Assembly: GCA_012799075.1 (NCBI GenBank)
Contig: JAAZLZ010000167.1
Coordinates: forward strand, 1-36,239
Length of the DNA: 36,239 bases
Reading direction: 5' to 3'
Source: Bacillota bacterium
GTDB taxonomy: Bacteria > Bacillota > Limnochordia > JAAZLZ01
In this document: positions 1 through 36,239 of the stretch, in pieces
How positions within the stretch are numbered: the stretch's first letter is position 1
Layout: each line of letters starts with the position of its first letter
Notes under the pieces: model-generated
What the model was told of the DNA's origin: nothing
The model's database searches: none
The model's input: the letters and a program-made list of their open reading frames with translations, nothing else
Made by a program: the position numbers and the translations under genes

Positions 1-102
1 AAAGCGGCCCACCACGGGTTTTCCACCGCATATACCCCGGCCGATGTGGATGAGGTTCTCGATCGTCTGCATGATGCCGCCCGGCAAGTCATGCAAGGCT
101 AA
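1..102 (+). CDS. 3' end of a class-III (GSA-aminomutase-like) aminotransferase, cut by the window edge
   Basis: Frame 1 is open from base 1 to TAA at 100-102. The tail KAAHHGFSTAYTPADVDEVLDRLHDAARQVMQG resembles C-termini of class-III aminotransferases. A terminator follows. Confidence 0.45.
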   Translation, partial: KAAHHGFSTAYTPADVDEVLDRLHDAARQVMQG

Positions 103-106
103 TCCC

Positions 107-141
107 AGCCCGGCTCCTTTGGGGCCGGGCTTCCTCTTTTT
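107..141 (+). terminator. Rho-independent terminator
   Basis: 8-bp stem agcccggc (107-114) / gccgggct (124-131), followed by tcctcttttt. Confidence 0.7.
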
Positions 142-167
142 CATCACCAGGTAATATTATGAAAAGT

Positions 168-199
168 ACCGGCTAAACAGTCAGTTGTCTTTAGCCGGT
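168..199. repeat. Perfect 10-bp inverted repeat, ACCGGCTAAA-N12-TTTAGCCGGT
   Basis: Arms at 168-177 and 190-199 are exact reverse complements. No U-tract follows. The repeat lies about 128 bp upstream of the sigma54-like element. Confidence 0.6.
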
Positions 200-309
200 T
201 CGCTGTGATATTCTCTTTCTAAGTAGATTGGAAAAAAACCTTGCCCGTTTGCAGGAACTGGGCCGGGCCTATGGAAACTACATGAAAAACCTACGGGTCA
301 GGACTAGGC

Positions 310-326
310 CGGCAAAGGCATTGCAT
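310..326 (+). promoter_or_regulatory. Candidate sigma54 (-24/-12) promoter
   Basis: cGGCAaaggcaTTGCAt has GG (311-312) and GC (323-324) at the canonical 12-nt register of TGGCAC-N5-TTGCA. It lies about 100 nt upstream of the GDH start. Confidence 0.4.
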
Positions 327-425
327 ATGTTGATATCCGAGTACAGGGGGGGGGTAACACGGCGGAAGGCGGCATAACTTAATGGAGTTGTTTTTTCAGG
401 GACTTGAGGAAGGAGTTGAACCTGG

Positions 426-1703
426 TTGCAAAGCATTGTTCCCTTTCAGGAACCGGTGACAAAGTCCATCGCTTATATGAAGGACAGCTGCCGACGTCTT
501 GGTCTAACAGACGAAGAAACCAACGCGATCTGCGATCCCCAAGAAGTCCGGTTGTTCAAGCTGCCCTGCAACGTACTAGGTCAGACGGTCATTTTCCCTG
601 GGATACTATGTCTGCACAATAATGCTCGGGGCCCGTACAAAGGCGGCATCCGCCTGGATGCTAATGTGGACATCTATGAAACCGTCGAGTTGGCCCGGGT
701 GATGACCTTAAAGACGGCAGTTTCCGACATTGAGTTTGGCGGCGGCAAGACGGGAATCAGGGTCGATTGGCCGCGTCTTTTCACTATGTACGACAAAAAG
801 TCGGATGACTGGGGTTTCATGAGGGTCGTTGCCCGCAGCATCGTCGAAAGATACGCCCAAGTCTATGGGGATTTGTTCAGCAAACATATTTATGTCCCCG
901 CGCCGGACATGGGAACCGGGCCCGGTGAAATGGCGATTATCTACAATCAAACCCAGGATCCGGCTTCGGTTACGGGCAAAGCCGAAGGGGTGGCCGGATG
1001 GCTTCCCGGTCGAAAAGAAGCCACGGGCCTGGGCGTTGCCTGGGTGACCAAACTTTATGTTGAAGAGGTCATGGAACAGGATCTTTCCCAATTGACCGTC
1101 GCCATCCAGGGCTTTGGCAACGTGGGCAGTCATGTGGCCAAGTACATGTATGAGATGGGCGCAAAGATAGTGGGCATCAGCGATATCTACGGCGGCCTCT
1201 ATGATGCTGAGGGCATCCGGGTCGATGAGCTGTTGGAGCACGTGGCCAAGAAGGGAACGGTCGTTGGTTTTGAAGCGGACAGCATTTCCAATTCCCAGCT
1301 GTTGAGCCTCCCTGTGGACATCTTGATCCCCGCCGCTGCCGGGCACGTCATCGGCGTCGATGAAGCTAAGGACGTCCAAGCGGAGCTCATCGTGGAGGCA
1401 GCCAACGTTCCCATTACCCTTGATGGAATGGAGGTTCTAAACAGCCGGAGCGTTCCCGTCATCCCCGATATCATCGCCAACTCCGGGGGTGTAGTAGCTT
1501 CCATGGAAGAATACTCCCGCTCCCTGACCGCGCTGCTTCGGACCAAGGAAGACGTTTTCAGCGTGGTTCGGCACAAACTGGAGAACTCTCTTAAAGGGGC
1601 GTTGGCCGTCGCGGAGAAGCAGAACATCGATCTGTGCCGGGCTGGGGTCGAGCTTGCCGTCCAGAGGGTATATCAGTCAATGAAGAGTAGGCACCAGATC
1701 TAG
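426..1703 (+). CDS. Glu/Leu/Phe/Val dehydrogenase family, probably glutamate dehydrogenase
   Basis: 425 aa with catalytic-Lys region PYKGGIRL...GGGKTGI and Rossmann motif GFGNVG. TTG start sits 9 nt after AGGAAGGAG. Confidence 0.9.
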   Translation: MQSIVPFQEPVTKSIAYMKDSCRRLGLTDEETNAICDPQEVRLFKLPCNVLGQTVIFPGILCLHNNARGPYKGGIRLDANVDIYETVELARVMTLKTAVSDIEFGGGKTGIRVDWPRLFTMYDKKSDDWGFMRVVARSIVERYAQVYGDLFSKHIYVPAPDMGTGPGEMAIIYNQTQDPASVTGKAEGVAGWLPGRKEATGLGVAWVTKLYVEEVMEQDLSQLTVAIQGFGNVGSHVAKYMYEMGAKIVGISDIYGGLYDAEGIRVDELLEHVAKKGTVVGFEADSISNSQLLSLPVDILIPAAAGHVIGVDEAKDVQAELIVEAANVPITLDGMEVLNSRSVPVIPDIIANSGGVVASMEEYSRSLTALLRTKEDVFSVVRHKLENSLKGALAVAEKQNIDLCRAGVELAVQRVYQSMKSRHQI

Positions 1704-1732
1704 GGATTCGTCTTTTGTAGAAAGCATGCCAG

Positions 1733-1764
1733 GGGGGAAGCCGCGGGGCTTCTCCCTATTTGTT
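1733..1764 (+). terminator. Probable terminator after the GDH gene
   Basis: Stem gggaagcc / ggcttc(t)ccc with a 1-nt bulge, then tatttgtt. Confidence 0.5.
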
Positions 1765-1915
1765 AGCTTACTGATGTAAGCAATAGATCATCTTCCGCGA
1801 AGGAAATGGCACCAGGGCAACGAAGAATTCAAACAAGGAACTGCGATTCAAAACTCAAAAAGACTTTGGATAGGATGGAGAAGGGGAAAGATGCAAATTA
1901 AGGGAGGCGAGCGAT

Positions 1916-2923
1916 TTGAAGAAGCTGATCAATCAGCCCGAAGCCTTCGTCGATGAAATGCTCGAAGGCTTGCTGTTAGCTCATGGCTGTTCATTGCGAT
2001 CGGTCCGAAGTGATAATCGGGCCCTGATTCGAGCCGACAGCCCCCGTGCGGGCAAGGTGGGCATCGTCACTGGCGGCGGCTCTGGTCACTTGCCCGTTTT
2101 TTTGGGGTACGTGGGTGAGGGTTTAGCCGATGGAGTGGCTGTGGGAGGCGTCTTCCAGTCACCTGGCGCCGAGCAGATCTTGTCGGCCACCCAAGGTGTC
2201 AACGGAGGTGCAGGAGTACTGTATCTGTTTGGCAACTACCAGGGGGATGTCCTTAACTTCGAGATGGCCGGAGAGCTGGCGGAGATGGAGGACATTCCAA
2301 CCAGGACCGTTCTTGTCTCCGATGACGTCGCTTCCGCACCGCCGGAAGAATGGCAGAAGCGACGGGGCGTGGCCGGACTGTTTTTTGCCTACAAGATAGC
2401 TGGAGCCAAGGCGGAGTCCATGGCTTCCCTCGAAGAGGTCGAAGCCGTAGCTAAGAAGGTGGTGGCCAACACCCGCAGCATGGGGGTGGCCCTTACCCCT
2501 TGTACCGTGCCGGAAGTGGGTCGTCCCTCCTTTTCCATCGGCGACGATGAAATGGAAATCGGCATGGGAATCCATGGTGAACCGGGTATTAGCAGAACCA
2601 AACTGCGTCCCGCCGATGAAGTGGCCGCTGAGATCACCCAACGGATAGTGTCCGATTTGCCCTTCAAAGGGGGCGATGAGGTAGCGGTTTTGGTGAACGG
2701 TCTTGGAAGCACGTGCTTGGAAGAACTATACATTATGTTCCGGCGGGTGGCCAAGGAGCTGGAAGATAGGGACATAAGCATCTATCGCACATACGTTGGC
2801 GAGTATGCCACCTCGTTGGAGATGGCCGGCTGCTCCGTAACCCTTCTTAAGCTCGATGGAGAACTCAAGGAGCTCCTCGATGCCCCGGCCCACTCGCCAT
2901 TCTTTGAACAGATAGGACGGTGA
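1916..2923 (+). CDS. dhaK: Dihydroxyacetone kinase, DhaK (substrate-binding) subunit
   Basis: 335 aa. N-terminus KKLINQPEAFVDEMLEGL and GGGSGHLP are typical of the Dak1 domain. TTG start follows AAGGGAGG. Confidence 0.9.
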   Translation: MKKLINQPEAFVDEMLEGLLLAHGCSLRSVRSDNRALIRADSPRAGKVGIVTGGGSGHLPVFLGYVGEGLADGVAVGGVFQSPGAEQILSATQGVNGGAGVLYLFGNYQGDVLNFEMAGELAEMEDIPTRTVLVSDDVASAPPEEWQKRRGVAGLFFAYKIAGAKAESMASLEEVEAVAKKVVANTRSMGVALTPCTVPEVGRPSFSIGDDEMEIGMGIHGEPGISRTKLRPADEVAAEITQRIVSDLPFKGGDEVAVLVNGLGSTCLEELYIMFRRVAKELEDRDISIYRTYVGEYATSLEMAGCSVTLLKLDGELKELLDAPAHSPFFEQIGR

Positions 2924-2927
2924 CAAC

Positions 2928-3563
2928 ATGCCAGGCGGTCTTGGTGCCTGCTTAGAAGCAGTCAAGAACGAAGTGAACGAAGCAAAGGACTGGCTGATTG
3001 ACCTGGATGCAGCCATCGGCGATGGCGATCTGGGCCTGACAATGGCGCGGGGTTTTACGGCCATTGCCGATGAATACCAACAGTCCCCCCAGGCGGATGT
3101 GGGCAGGGCCCTGGTCAGGGCGGGCATGACCTTCAACCGGGTGGCTCCATCGACCATGGGAACCTTGATGGCTACCGCCCTCCTTCGCGGGGGCAAGGCC
3201 CTAGCAGGGAAGGAGAACCCGAGTAATGAGGATATTGTCCAAGCTTTGGAGGCCGCAATCGGTGGGATAGGGGAGCGGGGCAAGTCCCAGGTGGGTGATA
3301 AGACCATCCTTGATGTCTTGCAGCCGGCGGTGGAGACCCTGAAGAGAGAACTGGCTGACGGGAAAGACTTGCCCCAGGCATGGAGCACTGCCTTGACAGC
3401 CGCGGAGAAGGGATTTGAACAAACGGCCAACATGGTGTCCAAGGTAGGCCGGGCTAGCTGGTTTGGTGAGAAAAGCGTCGGCAAGCATGATGCGGGAGCT
3501 GGCCTGGGCTTGGTATTATGGAGGGCGATTCAAAAGCACTTTGAAGCTGGAAGGGAGTCTTAG
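2928..3563 (+). CDS. dhaL: Dihydroxyacetone kinase, DhaL (nucleotide-binding) subunit
   Basis: 211 aa with the Dak2 motif LDAAIGDGDLG. Starts 4 nt after the dhaK stop. Confidence 0.9.
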   Translation: MPGGLGACLEAVKNEVNEAKDWLIDLDAAIGDGDLGLTMARGFTAIADEYQQSPQADVGRALVRAGMTFNRVAPSTMGTLMATALLRGGKALAGKENPSNEDIVQALEAAIGGIGERGKSQVGDKTILDVLQPAVETLKRELADGKDLPQAWSTALTAAEKGFEQTANMVSKVGRASWFGEKSVGKHDAGAGLGLVLWRAIQKHFEAGRES

Positions 3564-3565
3564 CC

Positions 3566-4027
3566 ATGTCTGTCTACGATCGTATTGCCCAACTTGGTTT
3601 AGAAGTCCCACCAACGCCCAAACCAGCCGCGGCCTATGTCCCGGCTGTTGTTGCGGGCAACCTGGCCTTTGCTTCGGGCCAAACCAACACCGTTGCCGGC
3701 GTGCTTACAGTGAAAGGAAAGGTAGGGCGGGAAGTGAGCCCTGAAGATGCCTATCAGGCAGCCAGGCTGGCGGCTCTAAACTGCCTGGCCTGCCTAGAGT
3801 CTGCCTTGGGGAGTCTCGATCGAATCAAGCGCATCGTCAAGGTCACCGGGTATGTGGCCTCCGCCGAAGGGTTCGGTGAGCAGCCGCGGGTGGTCAACGG
3901 AGCATCCGATTTGCTCCTGGAAATCTTCGGTGAGAGGGGACAGCATGCAAGGGCCGCCTTGGGCATGGCGGAACTTCCCTTTGGAGCACCGGTGGAAGTT
4001 GAGTTGATTGTTGAGATCGGAGACTAG
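3566..4027 (+). CDS. RidA/YjgF-family reactive-intermediate (imine) deaminase-like protein
   Basis: 153 aa. The size and C-terminal pattern ARAALGMAELPFGAPVEVELIV are typical of the YjgF/RidA fold. Starts 2 nt after the dhaL stop. Confidence 0.8.
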   Translation: MSVYDRIAQLGLEVPPTPKPAAAYVPAVVAGNLAFASGQTNTVAGVLTVKGKVGREVSPEDAYQAARLAALNCLACLESALGSLDRIKRIVKVTGYVASAEGFGEQPRVVNGASDLLLEIFGERGQHARAALGMAELPFGAPVEVELIVEIGD

Positions 4028-4036
4028 CTGGAGAGG

Positions 4037-4057
4037 GGGGCCGATAGGATCGGCCCC
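4037..4057 (+). terminator. GC-rich hairpin (partial terminator or processing site)
   Basis: Perfect 9-bp stem ggggccgat / atcggcccc with a 3-nt loop. Only a weak T-run (tatt) follows. Confidence 0.4.
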
Positions 4058-4128
4058 TATTGCCAAAAGGTATTCGTCTACAGCAAAGTCAGGACAGTAA
4101 TCAAAATCAACTAGAAGGAGGAGAACAC

Positions 4129-5484
4129 GTGTTAGATTATCCCGAGAAGAGTCCAATTTTCTATCGCGACATGACAAGGGGCTATCCGATCATGGATCGG
4201 GGGGAAGGGGTCTACATCTTCGATGAACAGGGGAACCGCTACCTGGATGCCGCGGGCGGCATTGCGGTGGTGAATATCGGCCACGGTGTAGGGGAGATCG
4301 CTGAAGCTGCGGCCAAGCAAGCAAAGCGGCTTGCCTTTGCCTACAGCGGAACCGGTACTTCCCGGCCCCAAATGGACCTGGCGAAAAAGCTGGCCGCCAG
4401 GGCGCCGAAGGGCATGGGAGAGGTCAAAGTCTTCTTCTGCTGCGGCGGCTCGGAAGCTACGGAAACGGCCCTCAAGTTGGCCCGGCAGTACTACCTGGCG
4501 AAAGGACAAGGGGGAAAATATAAGTTTGTTTCCCGCTGGCAAGGATACCATGGCAACACAATTGGGGCCTTGTCCATCACCGGACGGACCCAGTGGCGGG
4601 AGCCTTTCCTGCCATTGCTCCTTGGTTTCCCCCATATATGCGCCCCCATTTGTTATCGCTGTCCCTTGGGAAAGACATATCCCGAGTGTGGCGTTCAGTG
4701 CGCCTGGGAACTCGAACGGGTTCTCGATGTTGAGGGTGCGGAGGCCGTCGCTGGATTTATGGCCGAGCCGATCATTGGCACCTCGGCCACGGCAGTAGCC
4801 CCTCCGCCCGAGTACTACTCCATCATCCGCTCCATTTGTGATGAACATGACATCTTAATGGTCTCCGATGAAGTCATCACTGGCCTTGGCCGGACTGGGA
4901 AAAACTTTGGCATCGATCATTGGGATGTCGCCCCCGACATTATTACCACCGGTAAAGCCCTCAGCGGGGGGTACGCCCCGTTGGCAGCGGTAATTGTCTC
5001 GGAAAAAGTATGGCGGACCTTCTGGGATAAATCCGAGGTCTTTTATCACGGTCATACCTATGTGGGTCATACCCTAAGCTGTGCTATCGGCGATGCTGTT
5101 CAGGGATACATTCAAAAGCATAACCTCATTCAGCGCTCCGCCGAAATGGGGGAGCTGCTCCTTAAGAAACTCCAAGGACTTTTAGATCTGCCCTACGTTG
5201 GCGAAGTCCGGGGCAAGGGGATGCTTCTGGGAGTTGAACTGGTCAAGGACAAGGAAACAAAGGAGCCCTTCCCGCGGGAGACCGGCTTTGCCGACCGGAT
5301 TGCCCACCGGGCCATGGAACTAGGGGTCATCGTCATCCCCGGGGTGCAAGGGACGGCTCCCGGGCTTGCCGGCGATCACTTGCAGATAAGCCCGCCCTTC
5401 ATCTTCGACGAAGAAGATGGAGCCTTGTTGACGGAGGTTCTGCGACGGGCTATTCTTGAAATCGGGGAAGATCTAACAGGGTAG
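4129..5484 (+). CDS. Class-III (omega-type) PLP aminotransferase
   Basis: GGSEATE, SDEVITGLGRTGK and TTGKALSGGY motifs. I place the start at in-frame GTG 4129, 6 nt after GAAGGAGGAG, rather than the ORF-track start at 4060. Confidence 0.85.
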   Translation: MLDYPEKSPIFYRDMTRGYPIMDRGEGVYIFDEQGNRYLDAAGGIAVVNIGHGVGEIAEAAAKQAKRLAFAYSGTGTSRPQMDLAKKLAARAPKGMGEVKVFFCCGGSEATETALKLARQYYLAKGQGGKYKFVSRWQGYHGNTIGALSITGRTQWREPFLPLLLGFPHICAPICYRCPLGKTYPECGVQCAWELERVLDVEGAEAVAGFMAEPIIGTSATAVAPPPEYYSIIRSICDEHDILMVSDEVITGLGRTGKNFGIDHWDVAPDIITTGKALSGGYAPLAAVIVSEKVWRTFWDKSEVFYHGHTYVGHTLSCAIGDAVQGYIQKHNLIQRSAEMGELLLKKLQGLLDLPYVGEVRGKGMLLGVELVKDKETKEPFPRETGFADRIAHRAMELGVIVIPGVQGTAPGLAGDHLQISPPFIFDEEDGALLTEVLRRAILEIGEDLTG

Positions 5485-5526
5485 ATCTTCTCGCCTACCT
5501 AAAACACACACCGAGGAGTTTTGCTG

Positions 5527-6720
5527 ATGCAGATGAGCAAGAAAGTCACTGATAAGGTATCCTGGGTTGGGAAAGTCGACTGGGAGCTCACCAGATTCCA
5601 TGGCGAGGAGTACTCGACTTGGCAGGGCTCATCCTACAACTCCTACTTGGTGAGGGACGAAAAAACAGCCCTCATCGACACCGTTTGGCTGCCCTATGAT
5701 GAAGAATTCGTCACCAACCTTAAGCAGACGGTGGAGCTAGATGCAATCGACTACATCATCATCAACCATGCTGAAATCGACCACAGCGGGGCCCTTCCGC
5801 GACTGATGAAGGAGATTCCAAACACACCTATCTACTGCACCAGAAACGGCATTAAATCACTCCAGGGACATTATCATCAGGACTGGAATTTCGTCCCTGT
5901 CAAGACAGGCGATACCCTCCAGCTAGGCAGCACAAGCCTGGTATTTGTCGAGGCCCCGATGCTCCATTGGCCCGACACCATGTTCACTTACATGACCGGC
6001 GAGAACATTCTGTTCAGCAACGACGCCTTCGGACAGCATTATGCCACCGAGGCATTGTACAACGATCGGGTCGATCAATGCGAGCTGTTTGCCGAAGCCA
6101 TTAAGTACTACGCCAATATCCTGACGCCATTTAGCAGCCAAGTCGCCAAAAAGATCAATGAAGTCTTGGCCCTTGAATTGTCGGTCGACATGATCTGCCC
6201 CAGCCATGGCGTTATCTGGCGAAGCGAGCCTATAAGAATAGTGCAGAAATACTTGGAATGGGCCGATAGCTATCAGGAGAACCAAATCACAATCGTCTAC
6301 GATACCATGTGGAATGCCACCCGGAGGATGGCCGAAGCCATCGCCAAGGGCATTCAAGAGATAGATGGATCGGCAACGGTCAAGTTGATGAATGCAGGCA
6401 AAGAGGACAAGAACGACATCATTACCGAGATTTTCCGTTCCAAGGCGATTCTGGTGGGCTCTTCCACGATCAATCGGCGGTATCTCTCTTCCATTGGAGC
6501 ATTGTTCGAGACGATCAAGGGGATGAGGTTTAGCGGCAAAAAGGCGGCTGCCTTCGGAAGTTACGGGTGGAGCGGTGAAAGCGTCAAGCTGATGGCGGCG
6601 GACCTGGCGGAGGCTGGCTTCGAAGTGGTCAATGAGGGCTGCCGGGTCTTGTGGATGCCGGATGGGGATGCCCTTGATGCTTGCCGTGAGTTCGGACGTC
6701 AATTCGGACAAGCCCTATAG
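5527..6720 (+). CDS. Flavodiiron protein (class A; metallo-beta-lactamase-like plus flavodoxin domains)
   Basis: Diiron motif HAEIDH in INHAEIDHSGALP, plus a C-terminal flavodoxin-like domain (ITIVYDTMWNATRRMAEAI). ATG 5527 sits 8 nt after GAGGAG. Confidence 0.85.
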   Translation: MQMSKKVTDKVSWVGKVDWELTRFHGEEYSTWQGSSYNSYLVRDEKTALIDTVWLPYDEEFVTNLKQTVELDAIDYIIINHAEIDHSGALPRLMKEIPNTPIYCTRNGIKSLQGHYHQDWNFVPVKTGDTLQLGSTSLVFVEAPMLHWPDTMFTYMTGENILFSNDAFGQHYATEALYNDRVDQCELFAEAIKYYANILTPFSSQVAKKINEVLALELSVDMICPSHGVIWRSEPIRIVQKYLEWADSYQENQITIVYDTMWNATRRMAEAIAKGIQEIDGSATVKLMNAGKEDKNDIITEIFRSKAILVGSSTINRRYLSSIGALFETIKGMRFSGKKAAAFGSYGWSGESVKLMAADLAEAGFEVVNEGCRVLWMPDGDALDACREFGRQFGQAL

Positions 6721-6728
6721 AACCAACA

Positions 6729-6761
6729 CCGTCGACCAGGCCCTGGGGGTCTGGTCGACGG
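6729..6761. terminator. Bidirectional terminator hairpin between convergent genes
   Basis: 11-bp perfect stem ccgtcgaccag / ctggtcgacgg. Confidence 0.7.
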
Positions 6762-6762
6762 G

Positions 6763-7497
6763 CTACACATGAAGGATCTGCTCCAGAAATCTCCTCGTCC
6801 TTTCCTGTGTCGGTTCGGTGAAGAAGACATCGGGAGGGGCCTCTTCGACGATGGACCCTTCGTCGATGAATGTTATCCGATGGGCCACCTTCCGGGCGAA
6901 ACCCATTTCATGGGTGACCACCAGCATGGTCATCCCATCGTCGGCCAGCTTCACCATCACGTCAAGGACTTCTTTGATCATTTCCGGATCCAGGGCCGAT
7001 GTGGGCTCATCGAAGAGCATCACTTTTGGCTGCATGGCCAGTGCTCGGGCGATAGCCACCCTCTGCTGCTGACCGCCCGAAAGGGAAGCTGGATAGGAAT
7101 GGGCCTTATCTTCAAGTCCCACCCGAGCCAACAACTCAAGCCCCATCCGATCCGCTTCGTCCTTTGGGATCTTGCGTACTTCCCGGGGGCCTAAGGTGAC
7201 GTTCTCCAACGAAGTCATGTGGGGAAACAAGTTGAAGCTTTGGAAGACCATCCCTACCTCTTTGCGGATCAAATTGATGTCGGTCTTTGGATCGTGCACA
7301 TTCATGGAGTCCACTGTGATGGTTCCTCCCTGGATTCTCTCCAAGCCGTTGATGCATCGGATGAGGGTGCTCTTGCCCGAACCGCTGACCCCGCAGATGA
7401 CAATTACCTCTCCCTTGGCCACTTTGAAGCTGACGTCTTTTAGCACATGGAGTTTCCCGAACCATTTATGTACGTTGGTCACGGTGATCATGTTCAT
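6763..7497 (-). CDS. Polar amino-acid ABC transporter, ATP-binding protein
   Basis: 244 aa with Walker A GVSGSGKST, signature LSGGQQQRV and Walker B VMLFDEPTSALD. Confidence 0.9.
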   Translation of the reverse strand: MNMITVTNVHKWFGKLHVLKDVSFKVAKGEVIVICGVSGSGKSTLIRCINGLERIQGGTITVDSMNVHDPKTDINLIRKEVGMVFQSFNLFPHMTSLENVTLGPREVRKIPKDEADRMGLELLARVGLEDKAHSYPASLSGGQQQRVAIARALAMQPKVMLFDEPTSALDPEMIKEVLDVMVKLADDGMTMLVVTHEMGFARKVAHRITFIDEGSIVEEAPPDVFFTEPTQERTRRFLEQILHV

Positions 7498-7503
7498 CCC
7501 CCT

Positions 7504-8172
7504 TCAGACCGTTTCGATCCACTTGGAAAGCCTTCTTTCCATCCGGTCGGAGAACTTAACCAAAGGATAGCAGACGAGGAAATAAAAGAGGGCTACCATA
7601 CCGAAGGTGATAAAGGTGTGTTCACCCCGTTGGGTGAGCTGCTGACCAACCCGGGTCACCTCAGTTATCCCGATTAAGGATACGACGGAGGTGGCTTTGA
7701 CTAAGAGGACAAACTGTCCAGCCAAAGGCGGCAAGATCAACCGGACCGCCTGGGGGAGGATCACATGCCGCATTTTCTGCATGTAGGTTAAGCCAAGGGC
7801 CTTGGCCGCCTCGTCCTGACCCCGGTCCACGGCATCAATGCCGCCTTTGACAATTTCCGTCATATAGGCTCCCTCGTGTACAATTAGGCCTAACACGCCT
7901 GCGCTTAGGGCGCCAAGTCTAAGGCCGAAGGCCGGCAGGACATAATACATTATGAAGATCACGAGCAAGAAAGGGGTTCCCCGGACAAAGGCCACATAAG
8001 CTCCCAAGAAAGGGGACAGCAAGGGCACCCTGGCGCTGCGGATCATCCCACCGATAAAGCCGACGCCAAGGGACAAAGCCATCCCAGCAATGCTGAGATA
8101 GATTGTAAGATAAATGCCCTGCAGCAGGTGGGGCGTTACTTTTAAGACTACCTCCACTAGTCTCACCTCCAT
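7504..8172 (-). CDS. Amino-acid ABC transporter permease
   Basis: 222 aa, multi-TM, with the EAA-loop-like motif DEAAKALGLTYMQKMRHVILPQA. Confidence 0.85.
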   Translation of the reverse strand: MEVRLVEVVLKVTPHLLQGIYLTIYLSIAGMALSLGVGFIGGMIRSARVPLLSPFLGAYVAFVRGTPFLLVIFIMYYVLPAFGLRLGALSAGVLGLIVHEGAYMTEIVKGGIDAVDRGQDEAAKALGLTYMQKMRHVILPQAVRLILPPLAGQFVLLVKATSVVSLIGITEVTRVGQQLTQRGEHTFITFGMVALFYFLVCYPLVKFSDRMERRLSKWIETV

Positions 8173-8831
8173 TACCTAGGGGTTGTATACCTGTCCACCA
8201 CTTTGGCCAAGGACAACAGGATGAAGTTGATGAGCAGGTAACTGAGGAAAATGGGTGCAAAGGCTTCTACGGGTCGGAATGCCCGGGAATTGACTACGTT
8301 GGCCGCGCGGATCAGTTCATGGACTCCAATCGCAGACAGGAGACTTGTGTCCTTGATGAGGTAGGTGAACTGGCCCAACAGGGGAGGGATCACATTGCGC
8401 AATGCCTGGGGCAGGATGACGAACCGGTTGATTTGCAGACTTCTCATGCCAAGGGCCTGGGCAGCTTCTGTTTGGCCTTTGGGGATGGACCGGATGCCTG
8501 CCCGGACGATTTCGGTTATGTAGGCCCCGCTGTTTAGGACCAAAGCGAGGATGCCTGCTTGAACGGTAGGGATGGTCATGCCCAGGTGGGGCAGACCGAA
8601 AAAAATAATGTAGATCTGCACCAGCAGGGGTGTTGAGCGGATGAAGGCCACGTAGGCGCTGACGGGCCTGGACAAGAGAGGAAGTCGGGAGAGCTTGGCT
8701 AAACCCCCTAAGATCCCAACGATGAGGGCAAGGGCAATGCTGACAAAGGAAATCCAGAAGGTGCTCCTAAATCCCAACAGGAAGACAGGTGTGTATTTGC
8801 GGAGAACACTCCATAAAAACACATCAAACAT
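8172..8831 (-). CDS. Amino-acid ABC transporter permease
   Basis: 219 aa with EAA-loop motif TEAAQALGMRSLQINRFVILPQA. Overlaps the next permease by 1 nt. Confidence 0.85.
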   Translation of the reverse strand: MFDVFLWSVLRKYTPVFLLGFRSTFWISFVSIALALIVGILGGLAKLSRLPLLSRPVSAYVAFIRSTPLLVQIYIIFFGLPHLGMTIPTVQAGILALVLNSGAYITEIVRAGIRSIPKGQTEAAQALGMRSLQINRFVILPQALRNVIPPLLGQFTYLIKDTSLLSAIGVHELIRAANVVNSRAFRPVEAFAPIFLSYLLINFILLSLAKVVDRYTTPR

Positions 8832-8855
8832 CCACCGGCACCCCCGTTGTTTTGG

Positions 8856-8879
8856 GACCCCCGGAGGATTCCGGGGGTC
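8856..8879 (-). other. Intra-operon hairpin after the binding-protein gene
   Basis: Perfect 9-bp stem gacccccgg / ccgggggtc. No U-tract on the transcribed strand. Confidence 0.4.
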
Positions 8880-8888
8880 GCCGAACCC

Positions 8889-9689
8889 TTAGAGAAGCTT
8901 TTGGGAAATGGGGTTCCATGGTCCGATCCACTTTTCATAGATGGCTTCGAACTCACCGGAACGCTTGATTTGCTCAAAGAACAGGTTCAACCATCGCAGC
9001 AACTCAGGATTCTCATGGCGGACTGTGAAGGCGTAGGTGTCGACATACAGGTAGCCTTCCAACACATGCATCTTGTCGGGAGCCTTGGCCGACTCGCTCA
9101 CTGCCAGGACATCATCCTCCAAGGCGGCGTCGACCCGACCGGCCATCAAAGCCTCGGTCATCTCCGCCGTAGTGTTGAAGACGGCCTTTTGAGCGAGGGG
9201 AAGCTTCTCCTCGGCAAGGACCTCCCCGATTGCTCCCAAGGCTGCGCCTACGGTTATCTTGGGGTTGTTTAGGTCCTGCCAAGAGGTAAAGGGGGTGTCA
9301 GTTCTACTGTAGGCTATGGTGCCGGTGCGAAAATAAGGGTCGGTGAAGGCTACGCTTTTAGCCCGCTCTAAGGTATTTGACATTCGATCGCCGATCATGT
9401 CCACTCGGCCTGCCAACAGGGCGGGCAACAGACCTGCCCAGTCCAAATCCACGAACTCAACTTCAACCCCCATCTTTTCGCCCATGAGCCTGTTGAGGTC
9501 GATGCAAAAACCCGTTGGATCGCCTTTATCATCCCGGAAGGTGAAGGGGCGGACGCCCGTGTTGATGGCAATAATGATCTTTCCCCGTTCGCTAATCTCG
9601 TGGAGAATGCTCCGCTGTCCTTGGACAGGAGGGACCAAAAGCAAGATTAGCAAGAACACTACTACTCCCCGGAATACCTTGGTGCCCAT
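8889..9689 (-). CDS. Amino-acid ABC transporter substrate-binding protein (family 3)
   Basis: 266 aa with an N-terminal signal peptide and a PBPb-type sequence (GFCIDL, VDMIGDRMS). ATG follows AAAGGTGGG. Confidence 0.85.
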   Translation of the reverse strand: MGTKVFRGVVVFLLILLLVPPVQGQRSILHEISERGKIIIAINTGVRPFTFRDDKGDPTGFCIDLNRLMGEKMGVEVEFVDLDWAGLLPALLAGRVDMIGDRMSNTLERAKSVAFTDPYFRTGTIAYSRTDTPFTSWQDLNNPKITVGAALGAIGEVLAEEKLPLAQKAVFNTTAEMTEALMAGRVDAALEDDVLAVSESAKAPDKMHVLEGYLYVDTYAFTVRHENPELLRWLNLFFEQIKRSGEFEAIYEKWIGPWNPISQKLL

Positions 9690-9703
9690 AGCATGCCCAC
9701 CTT

Positions 9704-10891
9704 TCAGATTTGCTTAGGCGACGTGCCCAGGTAACGCTGGATTCGCCGCAGGCCTTCCCGTAGATCCTCCTCCTTTGACGCCAGGGATATCCTGATGAAT
9801 CCTTCTCCCTGTGGGCCGAAGGTATCACCGGGCGCCACCGCAACTGATTCTGACATGAGCAGGTCCTTGGCGAAATCCCGGGAGGGTTGAGCAGACTCGG
9901 TGATGTCGATCATCATGTAGAACGTGCCCTCGGGCTTGATGACCCTTAGTCCAAGCTTCTCAGCCTCGACTAGACACATGTCCCGGCGTCTTCGGTAGGT
10001 CTCCCTCATTTCAGCCACAATTTCTTGGGGTCCCTCCAAAGCTGTTTCAGCAGCTTTTTGGGCGATCGCGCAGGGAGATGCGGTGAAGGCTTCTTGAAGT
10101 CGGGCTAAGGTTTCCGACAATCCTTGCGGGCAGATGGCATAGCCCACCCGCCAACCGGTCATGGCATAAGTCTTAGAGAAGCTGTTGACGATGACCACCC
10201 GATGGGGCTCATCGGCAGCCACCTGGAGAAAGGACCGGTAGGGTGTGGCGGTGAAGACTAGCTCATCGTAGACTTCATCGGCGAGGATAAAAAGACCGTG
10301 TTTCTGGGCAAAGAGCAACAGGTTTTTCAGAATGTCTTCGCTAAACACAGCTCCTGTCGGATTTGCAGGGCTGTTCACCACCAATACCCGGGTGGAGTCG
10401 TCGATTTGGGCTTCCATTTGGGCGATGTCAGGGATAAAGGCCTCCGGCTGCAAGGGGTATCTTTGCACACCAAGCCCCAGCAAAGCGCAAAGCATCTCAT
10501 AGTTGGGCCAGCATGGATTGGGGAGGAGGATGCTGTCCCCCAGATCTGTCAGGGCGATAAAAGTAGTAGCGATAGCCGTAATTCCCCCCGCGGTGGCAAT
10601 GACCTGCTCCGGCTCAACATGGACCCCGTACAACCGCTGGTAACGCTTTGCGATTGCCGTCCTCAAGCTGAAAAGACCGGCGTTGGCGGTGTACTTGGTA
10701 TACCCATCCTGAGCGGCCTTCACCGCTCCTTGCACGATGTGTTCGGGGGTGGGAAAGGTTGGCTCCCCAACCTCCAGTCGAATGGGGTCAGGACATTGCA
10801 GGGCCAGATCAAGGATTTCCCTTACCCCTGACCAGGGCATGCCCCCGGCCCGCTGGGAAGGCCCTAATCCCGGAATCAGGTGTCTATGCAT
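9704..10891 (-). CDS. Class I/II PLP aminotransferase (AspC-like)
   Basis: 395 aa with PLP-Lys motif NSFSKTYAMTGWRVGY and N-terminal MPWSGVREILDLA. ATG sits 8 nt after GGGAGG. Confidence 0.85.
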   Translation of the reverse strand: MHRHLIPGLGPSQRAGGMPWSGVREILDLALQCPDPIRLEVGEPTFPTPEHIVQGAVKAAQDGYTKYTANAGLFSLRTAIAKRYQRLYGVHVEPEQVIATAGGITAIATTFIALTDLGDSILLPNPCWPNYEMLCALLGLGVQRYPLQPEAFIPDIAQMEAQIDDSTRVLVVNSPANPTGAVFSEDILKNLLLFAQKHGLFILADEVYDELVFTATPYRSFLQVAADEPHRVVIVNSFSKTYAMTGWRVGYAICPQGLSETLARLQEAFTASPCAIAQKAAETALEGPQEIVAEMRETYRRRRDMCLVEAEKLGLRVIKPEGTFYMMIDITESAQPSRDFAKDLLMSESVAVAPGDTFGPQGEGFIRISLASKEEDLREGLRRIQRYLGTSPKQI

Positions 10892-11101
10892 GGCTCAAAC
10901 CTCCCACAGTCTTGGCAGCTCAAGGAGCTGGCAGAACTGACTAAGATATTATGCGTATAAGACTTAAAATCCTCCCAAGATAATGAATTCTCGAAACGAG
11001 ATCCGGTTCCATGTTGGCTTTCCAACTACTTTGTTGGAGACATGAAAACCGCCCTTTTTAACACTAGGGAGGGAAAACGCTACATATTGGAGGTTGCTCA
11101 G

Positions 11102-12046
11102 CTAACCTCCTATTTGCACCCGCAATCCCTCTTTCTCGGCCCTTATCTTGAGGGCTTCCATTTCTTCCTTGGGTATCTCATTCCGCACCGGTTGAAAACG
11201 CTCCCTGTCCAACAGACGATATTTCCCTTCCCCGAATCGGTGGAAAGGTAGCAGATGCAGTTCATCAATGCCAAGATGGCGGCCTTGGCGGGCGATCGTG
11301 GCAATATCAGCTTCATTGTCATTGAAGCCCGGGATGACAGGGGTGCGCAAGATGATGTTCCTTGTTCGCTGACGGAGCCTTTCCAAGTTGGACAGGATCA
11401 ACCGGTTGTCTTGTCCGATCCATTGGCGATGGGTCTTGGGATCCATGTGCTTAAGGTCATACAGGAAAAGATCTGTATAGGGGAGTACCTGCTCGAAGTT
11501 TTCCCAGGGCACATGGCCAGCCGTTTCAACGGCGGTGTGCACTCCCTTGGCCTTGGCGGCTTGGAGAATGGCCGCGGCAAAGTCCGCCTGAGCCAAAGGC
11601 TCACCTCCCCCCAGGGTCATGCCGCCCCCTGAGTTGGCATAAAAGGCAGCGTCTTTTAAAACCTCTTCCAGGACTTGGTCGACGGTCATGGAAGTTCCCT
11701 TAACGATCCTTGCTTCCGCATAACAAACTTGGCAGCAGGCCCCACATTCCTGGCACAGGTCCCGGTGGAAGGCCAGCTGCCCTTCATCTAAACTGACGGC
11801 CTGATGGGGACAGATCTCCAAGCAGGCCTGACAGCCGATGCACTTTTCGGGCTGAAACAACAACTCCGGCCGAAACCTTTGGGATTCTGGATTAGAGCAC
11901 CATTTGCAGTGGAGGGGACATCCCTTGAGAAATACCAGTGTTCGTATACCGGGCCCATCATGAATGGAAAACCTTTGCATATCAAAAACGATACCTTCCT
12001 GTGTCACAATGGCTGCTCCCTTCGCGGACAGATTGGCTTCGATCAT
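11102..12046 (-). CDS. Glycyl-radical-enzyme activating protein (radical SAM)
   Basis: 314 aa. Has CPLHCKWC (CxxxCxxC), two ferredoxin-type Cys clusters (CIGCQACLEICP; CQECGACCQVC), GGGEPL and the FSIHDGPGIRT N-terminus typical of GRE activases. Confidence 0.85.
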   Translation of the reverse strand: MIEANLSAKGAAIVTQEGIVFDMQRFSIHDGPGIRTLVFLKGCPLHCKWCSNPESQRFRPELLFQPEKCIGCQACLEICPHQAVSLDEGQLAFHRDLCQECGACCQVCYAEARIVKGTSMTVDQVLEEVLKDAAFYANSGGGMTLGGGEPLAQADFAAAILQAAKAKGVHTAVETAGHVPWENFEQVLPYTDLFLYDLKHMDPKTHRQWIGQDNRLILSNLERLRQRTRNIILRTPVIPGFNDNEADIATIARQGRHLGIDELHLLPFHRFGEGKYRLLDRERFQPVRNEIPKEEMEALKIRAEKEGLRVQIGG

Positions 12047-12100
12047 TGCTCAGACCCTCCAGAAGAATTCCCCGTCTATTGCCGGACACCTTCCATAGCG

Positions 12101-13318
12101 CTAGTTGAGCTGCCGAAGATTATTTGCCAGCTCCTTGGCCAAGCCCTGGACCACAAGGTCTCCATCCCCAGGGCGCAGACTAATGGGATTGACGATGAAG
12201 ACGCCCTGATGGAGGAGCTGTTCATTAAAGGCAATGCGGGGATTGGCGTAGCGAAGACTGGTGGAGATTTCCCAAGGGGAGCGTTTCAAGGAAGCTTCAT
12301 CCAGTTTAATCTGCAACAGGGGAGTAGGGGCATCAAGCACCAGTCTGACCTGGTCAACTCCGGCCAGGCCTTCGACTTTGCCGGCGATTCGTCGCAAATG
12401 ATCCACCCATTGGTCGTGTAGTCCTTCCGCATCGACAAAGCGGCGCAGGGCCACCATTAAACCGACGATTTCTTCTTTCGATACCTTAAATCCCCGACCT
12501 ACTCCATGATAGGGCATGCCCCGGAGGGCTTCCTTGGGGAAAAGCAGCCGGGGTGGATTCCAAGCTTCCCAAGGCACATCCAAGTCCACCATTTGTACAG
12601 CTGCGGAAGCCACCAACTCCTGTTTTCCGCACAGGATGCCTGTACCCTGGGGTCCGCAAATTGCCTTGCCTCCGCTGAAAACCACCAGATCGGCCCCTTC
12701 TTCAATGAAGCGGCGTAGATTCTCCCGGGGCGGCAGCTGGGCTGCCGCATCCACGATGACGGGAATGCCGAACCGCCGGGCAACGGCAACTAAGGCCCTA
12801 AGGTTCATTCGGTCGTCTCGACGCGCCAGGTAAAAAATGGCCGCAGTCTTGTCGGTGATTGATTCAGCGAAGACATCCGGTTCAATTCCCCGCACGCCTG
12901 CTCCTGCAGCCCAGTCATCAATCCCTACGTCGATGAGTTTGGCCCCGGCAAGGGTCAAAGCCCGATCATAGGCATTACGGGGGGAACGGGCGATGAGGAT
13001 TTCATTGGGGATGCCCCGGGAGTCGGGGAGCTGTCGCATTCTGGCCCCATCGAGGCCAGCCATACAGGCGGCGGCAGCCAAGGTCAATCCCGCGGACGCC
13101 CCGGAGGTCACCAAACCGCTTTCCGCGCCTGTAACTTCCCTGATGAGCAGGGCCGCCTGAGTCTGGAGATCTTCGATGTAAACGCTTGCTTCCCCAGCCT
13201 TAGCCATTGCCTCCATCACCACGTTGGAAAGGGGCGGCCCGCCGAGGCGGGTTGCGGTACCGGCGGCATTAATGACGATGGGGACCCCTAAATCTTCATA
13301 AATGTTTGCCACTCTCAT
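12101..13318 (-). CDS. SelA-like / DgaE-family PLP-dependent enzyme (lyase or transferase; substrate unknown)
   Basis: FSGGKAICGPQGTG matches the SelA/DgaE PLP-Lys signature. The N-terminus reads VINAAGTATRLGG. I place the start at ATG 13318 (MRVANIYEDLG), just after AAGGAAGGG; GTG two codons downstream is also possible. Confidence 0.7.
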   Translation of the reverse strand: MRVANIYEDLGVPIVINAAGTATRLGGPPLSNVVMEAMAKAGEASVYIEDLQTQAALLIREVTGAESGLVTSGASAGLTLAAAACMAGLDGARMRQLPDSRGIPNEILIARSPRNAYDRALTLAGAKLIDVGIDDWAAGAGVRGIEPDVFAESITDKTAAIFYLARRDDRMNLRALVAVARRFGIPVIVDAAAQLPPRENLRRFIEEGADLVVFSGGKAICGPQGTGILCGKQELVASAAVQMVDLDVPWEAWNPPRLLFPKEALRGMPYHGVGRGFKVSKEEIVGLMVALRRFVDAEGLHDQWVDHLRRIAGKVEGLAGVDQVRLVLDAPTPLLQIKLDEASLKRSPWEISTSLRYANPRIAFNEQLLHQGVFIVNPISLRPGDGDLVVQGLAKELANNLRQLN

Positions 13319-13534
13319 CCCTTCCTTGATTAGATAGTCATAATACCTATTCTCGCACCCGGGCATTGTTTCCTTGCGATATTAAACAATGCTGAAAAGG
13401 GAAAAAGGAAAGTTGGGGCTGCTGGGACCGAAAAATGTCATTTCGTAACGATAAATCGGCAGGAACCCCTGTTAGCGAAGCGAAATAAATAGAGCAAATG
13501 ATAAACGCACGTCTTTCAGAAAGGACTAATTGAA

Positions 13535-13587
13535 GCCAGTCTAGTGCTGGGTGAATATATTTCATATTCACCCGACTAGACGCTGGC
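13535..13587. repeat. 53-nt imperfect palindrome in a divergent control region
   Basis: Paired segments are gccag/ctggc, tctagt/actaga and gggtgaatat/atattcaccc, giving 21 bp around a 5-nt loop. Confidence 0.7.
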
Positions 13588-13592
13588 AACTG

Positions 13593-13608
13593 CCCAAGGG
13601 CCCTTGGG
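13593..13608. repeat. Perfect 16-nt palindrome CCCAAGGGCCCTTGGG
   Basis: Exact self-complementarity, read directly from the sequence. Confidence 0.7.
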
Positions 13609-13753
13609 GGAGTCCCTAACGATGTGCGGTCGGCACAGGTGATCTAAACCACGATGAGTCGGCAATTACCGGTGGAAGGGGGAATGTCAAAACAAGCAAA
13701 GGTTCCGTTCTAGTTGTGATAACAATTAATACCATGATACGGGAGGGATTCAG

Positions 13754-14767
13754 ATGAAGCATATGGGACGGTCCTTGATGTTCGCACTAGTTTTTGTCCT
13801 CGCTATCACTAGTCTCCATGGGGTGGTGCTTGGTGCCAAAAAATATGTTGTCAAATTTGCCCACGGGTCGGAAATCACCGAACCAACCCACGAGGCAGCA
13901 TTACTCATGGCCGAGCGGGTGGCCGAGCGGACAAATGGCCAGGTTGAAATTCAGGTGTTTCCCAGCAACCAATTAGGTTCGGAACGGGACATCTTTGAAG
14001 CCTGTAAACTGAATGCTATCCAGATGATTTTTGAATCCCCGGGGTCGATCGGTGTATTCCAGCCAGAAGTGGAGATCTTCAATGGACCATTCCTTTGGAA
14101 GGACTGGGAGGAAACCAAGCGGGTCATGCGGGGGCCCTTTGGCCAAGAACTGTATGCGAAGGTTCTACAAAATCATGGCCTGAGGGTGCTCGACCCCAAC
14201 TGGTACTGGGGCTGGCGGCATTTGACTACCAGGAATACCCCTGTTAGGGTGCCTGAGGATGTCAAAGGCCTAAAAGTGCGCTCCCCAAACATTCCGATTT
14301 TTATGGAAACCCTCAAGGCCATGGGTGCAAGCCCTACCCCCGTCGACTTTGGTGAAGTCTATACCGCACTGCAACAGGGACTAGTCGATGGTCAGGAAAA
14401 CCCGATCCCTACAATTTGGGCCAAGCGATTCTTTGAGGTGCAGAAATACGTTGTCTTGACGGGTCACATGCTGCAGTCAAACCACATCTTGATCAACGAT
14501 CGCTTCTTCCAGAGCATGCCCAAGGAGTTCCAGGCGATCCTCCAGGAAGAAGTCCTCGCCGCGGGCGAATACATGAGCACCCTTCAGCAGCAAGAAGAAG
14601 AAGAGCTCATCGCCAAGATCGAAGCTCAAGGTGTTACCATCATCCGGGATGTGGACCGGGAAACCTTCCGGAAGATTACCGAGGGTGTTTATGAGAAGTT
14701 CGAGGACAATTGGGGCAGGGGCCTGTACCAGAAACTTCGGCAGGCTATCTTGGACGCTCAAGAGTAA
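13754..14767 (+). CDS. dctP: TRAP transporter substrate-binding protein (DctP family)
   Basis: 337 aa with a signal peptide and the DctP-type motif ALQQGLVDGQENP. ATG follows GGGAGGG. Confidence 0.9.
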   Translation: MKHMGRSLMFALVFVLAITSLHGVVLGAKKYVVKFAHGSEITEPTHEAALLMAERVAERTNGQVEIQVFPSNQLGSERDIFEACKLNAIQMIFESPGSIGVFQPEVEIFNGPFLWKDWEETKRVMRGPFGQELYAKVLQNHGLRVLDPNWYWGWRHLTTRNTPVRVPEDVKGLKVRSPNIPIFMETLKAMGASPTPVDFGEVYTALQQGLVDGQENPIPTIWAKRFFEVQKYVVLTGHMLQSNHILINDRFFQSMPKEFQAILQEEVLAAGEYMSTLQQQEEEELIAKIEAQGVTIIRDVDRETFRKITEGVYEKFEDNWGRGLYQKLRQAILDAQE

Positions 14768-14784
14768 AGACTAGGTCGATAGGT

Positions 14785-14816
14785 AAGAGGGGAGGGGCAA
14801 CTACCTCTCCTCTTTT
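14785..14816 (+). terminator. Intra-operon attenuator/terminator hairpin after dctP
   Basis: Stem aagaggggagg / cctctcctctt with 1 mismatch, then tt. Confidence 0.45.
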
Positions 14817-14845
14817 CAACTTCCCCTGTGAAGGGAGTTTGGCCA

Positions 14846-15310
14846 ATGGGTGTACTTGCTTTTCTGGAGAGACTGATTGCCAAGGTCGAAGACTTATTGG
14901 TGGTGGGTGCCCTGGTTGTCTTGTCAGCCAGTGTGTTCTTGGGAGTAGTCTTTCGCTATGTGCTGAATGCTCCCCTTACCTGGACCGATGAAGTTGCGCT
15001 CCTTGGCTTTGTGTGGCTTGTATTCATAGGCGCTGGCACTTGTACCAGGACCAGGTCTCATATGGGTATTGAAATGCTTGTCCGGCGGCTGTCGGAGCAA
15101 AGGGCGCTGCGTCTTCAGACCATTGGGAACGTGATCGTCATGGTCATCCTGGGGGTGCTCGTCTACTTTGGCATTCAACACGCGTTGTATGCAGCCCACA
15201 GTCGGACCACTGTCCTGGGGATTCCCTGGACTTATATTTTCTTGTCCGTGCCCGTAGGTTCTGGGTTCATGTTCATCCACCTGCTTTATCAACTATGGGG
15301 TAAGGACTGA
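14846..15310 (+). CDS. dctQ: TRAP transporter small permease (DctQ family)
   Basis: 4-TM protein with PLTWTDEVA and HMGIEML motifs. ATG 14846 sits 8 nt after AAGGGAG, so the ORF-track GTG at 14828 is probably too early. Confidence 0.85.
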   Translation: MGVLAFLERLIAKVEDLLVVGALVVLSASVFLGVVFRYVLNAPLTWTDEVALLGFVWLVFIGAGTCTRTRSHMGIEMLVRRLSEQRALRLQTIGNVIVMVILGVLVYFGIQHALYAAHSRTTVLGIPWTYIFLSVPVGSGFMFIHLLYQLWGKD

Positions 15311-15352
15311 TTTCCCAGGCAAGCCTGGGCATTAGACCAGGAGGAGACATCC

Positions 15353-16633
15353 ATGAAGATCGTAATGATCATCTTTGTCCTATTTGCTTTTGCCTTAGCT
15401 AATATTCCCATTGCCTTCGCCATCATCGCCTCGACCCTCATCACCCTGTGGGTGTCCGACGTATCCATCAGCATGCAGATTCAGCGCATGGTGGCGGGGG
15501 TTAATTCTTTTCCTCTCCTTGCGGTTCCACTCTATATCCTTGCTGGGGTGCTGATGGAATGCTCCGGGATTACGCCGCGCCTTTTTCGGCTCGCCGATGC
15601 ACTGGCCGGCCATATCCGCGGGGGGCTGGGCCATGTAAATGTGGTGGCGAGCATGATCATGGCGGGCATGTCCGGGTCGGCTATGGCCGACTGCGCGGTG
15701 ACAAGCAAGATTTTTGTGCCCGAAATGGTCAGAGCGGGTTATCCTAGGCCCTTCGCTGCCGCCGTAACGGCAGCTTCCTCCATTATCGGGCCAATAATCC
15801 CGCCAAGCATCATTTTCGTTGTTTACGGGTATTTATCCGGAGTATCCGTGGGTCGGCTGTTCATTGCTGGTGCGATCCCGGGCATTCTGGTTGGATTATA
15901 CCAAATGGTCGCGGTTTACTTTATTGCCAAACAACAAGGCTTTGGGCAGCCGAGTCATCGATTTTCATGGTCCAGTCTTTGGACCGTAATTAAGCAAACC
16001 TGGGCAGCCCTCTTCCTGCCGCCCATCATCCTCGGAGGAATTCTCTCTGGTGCTTTCACTCCAACGGAGGCTGGGGGCATCGCGGTGGTCTACTCGCTGC
16101 TTGTCGGTGTTTTCCTCTACCGGCAGCTCGGGCTGAAAGATGTCATCAGGGCCCTAAAGGACACTGCCGCCAGCACTGCTGCCTTGATGTTTATCGTGGC
16201 TGCGGCGGCTCCCTTCGGATGGATCTTGGGTCTTGAACAGGTCCCCCAGCTAATCGCAAGGGTATTTACCTCCATATCCACGAATCCTGCCGTGATCCTG
16301 TTCTTGATCAACATCCTGTATCTGTTCTTAGGAACCTTTATGGACATTACACCTATCCAAATCATTACCATACCAATGCTGATGCCGATCATCAATCAAC
16401 TGGGGATTGATCCGATCCATTTCGGGGTTGTCTCGTCTATTGCTCTAATGATTGGCGCCATCACCCCGCCGGTGGGTACATTGATGTATTGCACCTGTGA
16501 GATTTCCAATGTATCCATTGAGGATTTCCTTAGGAGCGTTTGGCCCTTCTACTTGGCCCTTGTTGCCCTGTTGTTTACCGTAACGTACGTACCGGCGTTG
16601 ACCCTCTGGCTGCCTAGTGTGGTCTTCGGGTAA
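15353..16633 (+). CDS. dctM: TRAP transporter large permease (DctM family)
   Basis: 426 aa, multi-TM, with GGLGHVNVVASMIMAGMSGSAMAD and GPIIPPSI motifs. Confidence 0.9.
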   Translation: MKIVMIIFVLFAFALANIPIAFAIIASTLITLWVSDVSISMQIQRMVAGVNSFPLLAVPLYILAGVLMECSGITPRLFRLADALAGHIRGGLGHVNVVASMIMAGMSGSAMADCAVTSKIFVPEMVRAGYPRPFAAAVTAASSIIGPIIPPSIIFVVYGYLSGVSVGRLFIAGAIPGILVGLYQMVAVYFIAKQQGFGQPSHRFSWSSLWTVIKQTWAALFLPPIILGGILSGAFTPTEAGGIAVVYSLLVGVFLYRQLGLKDVIRALKDTAASTAALMFIVAAAAPFGWILGLEQVPQLIARVFTSISTNPAVILFLINILYLFLGTFMDITPIQIITIPMLMPIINQLGIDPIHFGVVSSIALMIGAITPPVGTLMYCTCEISNVSIEDFLRSVWPFYLALVALLFTVTYVPALTLWLPSVVFG

Positions 16634-16664
16634 TGGGCATCCTGAAACGTAAGGCTTGGTCGGG

Positions 16665-16701
16665 GAAGCAAGGTTGGGGACTTGCTTCTCTGGCTTTTTT
16701 T
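16665..16701 (+). terminator. Rho-independent terminator
   Basis: 8-bp stem gaagcaag / cttgcttc, then tctggcttttttt. Confidence 0.75.
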
Positions 16702-16778
16702 AGGATCCTTGGAGGAATGAATAGCCCAGAGGAGAAAGGAATTATCAGGGGATTCTTGCACTTAGGTGGGGTGACCGG

Positions 16779-17531
16779 ATGGAAAAAATCGGTTTTATTG
16801 CGCGAACCAGAGGGGAACTGGATGCCTTCAAGGAAGGAGTCATCATCATTCCTACCGGTACCACGGAACAGCACGGGCCCCATCTGCCCGTAGGAGTCGA
16901 CAGCTTCCTTGCGGAAACCATCGCCCTTCACGCGGCAAAGGAGCTAAGCACCCGGTTGCCGGTTTTGGCCGCGCCAACCTTGACTTATGGCAACTCCCAC
17001 CACCACTTATCTTTCGGGGGGACTATCTCCCTGCGAAGCGAAACCCTCATTGCCGTATTGAAGGACATTGGGATGTCCCTGGCGGAAAGCGGCTTCAGGA
17101 AGTTGTTCTTTTTGAACTCCCACGGGGGAAACGATGAGGCGGCCCGGCTGGTTGTAAGGGATTTGGCTAGAGAAGGGATCTGCGCAGCTGCAACCTCCTA
17201 TTGGACCGTTGCCTGGGATGCCCTTAAGGAGGCCGGCGCCTTGGACTCCGGGCGGGTGCCGGGGCATGCAGGCGGCTTTGAGACATCCTTGATGCTGTAC
17301 CTATATGGGGAGCTGGTCCAATGGGCTAATCGGCCGCCCTTAAGGGAAGATGCCAGCCCAAAAGAAGAGCCTGCTCGCCGGTTGTTCGTTCAGCTGCCCG
17401 GAGAAGGAGTGGGGAAGGATGGCTATAGCGACGATGCCCGCCATGCCTCGGCCGCGAAGGGGGAGCAGTACTTTCAGATTATCGTTTCCCAAGTGGCCCA
17501 GGCGGTGGAGGAGTTTTATCGCAGGATCTAA
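16779..17531 (+). CDS. Creatininase-family amidohydrolase
   Basis: 250 aa. GTTEQHGPHLPVGVD and LNSHGGN motifs are typical of the creatininase family. Confidence 0.8.
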   Translation: MEKIGFIARTRGELDAFKEGVIIIPTGTTEQHGPHLPVGVDSFLAETIALHAAKELSTRLPVLAAPTLTYGNSHHHLSFGGTISLRSETLIAVLKDIGMSLAESGFRKLFFLNSHGGNDEAARLVVRDLAREGICAAATSYWTVAWDALKEAGALDSGRVPGHAGGFETSLMLYLYGELVQWANRPPLREDASPKEEPARRLFVQLPGEGVGKDGYSDDARHASAAKGEQYFQIIVSQVAQAVEEFYRRI

Positions 17532-17541
17532 CGGAGGGGTA

Positions 17542-17570
17542 TTGACAGGGAAAATGGGTCCTTCTATAAT
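17542..17570 (+). promoter_or_regulatory. Consensus sigma70/SigA promoter
   Basis: TTGACA (17542-17547), exactly 17 nt of spacer, then TATAAT (17565-17570). It lies about 40 nt upstream of the hcp start. Confidence 0.65.
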
Positions 17571-17609
17571 ATAACTGTTGAACTTAGTAATAACGGGGAG
17601 GGGTTGGAT

Positions 17610-18893
17610 GTGTATTGTAACCAGTGCAGTCAGACGTTAAATGGCATCGCCTGCATTAAAGCTGGTGTTTGCGGCAAGAACGAGGATGTAAGCAGTCTCC
17701 AGGATAACTTGATTTATTCTTTAAAGGGAATCAGCGCGTATGCTTACCATGCACGGGAGTTGGGACATGTCGATGGAGAAATAGATGCCTTTCTAGCCGA
17801 GGCCCTCTACAGCACCCTGACCAACGTGAGCTTTGATGTGGAGCGGTTTGTGGACCTCAACCTGAAGGCGGGCCACATGACCATCAAGGCCATGGAACTT
17901 CTTAAGAAGGACCATGTGGAGGCTTTCGGACGAAATGAGCCGACTAGGGTGTCCACCGGAACGGCCAAGGGCCATGGAATCTTGGTCACAGGCCATGATC
18001 TAAAGGCCTTGTATGAGCTCTTGAAGCAAACGGAGGGCAAGGGGATCAACATCTATACCCATTCGGAAATGCTGCCCGCCCACGGATATCCGGTCCTCAA
18101 GGCCTTCCCCCACTTAAAGGGCAATCTGGGCGGCTCCTGGACGGATCAAAGGAAGCTCTTCGCCCAGTTTCCCGGAGCCATTCTCGGTACGTCCAACTGT
18201 GTACTAATACCTACAGATAAGTACCGGGATAGGATATTCACATTGGGCATTGCGGGGCTGCCGGGGGTTGCCGCCTTGGAAGGGTACGACTTTTCCCCCT
18301 TGATCGACAAGGCCCTCTCGTTGCCTGAACTTCCTGAGGAACCTGGTCCCATCATCACCACCGGCTTTGCCGACACCAACGTCTTGCCCTTGGCTGATAA
18401 GATCATCGATGCAGTCAAAGCTGGCAAGATCCGCCACTTCTTCCTGGTTGGCGGTTGTGATGCCCCCGGGCAGGGCGGAGAGTACTATCGGGAATTTGTC
18501 CGGCAGGCTCCTGCGGATACGGTGATTATGACCTTAGCCTGCGGCAAGTTCCGCTTCAACGATCTGGACCTTGGCGAAATTGACGGCATTCCCCGCTTGT
18601 TGGATCTAGGCCAGTGCAATGATGCCATTAGTGCTATCCGGATTGCCTCCGCTTTGGCCGATGCCTTCGCATGTGATGTCAACGATTTGCCCCTGTCCTT
18701 AGTTCTTTCCTGGATGGAACAGAAGGCGGTAGCCATTCTGATGGCCCTCTTTTCCCTGGGGCTTAAGGGGATCTATCTTGGACCCAAGCCGCCGGCCTGG
18801 ATTACCCCCGGGGTACTGGAAGTGCTGCAGAGGAACTTCGATCTTCGCTTGACCACAGAACCTGCCCGGGATATGGAAGCAATGCTGGGCTAA
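17610..18893 (+). CDS. hcp: Hybrid-cluster protein / hydroxylamine reductase, short form
   Basis: N-terminal YCNQCSQT...CIKAGVCGK cluster motif and C-terminal GGCD...ACGKFRF...GQCND. GTG 17610 sits 6 nt after GGGGAGGGG and gives the usual M-x-C-x-Q-C N-terminus. Confidence 0.85.
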   Translation: MYCNQCSQTLNGIACIKAGVCGKNEDVSSLQDNLIYSLKGISAYAYHARELGHVDGEIDAFLAEALYSTLTNVSFDVERFVDLNLKAGHMTIKAMELLKKDHVEAFGRNEPTRVSTGTAKGHGILVTGHDLKALYELLKQTEGKGINIYTHSEMLPAHGYPVLKAFPHLKGNLGGSWTDQRKLFAQFPGAILGTSNCVLIPTDKYRDRIFTLGIAGLPGVAALEGYDFSPLIDKALSLPELPEEPGPIITTGFADTNVLPLADKIIDAVKAGKIRHFFLVGGCDAPGQGGEYYREFVRQAPADTVIMTLACGKFRFNDLDLGEIDGIPRLLDLGQCNDAISAIRIASALADAFACDVNDLPLSLVLSWMEQKAVAILMALFSLGLKGIYLGPKPPAWITPGVLEVLQRNFDLRLTTEPARDMEAMLG

Positions 18894-18899
18894 AGGAAC

Positions 18900-18921
18900 A
18901 AGGGGGCTAACCTGCCCCCTT
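18900..18921. terminator. Bidirectional terminator hairpin
   Basis: 8-bp stem aagggggc / gccccctt between convergent genes. Confidence 0.6.
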
Positions 18922-19386
18922 CTACTTCTGGGCGATCAGGGAAGCCACAATTGCGGTCGTTTCCCTCACCAAGCGGGCGCATTCTTCCCAGCCGCCCCTA
19001 TCCAGCCAGGCTTGACGTTGGTGGGGGACATCGAAATCCGTTCGGGTGATATCCCGGCAAAGGCGGCTGCCAAATTTATCGGCAAACTCAGCGTAAAGTT
19101 TTTTAGCCGGGATGAAGGATTGGGCCAAAGCTTCCAGATCATCCATCTTGTCTTCCGGGGGGCCGAAGTACATTCCCAAGGCCAACAGGCCCCCCTGGAG
19201 GGCTCCGCAAAGGGAGCCGGCTCGACTACCCCCCGATAGAATTCCCACGGCCCTGAGAAGCAGGGGGTCCCTGGGTCCAAAGGTCTCCTGGATGCCCAGC
19301 ATCACCGCTTGCGAACAAGCCAAGACTTGCTTATCAATAAACACCTCATGGGCCCTTTGGGCTGCTTGTTCAATCTGATTTGCCAC
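18922..19386 (-). CDS. C_GCAxxG_C_C-family putative redox-active protein
   Basis: 154 aa. CSQAV..., LCGALQGG and C...C spacing are typical of the family. GTG start follows AAGGAGGAA. Confidence 0.7.
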   Translation of the reverse strand: MANQIEQAAQRAHEVFIDKQVLACSQAVMLGIQETFGPRDPLLLRAVGILSGGSRAGSLCGALQGGLLALGMYFGPPEDKMDDLEALAQSFIPAKKLYAEFADKFGSRLCRDITRTDFDVPHQRQAWLDRGGWEECARLVRETTAIVASLIAQK

Positions 19387-19519
19387 TGATGTTCCTCCTT
19401 AGTCGGTTTACTGTTTATTAGGTGACGGTTCAAGGGATTCCTTCCTTAAGCTTCGGGGGGAAGGGAACCATGTCTAAGTGCCGAAAACATGAGGTAGCGC
19501 AAGCAAAGGAGGCCTTGTC

Positions 19520-20545
19520 ATGTGGGCATTAGTTTATCATGGACCCAACGATTTGCGTTATGAGCAAATCACCAAACCTGTTCCAGGTGCAGGGGAGGTA
19601 TTGGTAGCCGTCAAGGCGGTTGGTGTGTGCGGCTCTGATGTCCATGGATATCAGGGGATTACCGGTCGGCGGATCCCACCTATGGTCATGGGTCATGAGT
19701 TTGCCGGCCAGGTGGCCGAGGTGGGCCCCAATGTCGAAGACGTGGAGATTGGGATGAAGGTGGCAGTCCAGCCCCTGGTTTTTTGCGGCAAGTGCGGTGA
19801 GTGCCGGCGGGGGAATACGAACTTGTGCGTTGAAGGAAGGCTCCTGGGGGTTTTAACCACCAACGGTGCCATGGCAGAGTATGTGGTGGTGCCGGCCAAA
19901 CAGCTGTTTCCATTGCCTGAAGGACTGGGTTTTGCAGAGGGGGCTCTGGTGGAGCCGGCGGCAGTAGCCTTGAGGGCCATCAACAAGTTGGGGGATCGGC
20001 CCATGCCCGATCGGGTAGCCATTGTCGGTGCGGGTCCCATTGGACTTCTGCTGCTCCAATACGTGAAGCTGCGGGGAGCCAAAGAAGTCCTGGTAACAGA
20101 TCTGGAGAATTACCGCCTCGAATTGGCCAAGGAACTAGGTGCAGATATGGTCCTTAACCCCAAAGAAACAGATGTCATCTTGCGAGCTCAAGATTGGACC
20201 CATGGGGAGGGTGTGCCCCTGGCCATCGAGGCCGTAGGAGCTACTCCGACTGTGCAGCAGGCCATGGCCATGGTCGGTGTCCGGGGGACGGTGCTGTGGG
20301 TGGGGAACTCGGCGAAGTTCATCGAGATGAACATGCAGCAAACGGTCACCCGGGAGTACACTATTTTGGGAACCTTCATCTATAGCCATGAGGAGTTTGG
20401 TCAGGCACTGAAGGATATTGGTGCGGGGCGGGTTAAGGTAAAGCCCCTCCTAAGCCGTTCATATCCACTAAGCCGCGGCCCGGAGGTCTTTGCCACCCTT
20501 GCCGAGGGCAAAGAGAAGGTCATCAAGGCCGTGCTGACTATCTAA
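19520..20545 (+). CDS. Zn-dependent medium-chain alcohol/polyol dehydrogenase
   Basis: 341 aa with GVCGSDVH, GHEFAG, the structural-Zn loop CGKCGECRRGNTNLC and GAGPIG. Confidence 0.85.
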   Translation: MWALVYHGPNDLRYEQITKPVPGAGEVLVAVKAVGVCGSDVHGYQGITGRRIPPMVMGHEFAGQVAEVGPNVEDVEIGMKVAVQPLVFCGKCGECRRGNTNLCVEGRLLGVLTTNGAMAEYVVVPAKQLFPLPEGLGFAEGALVEPAAVALRAINKLGDRPMPDRVAIVGAGPIGLLLLQYVKLRGAKEVLVTDLENYRLELAKELGADMVLNPKETDVILRAQDWTHGEGVPLAIEAVGATPTVQQAMAMVGVRGTVLWVGNSAKFIEMNMQQTVTREYTILGTFIYSHEEFGQALKDIGAGRVKVKPLLSRSYPLSRGPEVFATLAEGKEKVIKAVLTI

Positions 20546-20578
20546 ATTCGTGTGGGCCTTGCTTGGGCAGGGCCCGCT

Positions 20579-21619
20579 TTACACCTGCAGGACTTGCTCG
20601 ACATAAACATCCAGACGGGTGGCCAAATCAATGGGTCCTTTCTTCGTGGCCACGATGGGGTGGGCCGGGTTGCTCCGATCGATATGAACGATCCTGCCTT
20701 GCTGTCCGTTGCTGAGGATGACCCCTTTTCCTCGGTAGCGGCTCATGATGCCACAGATTAGGGATTTGACGGGAATGGCATCTAACTTGTGGGGCATCAT
20801 CCCTTCGATTATCTTGAAGGATTCAAAGGGAGACAAGGCGTGTTTGTAAGCACGCCTTGATGTTAGAGCATGGAACACGTCACAGGCCGCTAGAATCCTT
20901 CCATACAGACTGATTTCATCTTTGACAAGACCCCGGGGGTAGCCTGAACCATCGTTTCGCTCATGATGTTCATAGATGGCCCGGATCACCTTTTCTGGCA
21001 CCCCGGGGGTATTCCTCAGCAGCTCGTAGGCATGGACAGGATGCTTGCGAGCTTCTTCCCATTCATGCTCATCCAAGCTGGATGGTTTGTTCAAGACCTC
21101 CTGGGGCACCAGGGCCTTGCCCAGATCGTGGAGATAGCCCGCCATGGCCAATTCAAAAAAGGCTTCTTCATCAAGTTCCATCCAATTGCCGACGGTAGCC
21201 GCCAGAGCTGCTACAGCAACGCCATGGTTGTACGTGTAATGATGCCACTCATAAAGAGAGGTCATTAGCTGGACTACTTGAAAGCCCTGTTCCGGCCGAA
21301 ACAACACCGGGGCCATGGCCTGCTCCGCCTCGGCATAGTCAATTGTTCCTCCCGAGCTGACCTTCGCCATGAGATCTTCTAAGTAATTTGAAGTCGCCTG
21401 AACCTCAACCACCAAGTCTTGTCGGGTTTGGACGGTATCTCGAGAGATTGGGACCAAGACATCGACGTCAAAGATGAGGTGTTGGCGAAGTCCCTCAATT
21501 ACGGTGGGAGTAAGGGCCTTACCGGCGGCCAGCAGCCGTTGTCCGGAGCTGCCGAAGACATCATGGGCAAGGCGCATGCCTAGCCTGGCTTCATCGAGGC
21601 TAATACGCAGCCTTTTCAT
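20579..21619 (-). CDS. HD-GYP domain protein (probable c-di-GMP phosphodiesterase)
   Basis: 346 aa with HDLGK and HHERNDGSGYPRG motifs. Confidence 0.85.
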   Translation of the reverse strand: MKRLRISLDEARLGMRLAHDVFGSSGQRLLAAGKALTPTVIEGLRQHLIFDVDVLVPISRDTVQTRQDLVVEVQATSNYLEDLMAKVSSGGTIDYAEAEQAMAPVLFRPEQGFQVVQLMTSLYEWHHYTYNHGVAVAALAATVGNWMELDEEAFFELAMAGYLHDLGKALVPQEVLNKPSSLDEHEWEEARKHPVHAYELLRNTPGVPEKVIRAIYEHHERNDGSGYPRGLVKDEISLYGRILAACDVFHALTSRRAYKHALSPFESFKIIEGMMPHKLDAIPVKSLICGIMSRYRGKGVILSNGQQGRIVHIDRSNPAHPIVATKKGPIDLATRLDVYVEQVLQV

Positions 21620-21800
21620 GGATTAACCTCCTCTGCCCGGCAAAAGTGGATTGTGCTCAGTATCACTTTTCTGGATTCAGCGTCCAATTCCTGCAATTAT
21701 CGAAAGGAATAATCGCTTGTTTGTAGTGGAAAGAGCGGCAACGCGAGATAAAAACTATATTACTCCTTAGCAGGAGAAGACAAATAAAGGGAGAACTACC

Positions 21801-21814
21801 ATACTAGCTAGTAT
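21801..21814. promoter_or_regulatory. Perfect 14-bp palindrome ATACTAGCTAGTAT, candidate GntR operator
   Basis: Exact dyad 28 nt upstream of the GntR-family gene start. Confidence 0.5.
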
Positions 21815-21841
21815 CTCGCCTGGGATGGGAGAGTGGCGCTG

Positions 21842-22519
21842 ATGAAAAAGCCAGCACGGGAACGTCGGACTTCTTATGCCGATTGGGCATACAGGCAAAT
21901 CCGGGATGCCATCATTTGGTGGGATTTGCAGCCGCGGGAGATGATTTCGGAAAACCAGCTGGCCAAGAAGCTCCACATCAGTCGGACTCCTGTACGCGAG
22001 GCGCTGTTGCGTCTACAAAGAGAAGGTCTAGTTGAGATCAAGCCCCAGCGAGGGGCTTTTGTGTCTCCTATCCGGGTTAATGAGGTTCTCCAGGCCCGCT
22101 TGGTTCGAGAGGTCCTCGAAGTGACGGCAGTCAAAGAGGGATTTGATCGAATCGGGGCCGATGAATTGCTGGCGATGGAGAAGGCCCTCGACGATCAGGA
22201 GAAGGCTGCCCTAGCGCGAGACTTTCGCGCTTTCATTGATGCCGATGAGGGTTTCCATCAAGTCATTCTGGATGCTGCTCAGAACGAGAAGCTCAAGGGA
22301 GTTGTAGCCCAGATGCGGTTGCACCTTCTAAGGGTCAGGGTGTGGGCCTTGCCTGTAGCTGAACGCTTTCGATTGATGATTGAGGACCATAAATCCATTT
22401 ACGAGGCCTATCGGGAGCGAGACTTGGAGCTTGCCGTTGCTCGGATGGAGTCTCATTTGCGACGTACCAAAGAAACCTGTGCCACCATCGTGAATCAAAA
22501 TCCCTTTTTGTGTACTTAA
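21842..22519 (+). CDS. GntR-family transcriptional regulator (FadR/FCD subfamily)
   Basis: Winged-HTH region ISENQLAKKLHISRTPVREAL plus an all-helical C-terminal FCD-like domain. Confidence 0.85.
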   Translation: MKKPARERRTSYADWAYRQIRDAIIWWDLQPREMISENQLAKKLHISRTPVREALLRLQREGLVEIKPQRGAFVSPIRVNEVLQARLVREVLEVTAVKEGFDRIGADELLAMEKALDDQEKAALARDFRAFIDADEGFHQVILDAAQNEKLKGVVAQMRLHLLRVRVWALPVAERFRLMIEDHKSIYEAYRERDLELAVARMESHLRRTKETCATIVNQNPFLCT

Positions 22520-22617
22520 GATTTCCAATCCCACTTGAGAAAGGAGGTTCTCGGGAAGAAGCTGGGAACTTGGTTCTATTGGCATGTGTCAATCACGAAA
22601 AGAAAGGGTGTCAGCTA

Positions 22618-23607
22618 ATGAAGAAAACAGGATTAGCAATTGTCATCATGTCCCTTCTGGTGTGTATGTTGACCCTGCCAGCGGGTGCAGCTCAGGTGTG
22701 GAAGATGGGTCACATCATGCCCGCCGAAAGCCCCGTCGACATGGCGGCCCAAAAATTGGCTGAGCTGGTCAATGAAAGGACCGATGGCCGGATCAAGATC
22801 GAGATCTTCCCGGCTAGTCAGCTGGGCAGCCAGAATGATATGTATGAGCTCTTGCGGATGGGTGCCATGCAGATGATGTGGGCGGGGGACTATGTGGCCA
22901 TGCGGGCTGTGCCGGAATTCGAAGGCGTTCACTGGCCTTACATCTTCAAGAACGAGGATCACGCGGCGGCCTTCATGGAAACCCCCTTGGGTCAGACTTG
23001 GCGGGAAGAAACCCGCAAGCGGACCGGAATTAGGACCATCGGTTATGTGATCCGCAGTGCTCGTCACCTAACGACAAACAAGCCCGTTTATAGTGTCAAG
23101 GATGTCAAGGGCATGAAGCTGCGCAGCTCTGAGAATCCTGTTTACATCCAGGGGTTCGGCTCCATGGGCTTTGTGGTCACACCCATCGCCTTCGGCGAGC
23201 TGTTCACAGCCCTCCAGCAAGGTGTGGTGGAAGCCCAGGAAAACCCCTTCGACATGATCTATGGCCATGGACTATATGAAGTGCAAAAATACTTGGTACT
23301 TACCGGTCACCAGTACAGTCTATACCAGCTGCACATGAACGATAAGCTTTTCCAATCCATAAGTCCTGAAGACCAGGAAATCCTCATGCAATCAGTTGCG
23401 GATGCCTGCCAGTACGGCAACGAGTTGACCAAGGAGATGGAGGACGAGCTCTTTGCCAAGCTTAAGGCTACTGGCATCAAAGTCATCGGGCCTCCCGAGT
23501 TGGATGTGGACAGCTTCCGGAAAGCATCTGCCACCATTCCCCAGAACCTGCTTGATAAGTGGTGGCCAGGTTTTGTCGAGGCCGTTAGGGCGTGTGAACC
23601 CAAGTAA
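22618..23607 (+). CDS. dctP: TRAP transporter substrate-binding protein (DctP family)
   Basis: ATG 22618 gives a signal peptide, MKKTGLAIVIMSLL. Contains ALQQGVVEAQENP. The ORF-track start at 22510 overlaps the GntR gene and adds a non-signal extension. Confidence 0.9.
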   Translation: MKKTGLAIVIMSLLVCMLTLPAGAAQVWKMGHIMPAESPVDMAAQKLAELVNERTDGRIKIEIFPASQLGSQNDMYELLRMGAMQMMWAGDYVAMRAVPEFEGVHWPYIFKNEDHAAAFMETPLGQTWREETRKRTGIRTIGYVIRSARHLTTNKPVYSVKDVKGMKLRSSENPVYIQGFGSMGFVVTPIAFGELFTALQQGVVEAQENPFDMIYGHGLYEVQKYLVLTGHQYSLYQLHMNDKLFQSISPEDQEILMQSVADACQYGNELTKEMEDELFAKLKATGIKVIGPPELDVDSFRKASATIPQNLLDKWWPGFVEAVRACEPK

Positions 23608-23614
23608 GGACGAG

Positions 23615-23646
23615 GGCGGGGCGAAACCCGCCCCGCCACTGTTTTC
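23615..23646 (+). terminator. Intra-operon attenuator/terminator hairpin after dctP
   Basis: Perfect 9-bp stem ggcggggcg / cgccccgcc, then actgtttt. Confidence 0.5.
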
Positions 23647-23662
23647 CTGGGAGGTGAGTAGT

Positions 23663-24139
23663 ATGCTCAAGAAGTTCGATCGGGGCCTGGACGCGGTACT
23701 TACATTTTGCGGCGCCTTGTTGTTTTCTATTGCCCTGGTGATTACGGCTGTGCAGGTGTTCTTGCGCTATGCCATCAATCAGCCTTTGTTTTGGGCGGAA
23801 GAACTGGCTCGTCTTTGCTTTCTATGGATGATTTATGTAGGCTCGATCCTGGCCGTTCGTTATGATAAGCATATGGTCGTCGATATCTTCTATGAGACCC
23901 TCCCCCAGTGGGGAAAGCGCATACTGGATACGATAGTCTTGGTTGTTGTCGGTGTTTTCCTGATCGTGCTGACCAAAGAAGGGTATGGACTGGTATTGGC
24001 GGAGATGACCAGCGTAACCCCAGCCATGCAGATAAAGGTGGGCTATGTTTATTCCATCATCCCCTTGGCGGGGTTGGCGATGCTCTTTTACTTAGTATTT
24101 CCCTATAAGCCGGCCAAAACCAGCAGCCTTTCGGAATAG
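23663..24139 (+). CDS. dctQ: TRAP transporter small permease (DctQ family)
   Basis: ATG 23663 follows GGGAGGTGA. Contains PLFWAEELA and HMVVDIF motifs and 4 TM segments. Confidence 0.85.
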   Translation: MLKKFDRGLDAVLTFCGALLFSIALVITAVQVFLRYAINQPLFWAEELARLCFLWMIYVGSILAVRYDKHMVVDIFYETLPQWGKRILDTIVLVVVGVFLIVLTKEGYGLVLAEMTSVTPAMQIKVGYVYSIIPLAGLAMLFYLVFPYKPAKTSSLSE

Positions 24140-24151
24140 GGGGTGTAAACC

Positions 24152-25432
24152 TTGTCCGGACTATATCTTTTGCTTGGACTGTTAATCCTGCTTTTCTTGC
24201 GGGTGCCTATCGCCTTTGGTCTGGGAGCCGCATCCCTCGGGTATTTACTTGTCAGGGGGGGCATCCCCTTAGGGGTGGTGGCCCAGCGGATCAACGGCTC
24301 AATGAACTCCTTTGTGCTGCTGGCAGTTCCATTTTTCATGCTGGCAGGAAAGCTCATGAATACCGGGGGCATCACCAGGCGGATCTTCAATTTTGCCAAC
24401 GACTTGGTGGGACATATCCCCGGGGGCTTGGGACATGTCAATATTGTGGCCAGCCTGATCTTTGCTGGCATGTCGGGTTCCGCGGTGGCCGATGCCGCCG
24501 GGCTTGGGACCATCGAGATCAAGGCTATGAGGGATGCAGGCTTTGACGATGACTTCAGTGCCGCGGTGACGGCAGCCTCTTCGACCATTGGGCCAATTAT
24601 TCCGCCCAGCATTCCGATGGTTTTGTACGGCGTCATGGCTGAGGTATCCATCGGCAGGCTATTCGTTGGCGGCGTAATCCCAGGCATCTTGATGGCGGTC
24701 ACCCTAATGATCTTCACCTACTTCGTGGCCAAGCGAAGGGACTACCCCTGCAGAGAGAAAGTCGATCTCCGACGGCTGAGCAAGAGCTTTGCTGAAGCCT
24801 TTCCACCACTACTGGCACCGGTCATCATCGTCGGAGGCATCCTGACAGGGGTGTTTACACCCACCGAGGCCGCGGTGGTAGCCGTATTATATGCTTTCTG
24901 CCTTAGTTACTTCATCTACAGAGAACTGCCCCTCGAAGAGATCCCGGGGATGGTGAAAGAAGTGGTCATCAGCACCGCATCCATCATTCTCATCGTGGGC
25001 TGCGCTAGCCTGTTCGGCTGGATTCTCACCTGGGAGCGGGTACCCCAAGTACTAGCCCAGTCCATGTTCGGCATTTCCAACAATCCGACCGTTGTGATGT
25101 TGTTGATGGTCGTCTTCCTGCTCTTCGTGGGTACTTTCTCCGCAGCAACTGCTTCCCTGGTTGTCCTGGTTCCAATCTTCAAACCCTTGATGAGCCAAGT
25201 GGGCATCGACCCTGTTCACTGTGGGGTAGTGATGGTTCTGACTCTCATGATTGGGCTCTTGACTCCTCCTGTTGGCTCCGTGCTCTATGTTACTGCGGAG
25301 GTGGCAGGGATTTCCGTTGCCAGGATGATCAAAGCGGTGACCCCGTACCTGATTCCCCTGCTAATCACCGTTTTGATGCTGGTGTTTTTCCCGGGCCTGG
25401 TGACGTTTTTGCCCAATTTGCTACTAGGATAG
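24152..25432 (+). CDS. dctM: TRAP transporter large permease (DctM family)
   Basis: 426 aa and a paralogue of the 15353-16633 gene, sharing GGLGHVNIVASLIFAGMSGSAVAD and GPIIPPSI. Confidence 0.9.
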   Translation: MSGLYLLLGLLILLFLRVPIAFGLGAASLGYLLVRGGIPLGVVAQRINGSMNSFVLLAVPFFMLAGKLMNTGGITRRIFNFANDLVGHIPGGLGHVNIVASLIFAGMSGSAVADAAGLGTIEIKAMRDAGFDDDFSAAVTAASSTIGPIIPPSIPMVLYGVMAEVSIGRLFVGGVIPGILMAVTLMIFTYFVAKRRDYPCREKVDLRRLSKSFAEAFPPLLAPVIIVGGILTGVFTPTEAAVVAVLYAFCLSYFIYRELPLEEIPGMVKEVVISTASIILIVGCASLFGWILTWERVPQVLAQSMFGISNNPTVVMLLMVVFLLFVGTFSAATASLVVLVPIFKPLMSQVGIDPVHCGVVMVLTLMIGLLTPPVGSVLYVTAEVAGISVARMIKAVTPYLIPLLITVLMLVFFPGLVTFLPNLLLG

Positions 25433-25448
25433 GAAGGAGGAAGAAAGG

Positions 25449-26450
25449 TTGGCTAAACTTACACCAAGGGAGCGAGTCCTGACGACCCTGGCCGGGGGGA
25501 TTCCCGATCGGGTCCCCTGGATTGAGTCGGGCATCGATCCCGCAGTTGCGGAAAAGCTTTTGGGACGTCCCGTGTCTGTGCCGCCCCGGATCAGGATGGA
25601 CCCGGCACTCATGGATATGCTGAATCTAGACAACGTCGGGTTCAATCTTAAACCCCCGGATGTTGTCGAGCGCACTTTTTCCGGGGGTGTTGATTATGTG
25701 GGGGATGGCTTGATCAAAGGTTGGGATCAGCTGGAATTCTTGCTGGAGCAGCTTCCCGATCCCCATGATGAGAATCTCTACAAGCCCATCAATGACTACT
25801 TGAAACACCATAAGAGGGACTATGCAGCTGCCTGCGGCTTGCGAGCAGGGATGGCCAATACCTACCTTAGTATGGGCATCGAGACTTTTTCCCTGGCGTT
25901 GTACGATGACCGCAAGTTCGTCGAGACGGTGATGGACATCTTCAACGACTGGACCTTAGCCGTGGTGGAGCATGTCAATGAAATGGACTTTGATTATGTC
26001 ATCATTTCCGATGACTTAGCCCACAGCGCCGGGCCCTTGTTTTCACCCCAGGTCTTCCGGGAGCTTTTTGTTCCTCGCTACAAAAGGGTGGTTGAGAAAC
26101 TAAAAAAACCCTGGATTCTCCATACCGACGGGAACTTCTTGCCCCTGATCGATGATATGTTGCCCCTGGGCATGAGCGCCATCGGCAACCTGGAACCGGC
26201 GGCCGTTGATATTGTGCAGCTGAAGAAAGACTACGGCCATCGAGTGGGGTTGCTGGGGAATATCGATCTCCACTACACCTTGACCAGGGCAACGGAGGAG
26301 GAGGTCGAAGCCCAGGTGAAGCTGAGGATCTCCCAATTGGCCTCCGGAGGACGGTATCTACTGGCCAGTGAAAACTCTATTCCGTCATATGTTCGGCCGG
26401 AAAACCTCTTGGCCATGAGCCGGGCGGTGGAAAAGTACGGATACTACTGA
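25449..26450 (+). CDS. Uroporphyrinogen-decarboxylase (URO-D) family protein; function unknown
   Basis: 333 aa. N-terminus LTPRERVLTTLAGGIPDRVPW is typical of URO-D/MtaA-like proteins. It has HTDG (26121-26132) where methyltransferase-type members carry HxCG. TTG start follows AGGAAGGAGG, 16 nt after dctM. Confidence 0.7.
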   Translation: MAKLTPRERVLTTLAGGIPDRVPWIESGIDPAVAEKLLGRPVSVPPRIRMDPALMDMLNLDNVGFNLKPPDVVERTFSGGVDYVGDGLIKGWDQLEFLLEQLPDPHDENLYKPINDYLKHHKRDYAAACGLRAGMANTYLSMGIETFSLALYDDRKFVETVMDIFNDWTLAVVEHVNEMDFDYVIISDDLAHSAGPLFSPQVFRELFVPRYKRVVEKLKKPWILHTDGNFLPLIDDMLPLGMSAIGNLEPAAVDIVQLKKDYGHRVGLLGNIDLHYTLTRATEEEVEAQVKLRISQLASGGRYLLASENSIPSYVRPENLLAMSRAVEKYGYY

Positions 26451-26453
26451 TTG

Positions 26454-26477
26454 AAAGGGGAGCAGCCGCTCCCCTTT
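26454..26477. terminator. Bidirectional terminator hairpin
   Basis: Perfect 10-bp stem aaaggggagc / gctccccttt with a 4-nt loop. Confidence 0.65.
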
Positions 26478-27417
26478 ATCCCTTCTCTAGGATCGCCCGG
26501 AGGACATTGGCATAATCTTCGCTTTCTCGATCGGAAGTTGCGATTTCGATGCTGTCTGGGCTGGTGATTCCCAGGCCGAGCTCGCCCGCCCGTCGGATTT
26601 GCTCCTGGGCAAAGATGGGCTGGTCTTCGATTTCGGGAGTGGTGCCCAGTTCCTTGAGGATGGCCACACCCACCGCATCGACAGCGATCCTATCATAACC
26701 CGCCCAAAAAACATTGGCCCGCTTATGCTGACCCGTTGCCGGCCCCCCGCTAACAAAGGCATCAACACCGTCCATGATGATTAGACAGGGATGATAGGCG
26801 TAGTTGATTTCAGCGATCATTTTCCGGATATCGGGGGACGCATGGAGCTCCTTCATGTATTCATGGCCCCGGCGGGGAACTAGGCCCACGGCCAGTTTCA
26901 AAGAAAGGGTGAAGATGCCGCCGAATTGATGGGTCTTCAGGCAGCCGGTAGCCACAATCCGGGGGGCCTCGGTGACTATCCGGGGTACGATGAATCCGTT
27001 CTTCCAGTGGCTCCCGGGTGGATTGACATGCACCCATTCTTCCGGGGGCAAATCATCGAAGTTAATCAGATCGATGTCTAGTTCCTCCAAGAGTTCGGGA
27101 ATGCCCTTTTCCCTGAGGACATCGGCTGTCAAGGGCGGACCGCTCCGTTCGCCGATGGTGATCTTCCTCGCCCCCTGGCTGCGCAGGGCCGCAACCAGAG
27201 CCCGCAGGGTGTCGTTATGGGTTGAACCCGGTGCAGGATCGCTAGTATTGAAGTTTGGCTTGATGAGGACATCTTGACCAGCGACGGTGTTATCCAACAG
27301 CTCCATGCACCGTTGGACGCCCTGTTTACGATCGGGGGTCTTCACTAGTGCTATCCGCGCCTTCTTCGCCGTACCATGCCTTCCTTCCATAGCTTTGCAG
27401 GCGGTCCTACATTGCAT
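26476..27417 (-). CDS. DUF362-family protein
   Basis: 313 aa. The pattern IALVKT...GQDVLIKPNFN...GSTHNDTLRALV is typical of DUF362. ATG sits 7 nt after GAGGAGG. Confidence 0.6.
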   Translation of the reverse strand: MQCRTACKAMEGRHGTAKKARIALVKTPDRKQGVQRCMELLDNTVAGQDVLIKPNFNTSDPAPGSTHNDTLRALVAALRSQGARKITIGERSGPPLTADVLREKGIPELLEELDIDLINFDDLPPEEWVHVNPPGSHWKNGFIVPRIVTEAPRIVATGCLKTHQFGGIFTLSLKLAVGLVPRRGHEYMKELHASPDIRKMIAEINYAYHPCLIIMDGVDAFVSGGPATGQHKRANVFWAGYDRIAVDAVGVAILKELGTTPEIEDQPIFAQEQIRRAGELGLGITSPDSIEIATSDRESEDYANVLRAILEKG

Positions 27418-27512
27418 TGGCAGGCCTCCTCTCCGGTTTGCTGCCTTTATTCCCCGTGGGGAGGGGGATTCCTGCCGGCAATTCCGTATTCAAAGCAAAA
27501 TTCACGCAAGAC

Positions 27513-27977
27513 CTAGGACTGAATCTGGCTGACCCGACAAGGCGTCCCCCCGGTGATAGTCAGGAGTTGCTCGACGGAGACGGGCACTGCCGAGTTGGGA
27601 GTCCCCGCCGCATCATAAACCACCGGGAACCTTTCCATGCTCAAATCGATCAAGACGGGCAGGTCCTGGGCAACGCCGAAGGGGCACACCCCTCCCGGAG
27701 CATAACCCGTCAGCTCCAAGGCTTCTTCCGGGCTGGCCATCCGCATCTTCTCGCCAACGGTCTTTCTTAGGGATTTGTTATCGATCCTAGTATCGCCGCT
27801 TGTTACCACTAAGACAGCCTTGGTTTTGCCGACGAAGGCTAGGGTCTTAGCTATCTGACCCACTTCCACTCCCAGGGCCTGGGCCGCTAGGTCTGATGTG
27901 CGGGTGCTTTCTTCCAGTTCGATGATTCGCAACCCGTACGGATCGAGAAATTCCTTTACCTTGTCTATTGCATCCAA
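27513..27977 (-). CDS. YbaK/ProX-type aminoacyl-tRNA deacylase domain protein
   Basis: 154 aa with AAQALGVEVGQIAKTLAFV and GGVCPFG motifs. TTG start sits 6 nt after GGGAGGAAG. Confidence 0.75.
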   Translation of the reverse strand: MDAIDKVKEFLDPYGLRIIELEESTRTSDLAAQALGVEVGQIAKTLAFVGKTKAVLVVTSGDTRIDNKSLRKTVGEKMRMASPEEALELTGYAPGGVCPFGVAQDLPVLIDLSMERFPVVYDAAGTPNSAVPVSVEQLLTITGGTPCRVSQIQS

Positions 27978-28136
27978 TGAATACTTCCTCCCTTATTGAA
28001 TTGCTTGTCGTACTATCTTGGCTAACTGGTTTGCCTTATCCTTCCCCGCTTTGGATTGGTCAGCAATCAAAGCAGGAGATTGCCTTTTTCTTGAGAACCC
28101 ATAAGCAGTATAAGAGGTCAGCGGGGTGATGGGCAA

Positions 28137-29687
28137 TTGGAAGGAGGCCGCAACCGTTTTCGTGAAGCCCTTAGAACAGAATTCGTTGTAACCTGGGAGC
28201 TTGTTCCCGGAAGAGGAGCTTTCGGGAAGGCCCAAGAGGACATCTTTCAAGCTGTGGAAAGACTTGCCGGGGACGGGCGGGTGCATGCTTTGACCATAAC
28301 CGACAACCCCGGGGGCGATCCGGCGATGGCCGCCGATTACTTGGGAATGGAACTGGCAAGACAGGGAATCGAGGTCATCATTCACTTCACCTGCAAGGAC
28401 AAGAATCGCAGTCAAATCGAAAGCCAGCTCTATGCCCTCCACCGAGCTGGAGTGCATAACCTGCTGGTGATGAGCGGGGACTATCCGGCAAACGGCTGTC
28501 TGGGACGTCCCAAGCCGGTTTTCGACTTTGATCCGATCCACGTTCTGCGCATGATAGGCGAGATGAACGCGGGCTTTGAAGTCCCTGTCTTTGGTCCACC
28601 CGAGGTGCTGGCTCCGACGAACTTTTACGCGGGAGCTGCTGTATCGCCCTTCAAAAAAGAAGAGGGAGAGCAACTTGGCCAGTATTACAAGCTGAGGAAG
28701 AAAGTAGCGGCCGGCGCCCAGTTTATCATTACCCAGCTGGGGTACGATGCCCGCAAGTTCCATGAAGTGCTGCAGTTTGTGCGGAATGCCGGCTGGAACA
28801 TACCCCTCATCGGCAACATCTATGTACTTACCTATGGAATTGCTCGGCTGATGTATCAGAACCAATTGCCCGGGTGTGTGGTGACGGAAAAACTCATGGA
28901 AGAGCTTGTCCTGGAGAGACAAGGGGCCGACAAGGGGAAAGGCGCTCGCCTGCTGCGGGCGGCCAAGCTGTACGCCTTAATGAAGGGTATGGGCTATGCC
29001 GGTGTTCATATCGGAGGTCACGGTTTGAACTATGAAGATGTGATTTGCATCCTGGAAAAGGGGGAAGAATTAGTCCCCAATTGGCCCGAATTGGTGGGGG
29101 AGTTTGATTATCCCCAGGAGGACGGGTTTTACTACTTCCAGCGGGATGAAGCAACGGGGCTGAATACTCCCGAGCCGACAAACCGCAATGGAGCCTTGCC
29201 CGCCAAAGGCTTGGACAACCGGTTCTTCCGACTGCTTCATCACACCCTGTTCGATGAGCGAGGCATTTTCTATCATCCCATGCGTTTGTTTTCTAAAGTG
29301 GTCGATGGCACACGGTTAGAAGGACCTGTTACCTGGCTGGAGCACCTAATCAAGCTGATTAGCAACAACTGTCAACAGTGCGGGGACTGTGCCTTGTTTG
29401 ATCTTGCCTATTTATGTCCCATGTCCCAGTGCCCTAAGAATCAGCGCAACGGACCTTGCGGAGGAAGCTTTGAAGGTTGGTGTGAAGTTTACCCCAACAA
29501 GCGTCGCTGTCTCTATATTAGGGCCTATGAAAGGCTCAAGGCCTATGGGGAAGAGGACAACCTTGGGCGGTATGAGATACCTCCCTGCAACTGGAGTTTG
29601 CGCCACACTTCCTCCTGGTTTAATTTCTACCTTGGCCGGGACCATGGCAGCGGGGTATTGGATTTGACTGATGAAGGGAGAAGATAA
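28137..29687 (+). CDS. Methylenetetrahydrofolate reductase (MetF-like) fused to a MetV-like Cys-rich C-terminal domain
   Basis: 516 aa. The N-terminal ~300 aa are MTHFR-like (FVVTWELVPGRG, ALTITDNPGG, ITQLGYD). The C-terminal region has 8 Cys (29370-29510: CQQCGDC...LCPMSQCPKNQRNGPCGG...WCE...RRC), as in the MTHFR C-terminal/MetV domain. Confidence 0.8.
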   Translation: MEGGRNRFREALRTEFVVTWELVPGRGAFGKAQEDIFQAVERLAGDGRVHALTITDNPGGDPAMAADYLGMELARQGIEVIIHFTCKDKNRSQIESQLYALHRAGVHNLLVMSGDYPANGCLGRPKPVFDFDPIHVLRMIGEMNAGFEVPVFGPPEVLAPTNFYAGAAVSPFKKEEGEQLGQYYKLRKKVAAGAQFIITQLGYDARKFHEVLQFVRNAGWNIPLIGNIYVLTYGIARLMYQNQLPGCVVTEKLMEELVLERQGADKGKGARLLRAAKLYALMKGMGYAGVHIGGHGLNYEDVICILEKGEELVPNWPELVGEFDYPQEDGFYYFQRDEATGLNTPEPTNRNGALPAKGLDNRFFRLLHHTLFDERGIFYHPMRLFSKVVDGTRLEGPVTWLEHLIKLISNNCQQCGDCALFDLAYLCPMSQCPKNQRNGPCGGSFEGWCEVYPNKRRCLYIRAYERLKAYGEEDNLGRYEIPPCNWSLRHTSSWFNFYLGRDHGSGVLDLTDEGRR

Positions 29688-29688
29688 C

Positions 29689-30834
29689 GTGCAGGCAAGG
29701 GAAAGAGTATTAGCTGCGTTAAACCATCAAGAGCCCGATCGGGTGCCCTTCGATTTAGGTTCTTGCACCGGCACAAACATCGCCGTCAGGGCTTATCGGG
29801 CGTTAAGGGCCCACTTAGGGCTCCCCGACCGGGAGGTTCGCTTAAAAAGTCGAACGACCCAGCTGGCCCAGGTGGATGAGGATCTGTTACAAGCCTTATC
29901 CGTCGATGTTCGCGGGGTGATGCCACAGCCGCCGAGCAACTACCAAGCTGTCTTAGAAGAAGATGATGACTACTGGAAGCTGCGGGATGAATGGGGAATT
30001 GGCTGGCGGATGCCGAGAGTCGGTGGGTTCTACTTCGACATGTATGACCATCCCCTTGCCCATGAATACAACGTGGCCCTCGATGAATACAACTGGCCAA
30101 ATGGGAAGGATCCCGCCCGGATCGCAGGCCTGCGGGAACAGGCTATCGCCCACAGGGAGGCTGGCTATCTTGTTTGCTTCGGCGGTACCATCGGTAATGG
30201 GTTCTTGCATACAGGGACCCATTTGGAGGGCTTTGTCGACTTTTTCACCGACCTGGCCTTAGGGACCCCAAGGGCCGAGGGGATCTTAGACCGGGTCCTG
30301 GAAATCAAGCTTGATTTTTGGGGTCAGGTCCTGGATAATCTCGGGGACGTGGTGGATGTGGTCTGCGAACAAGACGACTTAGGCTCCCAGCGGGGTCCGT
30401 TCATTTCGCCGGATATGTACCGGAAGTACATTAAGCCCCGCCAGCAGATTCTCTTTGATTTCATCAAGAAGAAGGCCCCCGTTAAGCTTTACTTCCATTC
30501 CTGCGGCAGCGTCTATCAGTTCATCCCAGATCTCATCGAGGTAGGCGTCGATATCCTCAATCCTGTCCAAGTGAGTGCCGCGGAAATGTGCACCGATCGC
30601 CTTAAGAAGGAATTCGGCCGGGAGTTGGTGTTTTGGGGCGGTGGGGTGGATACGCAGGAAATCCTTCCCTATGGGACCCCCCAGCAGGTGAAAGATGAAG
30701 TAAAACGCCGCATCGATGATTTGGCTCCCGGCGGCGGCTTTGTGTTCACAACGGTCCACAACATCCAGGCGGACGTTCCCCCGGCCAATGTGATGGCCAT
30801 GTGGGAAGCCCTCCAGGAGCATGGCGTCTACTAA
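29689..30834 (+). CDS. URO-D family protein (methyltransferase-type HxCG variant); function unknown
   Basis: N-terminus RERVLAALNHQEPDRVPFDLGS and HSCG at 30496-30507. GTG 29689 sits 8 nt after AAGGGAG and 1 nt after the metF-like stop. ATG 29671 is an alternative start. Confidence 0.7.
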   Translation: MQARERVLAALNHQEPDRVPFDLGSCTGTNIAVRAYRALRAHLGLPDREVRLKSRTTQLAQVDEDLLQALSVDVRGVMPQPPSNYQAVLEEDDDYWKLRDEWGIGWRMPRVGGFYFDMYDHPLAHEYNVALDEYNWPNGKDPARIAGLREQAIAHREAGYLVCFGGTIGNGFLHTGTHLEGFVDFFTDLALGTPRAEGILDRVLEIKLDFWGQVLDNLGDVVDVVCEQDDLGSQRGPFISPDMYRKYIKPRQQILFDFIKKKAPVKLYFHSCGSVYQFIPDLIEVGVDILNPVQVSAAEMCTDRLKKEFGRELVFWGGGVDTQEILPYGTPQQVKDEVKRRIDDLAPGGGFVFTTVHNIQADVPPANVMAMWEALQEHGVY

Positions 30835-30852
30835 TTTCCGGGGGTATGCCCT

Positions 30853-31287
30853 ATGATCAATCGGCTGGGGAGAGTCGCGGGCGGCTTGATTCCAGTGATG
30901 TTGGGTCTTGTCATGCTCAACATCCTCATCCGGCTCATCTTTGGCTATCCTTTGCTTTGGGCCGGTGAACTGACGAAGACCCTTCTCCTTTGGATGGTCT
31001 TCGCCGGCGGCGCCGCGGGAATTGTGGAGGGCAGCCATTTGCGGATTGACGCCCTTTATTCCTGTTTGTCCCAGCCCCTCCGGAAGACGGCTGATTGGGC
31101 TTCGTTCCTCGTTGGGGCGGCAACCCTCCTTTATTTCACCACCTCGGGTTGCCGCTTCTTCCTTCGCTACCGGGGGTTTCGAGCCTGGTTATACGTGATT
31201 CCCCCCTTGGGTGGACTGTTGCTGTTGGCAGGCGCAGTGGAGAATCTCCGCCACCGCCTCCGGAATAAGGTTATCCCCCCTGGGTAG
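30853..31287 (+). CDS. Solitary DctQ-like small membrane protein
   Basis: 144 aa and about 4 TM segments, with DctQ-type PLLWAGELT and HLRIDAL motifs. No adjacent DctM or DctP. Confidence 0.6.
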   Translation: MINRLGRVAGGLIPVMLGLVMLNILIRLIFGYPLLWAGELTKTLLLWMVFAGGAAGIVEGSHLRIDALYSCLSQPLRKTADWASFLVGAATLLYFTTSGCRFFLRYRGFRAWLYVIPPLGGLLLLAGAVENLRHRLRNKVIPPG

Positions 31288-31555
31288 AATCAACGACCCA
31301 GATCGTTTGCCCAAACTGGATGGGAACGCTAAGGTCATGGATACGCTGGCTGCCCTGGGCGATCATGACCTGTCCGCGGCCGAAATCGGCTTCCAGACTT
31401 TCCAGGGCAGGGCTCATCTCCTTTAGGACAGTCAAGAGGTCGTTCAGGGTCGAGCCCATCTCCAGGGAGATCTTGAACCCTTCTCGCCTGTATTTGACAT
31501 CCAAGAGATCCCGATGGGGAGAAAAGACCTTGACCGTGATTACTCCCGTTGTCAC
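31271..31555 (-). CDS. MoaD/ThiS-family beta-grasp protein with C-terminal Gly-Gly
   Basis: 94 aa ending ...IWVVDSTQGG-stop. The layout ITVKVF...GSTLNDLL...V..N is MoaD-like. GTG start sits 6-7 nt after GGAAGGAGGGG, which lies inside the end of the upstream gene. Confidence 0.6.
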   Translation of the reverse strand: MTTGVITVKVFSPHRDLLDVKYRREGFKISLEMGSTLNDLLTVLKEMSPALESLEADFGRGQVMIAQGSQRIHDLSVPIQFGQTIWVVDSTQGG

Positions 31556-31556
31556 T

Positions 31557-32456
31557 TTACACCCCTCCTTCCCGATTCAATTGGTCCAAAAGCATCATCT
31601 CCCGGTTCTCTACGGGCGGCATGCCTGGACCGTACAGGCAGCCTCCTGCACAGGCTAAAAGCTCAAGGACCCGGGGGCCTTCCTTGTCCGGTCGAAAAGC
31701 CGCCAGGTAGTCCCGGCAGCGGTCCAGCCCGGAAATGGTCATCGCCAAAAGACCGATCCGGGACGTAGGCTCATAATCACCGTCCATCATCTCCTCGGGA
31801 AGCAAATCCAGCTGAATGCCTTCATCCTGCAGCCAGGCCCATAGTTCGGTGAAGGTAAGGACGCCGTTCGCTGCTCCCTTCTCCGTGGCAGCTTCCCTTT
31901 TCTTTGCTTGGCAGGGTCCGATGAATACTACTTTGCCCCCAGGCCCCAGCTTTTTTCGCAGAACGCGGCTGTGGGCCACCATGGGTGAGGGTAGGGGAGC
32001 AAGGTAAGGTACAAGATGGGGAAAATCCCCTTGAATTAGAGCTGCCACCGCGGGGCAGGATGATGAAAACACCGGCCCGCCCGATTGTTCCACCAGGAGG
32101 ATGCGGCTTCGGACAGTATCCTCAAGGACGGAGATGGTCTCCTCAACCCGGCAAAAGCCCAGCCCCCGCAAAGCAGCAACGATTTTCAGCGGTTCCTTAG
32201 CCAAAACACTGTAGGAGGGGGCAAGACTTACCGCCACATCGTAATCATCCGTCAGCCAGGCTCGGATCTTCTCCAACTGACTTGGAGCCCGAATCAAGCC
32301 GTGGGGGCACGCAGCAACGCAATGACCATCGGAAAGGCACTTATCCTCCAGCACTTGAGGTGTCTCTCCTTGGAAAACCAGGGCCCCACAAGGACAAAAC
32401 GCGACGCATATCCGACAACCGCGACAAAGACTTGCGTTTCCTCTTATTTCAATCAA
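31557..32456 (-). CDS. [FeFe]-hydrogenase-like protein (ferredoxin domain plus shortened H-domain)
   Basis: 299 aa. Has CRGCRICVAFCP plus a non-canonical CLSDGHCVAACP. H-domain motifs are SSSCP (32052-32066), GPCQAKKRE (31893-31919) and ELLACAGGCLYGPG (31623-31664). TTG start follows GGGAGGA. Confidence 0.75.
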   Translation of the reverse strand: MIEIRGNASLCRGCRICVAFCPCGALVFQGETPQVLEDKCLSDGHCVAACPHGLIRAPSQLEKIRAWLTDDYDVAVSLAPSYSVLAKEPLKIVAALRGLGFCRVEETISVLEDTVRSRILLVEQSGGPVFSSSCPAVAALIQGDFPHLVPYLAPLPSPMVAHSRVLRKKLGPGGKVVFIGPCQAKKREAATEKGAANGVLTFTELWAWLQDEGIQLDLLPEEMMDGDYEPTSRIGLLAMTISGLDRCRDYLAAFRPDKEGPRVLELLACAGGCLYGPGMPPVENREMMLLDQLNREGGV

Positions 32457-32705
32457 GGCCGTCCTCCCGCATTGGTCTTTGCATACTATTTGGTTGCCAA
32501 CGACGATATTCCTGCGCTGTCAGAGTGGAGCTACCATTATTCTAGGAGTCTAGTCTGTCTTTTGCCACTATAGGAGGAAATTAGCTCATTGGTGGCGTAG
32601 TCGATCTTGTAGGGAATCCCATTGGTGTCCCGTCTAGCTCCGGGAGGTGTACTATTCTAGGCTAGGACGGTAGATGCAAGAGAATCATCCGGGGAGGTGG
32701 CTGTA

Positions 32706-33863
32706 ATGGCCAGAATTTTTAATTATGCGATGGGGACGGACATAGTATACGGGATTGGGGCCAGCAAGCAAGCAGGCAAATATGCGAGGGATTTGGGCTG
32801 TTCCCGCATACTCATTGTGACTGATCCGGGGATTGAAAAGGTTGGCCTGTTAGAGGGCATCCTAGCCTCCCTCAAAGAGGCAGGGATCGAAGCGACGGTC
32901 TTTGCCGAGGTGGAAGAAAACCCCCTCGATACCACCATTGAAAGGGCCTATGAACTTTATGCCGAAAAGAACTGTGATGGAGTCATCGGGGTCGGCGGAG
33001 GCAGCTCCATGGACTCGGCTAAGGCCGTAGCGCTGCTTGCCACGAATCCTGGACCCTTGTTGAGGTATGAGGGCTTTAACAAGGCGGAAAACAAGGCTGG
33101 AACCGTCATTGCCATTCCTACCACCGCGGGCACCGGATCGGAGGTAACGACGGTGTCTGTTGTCACCGATTCCAAGCGCCAGCAGAAAACCGTTGTCAGC
33201 GGTCGGCAGTTGACTCCGACCTTGGCTCTTTGCGACCCGGAGCTAACGGTCAGCCTGCCGCCTTTCATGACGGCTACGACAGGAATGGATGCCCTCAGCC
33301 ATGCTTTGGAATGCTATGTTAACACTAATACCAACCCTATTTCGATGGCCCTGGCCTATCGCGCCATGGAACTTATCGGCAAGAACCTGCGGGCTGCGGT
33401 AGCCAATGGGAAGAACTTGGCCGCCCGGGACGGGATGCTTATGGGCAGCCTAATAGCCGGAATGGCCTTCAACGTGACCCGCCTGGGATTGGCCCACTCC
33501 GCGGCCATGCCCCTGGGAAGCTGGGAGAATAAGCTGTCCCACGGTTTGGCCAATGCCATCATGCTGCCCCGGGTCTCGGAATTCAACCTGATGGCCAATT
33601 ATGAGCGTTATGCTGAAGTGGCCAAGGCCTTAGGCGAAGATGTTGACGGGCTGCCACCTCGAGAGGCAGCGCTCCTTGCAGTTCAGGCCCTTGATGACCT
33701 GGTTGCTGACGTTGGCATTCCATCGGGGCTTGCCGAGGCGGGCATCAAGCCGGAGAACATCCCGGCCATTGCTGAGGAAACCATGAAGAGCGGCAATACT
33801 CTAGTTAACCCTCGCCAGGCTACTTTACAGGACGTCATCGGGCTCTTAGAAAGAAGCATGTAA
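32706..33863 (+). CDS. Iron-containing (group III) alcohol dehydrogenase, lactaldehyde/propanediol-type
   Basis: GGGSSMDSAKA, the PTTAGTGSE nucleotide motif and metal-His regions. ATG 32706 follows GGGGAGGTGG. Confidence 0.9.
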   Translation: MARIFNYAMGTDIVYGIGASKQAGKYARDLGCSRILIVTDPGIEKVGLLEGILASLKEAGIEATVFAEVEENPLDTTIERAYELYAEKNCDGVIGVGGGSSMDSAKAVALLATNPGPLLRYEGFNKAENKAGTVIAIPTTAGTGSEVTTVSVVTDSKRQQKTVVSGRQLTPTLALCDPELTVSLPPFMTATTGMDALSHALECYVNTNTNPISMALAYRAMELIGKNLRAAVANGKNLAARDGMLMGSLIAGMAFNVTRLGLAHSAAMPLGSWENKLSHGLANAIMLPRVSEFNLMANYERYAEVAKALGEDVDGLPPREAALLAVQALDDLVADVGIPSGLAEAGIKPENIPAIAEETMKSGNTLVNPRQATLQDVIGLLERSM

Positions 33864-33929
33864 GTTTCCTAGGGTCGACCATTGGGAGCCCCAGGGCTCC
33901 CAAATTTCTTTTTAGAAGGGGATGCTGAG

Positions 33930-34544
33930 GTGGACGCTTCTGCCAAATCGTTAGTCGCTATCTGTCACCAACTGTATCAACGGGGGCTCGTCAGCGGGTC
34001 GGGGGGGAACGTCAGTCTACGGGTAGAAGACGGGTTCTTGATCACCCCTGCCGGCCTATCCCTAGGGTCTTTGACAGAGAACCAGCTGGCAAGGGTGGAT
34101 TTGACGGGTCGGGCTCTCTTTAAAGGCCGGCCTTCCAAGGAAAGCCCAATGCACTTGGCCATCTATCAGGCAAGGGAGGATGTTAAGGCCATTGTCCATA
34201 CCCATTCCCCCCATGCCACTGCCCTAACCTGTCTCCTTGGGCCCGGTTGGTACATCCCGCCTTACACGCCGGGCTATGCCTATCTAGTTCGTCATCTCCC
34301 TCTTGTTCCTTACCACCGTCCTGGCTCCCAGGCCCTTGCCGATGCAATCCGGAAGGAAGCGTCCCTCACCAACGGGCTTCTCCTGCAGAACCATGGCGTT
34401 GTGGCCTTAGGCGCCAGCCTAGCCGAAGCCCTAAGCATCGCGGAGGAGATCGAGGACAACTGTCGCATTTACCTCTTGACCCAAGGCCAAGCTCGGTCCT
34501 TGTCGCCGGCGGAGGTGGAGGAGATAAGGAAGGTGATGGGGTGA
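33930..34544 (+). CDS. Class II aldolase/adducin-family protein (fuculose-/rhamnulose-phosphate aldolase-like)
   Basis: GSGGNVSLR, ITPAG and HTHSPHATA motifs. GTG 33930 follows AGAAGGGG, so the ORF-track TTG at 33882 is probably too early. Confidence 0.85.
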   Translation: MDASAKSLVAICHQLYQRGLVSGSGGNVSLRVEDGFLITPAGLSLGSLTENQLARVDLTGRALFKGRPSKESPMHLAIYQAREDVKAIVHTHSPHATALTCLLGPGWYIPPYTPGYAYLVRHLPLVPYHRPGSQALADAIRKEASLTNGLLLQNHGVVALGASLAEALSIAEEIEDNCRIYLLTQGQARSLSPAEVEEIRKVMG

Positions 34545-34555
34545 GCAACAGCTGT

Positions 34556-34825
34556 TCATCCTTTGAGTCCACTAAGTGTAATAGCCTTGACCACCCATTG
34601 TTGGAGTAAAAGAAAGACAACTACAACGGGAATGATGCTGATGATGGAGGCGGCAGTGGCCAAGTGGTACTCGATAAAGTACATGTTTGTAAACTCCGAT
34701 AAACCCATGGTTACGACTTTCATGGAGTCTGTACTAGTGATCACTAAAGGCCAAAAGAACTCGTTCCATGTCCAAAGGAATTTGATTATGCCCAAGGCAG
34801 CTAGGGCAGGGGATGTCCCATAATC
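34556..34825 (-). pseudogene. 3' remnant of a carbohydrate ABC transporter permease, truncated by IS insertion
   Basis: The C-terminal ~89 codons (PALAALGIIKFLWTWNEFFWPLVI...VVVFLLLQQWVVKAITLSGLKG) match MalG/AraQ-type permease ends. Similarity stops at the IS left inverted repeat (34826). The rest of the 141-aa ORF is read-through into IS sequence. Confidence 0.7.
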
Positions 34826-36239
34826 CGTGGAAATTGAGGTGGCGGTAACCAGCCTCGTTGTGATAGATTGGTTTTGACGAACAACAATCTCACAACATGG
34901 AGGTACCGCCAATGTCAGGATACCACGAGTCCAAAGAACATTCCAGTAAAATGACGGAAAAAGAACGCTGTGAAAAGGCAAGAGAGCTGTGCATGGTCAT
35001 GTCCTTCGCCCGACTTCAAGATGCCCTCAAGGATGGAGTGGTAGCCTTGTGCACAGCGGCTGGTCTGACCGTTCTCCAAGCTATGATGCAAGAACAAGTT
35101 ATCGAATTGACCGGACCCAAAGGCAAGCACAATAAGGATAGAGACTGTTACCGTCACGGGACCGAGCCTTCCAAAGTTGTTCTGGGAGGCCGAAAGGTCC
35201 CGATTGAACGCCCCCGTGTCAGAACCATCGATGGGCATGAGGTTCCCCTGGAGATCTACGAGTTGGTGAAGGATGATAATTCTCTGTTGGAAAGGGCTAT
35301 GGAGTTGATGTTACATGGGCTCTCTAGTCGGAATTATAAGCAGGCGCTCGAGTGGGAATTGGATGGTGAGCCCGGCTCCACTTCCAAGAGCACTGTTAGC
35401 CGCAATTTCATCAAGGCGACTAGGAAAGAGGCAGAACGGCTTCTTCATCGACGTTTTGATGATTTAGACATCCCCATTGTCATGATCGACGGTGTTCGCT
35501 TTGCCGAATACCACGTAATTATTGCCATGGGAATTACGATTGACGGCACCAAACGCATATTGGGGCTGCGTATTGGAAGCGCTGAAAACGCTACCGTATG
35601 TAAGGATTTATTAACCGATCTGCAGGAGCGGGGCTTGCATGCCAGTGATGGCCTGCTTGCCATAATTGATGGGTCGAAGGCCCTGAGGAGCGCCCTCAAG
35701 TTGGTATTCGGGAATCGAGTATTGATCCAAAGGTGCCATGTCCATAAGCTGCAGAATGTCCTTGATTATCTCCCCAAGGAGCAAAAGCCCTGGGTCAAAC
35801 GGAAAATGAGACAGGCCTGGTCGATGGACGATGCCGGGGAGGCTCTTCAGGCCCTTAGAAGCCTTGCAACATCGCTAGGGTCCAATTATCCGGATGCAGC
35901 AGCCAGTCTCCGTGAAGGCTTAGAAGAAACCGTTACGGTGCTCAGGCTTCAAATCAGCGGTCTTCTTCGCCAAACCCTCCGTTCAACGAATGCTATTGAA
36001 TCGCTCAATTACCAGGTCAAAAGTCGTACCCGAAACGTAAAGAACTGGAAGAATGGGTCCATGGTCCAACGCTGGGTGGCGGCCGGTCTGCTAGATATCG
36101 AGACTTGTTTGCGTCGAGTGAAGGGCTTCCGTGATCTACCGATGCTGAAGTCAGAAGTCCGCCGGCTGACCGTTGGGATCACAGACGGGGCAGGAAACGC
36201 ATGGGAATCAGCGTGATTCTGCGCCACCGAAATTCCACG
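34826..36239 (+). mobile_element. IS256-family insertion sequence (1,414 bp to the window end)
   Basis: Imperfect terminal inverted repeats: cgtggaaattgaggtggcgg (34826-34845) against the reverse complement of 36220-36239, cgtggaatttcggtggcgc (16 of ~20 positions with one gap). They enclose a mutator-type transposase gene. Confidence 0.8.
34912..36216 (+). CDS. IS256-family (mutator-type) DDE transposase
   Basis: Typical family blocks: IVMIDGVRF, LLAIIDGSKAL, IQRCHVHKLQNV and STNAIESLN. ATG 34912 sits 7 nt after GGAGGT; ATG 34897 is an alternative start. Confidence 0.9.
   Translation: MSGYHESKEHSSKMTEKERCEKARELCMVMSFARLQDALKDGVVALCTAAGLTVLQAMMQEQVIELTGPKGKHNKDRDCYRHGTEPSKVVLGGRKVPIERPRVRTIDGHEVPLEIYELVKDDNSLLERAMELMLHGLSSRNYKQALEWELDGEPGSTSKSTVSRNFIKATRKEAERLLHRRFDDLDIPIVMIDGVRFAEYHVIIAMGITIDGTKRILGLRIGSAENATVCKDLLTDLQERGLHASDGLLAIIDGSKALRSALKLVFGNRVLIQRCHVHKLQNVLDYLPKEQKPWVKRKMRQAWSMDDAGEALQALRSLATSLGSNYPDAAASLREGLEETVTVLRLQISGLLRQTLRSTNAIESLNYQVKSRTRNVKNWKNGSMVQRWVAAGLLDIETCLRRVKGFRDLPMLKSEVRRLTVGITDGAGNAWESA

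Follow-up and report, generated by a model that had tools for sequence, protein, structure and literature searches.

Why does the gene for an activase of oxygen-sensitive glycyl radical enzymes (GREs) stand directly behind the gene for a PLP enzyme, in a stretch of DNA that encodes no GRE? The stretch analyzed here, 36,239 nt from a Bacillota bacterium that are termed the window in the following, was originally predicted to represent one of two situations, either an activase that serves a distant GRE or a radical-SAM/PLP partnership that had escaped recognition. The first of these is favored. It is fairly probable that the gene encodes a working GRE activating enzyme (GRE-AE), the target of which is a GRE with its gene at another place in the genome, and the orphan arrangement most likely results from local gene reshuffling rather than from new chemistry. 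The evidence for this explanation includes the orthodox character of the activase, purifying selection, the location of outgroup activase genes behind GRE genes, and a GRE gene that lies 29 nt away from the activase gene in a sister lineage, lineage C.

Features of the Activase

The activase gene (11102..12046, minus strand) encodes a protein of 314 aa, which is best read as an orthodox, working GRE-AE of the PFL2/HypD-AE type, that is, as a radical SAM enzyme with two auxiliary ferredoxin-like clusters. This predicted function is derived from HMM matches and sequence motifs. In the HMM search, TIGR02494 (PFLE_PFLC) matched residues 20-305 of the 314 with 377 bits, at a cut-off of 174.35, and the Pfam matches are to the Radical_SAM and Fer4 families. 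All equivalog models stayed below their cut-offs (HpsH 356.7 versus 430, HypD-AE 351.5 versus 425, IAD-AE 296.5 versus 425, and CutD 293.6 versus 360).

The elements that had been named in the original prediction of a canonical GRE activase, i.e., CPLHCKWC, two Cys clusters, and GGGEPL, were all borne out by the translation, TIGR02494, and Pfam. CPLHCKWC (11897..11920, minus strand) is the CX3CX2C radical-SAM cluster motif with C43, C47, and C50, and its columns are conserved in 118 homologs. The two ferredoxin-type CX2CX2CX3C clusters (11723..11842, minus strand) have the sequences CIGCQACLEIC (C69/72/75/79) and CQECGACCQVC (C98/101/104/108); Fer4-family matches extend over residues 64-112, and eight of eight cysteines are conserved among the homologs. 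GGGEPL (residues 146-151; 11594..11611, minus strand), which has a SAM-binding role across the radical SAM superfamily, is conserved in the 118 homologs at G147, G148, E149, P150, and L151. The N-terminal DGxGxR motif is also present, as HDGPGIRT at residues 29-36. Its core DGPGIR (residues 30-35; 11942..11959, minus strand) is invariant in the family and aligns with DGPGIR of Escherichia coli PFL-AE (3c8f), and in PFL-AE structures this motif binds the glycine loop of the GRE. Altogether, of the 98 columns with a conservation of 90% or more among the 118 homologs, the activase retains 95.

Absence of a GRE From the Window

The original prediction that no GRE and no GrcA-like ORF is present in the 36 kb was confirmed by ORF sizes, tblastn, and a motif scan. 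The longest ORF in the window has at most 516 aa, and tblastn of the window, queried with a complete GRE of 788 aa as well as a C-terminal GRE fragment that includes the glycyl-radical domain, gave chance matches only. A six-frame scan for [RK][VIL][SACG]G[YFW] recovered RVGGF in a URO-D-like protein, one match in an ORF of 46 codons, and nothing else, and nothing in this motif scan of the window was credible as a small glycyl module of the GrcA type. The 210-nt gap after the activase gene (10892..11101), in which nothing GRE-like had been predicted, gave the same result with GRE queries in tblastn, and a permissive tblastn search for a GRE pseudogene or remnant in this gap, the whole window, and the loci L001 and L013 had a best E value of 0.34.

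The Gene Pair in Three Sister Lineages

The gene for the PLP enzyme (12101..13318, minus strand) precedes the activase gene with a spacer of 54 nt (12047..12100, minus strand), which contains no terminator-like site. Both this distance and the predicted SD sites were verified, since GGAGGG is located 8 nt before the ATG of the activase gene and the SD-like AAGGAAGGG precedes the PLP gene. The ORF of 405 aa begins at the ATG behind AAGGAAGGG; an alternative in-frame ATG at 13366 would extend the protein to 421 aa.

The order PLP gene, then activase gene is found in three lineages of anaerobic-digester Bacillota, which are 85-96% identical, namely, lineage A (the window and L001-L003), lineage B (L013, L022, L023, L047, and L048), and lineage C (L004 and L012). 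The spacer is 35-40 nt long in the sister lineages. No other adjacency is retained throughout the three lineages, and the downstream side has been reshuffled: the DNA homology between the lineages ends at the stop codon of the activase gene, and three different contexts follow. In the window, the 210-nt gap is a rearrangement breakpoint, at which the homology to lineages B and C stops and which is free of GRE remnants. It is followed by a lineage-specific cassette (6763..10891, minus strand) that encodes a class-I aminotransferase (9704-10891), a family-3 solute-binding protein, two permeases, and an ABC ATPase. An aminotransferase and an ABC importer had been predicted to follow the pair on the same strand, which is true for the window. 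However, this cassette is present only in the window and L001-L003 and is absent in L013, L022, L023, L047, L048, L004, and L012, and it is lineage-specific and outside the conserved unit. An operon from 13318 to 6763 is ruled out as a conserved unit, because the aminotransferase gene and the ABC genes occur in neither sister lineage. In lineage B, the activase gene is directly abutted by reversed, convergent genes for a flavodiiron protein and an aminotransferase with 88-90% identity; in the window, the class-III aminotransferase and flavodiiron protein genes (Pfam matches) are located at 4060..6720 on the plus strand.

In lineage C, the distance between the end of a convergent GRE gene and the stop codon of the activase gene is 29 nt, and the encoded GRE carries the loop VVRVAGFSVYF. 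The PLP protein and the activase of L004 and L012 are 85% and 90% identical to those of the window, respectively. L004 and L012 may share raw data, in which case only one assembly would support the GRE junction. Local reshuffling is favored because this close relative has a GRE gene directly beside the activase gene.

On the upstream side, a TRAP transporter (DctP/DctQ/DctM; 13754..16633, plus strand; Pfam and NCBIfam matches) is the divergent neighbor of the pair and is conserved in lineages A and C, with 88% identity between L004 and the window for DctP and 80% for DctQ. Alignment of the intergenic region that separates the divergently oriented PLP gene and dctP (13319..13753) revealed segments with conservation across the three lineages, among them a leader immediately 5' of the PLP start. 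Located 3' of the TRAP genes is a gene for a creatininase-family amidohydrolase (16779..17531, plus strand; PF02633, E 4.5e-62), which has the same position in L001 and does not reach the cut-offs of the equivalog models for creatininase and MftE. An Rfam scan of the window yielded no regulatory RNA, and promoter and terminator scans had yields at or below the shuffle expectation.

The activase gene is under purifying selection, and there is no sign of decay. Over all lineage pairs, its dN/dS lies at 0.07-0.12, also where neither partner has an adjacent GRE gene, and equals that of neighboring housekeeping-like genes. These values bear on the explanation that the cognate GRE was lost from the lineage and that the activase is a leftover devoid of current function. 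It would be in line with the lack of GRE genes over 11 kb downstream of the activase gene and over 24 kb in the other direction, and lineage B likewise has no GRE gene within 10 kb downstream. Nevertheless, this explanation is very unlikely, since dN/dS stays near 0.1 within lineage A and even for the two lineages that lack the GRE gene when compared with each other, each of about 13 loci carries an intact ORF, and all catalytic motifs are kept. A decaying relic is rejected on the basis of dN/dS and motif retention.

More Distant Relatives

A GRE gene adjoining the activase gene is absent at the window locus, and present in L004 and L012 and at 14 of 14 activase loci examined outside the clade. 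The closest outgroup activases (P0122, P0123, and P0124) are 63-65% identical to the activase of the window, and their genes overlap the 3' end of genes for GREs of 787-788 aa. Conversely, no activase gene was found near PLP homologs of 35-54% identity in about 22 loci. A survey of SelA-like/activase neighborhoods had been proposed originally, with the possibility in mind that the adjacency is unique to one genome; this is not the case, as the pair occurs in three lineages, but it is absent in every more distant relative of either protein. The pairing is not general, but confined to one narrow clade with at least 85% identity.

The GRE of lineage C does not share the history of the activase. 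True cognate pairs co-vary, with activase/GRE identities of 82/88, 80/84, and 53/65%. The lineage C GRE, in contrast, is only 42-44% identical to the GREs of the closest outgroup activases, while those activases have the above-mentioned 63-65%. In addition, the activases of its nearest GRE relatives are 41-42% identical to the window activase. Because of this mismatch with the activase ancestry, the lineage C GRE has either been adopted as a partner recently or stands beside the activase by chance. The GREs beside the closest outgroup activases carry RVAGYSA in the loop, and the L004 GRE carries RVAGFSV. A protein search with the L004 GRE fragment had a best match of 57% identity, among matches that were biased to short or partial proteins and included neither the fragment itself nor an ortholog from lineage A or B.

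The gene content of lineage C raises the question whether PLP enzyme, activase, TRAP transporter, and GRE might constitute one catabolic pathway for an amino-hydroxy acid imported by the TRAP transporter. The PLP enzyme would then make or consume the substrate of the GRE, and the lineage C GRE would be the true partner, which has been relocated in the source genome of the window. This possibility, which we hold only tentatively, refines the explanation of an activase serving a GRE encoded elsewhere and does not oppose it. It is in agreement with the gene order in L004, where DctQ and DctP on one strand, the divergent PLP and activase genes, and the convergent GRE gene are all contained in 5.3 kb, with TRAP transporters that accompany GRE and activase in L008, L009, L017, L043, and L044, and with the conserved segments between the PLP gene and dctP. 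However, the histories of GRE and activase are discordant, the GRE is missing from the locus in two of the three lineages, and the DctPs at the other GRE loci share only 28-32% identity with the window DctP.

The PLP Enzyme

According to HMM and PDB matches (8t7j, E 7e-42; DgaE 7lc0, E 2e-36), the protein encoded upstream of the activase belongs to the fold-type-I PLP enzymes, more precisely to the SelA/DgaE superfamily, and has divergent active-site residues. Lys218 in FSGGKAICGPQGTG (codon 12665..12667, minus strand) is the PLP Schiff-base lysine and is aligned with the corresponding lysine in DgaE and 8t7j. The original prediction of a SelA/DgaE-like enzyme with this lysine thus holds at the superfamily level, but the protein is far below the cut-offs for both namesakes. 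The DgaE models gave 180 bits (NF047797, cut-off 600) and 168.5 bits (TIGR01437, cut-off 385.3), and key DgaE residues are unmatched, which ruled out DgaE. SelA was ruled out with a score of 33.9 for TIGR00474 (cut-off 267.9), the match of which begins at model position 76 in the protein of 405 aa. We flag the enzyme as a candidate for a distinct, uncharacterized subfamily with the SelA/DgaE fold in anaerobic-digester Bacillota. Clade-specific changes (H119R, R122T, W148D/E, E149V/I, and R232K) affect positions that are invariant in 115 relatives, and the gene is under purifying selection with a dN/dS of 0.12-0.14 between lineages. The search for an extra domain, an insertion, or an RVxG-type loop in comparison with the relatives had a negative result, apart from two single-residue insertions.

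The adjacency to the PLP gene and the clade-specific changes of its product would also fit a direct functional link. In such a partnership, the activase-like protein would give a 5'-deoxyadenosyl or protein radical to the PLP enzyme or to a PLP-bound substrate. Two proteins would thereby carry out a chemistry analogous to that of lysine 2,3-aminomutase on an imported amino acid. The TRAP or ABC transporter would bring in the compound, and a PLP enzyme neofunctionalized via the five changes would catalyze a radical amino-group migration or an elimination, all in the absence of a GRE. Several observations are compatible with it: the PLP gene holds the usual GRE slot upstream of the activase gene with a spacer of 35-54 nt free of terminator-like sites, the pair alone has been kept as a unit across the three lineages, purifying selection acts on both genes, and the PLP protein departs from its relatives at invariant positions. 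Still, such a partnership seems unlikely. A new target would be expected to alter the conserved residues of the activase, including DGPGIR, which are retained, and the PLP protein has gained neither a domain nor a glycyl loop. The adjacency is limited to a narrow clade and could be inherited synteny, because the upstream TRAP genes are syntenic as well, and a sister lineage has a GRE gene beside the activase gene. Furthermore, the terms "PLP" and "pyridoxal" are absent from a GRE review (PMC13450708), and no report of such a pairing was found in the literature on activases with PLP and on DgaE/SelA. The PLP enzyme is probably neither the substrate nor a catalytic partner of the activase.

Proposed Mechanism and Implications

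Returning to the favored explanation, an activase that acts on a GRE encoded elsewhere, family membership suggests that the [4Fe-4S] cluster at the CX3CX2C motif would bind and reductively cleave SAM, with electrons passing via the two auxiliary ferredoxin-like clusters. The 5'-deoxyadenosyl radical formed in this way would take a hydrogen from the glycine of the RVxG[FY] loop in a GRE of the PFL2 family. The target GRE would be encoded outside the 36 kb and hence be activated in trans. During evolution, this activase lineage may have left the canonical order of GRE gene, then activase gene, and its gene may have become the second gene behind that of a divergent PLP enzyme, in a two-gene unit positioned beside a divergent TRAP transporter. 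The DNA just 3' of the activase gene would represent a rearrangement hot spot, which carries a convergent GRE gene in lineage C and an inserted cassette in the lineage of the window. The PLP enzyme itself is most likely a lyase or deaminase that would act on an imported amino-acid-like compound and belong to the same catabolic regulon as the GRE.

If this explanation is true, the locus documents a GRE activase that has been uncoupled from its GRE by local rearrangement, and the automatic inference that an activase implies an adjacent GRE fails here. The specificity of GRE-AEs in trans would merit further study, and in a recent review the partner specificity of these enzymes has been termed poorly defined (PMC13450708). 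If, on the other hand, the direct partnership with the PLP enzyme were true, it would be a new mode of joining radical SAM and PLP chemistry and a substantial enzymological finding.

Comparison With Known Systems

In lysine 2,3-aminomutase, one polypeptide combines a radical-SAM cluster with PLP, and the two act jointly on an amino acid. That enzyme is a single protein from a different radical-SAM family, whereas the window encodes two proteins, and the radical-SAM one of them is an orthodox GRE activase.

DgaE (7lc0) and 8t7j belong to the same fold-type-I SelA-like family as the PLP protein, and the region of the PLP lysine aligns. However, functionally important residues of DgaE are not matched. 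The strictly conserved His-162/His-163 loop of DgaE is the C-3 proton donor, and Arg-301, Arg-332, and Arg-346 form the phosphate site (PMC9529869). The segment with this loop (HHCV in 7lc0) falls into an alignment gap in the PLP protein of the window, and the three arginines correspond to a gap, Asn, and Ile, respectively, in a phmmer alignment with a weakly aligning C-terminal segment (22 bits). Arg-226 of DgaE corresponds to Lys232. The genomic context is also different: the dga operon includes a mannose-type PTS and the DgaF aldolase, while no PTS or KDPG-aldolase genes are found near the PLP gene of the window, the neighbors of which encode TRAP and ABC transporters and aminotransferases.

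The closest similarity is to the PFL2/HypD-type activating enzymes covered by TIGR02494 (HypD-AE, HpsH, CutD, and the glycerol dehydratase AE), with which the activase shares the length class, CX3CX2C, the two-cluster insert, DGPGIR, and GGGEPL. Its HMM score is twice the family cut-off, yet it does not reach any equivalog cut-off, and its gene stands behind a gene for a PLP enzyme and not behind a GRE gene. PflA of E. coli, in contrast, has no ferredoxin insert, and the PDB alignment with it is limited to residues 24-54 and 117-310 in the activase of the window. In addition, pflA has retained pflB beside it, while no GRE gene is near the window activase gene. The E. coli gene tdcE is located at a locus separate from pflA. 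PFL-AE activates TdcE, and the exchange of Tyr to Phe in the Gly loop is tolerated, which is a precedent for an activase that also acts on a GRE outside its usual pairing when the Gly loops are similar (PMC13450708).

A typical GRE activase without a GRE in its vicinity

The activase gene (11102-12046, minus strand) encodes a protein of 314 aa, and its translation contains everything that the original prediction had read from it, i.e., the radical-SAM cluster motif C43-P-L-H-C47-K-W-C50 (CPLHCKWC, 11897-11920, minus strand), two ferredoxin-type clusters (CIGCQACLEIC and CQECGACCQVC), and a subsequent GGGEPL. Pfam matches comprise Radical_SAM and several Fer4 families, and the model TIGR02494, "glycyl-radical enzyme activating protein", scores 377 bits (cut-off 174.35). 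The protein stays under the cut-off of every equivalog model for characterised activases (HpsH, HypD-AE, IAD-AE, CutD, HPAD-AE, and BssD). Of 98 alignment columns with a conservation of 90% or more in 118 homologues, it retains 95; the departures are I23M/V, Y268F, and G280D, and no change affects DGPGIR, the three cluster motifs, or GGEP. Pairwise dN/dS values of 0.07-0.12, both within lineage A, to which the window belongs, and between two lineages without an adjacent GRE, match those of DctP, a flavodiiron protein, and a class-III aminotransferase. The idea that the activase is a left-over, decaying relic was rejected on the basis of these columns, motifs, and dN/dS values; it is contradicted by the purifying selection and very improbable. 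Nothing in the sequence suggests a change of target.

The window contains no ORF of GRE size (the longest has at most 516 aa), tblastn with a 788-aa GRE and a C-terminal GRE fragment that includes the glycyl-radical domain yielded a best E value of 0.34, and a search of all six frames for the motif of the glycyl loop revealed nothing credible. The earlier claim that the 36 kb encode neither a GRE nor a small glycyl-radical module was thus confirmed, as was the expectation that activases normally adjoin their GRE: outside the clade with the PLP-then-activase order this is the case in 14 of 14 loci, none of which contains a SelA-like gene. The gene context of these loci shows that the window activase has probably descended from a canonical GRE-adjacent activase. 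For the closest activases outside the clade, at 63-65% identity, the gene overlaps that of a 787-788-aa GRE at the latter's 3' end, in clusters with the order MaoC, GRE, activase, TRAP, CoA-transferase, enoyl-CoA hydratase, and shikimate dehydrogenase. Three loci (L008, L009, and L053) harbor this conserved and apparently uncharacterised cluster (with a MaoC-like dehydratase, a 787-aa GRE, and a shikimate-dehydrogenase-like protein), which points to a GRE whose substrate would be a cyclic or hydroxy-acid compound of a CoA pathway.

The PLP enzyme differs from DgaE

The PLP gene (12101-13318, minus strand) lies 54 nt upstream of the activase gene and encodes 405 aa when counted from an ATG with a good SD site; an alternative in-frame ATG at 13366 would result in 421 aa. 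The codon of Lys218 is at 12665-12667 (minus strand), in agreement with the original prediction. The designation "SelA/DgaE-like" held in part. The protein is a fold-type-I PLP protein with weak Pfam matches to SelA and Aminotran_5, and the second closest solved structure is DgaE (7LC0, E 2e-36), after the uncharacterised "putative selenocysteine synthase" 8T7J (E 7e-42). However, the scores are far under the cut-offs of the DgaE models (NF047797, 180 versus 600; TIGR01437, 168.5 versus 385.3) and the SelA model (33.9 versus 267.9). In DgaE, Arg-301, Arg-332, and Arg-346 bind the phosphate and Arg-226 is the proposed binder of the alpha-carboxylate (PMC9529869). The PLP enzyme has a gap, Asn, and Ile at the former positions, Lys232 at the latter, and an alignment gap instead of the His-162/His-163 loop. 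Therefore, a function as D-glucosaminate-6-phosphate lyase was rejected.

Compared with 115 homologues (about 45-54% identity), the clade has retained the PLP lysine and the VDAAAQ aspartate, and no added domain or loop was found. Five changes (H119R, R122T, W148D/E, E149V/I, and R232K) are clade-specific, affect positions with 92-100% conservation among the homologues, and suggest a shift of substrate specificity. Between lineages the dN/dS of the PLP enzyme is 0.12-0.14. Within lineage A, the comparison of the window (12101-13318) with locus L001 (4639-5856) gave 0.52 (dN 0.019, dS 0.036) for the PLP gene, which may be noise due to few substitutions, and 0.12 for the activase gene.

Relatives outside the clade are at most 54% identical, and none of about 22 such loci contains an activase gene; the neighbors include amino-acid or peptide ABC transporters, RidA, amidohydrolases, and others. 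A RidA-like gene also accompanies the SelA-like gene at the unrelated locus L046, and a cluster in the window (426-5484) encodes a RidA-like protein together with a Glu/Leu/Phe/Val-type dehydrogenase, DhaK and DhaL, and a class-III aminotransferase. The company of RidA-like genes is in keeping with a lyase chemistry that yields enamines or imines in this PLP family.

The PLP-then-activase pair is conserved in three lineages

The PLP-then-activase order was found in three uncultured Bacillota lineages from anaerobic digesters: lineage A (the window and L001-L003; 96% identity for both proteins), lineage B (L013, L022, L023, and L047-L052, from MAG AS20ysBPTH_116 and at least six JGI samples; PLP enzyme 85%, activase 88%), and lineage C (L004 and L012, MAG AS15tlH2ME_148; 85% and 90%). 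The proposed co-occurrence thus exists in these lineages, but it is absent from the outside loci of both families, which are unlinked beyond the clade. Downstream, nucleotide homology among the three lineages ends at the activase stop codon. It is followed in lineage A by a class-I aminotransferase gene and a four-gene ABC importer, and then by convergent flavodiiron and class-III aminotransferase genes; in lineage B directly by the convergent flavodiiron gene at a distance of about 150 nt; and in lineage C by a convergent GRE gene, which ends 29 nt past the stop codon and of which the C-terminal 349 aa are present on the contig. Upstream, the divergent TRAP genes DctP/DctQ/DctM (13754-16633, plus strand) are common to lineages A and C (DctP 88% identical), and the lineage B contigs stop on this side of the pair. 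The conserved unit thus consists of the PLP-then-activase pair and, for A and C at any rate, the TRAP genes as well. The larger unit with the aminotransferase and the importer reproduces the gene order of lineage A, but this cassette is confined to that lineage. A Mutator-family transposase gene at the window end (34897-36216; PF00872, E 1.6e-48) is consistent with a rearrangement-prone region.

A leader directly upstream of the PLP start is also conserved in the three lineages (window 13319-13385; L004 1960-2033; L013 270-344), without a match in Rfam. In lineages B and C it contains an upstream ORF of 10-14 codons with its own SD site (VPRYENIYNEYTTF and VPHYENMSYE, each followed by a stop codon), which terminates at or before the SD site of the PLP gene. 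The window differs here by 4 nt, and its corresponding codons (MPGCENRYYDY..., ATG 13366) thereby share the PLP reading frame. This region may function in attenuation or as a leader-peptide element. Elsewhere in the window, a 516-aa MTHFR-like protein with a DUF5981 C-terminal domain (28137-29687) is encoded between two URO-D-like proteins (25449-26450 and 29671-30834). This set resembles a system for methyl transfer or demethylation, and a second TRAP transporter, accompanied by a GntR regulator (21833-25432), adjoins it.

The GRE of lineage C and the origin of the arrangement

The lineage C GRE (glycyl loop VVRVAGFSVYF) belongs by score to the PFL2-3 family and, over the half available, is most similar to HypD. 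Activases and GREs that are true neighbors co-vary (82/88, 80/84, and 53/65% activase/GRE identity, based on the same 349 C-terminal GRE residues). In contrast, between L004 and the MaoC-type loci the activases are 63-65% identical and the GREs just 42-44%. The L004 GRE has its nearest relatives in L043 and L044 (49-50% identity), and the activases there share just 41-42% identity with the window activase. Judged from these identities, the GRE is not of the type expected from the ancestry of the activase. Therefore, either the activase lineage has adopted a new partner, or the adjacency is a by-product of rearrangement; L004 and L012 perhaps stem from the same reads, so that the junction may rest on one assembly. 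The glycyl loops are close, RVAGFSV in the L004 GRE versus RVAGYSA in the GREs of the closest outgroup activases. According to a recent review, activases cross-activate GREs with similar loops, PFL-AE tolerates a Tyr-to-Phe change in the loop, and it activates both TdcE and PFL (PMC13450708).

A protein search with the partial L004 GRE, whose match list was skewed toward short or partial proteins, yielded a top match of 57% identity. It also revealed many PFL-like GREs of about 560-608 aa (P0259-P0360), some on contigs of 185-520 kb, which lack the N-terminal 200 or so residues and align to about 200-788 of the 788-aa GRE. L043 (8644-9957) and L044 (3935-5689) were grouped with them, although the 584-aa GRE of L044 lacks an internal segment (about 182-392) instead. 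Such proteins might represent split genes, GREs of reduced length, or errors of gene calling.

Taken together, we favor, with some reservation, the interpretation that a working activase would act in trans on a GRE whose gene lies at another site in the genome and would share its transcript with a PLP enzyme from the same catabolic neighborhood, the GRE having been separated by a rearrangement with its breakpoint directly after the activase gene. As a special case, which is possible but tentative, the TRAP transporter, PLP enzyme, GRE, and activase could form one pathway. A direct partnership, in which the radical-SAM protein works with the PLP enzyme, would account for the pair being the sole unit kept across rearrangements and for the altered PLP active site. 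Yet the activase sequence is orthodox, the PLP protein is devoid of any acceptor feature, the distribution is narrow, and a GRE adjoins the activase gene in a sister lineage, so that we regard it as quite unlikely. Most probably, the GRE activase is an ordinary one whose gene arrangement is non-canonical, and it and the PLP enzyme are new members of known families, with a small chance of something new.

Follow-up and report, generated by a model that had tools for sequence, protein, structure and literature searches.

Do three tightly packed genes, encoding a methylene-THF reductase, a URO-D homolog and a small DctQ-like membrane protein, form a membrane-anchored machine that brings methyl groups into the folate pool? 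This possibility was raised by an earlier note on the 36,239-nt stretch of DNA analyzed here (hereafter the window). We found ordinary members of known families in an arrangement that is specific to one lineage, and we lean, with modest confidence, towards viewing the segment as one conserved backbone gene behind which two genes were added in this lineage, rather than as a three-part machine.

The segment and its surroundings

The three open reading frames, the gaps between them (1 nt between genes 1 and 2, 18 nt between genes 2 and 3), their domains and their motifs were all located where the earlier note had placed them, as confirmed by Pfam searches and by the sequence itself. The genes are tightly packed and co-oriented, and they are probably co-transcribed. 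The features discussed below are as follows.

21833-22519, GntR regulator gene, upstream of the TRAP transporter at 22615-25432
22615-25432, forward strand, complete TRAP transporter dctP-dctQ-dctM (Pfam DctP, DctQ and DctM)
25449-26450, forward strand, URO-D#1, second URO-D paralog, 333 aa (Pfam and NCBIfam)
28137-29687, forward strand, gene 1, MetF-MetV-type methylene-THF reductase in a single chain, 516 aa
28176-28910, forward strand, MTHFR TIM-barrel domain of gene 1 (PF02219)
29334-29597, forward strand, Cys-rich MTHFR_C (MetV-like) domain of gene 1 (PF12225)
29689-30834, forward strand, gene 2 (URO-D#2), MtaA-like protein of the URO-D superfamily, 381 aa
30853-31287, forward strand, gene 3, divergent solitary DctQ-like ORF, probable TRAP operon relic, 144 aa
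31271-31555, reverse strand, orf94, convergent 94-aa ORF with a Gly-Gly C-terminus

Gene 3 was said to lack a DctM or DctP partner. This holds for the immediate cluster, where it is followed by the convergent orf94 and both partners are absent, but not for the window, which has two complete dctPQM systems (13754-16633 and 22615-25432).

Gene 1 belongs to a large family of fused reductases

Gene 1 matched the MTHFR profile PF02219 over residues 14-258 (86.9 bits, cut-off 24) and the "MTHFR C terminal" profile PF12225 over residues 400-487 (97.5 bits, cut-off 23). Its eight cysteines (C412, C415, C418, C427, C432, C441, C449 and C458, spanning 29370-29510) were invariant across 20 homologs, as were the catalytic and flavin-contact motifs TWE (E21), GDYP (D115) and TQL (Q200), whose numbered residues we take to map to E28, D120 and Q183 of the Escherichia coli enzyme. 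The match to solved MTHFR structures was remote, with the HxT...GD block aligning with Thermus MTHFR 1v93, and scores for the equivalog models TIGR00676 and TIGR00677 fell far under their cut-offs, indicating that gene 1 is not a classical NAD(P)H-type MetF. No hydrophobic or transmembrane segment was detected in gene 1 (maximum Kyte-Doolittle score 1.17), and its dN/dS was 0.09 in comparison with the population variant L090.

The fusion of the two domains had been considered noteworthy, a view that its family does not bear out. The fusion is the founding architecture of PF12225 and the dominant one among more than 4,000 homologs (more than 4,272 matches, all with PF02219 and PF12225); the family occurs in at least 498 species, is highly conserved (mean column identity of 72% across the alignment), and is already annotated in Pfam and NCBI. 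Its genes are mostly stand-alone, as in Thermincola, Desulfitobacterium and Selenihalanaerobacter, or lie within demethylation islands, and not in acs/WLP clusters. We found no report of a biochemically characterized member of the fused MTHFR-MetV family. Judged by its sequence, gene 1, like the fusion itself, is an ordinary member of a known family.

The region 3' of the reductase gene varies among relatives

The spot 3' of the MTHFR gene changes stepwise among relatives of the window. In the Limnochordia outgroup (L182/L183, 66% identity), an aldolase II gene directly follows the MTHFR gene, and a YbaK gene on the reverse strand precedes it. In L010 (88% identity), the MTHFR gene is followed by orf94 on the reverse strand, with neither URO-D#2 nor DctQ, while L001 (88.6% identity) has URO-D#2 between the MTHFR gene and the reverse-strand orf94 and no DctQ. 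The full order of MTHFR, URO-D#2, DctQ and reverse-strand orf94 was seen only in the window's own population (the window and L090-L095). The conserved right-hand border of this variable spot is orf94, which had no Pfam or NCBIfam match but is conserved in both L001 and L010 (81-82% identity), and homology between the window and its relatives resumes at the orf94 stop codon. A second difference lies upstream, where the TRAP transporter at 22615-25432 sits between the GntR gene and URO-D#1 and directly precedes the latter; in both L001 and L010, this transporter is missing from that position and GntR is directly followed by URO-D#1.

Synteny had been set in advance as the refutation test for the trio as a unit, and the trio was found nowhere beyond the window's population. 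A DctQ gene stood beside the MTHFR fusion at 0 of 83 species-level fusion loci and beside a URO-D#2 homolog at none of 84 URO-D-homolog loci; overall, about 160 other loci included none with a DctQ next to an MTHFR or URO-D gene. Likewise, none of 80 metagenome loci had an MTHFR gene next to a URO-D#2 homolog, an adjacency limited to the window's lineage. Given that the reductase family is common and the add-ons are lineage-specific, our results do not support the membrane anchoring proposed for the reductase.

Gene 2 and the possible source of methyl groups

Gene 2 starts with GTG behind an AAGGGAG Shine-Dalgarno-like sequence (if translation began instead at the ATG at 29671, the product would have 387 aa), matched the Pfam URO-D profile with 72 bits (cut-off 23.9), and had a dN/dS of 0.07. 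Evidence on whether this URO-D homolog is a methyltransferase, as suggested previously, was divided. On the one hand, MtaA was its closest counterpart by both profile and fold: the best match in a PDB profile search was MtaA 4ay7 (E 9e-6), which was also the top Foldseek match of the AF2 model (pLDDT 92.5; E 8e-14, TM 0.66/0.73). The His and Cys of its HSCG motif (30496-30507; H270-x-C272) were invariant across 26 homologs and align to the zinc ligands of MtaA (HICG). On the other hand, the third MtaA zinc ligand, the Cys of PGCG, is Gly (PGGG) in the gene 2 family, as in the PGGGF at 30727-30741. The top NCBIfam match was the MtaA/CmuA family, under its cut-off, and scores for the curated models were far below theirs (50.7 versus 235.4 bits for TIGR01463, 40.6 versus 400 bits for NF040654). 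An invariant His357 follows eight residues after that Gly. Two further motifs are FWGGGVDTQ (30631-30657) and VHNIQ, with an invariant His at 30757-30759.

The statement that the window lacks a corrinoid protein and a reductive activator stood up to closer searches. With bona fide examples as queries, tblastn of the window revealed no corrinoid protein, pterin-binding methyltransferase or RACo activator, and no MttB, FolD or Fhs, and the sole DxHxxG motif in window ORFs of at least 100 aa lies in an antisense frame. Of the demethylation-island set, the window has the MTHFR and an MT1 candidate but no other member; corrinoid protein, MT2 and activator were found neither in the 36-kb window nor within 10 kb in relatives. 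These absences weigh against gene 2 as a corrinoid-dependent methyltransferase. The suggested methyl route into the folate pool is partly rescued by the comparative context. Besides the likeness of gene 2 to MtaA, genes for RACo, Pterin_bind, a corrinoid protein or MttB lie no more than 6 kb from the fusion gene in 26 of the 83 species. A Syntrophaceae locus (L040) has the order TRAP-Pterin_bind-Fhs-FolD-MTHFR fusion-Pterin_bind-URO-D::B12-dctPQM-URO-D::B12. Homologs of URO-D#2 at 41-57% identity directly adjoin corrinoid proteins in some loci, the 57% homolog in an operon of the order CoP-Pterin_bind-Fhs-NIR_SIR-URO-D, and a cognate corrinoid protein with an activator accompanies homologs at L097, L098, L100, L117, L136, L137 and L151. 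Among the 80 metagenome loci, seven had a corrinoid protein near the homolog, within 600 nt in five, and a 33% identical homolog lies in Terracidiphilus islands with RACo, corrinoid protein, Pterin_bind and the MTHFR fusion. Nevertheless, more than 90% of URO-D#2-family loci had no corrinoid protein nearby.

We propose that gene 1 encodes a soluble single-polypeptide reductase, in which a TIM barrel carrying flavin is joined to an eight-Cys domain of Fe-S/Zn type at the C-terminus. By analogy with the type II MetVF enzymes, it would convert methyl-THF to methylene-THF and back, using a low-potential partner other than a pyridine nucleotide. Gene 1 is a stable element of this Limnochordia lineage, next to a divergent YbaK-like gene. 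In our reading, gene 2 was added directly behind it before the window and one relative diverged, and it probably shares its transcript. Gene 2 would most likely be a metal-dependent (His-x-Cys), MtaA-like methyltransferase, whose presumed corrinoid protein, pterin-binding methyltransferase and activator would be encoded elsewhere in the genome. A methylated sugar or organic acid taken up by the cell could then supply the methyl groups that reach THF and are oxidized by gene 1, if flux runs in this presumed direction.

A possible, if less probable, alternative is that neither URO-D#2 nor the HxD-type URO-D#1 is a methyltransferase and that both serve in the catabolism of sugars or organic acids as metal-dependent or cofactor-free enzymes, for instance decarboxylases or isomerases. 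URO-D#2 would then have come to lie behind the reductase gene by chance insertion into a variable spot. URO-D#1 carries HTDG (26121-26132) where URO-D#2 has HxCG, and the two are 25% identical in pairwise alignment; gene pairs of the HxD and HxC types recur at other loci, and URO-D#1 itself shares 27% identity with the URO-D part of a URO-D::B12-binding fusion from Syntrophaceae. Most URO-D#2-family loci have a sugar-utilization setting, with LacI or GntR regulators, sugar (ribose-type) ABC transporters, FGGY kinases, GFO/IDH/MocA and Zn-ADH dehydrogenases and fucose-isomerase-like genes, and without a corrinoid protein. The missing third zinc ligand also fits this alternative, as do a conserved HemE-like His and Foldseek matches to UROD that were only slightly weaker than those to MtaA. 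Furthermore, URO-D#2 is missing in L010 and L182, so the MTHFR does not need it. Against catabolism stand the top rank of MtaA by profile and by fold, the invariant HxC aligned with its zinc ligands, a score of only 15.1 bits for the HemE equivalog TIGR01464 (cut-off 302.95), and the corrinoid proteins, Pterin_bind and Fhs that directly adjoin family members at several loci, which are hard to explain otherwise.

Gene 3 resembles the remnant of a TRAP operon

Gene 3 matched DctQ (PF04290) over profile positions 1-131 of 132, with 70.1 bits (cut-off 28.3), well under the 103 and 105 bits of the two operon DctQs. Three of its segments exceeded a Kyte-Doolittle score of 1.6, and the third expected helix was weaker. 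Its only close homolog, P0241, comes from the same population; among 1.84 billion representatives, the next-best relative was 37% identical. The nearest relative, P0242, is part of a typical dctP-dctQ-dctM operon; compared with P0242, gene 3 lacks eight residues in the TM3-TM4 loop. The DctQ-derived sequence of gene 3 ends at about 31269, at the dctQ/dctM boundary, and the final 17 nt (31271-31287) overlap the 3' end of orf94 in antisense, such that read-through sequence takes the place of the native C-terminus. In population variants, the stop codon TAG (31285-31287) is TTG, which extends the product to 159 aa. The operon context of the nearest homolog and the end of the sequence at the dctM boundary run counter to an intact partner protein and fit the decayed TRAP remnant that the earlier note had named among the outcomes that would refute it. 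We read gene 3 as a divergent dctQ, confined to this strain, that breaks off at the point where dctM would be expected to begin. Most likely it is left over from a TRAP operon that was truncated, and it would play no part in folate chemistry.

It is unlikely that the protein instead works as an alternative small subunit for the DctM at 24152-25432, or for another TRAP large subunit, acquired along with URO-D/TRAP genes for substrate uptake. Like the solitary DctQ, the dctPQM operon at 22615-25432 is specific to the window lineage, and the match over the full profile, the ORF intact in seven independent contigs, a plausible GGGGG ribosome-binding site and a dN/dS of 0.29 (five non-synonymous and six synonymous changes), albeit above that of its neighbors, would all suit a functional subunit. 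However, that operon has its own DctQ, to which gene 3 is 26% identical, and the lower Pfam score, loop deletion, weak third segment, lost C-terminus and polymorphic stop favor a relic.

Less probable roles for genes 2 and 3

We consider it very improbable that URO-D#2 works without a corrinoid, as a zinc methyltransferase of MetE-like character that draws directly on methyl-THF from the neighboring reductase and methylates a thiol or other nucleophile. The H-x-C motif is common to the zinc sites of MetE and MtaA, gene 2 lies immediately beside the MTHFR gene and is probably co-transcribed with it, the window has no corrinoid protein, and MetE structures were among the fold matches. These matches were weak, though (TM 0.45-0.53, E >= 1e-6), no pterin-binding element was identified in URO-D#2, the adjacency to MTHFR is limited to one lineage, and other family members adjoin corrinoid proteins.

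Least probable of all is the DctQ-like protein as a membrane anchor or coupling subunit that tethers MetF-MetV and links methyl-THF redox chemistry to the membrane: the tight, co-oriented, probably co-transcribed trio and an intact ORF with dN/dS below 1 would be expected of it, but no DctQ lies beside the orthologous MTHFR in the two closest relatives (L001 and L010), in the outgroup L182/L183 or at the 83 fusion and 84 URO-D loci, the MTHFR family shows high conservation although it has none, and this DctQ is an orphan (nothing above 37% identity) whose closest relative is an ordinary TRAP subunit and whose C-terminal tail stems from antisense read-through and ends in a polymorphic stop.

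Comparison with known systems

Gene 3 resembles TRAP DctQ proteins in its full-length PF04290 match and similar size, and differs from them in having no adjoining DctM or DctP, at most 37% identity to other sampled DctQs, and a replaced C-terminus. For gene 1, the closest comparison is the type II MetVF reductase of the acetogens Clostridium ljungdahlii and Thermoanaerobacter kivui (PMC8760232, PMC8515935). Both combine an MTHFR (PF02219) catalytic module with a Cys-rich MetV module (PF12225), and both have no recognizable NAD(P)H-binding subunit and no membrane segment. In contrast to the acetogens, where a separate metV lies upstream of metF, gene 1 is one 516-aa chain with the MetV-like part at its C-terminus, and its family differs from type II MetVF in being found mostly outside acs/WLP clusters.

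Corrinoid methyltransferases of the URO-D superfamily have been described in Mlp clusters (PMC10418091) and as MT1 of the O-demethylase and CdmB type (PMC13222342). Gene 2 shares with the MtaA/MtbA type the URO-D fold, its best profile and structure match (4ay7) and the H-x-C zinc-ligand alignment, and departs from MtaA in the replacement of the third ligand Cys by Gly and in the extra invariant motifs FWGGGxDTQ and VHNxQ. Unlike the MtaA/MtbA types, it is accompanied in the window by neither a corrinoid protein nor an activator, and its family context is typically sugar utilization.

In Sphingobium sp. SYK-6, the ligM-metF-ligH cluster joins a demethylase gene with a MetF that oxidizes the resulting methyl-THF; this module is aerobic, its demethylase is THF-dependent, corrinoid-free and of a different fold, and its MetF is of the classical NAD(P)H type with no MetV domain. 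Corrinoid methyl-transfer islands that this analysis identified in Desulfosporosinus (MttB-CoP-Pterin_bind-HAD-RACo-MTHFR fusion-DUF6951), Terracidiphilus and Syntrophaceae differ from the window in having a corrinoid protein, a methyl-corrinoid:THF methyltransferase and a reductive activator, but all three carry the reductase family of gene 1 at 57-61% identity, and those of Syntrophaceae and Terracidiphilus also hold URO-D-type methyltransferases, joined in Syntrophaceae by TRAP transporters.

Gene content of the window

The three ORFs described in the earlier note are all present in the same orientation, and its account of genes and motifs was correct. The features relevant to our analysis are as follows.

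13754-16633 and 22615-25432: two complete dctPQM sets
25449-26450 (+): URO-D#1, a second URO-D paralogue directly after the second dctPQM, with HTDG (26121-26132) replacing HxCG
28137-29687: gene 1, MTHFR fusion, 516 aa, with Pfam MTHFR at residues 14-258 and PF12225 'MTHFR C terminal' at residues 400-487, both far over cut-offs
29689 (GTG, most likely start) onwards: gene 2, URO-D#2, 381 aa, Pfam URO-D, with HSCG at 30496-30507
30853-31287: gene 3, DctQ-like ORF, 144 aa, 18 nt downstream of gene 2, matching the entire DctQ profile
31271-31555 (-): orf94, 94 aa, with a Gly-Gly end and no Pfam or NCBIfam match
31557-32456 (-): [FeFe]-hydrogenase-like protein, 299 aa, with two 4Fe-4S motifs

The start of gene 2 was assigned based on an AAGGGAG ribosome-binding site, the 1-nt gap to gene 1, and agreement with homologues. 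Eight Cys residues of the MetV-like domain lie between 29370 and 29510, as had been described, and are invariant across 20 homologues. No corrinoid protein is encoded in the window, again as noted earlier, and our search of the window detected no pterin-binding methyltransferase, RACo activator, MttB, FolD or Fhs. While gene 3 is indeed solitary, the statement that it has no DctM or DctP partner does not extend to the window, given the two dctPQM sets. A SAM riboswitch upstream of the MTHFR fusion gene would have indicated a methionine-biosynthetic role; no Rfam match to this or another riboswitch was found there in the window, L001 (a close relative) or loci L007-L009. Promoter and terminator counts across 27400-32700 fell within shuffle expectation and were uninformative on operon structure.

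Elsewhere in the window, a glycyl-radical-enzyme-activase-like radical SAM gene and a SelA/aminotransferase class V-like gene were found at 11102-13366 (-), with no adjoining glycyl radical enzyme gene seen. The stretch 34556-36216 contains a Mutator-family (IS256-like) transposase gene (34897-36216) and, beside it, a 141-aa fragment (34556-34981, -) that has no Pfam match and resembles the C-terminal part of a sugar ABC permease, a gene that the insertion sequence may have interrupted. At this place, downstream of the aldolase, relatives have transketolase genes.

A lineage-specific gene order and a probable leftover dctQ

Gene order at the MTHFR fusion locus in the window's population and its relatives
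L090-L095 (short contigs, same population): MTHFR-URO-D#2-DctQ-orf94(-); all three proteins of L090 are 96.5-98.7% identical to those of the window
L001 (MTHFR 88.6%, URO-D#2 91.6% identity): MTHFR-URO-D#2-orf94(-), without DctQ
L010 (MTHFR 88.2%): MTHFR-orf94(-), with URO-D#2 and DctQ both missing from the contig
L182/L183 (Limnochordia outgroup, MTHFR 66%): YbaK(-) beside MTHFR, then an aldolase II gene directly

The order of the trio occurs only in the window and its own population, and relatives lack either the DctQ-like gene or both additions. From these stepwise orders, the MTHFR gene is the constant part, behind which first URO-D#2 and later the DctQ-like gene were added at a variable spot. 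In relatives, the spacer between the convergent genes is a GC-rich hairpin, the place occupied by dctQ in the window. None of 83 species-level MTHFR-fusion loci had a DctQ-like gene akin to gene 3 close by, and none of 80 metagenome loci had an MTHFR fusion or TRAP gene near the URO-D#2 homologue. The arrangement is lineage-specific, made of members of known families.

The second dctPQM lies exactly between a GntR/FCD regulator gene and URO-D#1 (window stretch 21833-26450), so that a TRAP transporter is paired here with one of the URO-D paralogues. In L001 and L010, URO-D#1 comes straight after GntR with no dctPQM in between, indicating another lineage-specific gain or loss. On the other side of the trio, orf94 is conserved jointly with the hydrogenase-like protein, whose gene may be disrupted in L001, where it was called in two pieces.

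The DctQ-like gene is most simply read as a dctQ that would have remained when the other genes of a TRAP operon were deleted. A word-based search recovered only the window's own population, so 1.84 billion representatives were scanned exhaustively with HMMER; this returned the own population variant, then a relative at 37% identity, with the rest at ∼30%. The 37% relative belongs to a canonical dctP-dctQ-dctM operon whose dctM begins at the dctQ stop. Similarity to it extends to residue 139 (…RLRNK), and homology with L001 and L010 begins exactly there, the final codons and stop of the DctQ-like ORF being antisense to the 3' end of orf94. At 31285-31287, the stop codon is TAG in the window (144 aa) versus TTG in six other contigs, which adds 15 codons (159 aa), also antisense to orf94. 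Eight residues are missing from a loop of the protein, its third helix is weak and its Pfam score is below those of the two operon DctQs; its dN/dS of 0.29 versus 0.07-0.09 for neighbouring genes, from just 11 substitutions, is suggestive of decay but not decisive. Some residual function could nevertheless be retained. A recent copy of a window DctQ was rejected, as identity to these was merely 26% (operon DctQ 7 kb upstream) and 30%, both in partial alignments. Membrane anchoring of the reductase through the DctQ-like protein, as proposed in the earlier note, thus found no support: the membrane protein seems to be a strain-specific leftover rather than a conserved partner, and the finding, in the form put forward, offers no way into the question of MetF bioenergetics.

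URO-D#2 and its sugar-utilisation context

URO-D#2 belongs to a family of at least 8,000 matches with the invariant motifs H270-x-C272-G, NPxQ, FWGGGxDTQ, GGGFxF and H357-N-x-Q. Among NCBIfam models, MtaA and CmuA ranked top, far below cut-offs, and HemE scored nearly nothing. Searching the PDB with the sequence alone gave no match; only the family profile reached MtaA and HemE, with MtaA (4ay7) as best match, the HxC aligned on the HICG of MtaA, and Gly where MtaA has Cys as its third ligand. The fold of the AF2 model (pLDDT 92.5) matched MtaA first, UROD second and MetE third. A 57%-identical Armatimonadota homologue is the last gene of a CoP-Pterin_bind-Fhs-NIR_SIR-URO-D operon (CoP, corrinoid protein), five metagenome homologues have a corrinoid protein gene no more than 600 nt away and two others have one in their vicinity, and a 33% homologue occurs within Terracidiphilus islands. 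In the CoP-Pterin_bind-Fhs operon of an Armatimonadota contig (L097, 7147-9152), Fhs is followed by a small NIR_SIR (sulfite/nitrite reductase-like) gene, which overlaps the URO-D#2 homologue behind it by 4 nt.

Most loci of the family instead contain LacI or GntR regulators, ribose-type ABC transporters and FGGY kinases, as well as GFO/IDH/MocA and Zn-ADH dehydrogenases. Given MtaA as best profile and fold match together with this mixed gene context, we lean towards URO-D#2 being a corrinoid-dependent methyltransferase whose partners would be encoded elsewhere. That it is a non-methyltransferase enzyme of sugar or acid catabolism is the less likely but still a serious alternative.

HxCG genes often adjoin an HxDG paralogue resembling URO-D#1 (metagenome loci L134, L146, L150, L152, L155, L156, L165, L166, L169), and this frequent direct adjacency suggests that the two types function as a pair. 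At least three URO-D paralogues occur within 15 kb in another Limnochordia locus (L004, 1492-4405 and 10001-16214); behind one of them lie a 94-aa ORF and a gene resembling cobyrinic acid a,c-diamide synthase (CbiA/GATase_3). The tandem pairs in sugar-utilisation loci, sometimes by corrinoid proteins, raise a more speculative idea that we consider improbable: the pair would be the methyl-cleaving enzymes of an anaerobic pathway, so far undescribed and dependent on corrinoids, that acts on O-methylated sugars or sugar acids, with TRAP or ABC uptake and transfer of the methyl group to THF, followed by oxidation by single-chain MetF-MetV. Carbohydrate demethylation by P450 enzymes is known from aerobes, and such a pathway, if real, would be its anoxic counterpart; the literature searched contained nothing directly relevant on corrinoid-dependent sugar demethylation. 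Of two by-products of this analysis worth keeping, one is a large MtaA-like URO-D family with a conserved His-x-Cys, concentrated in sugar-utilisation loci, and the other is the reductase family described next.

The single-chain MetF-MetV reductase family

The MTHFR fusion represents a widespread, conserved and already annotated family. More than 4,272 homologues at E≤1e-10 were returned from 5.8 billion proteins; all matches listed combine PF02219 with PF12225 over ∼520 aa and go under the NCBI name 'MTHFR C-terminal domain-containing protein'. Mean column identity is 72% across Bacillota, Thermodesulfobacteriota, Chloroflexota and others. Scanning one genome per species placed the fusion in at least 498 species, with hosts including Desulfosporosinus, Desulfitobacterium, Thermincola, Natroniella, Holophaga, Terracidiphilus, Syntrophaceae, Anaerolineae and Methylomirabilis. 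The source bacterium is Limnochordia-like, the best matches being Limnochordia MAGs from digesters. MetF motifs are invariant, the barrel shows a remote alignment to MTHFRs of known structure, and the protein has no hydrophobic segment. Given this size, conservation and existing annotation, and since no description or biochemical characterisation of a fused MetF-MetV was found in the literature searched, the fusion is an annotated yet biochemically unstudied family and no peculiarity of the window.

Neighbours within 6 kb of the MTHFR fusion were clustered in the 83 species-level loci, and at least one corrinoid methyl-transfer component adjoined it in 26 of these: RACo activators in 22, pterin-binding methyltransferases in 22, MttB-family methyltransferases in 9, and a corrinoid protein or URO-D::B12 fusion in 19, a count that leaves out L010, where the sole member of that neighbour cluster is the URO-D#1 paralogue. 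The complete order MttB-CoP-Pterin_bind-HAD-RACo-MTHFR fusion occurs in nine Desulfosporosinus loci, and a Syntrophaceae UBA5619 locus (L040, 1-17545) has the order TRAP-Pterin_bind-Fhs-FolD-MTHFR fusion-Pterin_bind-URO-D::B12-dctPQM-URO-D::B12. Among the 83 loci, a URO-D gene was near the fusion only in Terracidiphilus and Syntrophaceae, and the fusion gene stands alone in Thermincola, Desulfitobacterium metallireducens and Selenihalanaerobacter. In 11 loci, nine of them Desulfosporosinus, a small DUF6951 protein gene lies 3' of the fusion. The fusion gene closes a conserved cluster in ten Desulfosporosinus loci (L024, L026, L045, L046, L055, L058, L063, L068, L084, L085): eight have the complete order ahead of it, L084 and L085 are without MttB and HAD within 6 kb, and DUF6951 comes after it in seven. 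A full methyl-oxidation island like that of L040 was also seen in L073.

This recurrent adjacency suggests, from gene context, that the family has been repeatedly recruited to handle methyl-THF derived from demethylation. With about one third of the species having the fusion in corrinoid demethylation islands (MttB or URO-D MT1, CoP, Pterin_bind MT2 and RACo), single-chain MetF-MetV is likely what oxidises methyl-THF in many anaerobic methylotrophs that are not acetogens. Family context therefore lends indirect support to the methyl-entry route into folate proposed earlier, while the corrinoid partners are missing from the window; as an interpretation, methyl metabolism was partly right, and the significance given to the fusion and the DctQ-like gene was wrong. 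For the electron-partner question, a single-chain MetF-MetV would be a simpler model than two-subunit MetVF: the characterised MetVF enzymes consist of separate subunits (PMC8760232), whereas in the window's enzyme MetF and MetV are fused in a single chain.

Follow-up and report, generated by a model that had tools for sequence, protein, structure and literature searches.

The minus strand of the window (the whole 36,239-nt stretch of DNA that we analysed) contains two ORFs that encode proteins of 299 and then 94 amino acids, with a single nucleotide between them (Table 1). Upstream of the TTG start codon of the large ORF, at a distance of 6 nt, is the sequence GGGAGGA. The junction of the two genes reads GGAAGGAGGGGTGTAAAGTG, so the TAA stop codon of the large gene is followed by one nucleotide and then by the GTG of the small gene. 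The original prediction was that a hydrogenase-like protein is translationally coupled to a protein that ends in Gly-Gly, with the Shine-Dalgarno sequence of the 94-aa ORF inside the final codons of the large gene, and this arrangement agrees with it. Both genes are under purifying selection (dN/dS of 0.19-0.25 for the large gene and 0.13-0.21 for the small gene). Given dN/dS values of 0.13-0.25, these are real genes and not chance ORFs, and we rejected the idea that the pair is a pseudogene remnant.

Table 1. Coordinates of the gene pair, its notable codons, and the adjacent upstream region.
Feature	Position	Strand	Description or basis
Large gene, short [FeFe]-hydrogenase-like protein	31557..32456	(-)	ORF; 299 aa, TTG start, TAA stop
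Small gene, MoaD/ThiS-family beta-grasp protein	31271..31555	(-)	ORF; 94 aa, GTG start, TAA stop
Shine-Dalgarno of small gene, GGAAGGAGGGG	31562..31572	(-)	Sequence; within last codons of large gene
N-terminal ferredoxin-like domain, residues 1-58	32283..32456	(-)	Fer4, Fer4_7, Fer4_10; sequence
Cys134 codon, SSSCP	32055..32057	(-)	= CpI C300, [4Fe-4S]H ligand; alignment column invariant
Cys182 codon, GPCQAKK	31911..31913	(-)	= CpI C355; sequence
Residues ~237-250 of large protein	31704..31748	(-)	14 residues vs ~66 in group A (CpI ~415-480)
Cys269-Cys273 codons, ELLACAGGC	31638..31652	(-)	= CpI C499 + C503; sequence, alignments
Divergent intergenic region, pair vs Fe-ADH gene	32457..32696	(.)	Alignment of relatives

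The divergent intergenic region presumably holds the promoter and the 5' leader of the pair. An alignment of relatives has a conserved block at 32540-32627. A scan for promoters and terminators gave a single weak sigma-70-like site (-35 at 32568 and -10 ending at 32539), which is no better than chance. The sequence that precedes the pair has no match to an Rfam family, whether in the window or in seven related loci; the scan returned only a sub-threshold match to the sodF sRNA and an unrelated lysine riboswitch in locus L010.

The large protein is clearly related to [FeFe]-hydrogenases. It matches Pfam's PF02906 (Fe_hyd_lg_C) with E=2.5e-35 and 122.7 bits, far above the cut-off of 22.1 bits, and the alignment covers positions 3-245 of the 245 in the profile. 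Together with the Fer4, Fer4_7, and Fer4_10 matches at the N-terminus, this is the architecture that had been read from the sequence: a 2x[4Fe-4S]-type N-terminus followed by a homologue of the H-domain. The AlphaFold2 model has a pLDDT of 90.1, and the top 50 Foldseek matches to it are all [FeFe]-hydrogenases, with TMq of 0.76-0.82. The first N-terminal motif is C11xxC14xxC17xxxC21P. The second had been described as a non-canonical Cx5Cx3CP; the spacing is correct (C40-x5-C46-x3-C50-P), but the motif can equally be read as C40xxD43xxC46xxxC50P, and this Asp variant (CxxDxxCxxxCP) is also found in the HydS-like protein P0005.

All four of the cysteines that would ligate the H-cluster (C134, C182, C269, and C273) are present in the three motifs where they had been predicted (SSSCP, GPCQAKK, and LACAGGC), and they are invariant in our alignments. 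Around them, Ser precedes Cys134 at the position of the proton-relay residue C299, Gly is at the position of M353, Leu is at the position of M497, and Lys185 corresponds to K358. The equivalents of Cys182 and Lys185 are invariant across the clade of short proteins that we describe below. The large protein also keeps the Lys at C355+3, the Ala-Pro-Ser, and the Ser-Pro around the H-cluster site. In real hydrogenases, these residues hold the di-iron subcluster and contact its CN ligands (PMC10055695). Because they are conserved, a complete H-cluster is possible.

The large protein is not a group A hydrogenase, as C299 (of TSCCP), M353, and M497 are replaced by Ser, Gly, and Leu, and it scores below the cut-offs of the NCBIfam models for group A (TIGR02512, 76 vs. 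406) and group B (TIGR04105, 134 vs. 450). The original prediction treated these replacements as distinguishing. They are instead ordinary hallmarks of the sensory groups C and D, in which C299, M353, and M497 are replaced by small or aliphatic residues (PMC10055695; PMC8163306), so we rejected the motif changes as a unique feature. Indeed, the nearest relatives of the large protein, at 30-40% identity, are the HydS proteins of group C (M2f, such as TmHydS of Thermotoga maritima) and group D (M2e, such as TamHydS of Thermoanaerobacter mathranii). HydS proteins too have Ser or Ala in place of the proton-relay Cys C299; the Gly at M353 is shared with TmHydS and the Leu at M497 with TamHydS (PMC10055695; PMC8163306), and GPCxAKK and ELLACxGGC are common to both. 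The two-cluster N-terminal ferredoxin domain is another trait that is shared with HydS, but within the short clade it is found only in the window's own clade (P0001-P0003).

Judging from its cysteine spacing and from a neighbor-joining tree, the large protein belongs to a distinct short H-domain clade that branches among the sensory group C-type enzymes. This sets it apart from the hydrogenases with known partners, as had been proposed. The clade is coherent in the tree, although bootstrap support for its strict monophyly is weak (67/200). It is also small: clustered at 50% identity, its members among 1.84 billion representatives make up about 28 clusters, and the genomic contexts that we describe are from 6 of those roughly 28 clusters. 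Three other candidates for short relatives (P0008, P0010, and P0012) were rejected because they are pieces of ordinary HydS genes, with PAS domains, that frameshifts have broken up.

What makes the short proteins short? In the large protein, the spacings between the cysteines are 48 (C134-C182) and 87 (C182-C269), as compared to 55 and 144 in group A. The predicted contrast in the second spacing (about 87 vs. about 144) thus held up: 87 was measured, and 144 is found in the group A ORFs of the loci that we fetched. Across the short clade, the spacing from the L2 to the L3 cysteine is 79-99, while it is 136-150 (mostly 144) in group A and mostly 101-122 (full range 95-158) in group B/C-type proteins. 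When the large protein is compared to chain 8a6t_A with phmmer, residue 236 pairs with residue 411 of the chain and residue 251 pairs with residue 478, and the residues in between are the block with the lowest confidence in the AlphaFold2 model. Because 14 residues replace about 66 (CpI ~415-480), the C-terminal half of the plug (with F417 and GG) and the lid are absent. (In CpI, the plug is residues 405-423, the lid is 437-453, and the lock is 529-540; PMC5954619.) The protein also stops 30 residues past the equivalent of C499, and the tail beyond L3 is at most 56 amino acids in the short clade. In our alignments, the absent region maps to the plug (in part), the lid, and the lock. The large protein has thus lost the chain segments that close the di-iron site in CpI, and we predict that its cluster site is open.

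The short protein also differs from HydS. About 20 residues are deleted relative to HydS-like proteins, and these cover the F417/Y223 position and the Gly-Gly helix that follows it, which are kept in groups A, B, and C. There is no match in the large protein to the C-terminal Cx2Cx4Cx16C domain (PF04060), and none of the 26 residues after C273 is a cysteine; nor did Pfam find a PAS domain in it. The C-terminal cluster domain is the unifying trait of sensory groups C and D (PMC8163306; PMC13104023). Since the large protein lacks that domain and is not in group A, the pair fits neither a catalytic hydrogenase nor a known sensory hydrogenase operon, which is what the original prediction had concluded. 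As far as the sequences go, the distinguishing traits are the lost plug, lid, and lock region, the loss of the C-terminal cluster and of PAS, the partner gene, and membership in a small short clade.

The small protein has a beta-grasp fold like that of MoaD and SAMP1, and its C-terminal Gly-Gly is invariant. There is no cysteine in it, and the chain ends in TQGG, with Gly93-Gly94 (31274-31279, minus strand) followed by the stop codon. Profile searches with this protein by itself fell under the cut-offs, both for Pfam's ThiS (PF02597, 12.8 vs. 22.5 bits) and for TIGR01687 (14.9 vs. 49.5), but a profile of the partner family matches the MoaD-like protein of P. furiosus (1vjk) over its full length with E=2.1e-7, and the alignment ends on the GG. 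Partner proteins from other lineages score 31.2 (L178), 27.2 (L008), 22.9 (L049), and 22.0 (L005) bits against Pfam's ThiS, for which the cut-off is 22.5. As for the predicted beta-grasp fold, the AlphaFold2 model (pLDDT 85.3) matches structures of MoaD and SAMP1 in Foldseek with TM of 0.73-0.83. The best matches are mycobacterial MoaD2 (6jbz_B, TMq 0.75, TMt 0.83), SAMP1 (3po0), and E. coli MoaD (1fm0_D). The C-terminal GG is invariant in partner alignments of four lineages and was read directly in the fifth (L178), and it is retained although the partners are just 19-24% identical.

The pair is a two-gene unit that is conserved and translationally coupled. Among 177 loci, a GG-ending ORF lies immediately downstream of 16 of the 17 short-type ORFs and of none of the 163 long hydrogenase ORFs; the gene downstream of the short-type ORFs is MoaD/ThiS-like. 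So a dedicated MoaD-like partner is another difference from HydS. The pair is found in five diverged lineages of anaerobic bacteria, which bears out the expectation that it would be conserved in related genomes: the window's clade (L001, L006, L013, L016, and L017), L005/L096, L008/L097, L049, and L178. In all five, there is a Shine-Dalgarno sequence inside the large gene along with either a stop/start overlap or a 1-nt gap. One lineage of the short clade, L010 (P0031/P0064), has no partner gene. The best 80 loci from a scan of genomes included 77 of the HydS type; the pair was present in L016, L017, and L049 alone. In a scan of metagenomes with a 9-member alignment, there were only long HydS-type genes among the matches listed (at least 600). 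A search of the literature did not find any publication that joins an H-domain protein to ThiS or MoaD.

The genes that are missing from the window were as predicted. A Pfam scan of its 36 likely-gene ORFs found no hydE, hydF, or hydG, no NuoE/F, no PAS domain, kinase, or phosphatase, and no E1, MoaE, ThiG, or molybdenum/tungsten enzyme. The one radical-SAM gene encodes the activase of a glycyl-radical enzyme. More broadly, neither the window nor the flanks of L001, L005, L006, L008, L013, L049, and L178 contain a MoaE, ThiG, or ThiF/MoeB, and there is no E1, rhodanese, or JAB protein in any of the neighbourhoods of the pair that we examined. As there is no E1, rhodanese, acceptor, or JAB protein nearby, a sulfur-carrier cycle is assumed rather than seen. 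The pair lies outside the MoaD/ThiS neighbourhoods that have been catalogued (PMC1779556), so the claim that this is not a known MoaD/ThiS context stands. Neither protein matches the PADLOC models of anti-phage defence. While the true HydS loci that we fetched have PAS, SpoIIE, and NuoE/F/HydA neighbours, the short gene is not beside genes for group A hydrogenases, kinases, or phosphatases.

The wider context of the pair varies. The window's clade has genes for sugar, aldehyde, and methyl-transfer metabolism around it, and L008 has ars genes. In L005, the pair lies among tungsten/molybdenum enzymes (two AFOR genes and a molybdopterin oxidoreductase gene), and a second ThiS-like gene adjoins the AFOR. 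The pair in L008 is directly followed by genes for a thioredoxin and a cysteine desulfurase (TIGR01977, 431 bits). In L049, it comes directly after a group-B-like hydrogenase gene, with SufC/SufBD genes 2 kb away. Small ferredoxin genes adjoin, or are near, the short versions that do not have the N-terminal ferredoxin domain. Some neighbours do recur: 5 of 6 lineages have an ArsP-type permease close to the short gene and 3 have an MTH895/ArsE-type thioredoxin close to it, as compared to 0 of 165 control loci (1.5 Mb) for each, and ArsR genes are often near the pair. The recurrence of ArsR, the ArsP permease, and the ArsE-type thioredoxin suggests that the pair acts in thiol or metalloid stress, not in energy metabolism.

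How might the two proteins work together? Our leading explanation, which we hold tentatively but consider a serious possibility, is that they form a heterodimer in which the Gly-Gly tail of the MoaD-like protein reaches into the open cluster site, where sulfur or redox chemistry would take place. The large and small proteins would form a 1:1 complex, and an E1-type enzyme that is encoded elsewhere would activate the flexible tail. Without plug, lid, and lock, a channel would be open, and the tail would reach the [4Fe-4S] site through it. Electrons might arrive via the N-terminal ferredoxin domain or, in other lineages, from the separate small ferredoxins, and in the complex the C-terminus of the carrier would then undergo sulfur or redox chemistry. 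For example, the sulfur of an acyl-persulfide or thiocarboxylate might be reduced or transferred, similar to TtuB at the cluster of TtuA or MoaD in MoaE. A more specific idea seems possible but doubtful to us: the H-domain might have been repurposed, with the exposed [4Fe-4S] site as an active centre that acts on the Gly-Gly end of a dedicated carrier, within an ArsR-controlled response to thiol-reactive metalloids or to sulfur stress. The original proposal, a redox-sensing or Fe-S enzyme that works with a thiocarboxylated or conjugatable small protein, would likewise agree with the data.

There is precedent for parts of the heterodimer explanation. In MoaD-MoaE, ThiS-ThiG, CysO-CysM, and TtuB-TtuA, a small Gly-Gly beta-grasp protein is encoded beside a dedicated partner, and those carriers act inside the partner enzyme. 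TtuA takes sulfur from TtuB by means of a [4Fe-4S] cluster. On the other hand, the partner here is an H-domain protein that is unrelated to MoaE, ThiG, CysM, or TtuA, its linked genes include neither an E1 nor any other member of such a pathway, and the thiocarboxylate is putative.

Alternatively, the pair could be a minimal H2 sensor or low-activity hydrogenase with a full H-cluster, in which the MoaD-like subunit either closes the di-iron site in trans (in place of plug, lid, and lock) or is a signal output that replaces PAS. The short clade does branch among group C-type sensory hydrogenases, it has the group C/D substitutions at C299, M353, and M497 while keeping the Lys, the Ala-Pro-Ser, and the Ser-Pro (PMC10055695), and the L049 pair is directly behind a group-B-like hydrogenase gene. 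Furthermore, the ultraminimal group E enzymes of DPANN archaea, which have a similarly small H-domain (286 residues on average) with several shortened loops, are active (PMC11216029). The group E proteins, however, are archaeal, actively produce H2, and are described as stand-alone fermentative enzymes, whereas the short clade occurs in bacteria and falls among group C-type sequences; the available text on group E has no occurrence of MoaD and no mention of a ThiS-type partner. We think that a minimal sensor or hydrogenase is rather unlikely, because the F417/Y223 position and the Gly-Gly helix that groups A, B, and C keep are lost here, because the pair has no hydEFG, group A hydrogenase, kinase, or phosphatase near it in other lineages, and because a purely structural or signalling beta-grasp subunit would not need a C-terminal Gly-Gly that persists at ~20% identity.

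It seems less likely still that the large protein is a bacterial counterpart of Nar1, that is, an Fe-S carrier or repair factor with only a labile [4Fe-4S] cluster, for which the thiocarboxylate of the MoaD-like protein would give the sulfide with which clusters are assembled or repaired during metalloid or oxidative stress. Nar1/NARFL (CIAO3) has the H-domain fold and the cluster cysteines, and it is an example of an H-domain that works without a di-iron site as an Fe-S carrier, outside of H2 catalysis (PMC12621388). An open cluster site, as predicted here, and the recurrent ars-type neighbours would suit such a role, and so would the cysteine desulfurase after the pair in L008 and the Suf genes in L049. 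But each of these two kinds of neighbour, Suf and desulfurase, is seen in a single lineage, and no scaffold or target proteins are linked to the pair. Also, thiocarboxylates are not known to donate sulfur in Fe-S assembly, and Nar1 is eukaryotic, belongs to the cytosolic Fe-S assembly pathway, and has no ubiquitin-like partner. Finally, the small gene could be an ordinary MoaD for synthesis of the molybdenum/tungsten cofactor that is, by chance, beside a degenerate remnant of a hydrogenase. JGI names the small protein “molybdopterin converting factor small subunit,” the families that it matches best are of the MoaD type, and the L005 pair is among AFOR and molybdopterin oxidoreductase genes; MoaD-like genes that are linked to AOR, outside of the main cofactor operon, are known from anaerobes (PMC1779556). 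However, those genes are strictly beside AOR, often with MoeB or MoaE (PMC1779556), while these are strictly beside the short H-domain gene, with no AOR in the window's clade, L008, L049, or L178. Given that the adjacency is exclusive to the short clade and is translationally coupled in five lineages, that there is no MoaE, MoaA, or MoeB nearby and no molybdenum/tungsten enzyme in the window, that L005 has another ThiS-like gene beside its AFOR, and that purifying selection on the large gene means that it is no remnant, we consider this very improbable.

The [FeFe]-hydrogenases are now sorted into groups A-G, and their non-catalytic roles and the relay of the sensory signal are still open questions (PMC13104023). 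Although rare, with its roughly 28 clusters, the short clade is a natural experiment: a group-C-like H-domain that is without the closing elements and the output domains is still under selection and is joined to a MoaD-type protein. A complex that still binds an H-cluster would rank with the smallest hydrogenase cores of bacteria and would have a removable lid, an attractive property for enzyme engineering. Should the small protein close the cluster site or, as in our leading explanation, enter it, this would be a new use of the H-domain scaffold and a new client of ubiquitin-like sulfur carriers. And if the H-domain has been repurposed to act on the carrier's Gly-Gly end, then this would be the first functional link from the [FeFe]-hydrogenase fold to ThiS/MoaD/ubiquitin-like sulfur transfer. 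The link to ArsR, ArsP, and the ArsE-type thioredoxin points to an unstudied component of anaerobic responses to metalloid or thiol stress. The short H-domain protein may serve a purpose beyond ordinary hydrogen chemistry.

The two genes form a tight unit. Both open reading frames are on the minus strand, and their coordinates are exactly those that the original prediction gave; a single base separates the stop of the large gene from the start of the small gene. Given the sequence of this junction, GGAAGGAGGGGTGTAAAGTG, the small gene's ribosome-binding site falls within the last codons of the large gene. The pair is present in five lineages: the window clade (loci L001, L002-L004, L006, L007, and L013-L017), L005/L096 (a Bacillota MAG), L008/L097, L049 (a low-GC Thermosediminibacterales MAG), and L178. 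In all five, a Shine-Dalgarno sequence lies within the large gene ahead of the small gene, and the small gene's start either overlaps the stop (ATGA, GTGA, or longer) or is 1 nt past it, so the predicted translational coupling is conserved. Within the window clade, both genes are under purifying selection (dN/dS: small gene, 0.13-0.21; large gene, 0.19-0.25).

Short-type genes account for 17 of the 180 hydrogenase-like ORFs in the 177 loci that we fetched. An ORF ending in Gly-Gly lies directly 3' of 16 of these 17, versus 0 of the 163 long ORFs. The 17 short-type ORFs represent six lineages, not 17 independent cases, and the genomic context covers six of the ~28 clusters of the short clade. 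The exception is L010 (proteins P0031/P0064), where the partner gene is absent. The short gene of L010 (7139-8265 region) is translationally coupled to an ArsR gene upstream, and the genes ahead of it encode DGC-domain proteins, a DGC-GcvH fusion, and a lipoate-protein ligase. These loci show a conserved and coupled two-gene unit, in which an H-domain that is group-C-like but stripped is joined by a Gly-Gly protein of MoaD-like type. By eye, we also spotted a hairpin and T-run 3' of the pair in L049.

The large protein belongs to the H-domain superfamily. Its sequence matches Fe_hyd_lg_C from Pfam across the full profile (E = 2.5e-35), with 4Fe-4S ferredoxin motifs at residues 6-59, and it scores far below the cut-offs of the hydrogenase models in NCBIfam. 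An AlphaFold2 model built with 53 homologues has a pLDDT of 90 and a pTM of 0.90, and its best 50 matches in the PDB are all [FeFe]-hydrogenases (TM scores of 0.76-0.82 on query length). The four cysteines that were expected to ligate the H-cluster are in place, as C134 (SSSCP), C182 (GPCQAKK), and C269 and C273 (ELLACAGGC). The second ferredoxin motif does read C-x5-C-x3-C-P, as predicted; it fits CxxDxxCxxxCP equally well, which is an Asp-for-Cys variant that also occurs in the HydS-like protein P0005 in our alignment.

The altered residues around the cluster cysteines had been thought to be distinguishing, and they are not. SS[SA]CP, IGPCxAKK, and ELLACPGGC are found in the aligned PAS-carrying proteins that resemble HydS (the putative sensory hydrogenases of groups C and D). 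In sensory enzymes, C299, M353, and M497 are replaced: the residues found there are Ala, Gly, and Ser in TmHydS, and in TamHydS Ser takes the place of M353 and Leu that of M497 (PMC10055695; PMC8163306). Because the three substitutions are common to sensory enzymes, they place the large protein near groups C and D rather than setting it apart.

What does set it apart is the absence of C-terminal domains, a short stretch between motifs 2 and 3, and the partner gene. Only 26 residues follow C273, and the protein has neither a PAS domain nor the Cx2Cx4Cx16C cluster domain, which has been described as the "unifying" trait of groups C and D (PMC13104023). The spacing between motifs 2 and 3 is 87 residues, as originally estimated, versus 136-150 (mostly 144) for group A ORFs in the fetched loci and mostly 101-122 (full range 95-158) for group B/C-type proteins. 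When aligned to the structure of T. kivui HydA1 (8a6t_A), query residues 236 and 251 correspond to chain residues 411 and 478, and the gap is equivalent to about 415-480 of CpI, a group A enzyme. Three elements of CpI close off its di-iron site: a plug (405-423), whose F417 contacts the subcluster, a lid (437-453), and a lock (529-540) (PMC5954619). Missing from the large protein are the plug's C-terminal half, with F417 and the Gly-Gly helix, as well as the entire lid and the lock. In our alignment, much of the lid and the lock is also absent from groups B and C, which keep the F/Y417-Gly-Gly segment; only the short proteins have lost that segment.

We searched 1.84 billion representative proteins exhaustively with HMMER, using a profile of the H-domain only, and about 28 short proteins (207-323 aa) ranked highest, above HydS proteins of ~570 aa. 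Their motif-2-to-3 spacing is 79-99, their tails have at most 56 residues, and their typical motifs are APS[FY], GFxxVEET, PxWAR, and ELLACxGGCLxGPGM. Within this short clade, only the window clade has the N-terminal ferredoxin domain; in the other lineages, small ferredoxin genes adjoin the pair or are near it. In a neighbor-joining tree of 111 H-domains (a distance tree without reference sequences for groups D-G), the short proteins form one clade that is nested among group C-type sequences and includes two longer proteins (P0072 and P0078); groups B and A fall outside. The short proteins were strictly monophyletic in 67 of 200 bootstraps, and a clade with at least 90% overlap appeared in 166 of 200. 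The short clade is coherent on these sequences, with only moderate support for its exact position. The same search gave a high rank to P0063, a 4122-aa protein from outside the window, simply because it has many repeats. It contains seven tandem group-A HydA units, six of which are near-identical and one of which is more diverged, with flavodoxin and CysJ-like reductase domains after them, and it probably represents either a eukaryotic polyprotein or read-through across genes in a tandem array.

As had been predicted, the small protein belongs to the MoaD/ThiS superfamily: its fold, its profile matches, and its terminus agree. By itself, the protein from the window is below the cut-offs for ThiS from Pfam and for the NCBIfam families. 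Its counterparts beside other short H-domain genes score 31.2 bits (L178), 27.2 (L008), 22.9 (L049), and 22.0 (L005) against ThiS, which has a cut-off of 22.5 bits, and they match moaD_arch from NCBIfam with E = 1e-7 to 7e-6, which is under that model's cut-off. A profile of seven family members matches 1vjk (a MoaD-like protein from P. furiosus, with Gly-Gly at the end) over its full length (E = 2.1e-7), followed by other MoaD proteins and SAMP1. The AlphaFold2 model is a beta-grasp (pLDDT of 85) whose best structural matches are mycobacterial MoaD2, SAMP1, and E. coli MoaD. The protein contains no cysteines. The Gly-Gly terminus is invariant across lineages that share only 19-24% identity.

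Positions of the pair and of other features in the window and in homologous loci
Feature	Position	Strand	Remarks
Large ORF	31557..32456	-	299 aa, TTG start, GGGAGGA 6 nt upstream
Small ORF	31271..31555	-	94 aa, GTG start, C-terminus TQGG, then TAA
Conserved intergenic block	32540-32627 (within 32457-32696)		88 nt, between pair and Fe-ADH gene
Lone DctQ-type TRAP small-permease gene	30853-31287	+	144 aa, no DctM after
Mutator-family transposase	34897-36216	+	window edge
Glycyl-radical-enzyme activase and DgaE/SelA-related PLP enzyme	11102-13366	-	activase TIGR02494, 377 bits
Hybrid-cluster (prismane) protein and flavodiiron-type protein	17604-18893 and 5521-6720	both +	
ArsR, ArsP (PF03773), MTH895/ArsE thioredoxin cassettes	L001 1623-2596; L008 11152-13574; L010 2480-3016, 7139-7495; L049 3468-5636; L178 93-705		

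The 36-kb window contains no JAB genes and, as noted originally, no hydEFG, E1-like, MoaE, or ThiG genes and no genes for PAS, kinase, phosphatase, or Mo/W-enzyme proteins. The pair is divergent from genes for an Fe-alcohol dehydrogenase and a class II aldolase, and it is convergent with the lone DctQ gene, two URO-D-type methyltransferase-like genes, and an MTHFR-like gene; close relatives share this arrangement. The DctQ and small genes overlap by 17 nt at their 3' ends, and complete DctPQM sets are encoded at two other places in the window (13754-16633 and 22510-25432). At 25449-26450 and 28137-30834, a URO-D-family protein is coupled to the 516-aa MTHFR-like protein, which has a C-terminal DUF5981 domain, and a second URO-D-family gene and a DUF362 gene are close by. 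These look like a methyl-transfer or demethylation cluster, which is kept beside the pair in relatives. The same contig carries the prismane and flavodiiron-type genes (the latter with an ODP metallo-beta-lactamase fold and a flavodoxin), which are typical nitrosative and oxidative stress genes of anaerobes. We did not recognize a glycyl radical enzyme gene beside the activase. Upstream of the pair, the conserved block is 86-92% identical among three relatives, versus 74-88% for the remaining intergenic DNA and 80-84% for coding DNA. It contains TTTCCTCCT, which RNAalifold pairs with the Shine-Dalgarno sequence of the large gene (GGGAGGA), with negligible covariation in three sequences; read from the opposite strand, these bases give a perfect AGGAGG and then a 3-codon mini-ORF. 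The block could be an operator, a leader, or a Shine-Dalgarno-sequestering element.

Outside the pair, the neighborhoods differ between lineages, with one recurring theme. Within the fetched flanks, an ArsP-type permease (PF03773) is found in five of six short-type lineages versus 0 of 165 other, HydS-type loci (1.5 Mb). A gene for an MTH895/ArsE-family thioredoxin-like protein is found in three lineages versus none of the control loci, and ArsR genes in three lineages versus two control loci. We did not see this cassette in the window, where the transposase breaks the synteny on that side (close relatives L001 and L013 have transketolase genes there). In L008, the pair is inside an ars cluster (ArsD, ArsA, ArsR, and ACR3), and directly 3' of it (8942-10649) are genes for a thioredoxin-like protein and a cysteine desulfurase (TIGR01977, 431 bits), which is the only obvious sulfur-mobilizing enzyme near any of the pairs. 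In L049, the pair faces Trx, ferredoxin, and ArsR genes, with ArsP and SufC/SufBD further out. Only there does the pair adjoin a probable true hydrogenase: a gene for a 458-aa group-B-like [FeFe]-hydrogenase (950-2326; SCCCP motif, spacing of 110) lies 130 nt upstream on the same strand.

Because the genes are translationally coupled, we suggest that the proteins form a stoichiometric complex, and because Gly-Gly is retained, we argue for chemistry at the small protein's C-terminus. This terminus might be adenylated and then converted to a thiocarboxylate or conjugated, by an E1 encoded elsewhere, which would agree with the rarity with which MoaD adjoins MoeB (PMC1779556). Since the plug, lid, and lock are lost, the channel to the [4Fe-4S] site should be open. 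Given the coupling, the Gly-Gly, and the expected open channel, we propose that the tail of the carrier enters the channel, and that the cluster, supplied by the ferredoxin domain, would act on this tail with sulfur or redox chemistry within a thiol or metalloid stress response. The analogy is to TtuB-TtuA and MoaD-MoaE, in which a small carrier protein acts inside a partner enzyme. We hold this tentatively, as a possibility that we take seriously.

We are more doubtful of a reading in which the large protein serves as a minimal H2 sensor and the small protein closes its site in trans. It seems quite improbable that the large protein acts like Nar1, as an Fe-S carrier or repair factor. And we would be surprised if the small protein were an ordinary MoaD, adjacent by chance: the usual gene partners of the MoaD/ThiS family are absent around it, and a Gly-Gly ORF follows nearly every short-type gene.

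How does the pair compare to known systems? The large protein lacks the C299, M353, and M497 and the full plug, lid, and lock that define group A, and it lacks the C-terminal cluster domain that defines groups C and D; our comparison to group E is to its published description. Our literature search found nothing that links an H-domain protein with ThiS/MoaD. A 2006 survey of prokaryotic ubiquitin-like neighborhoods does not mention hydrogenases (PMC1779556), and the 2024 survey that defined groups E-G does not mention MoaD, nor does the accessible part of its text mention a ThiS-type partner (PMC11216029). We regard the large proteins as a short subgroup of hydrogenase-like proteins that is new and that has a dedicated partner without precedent.
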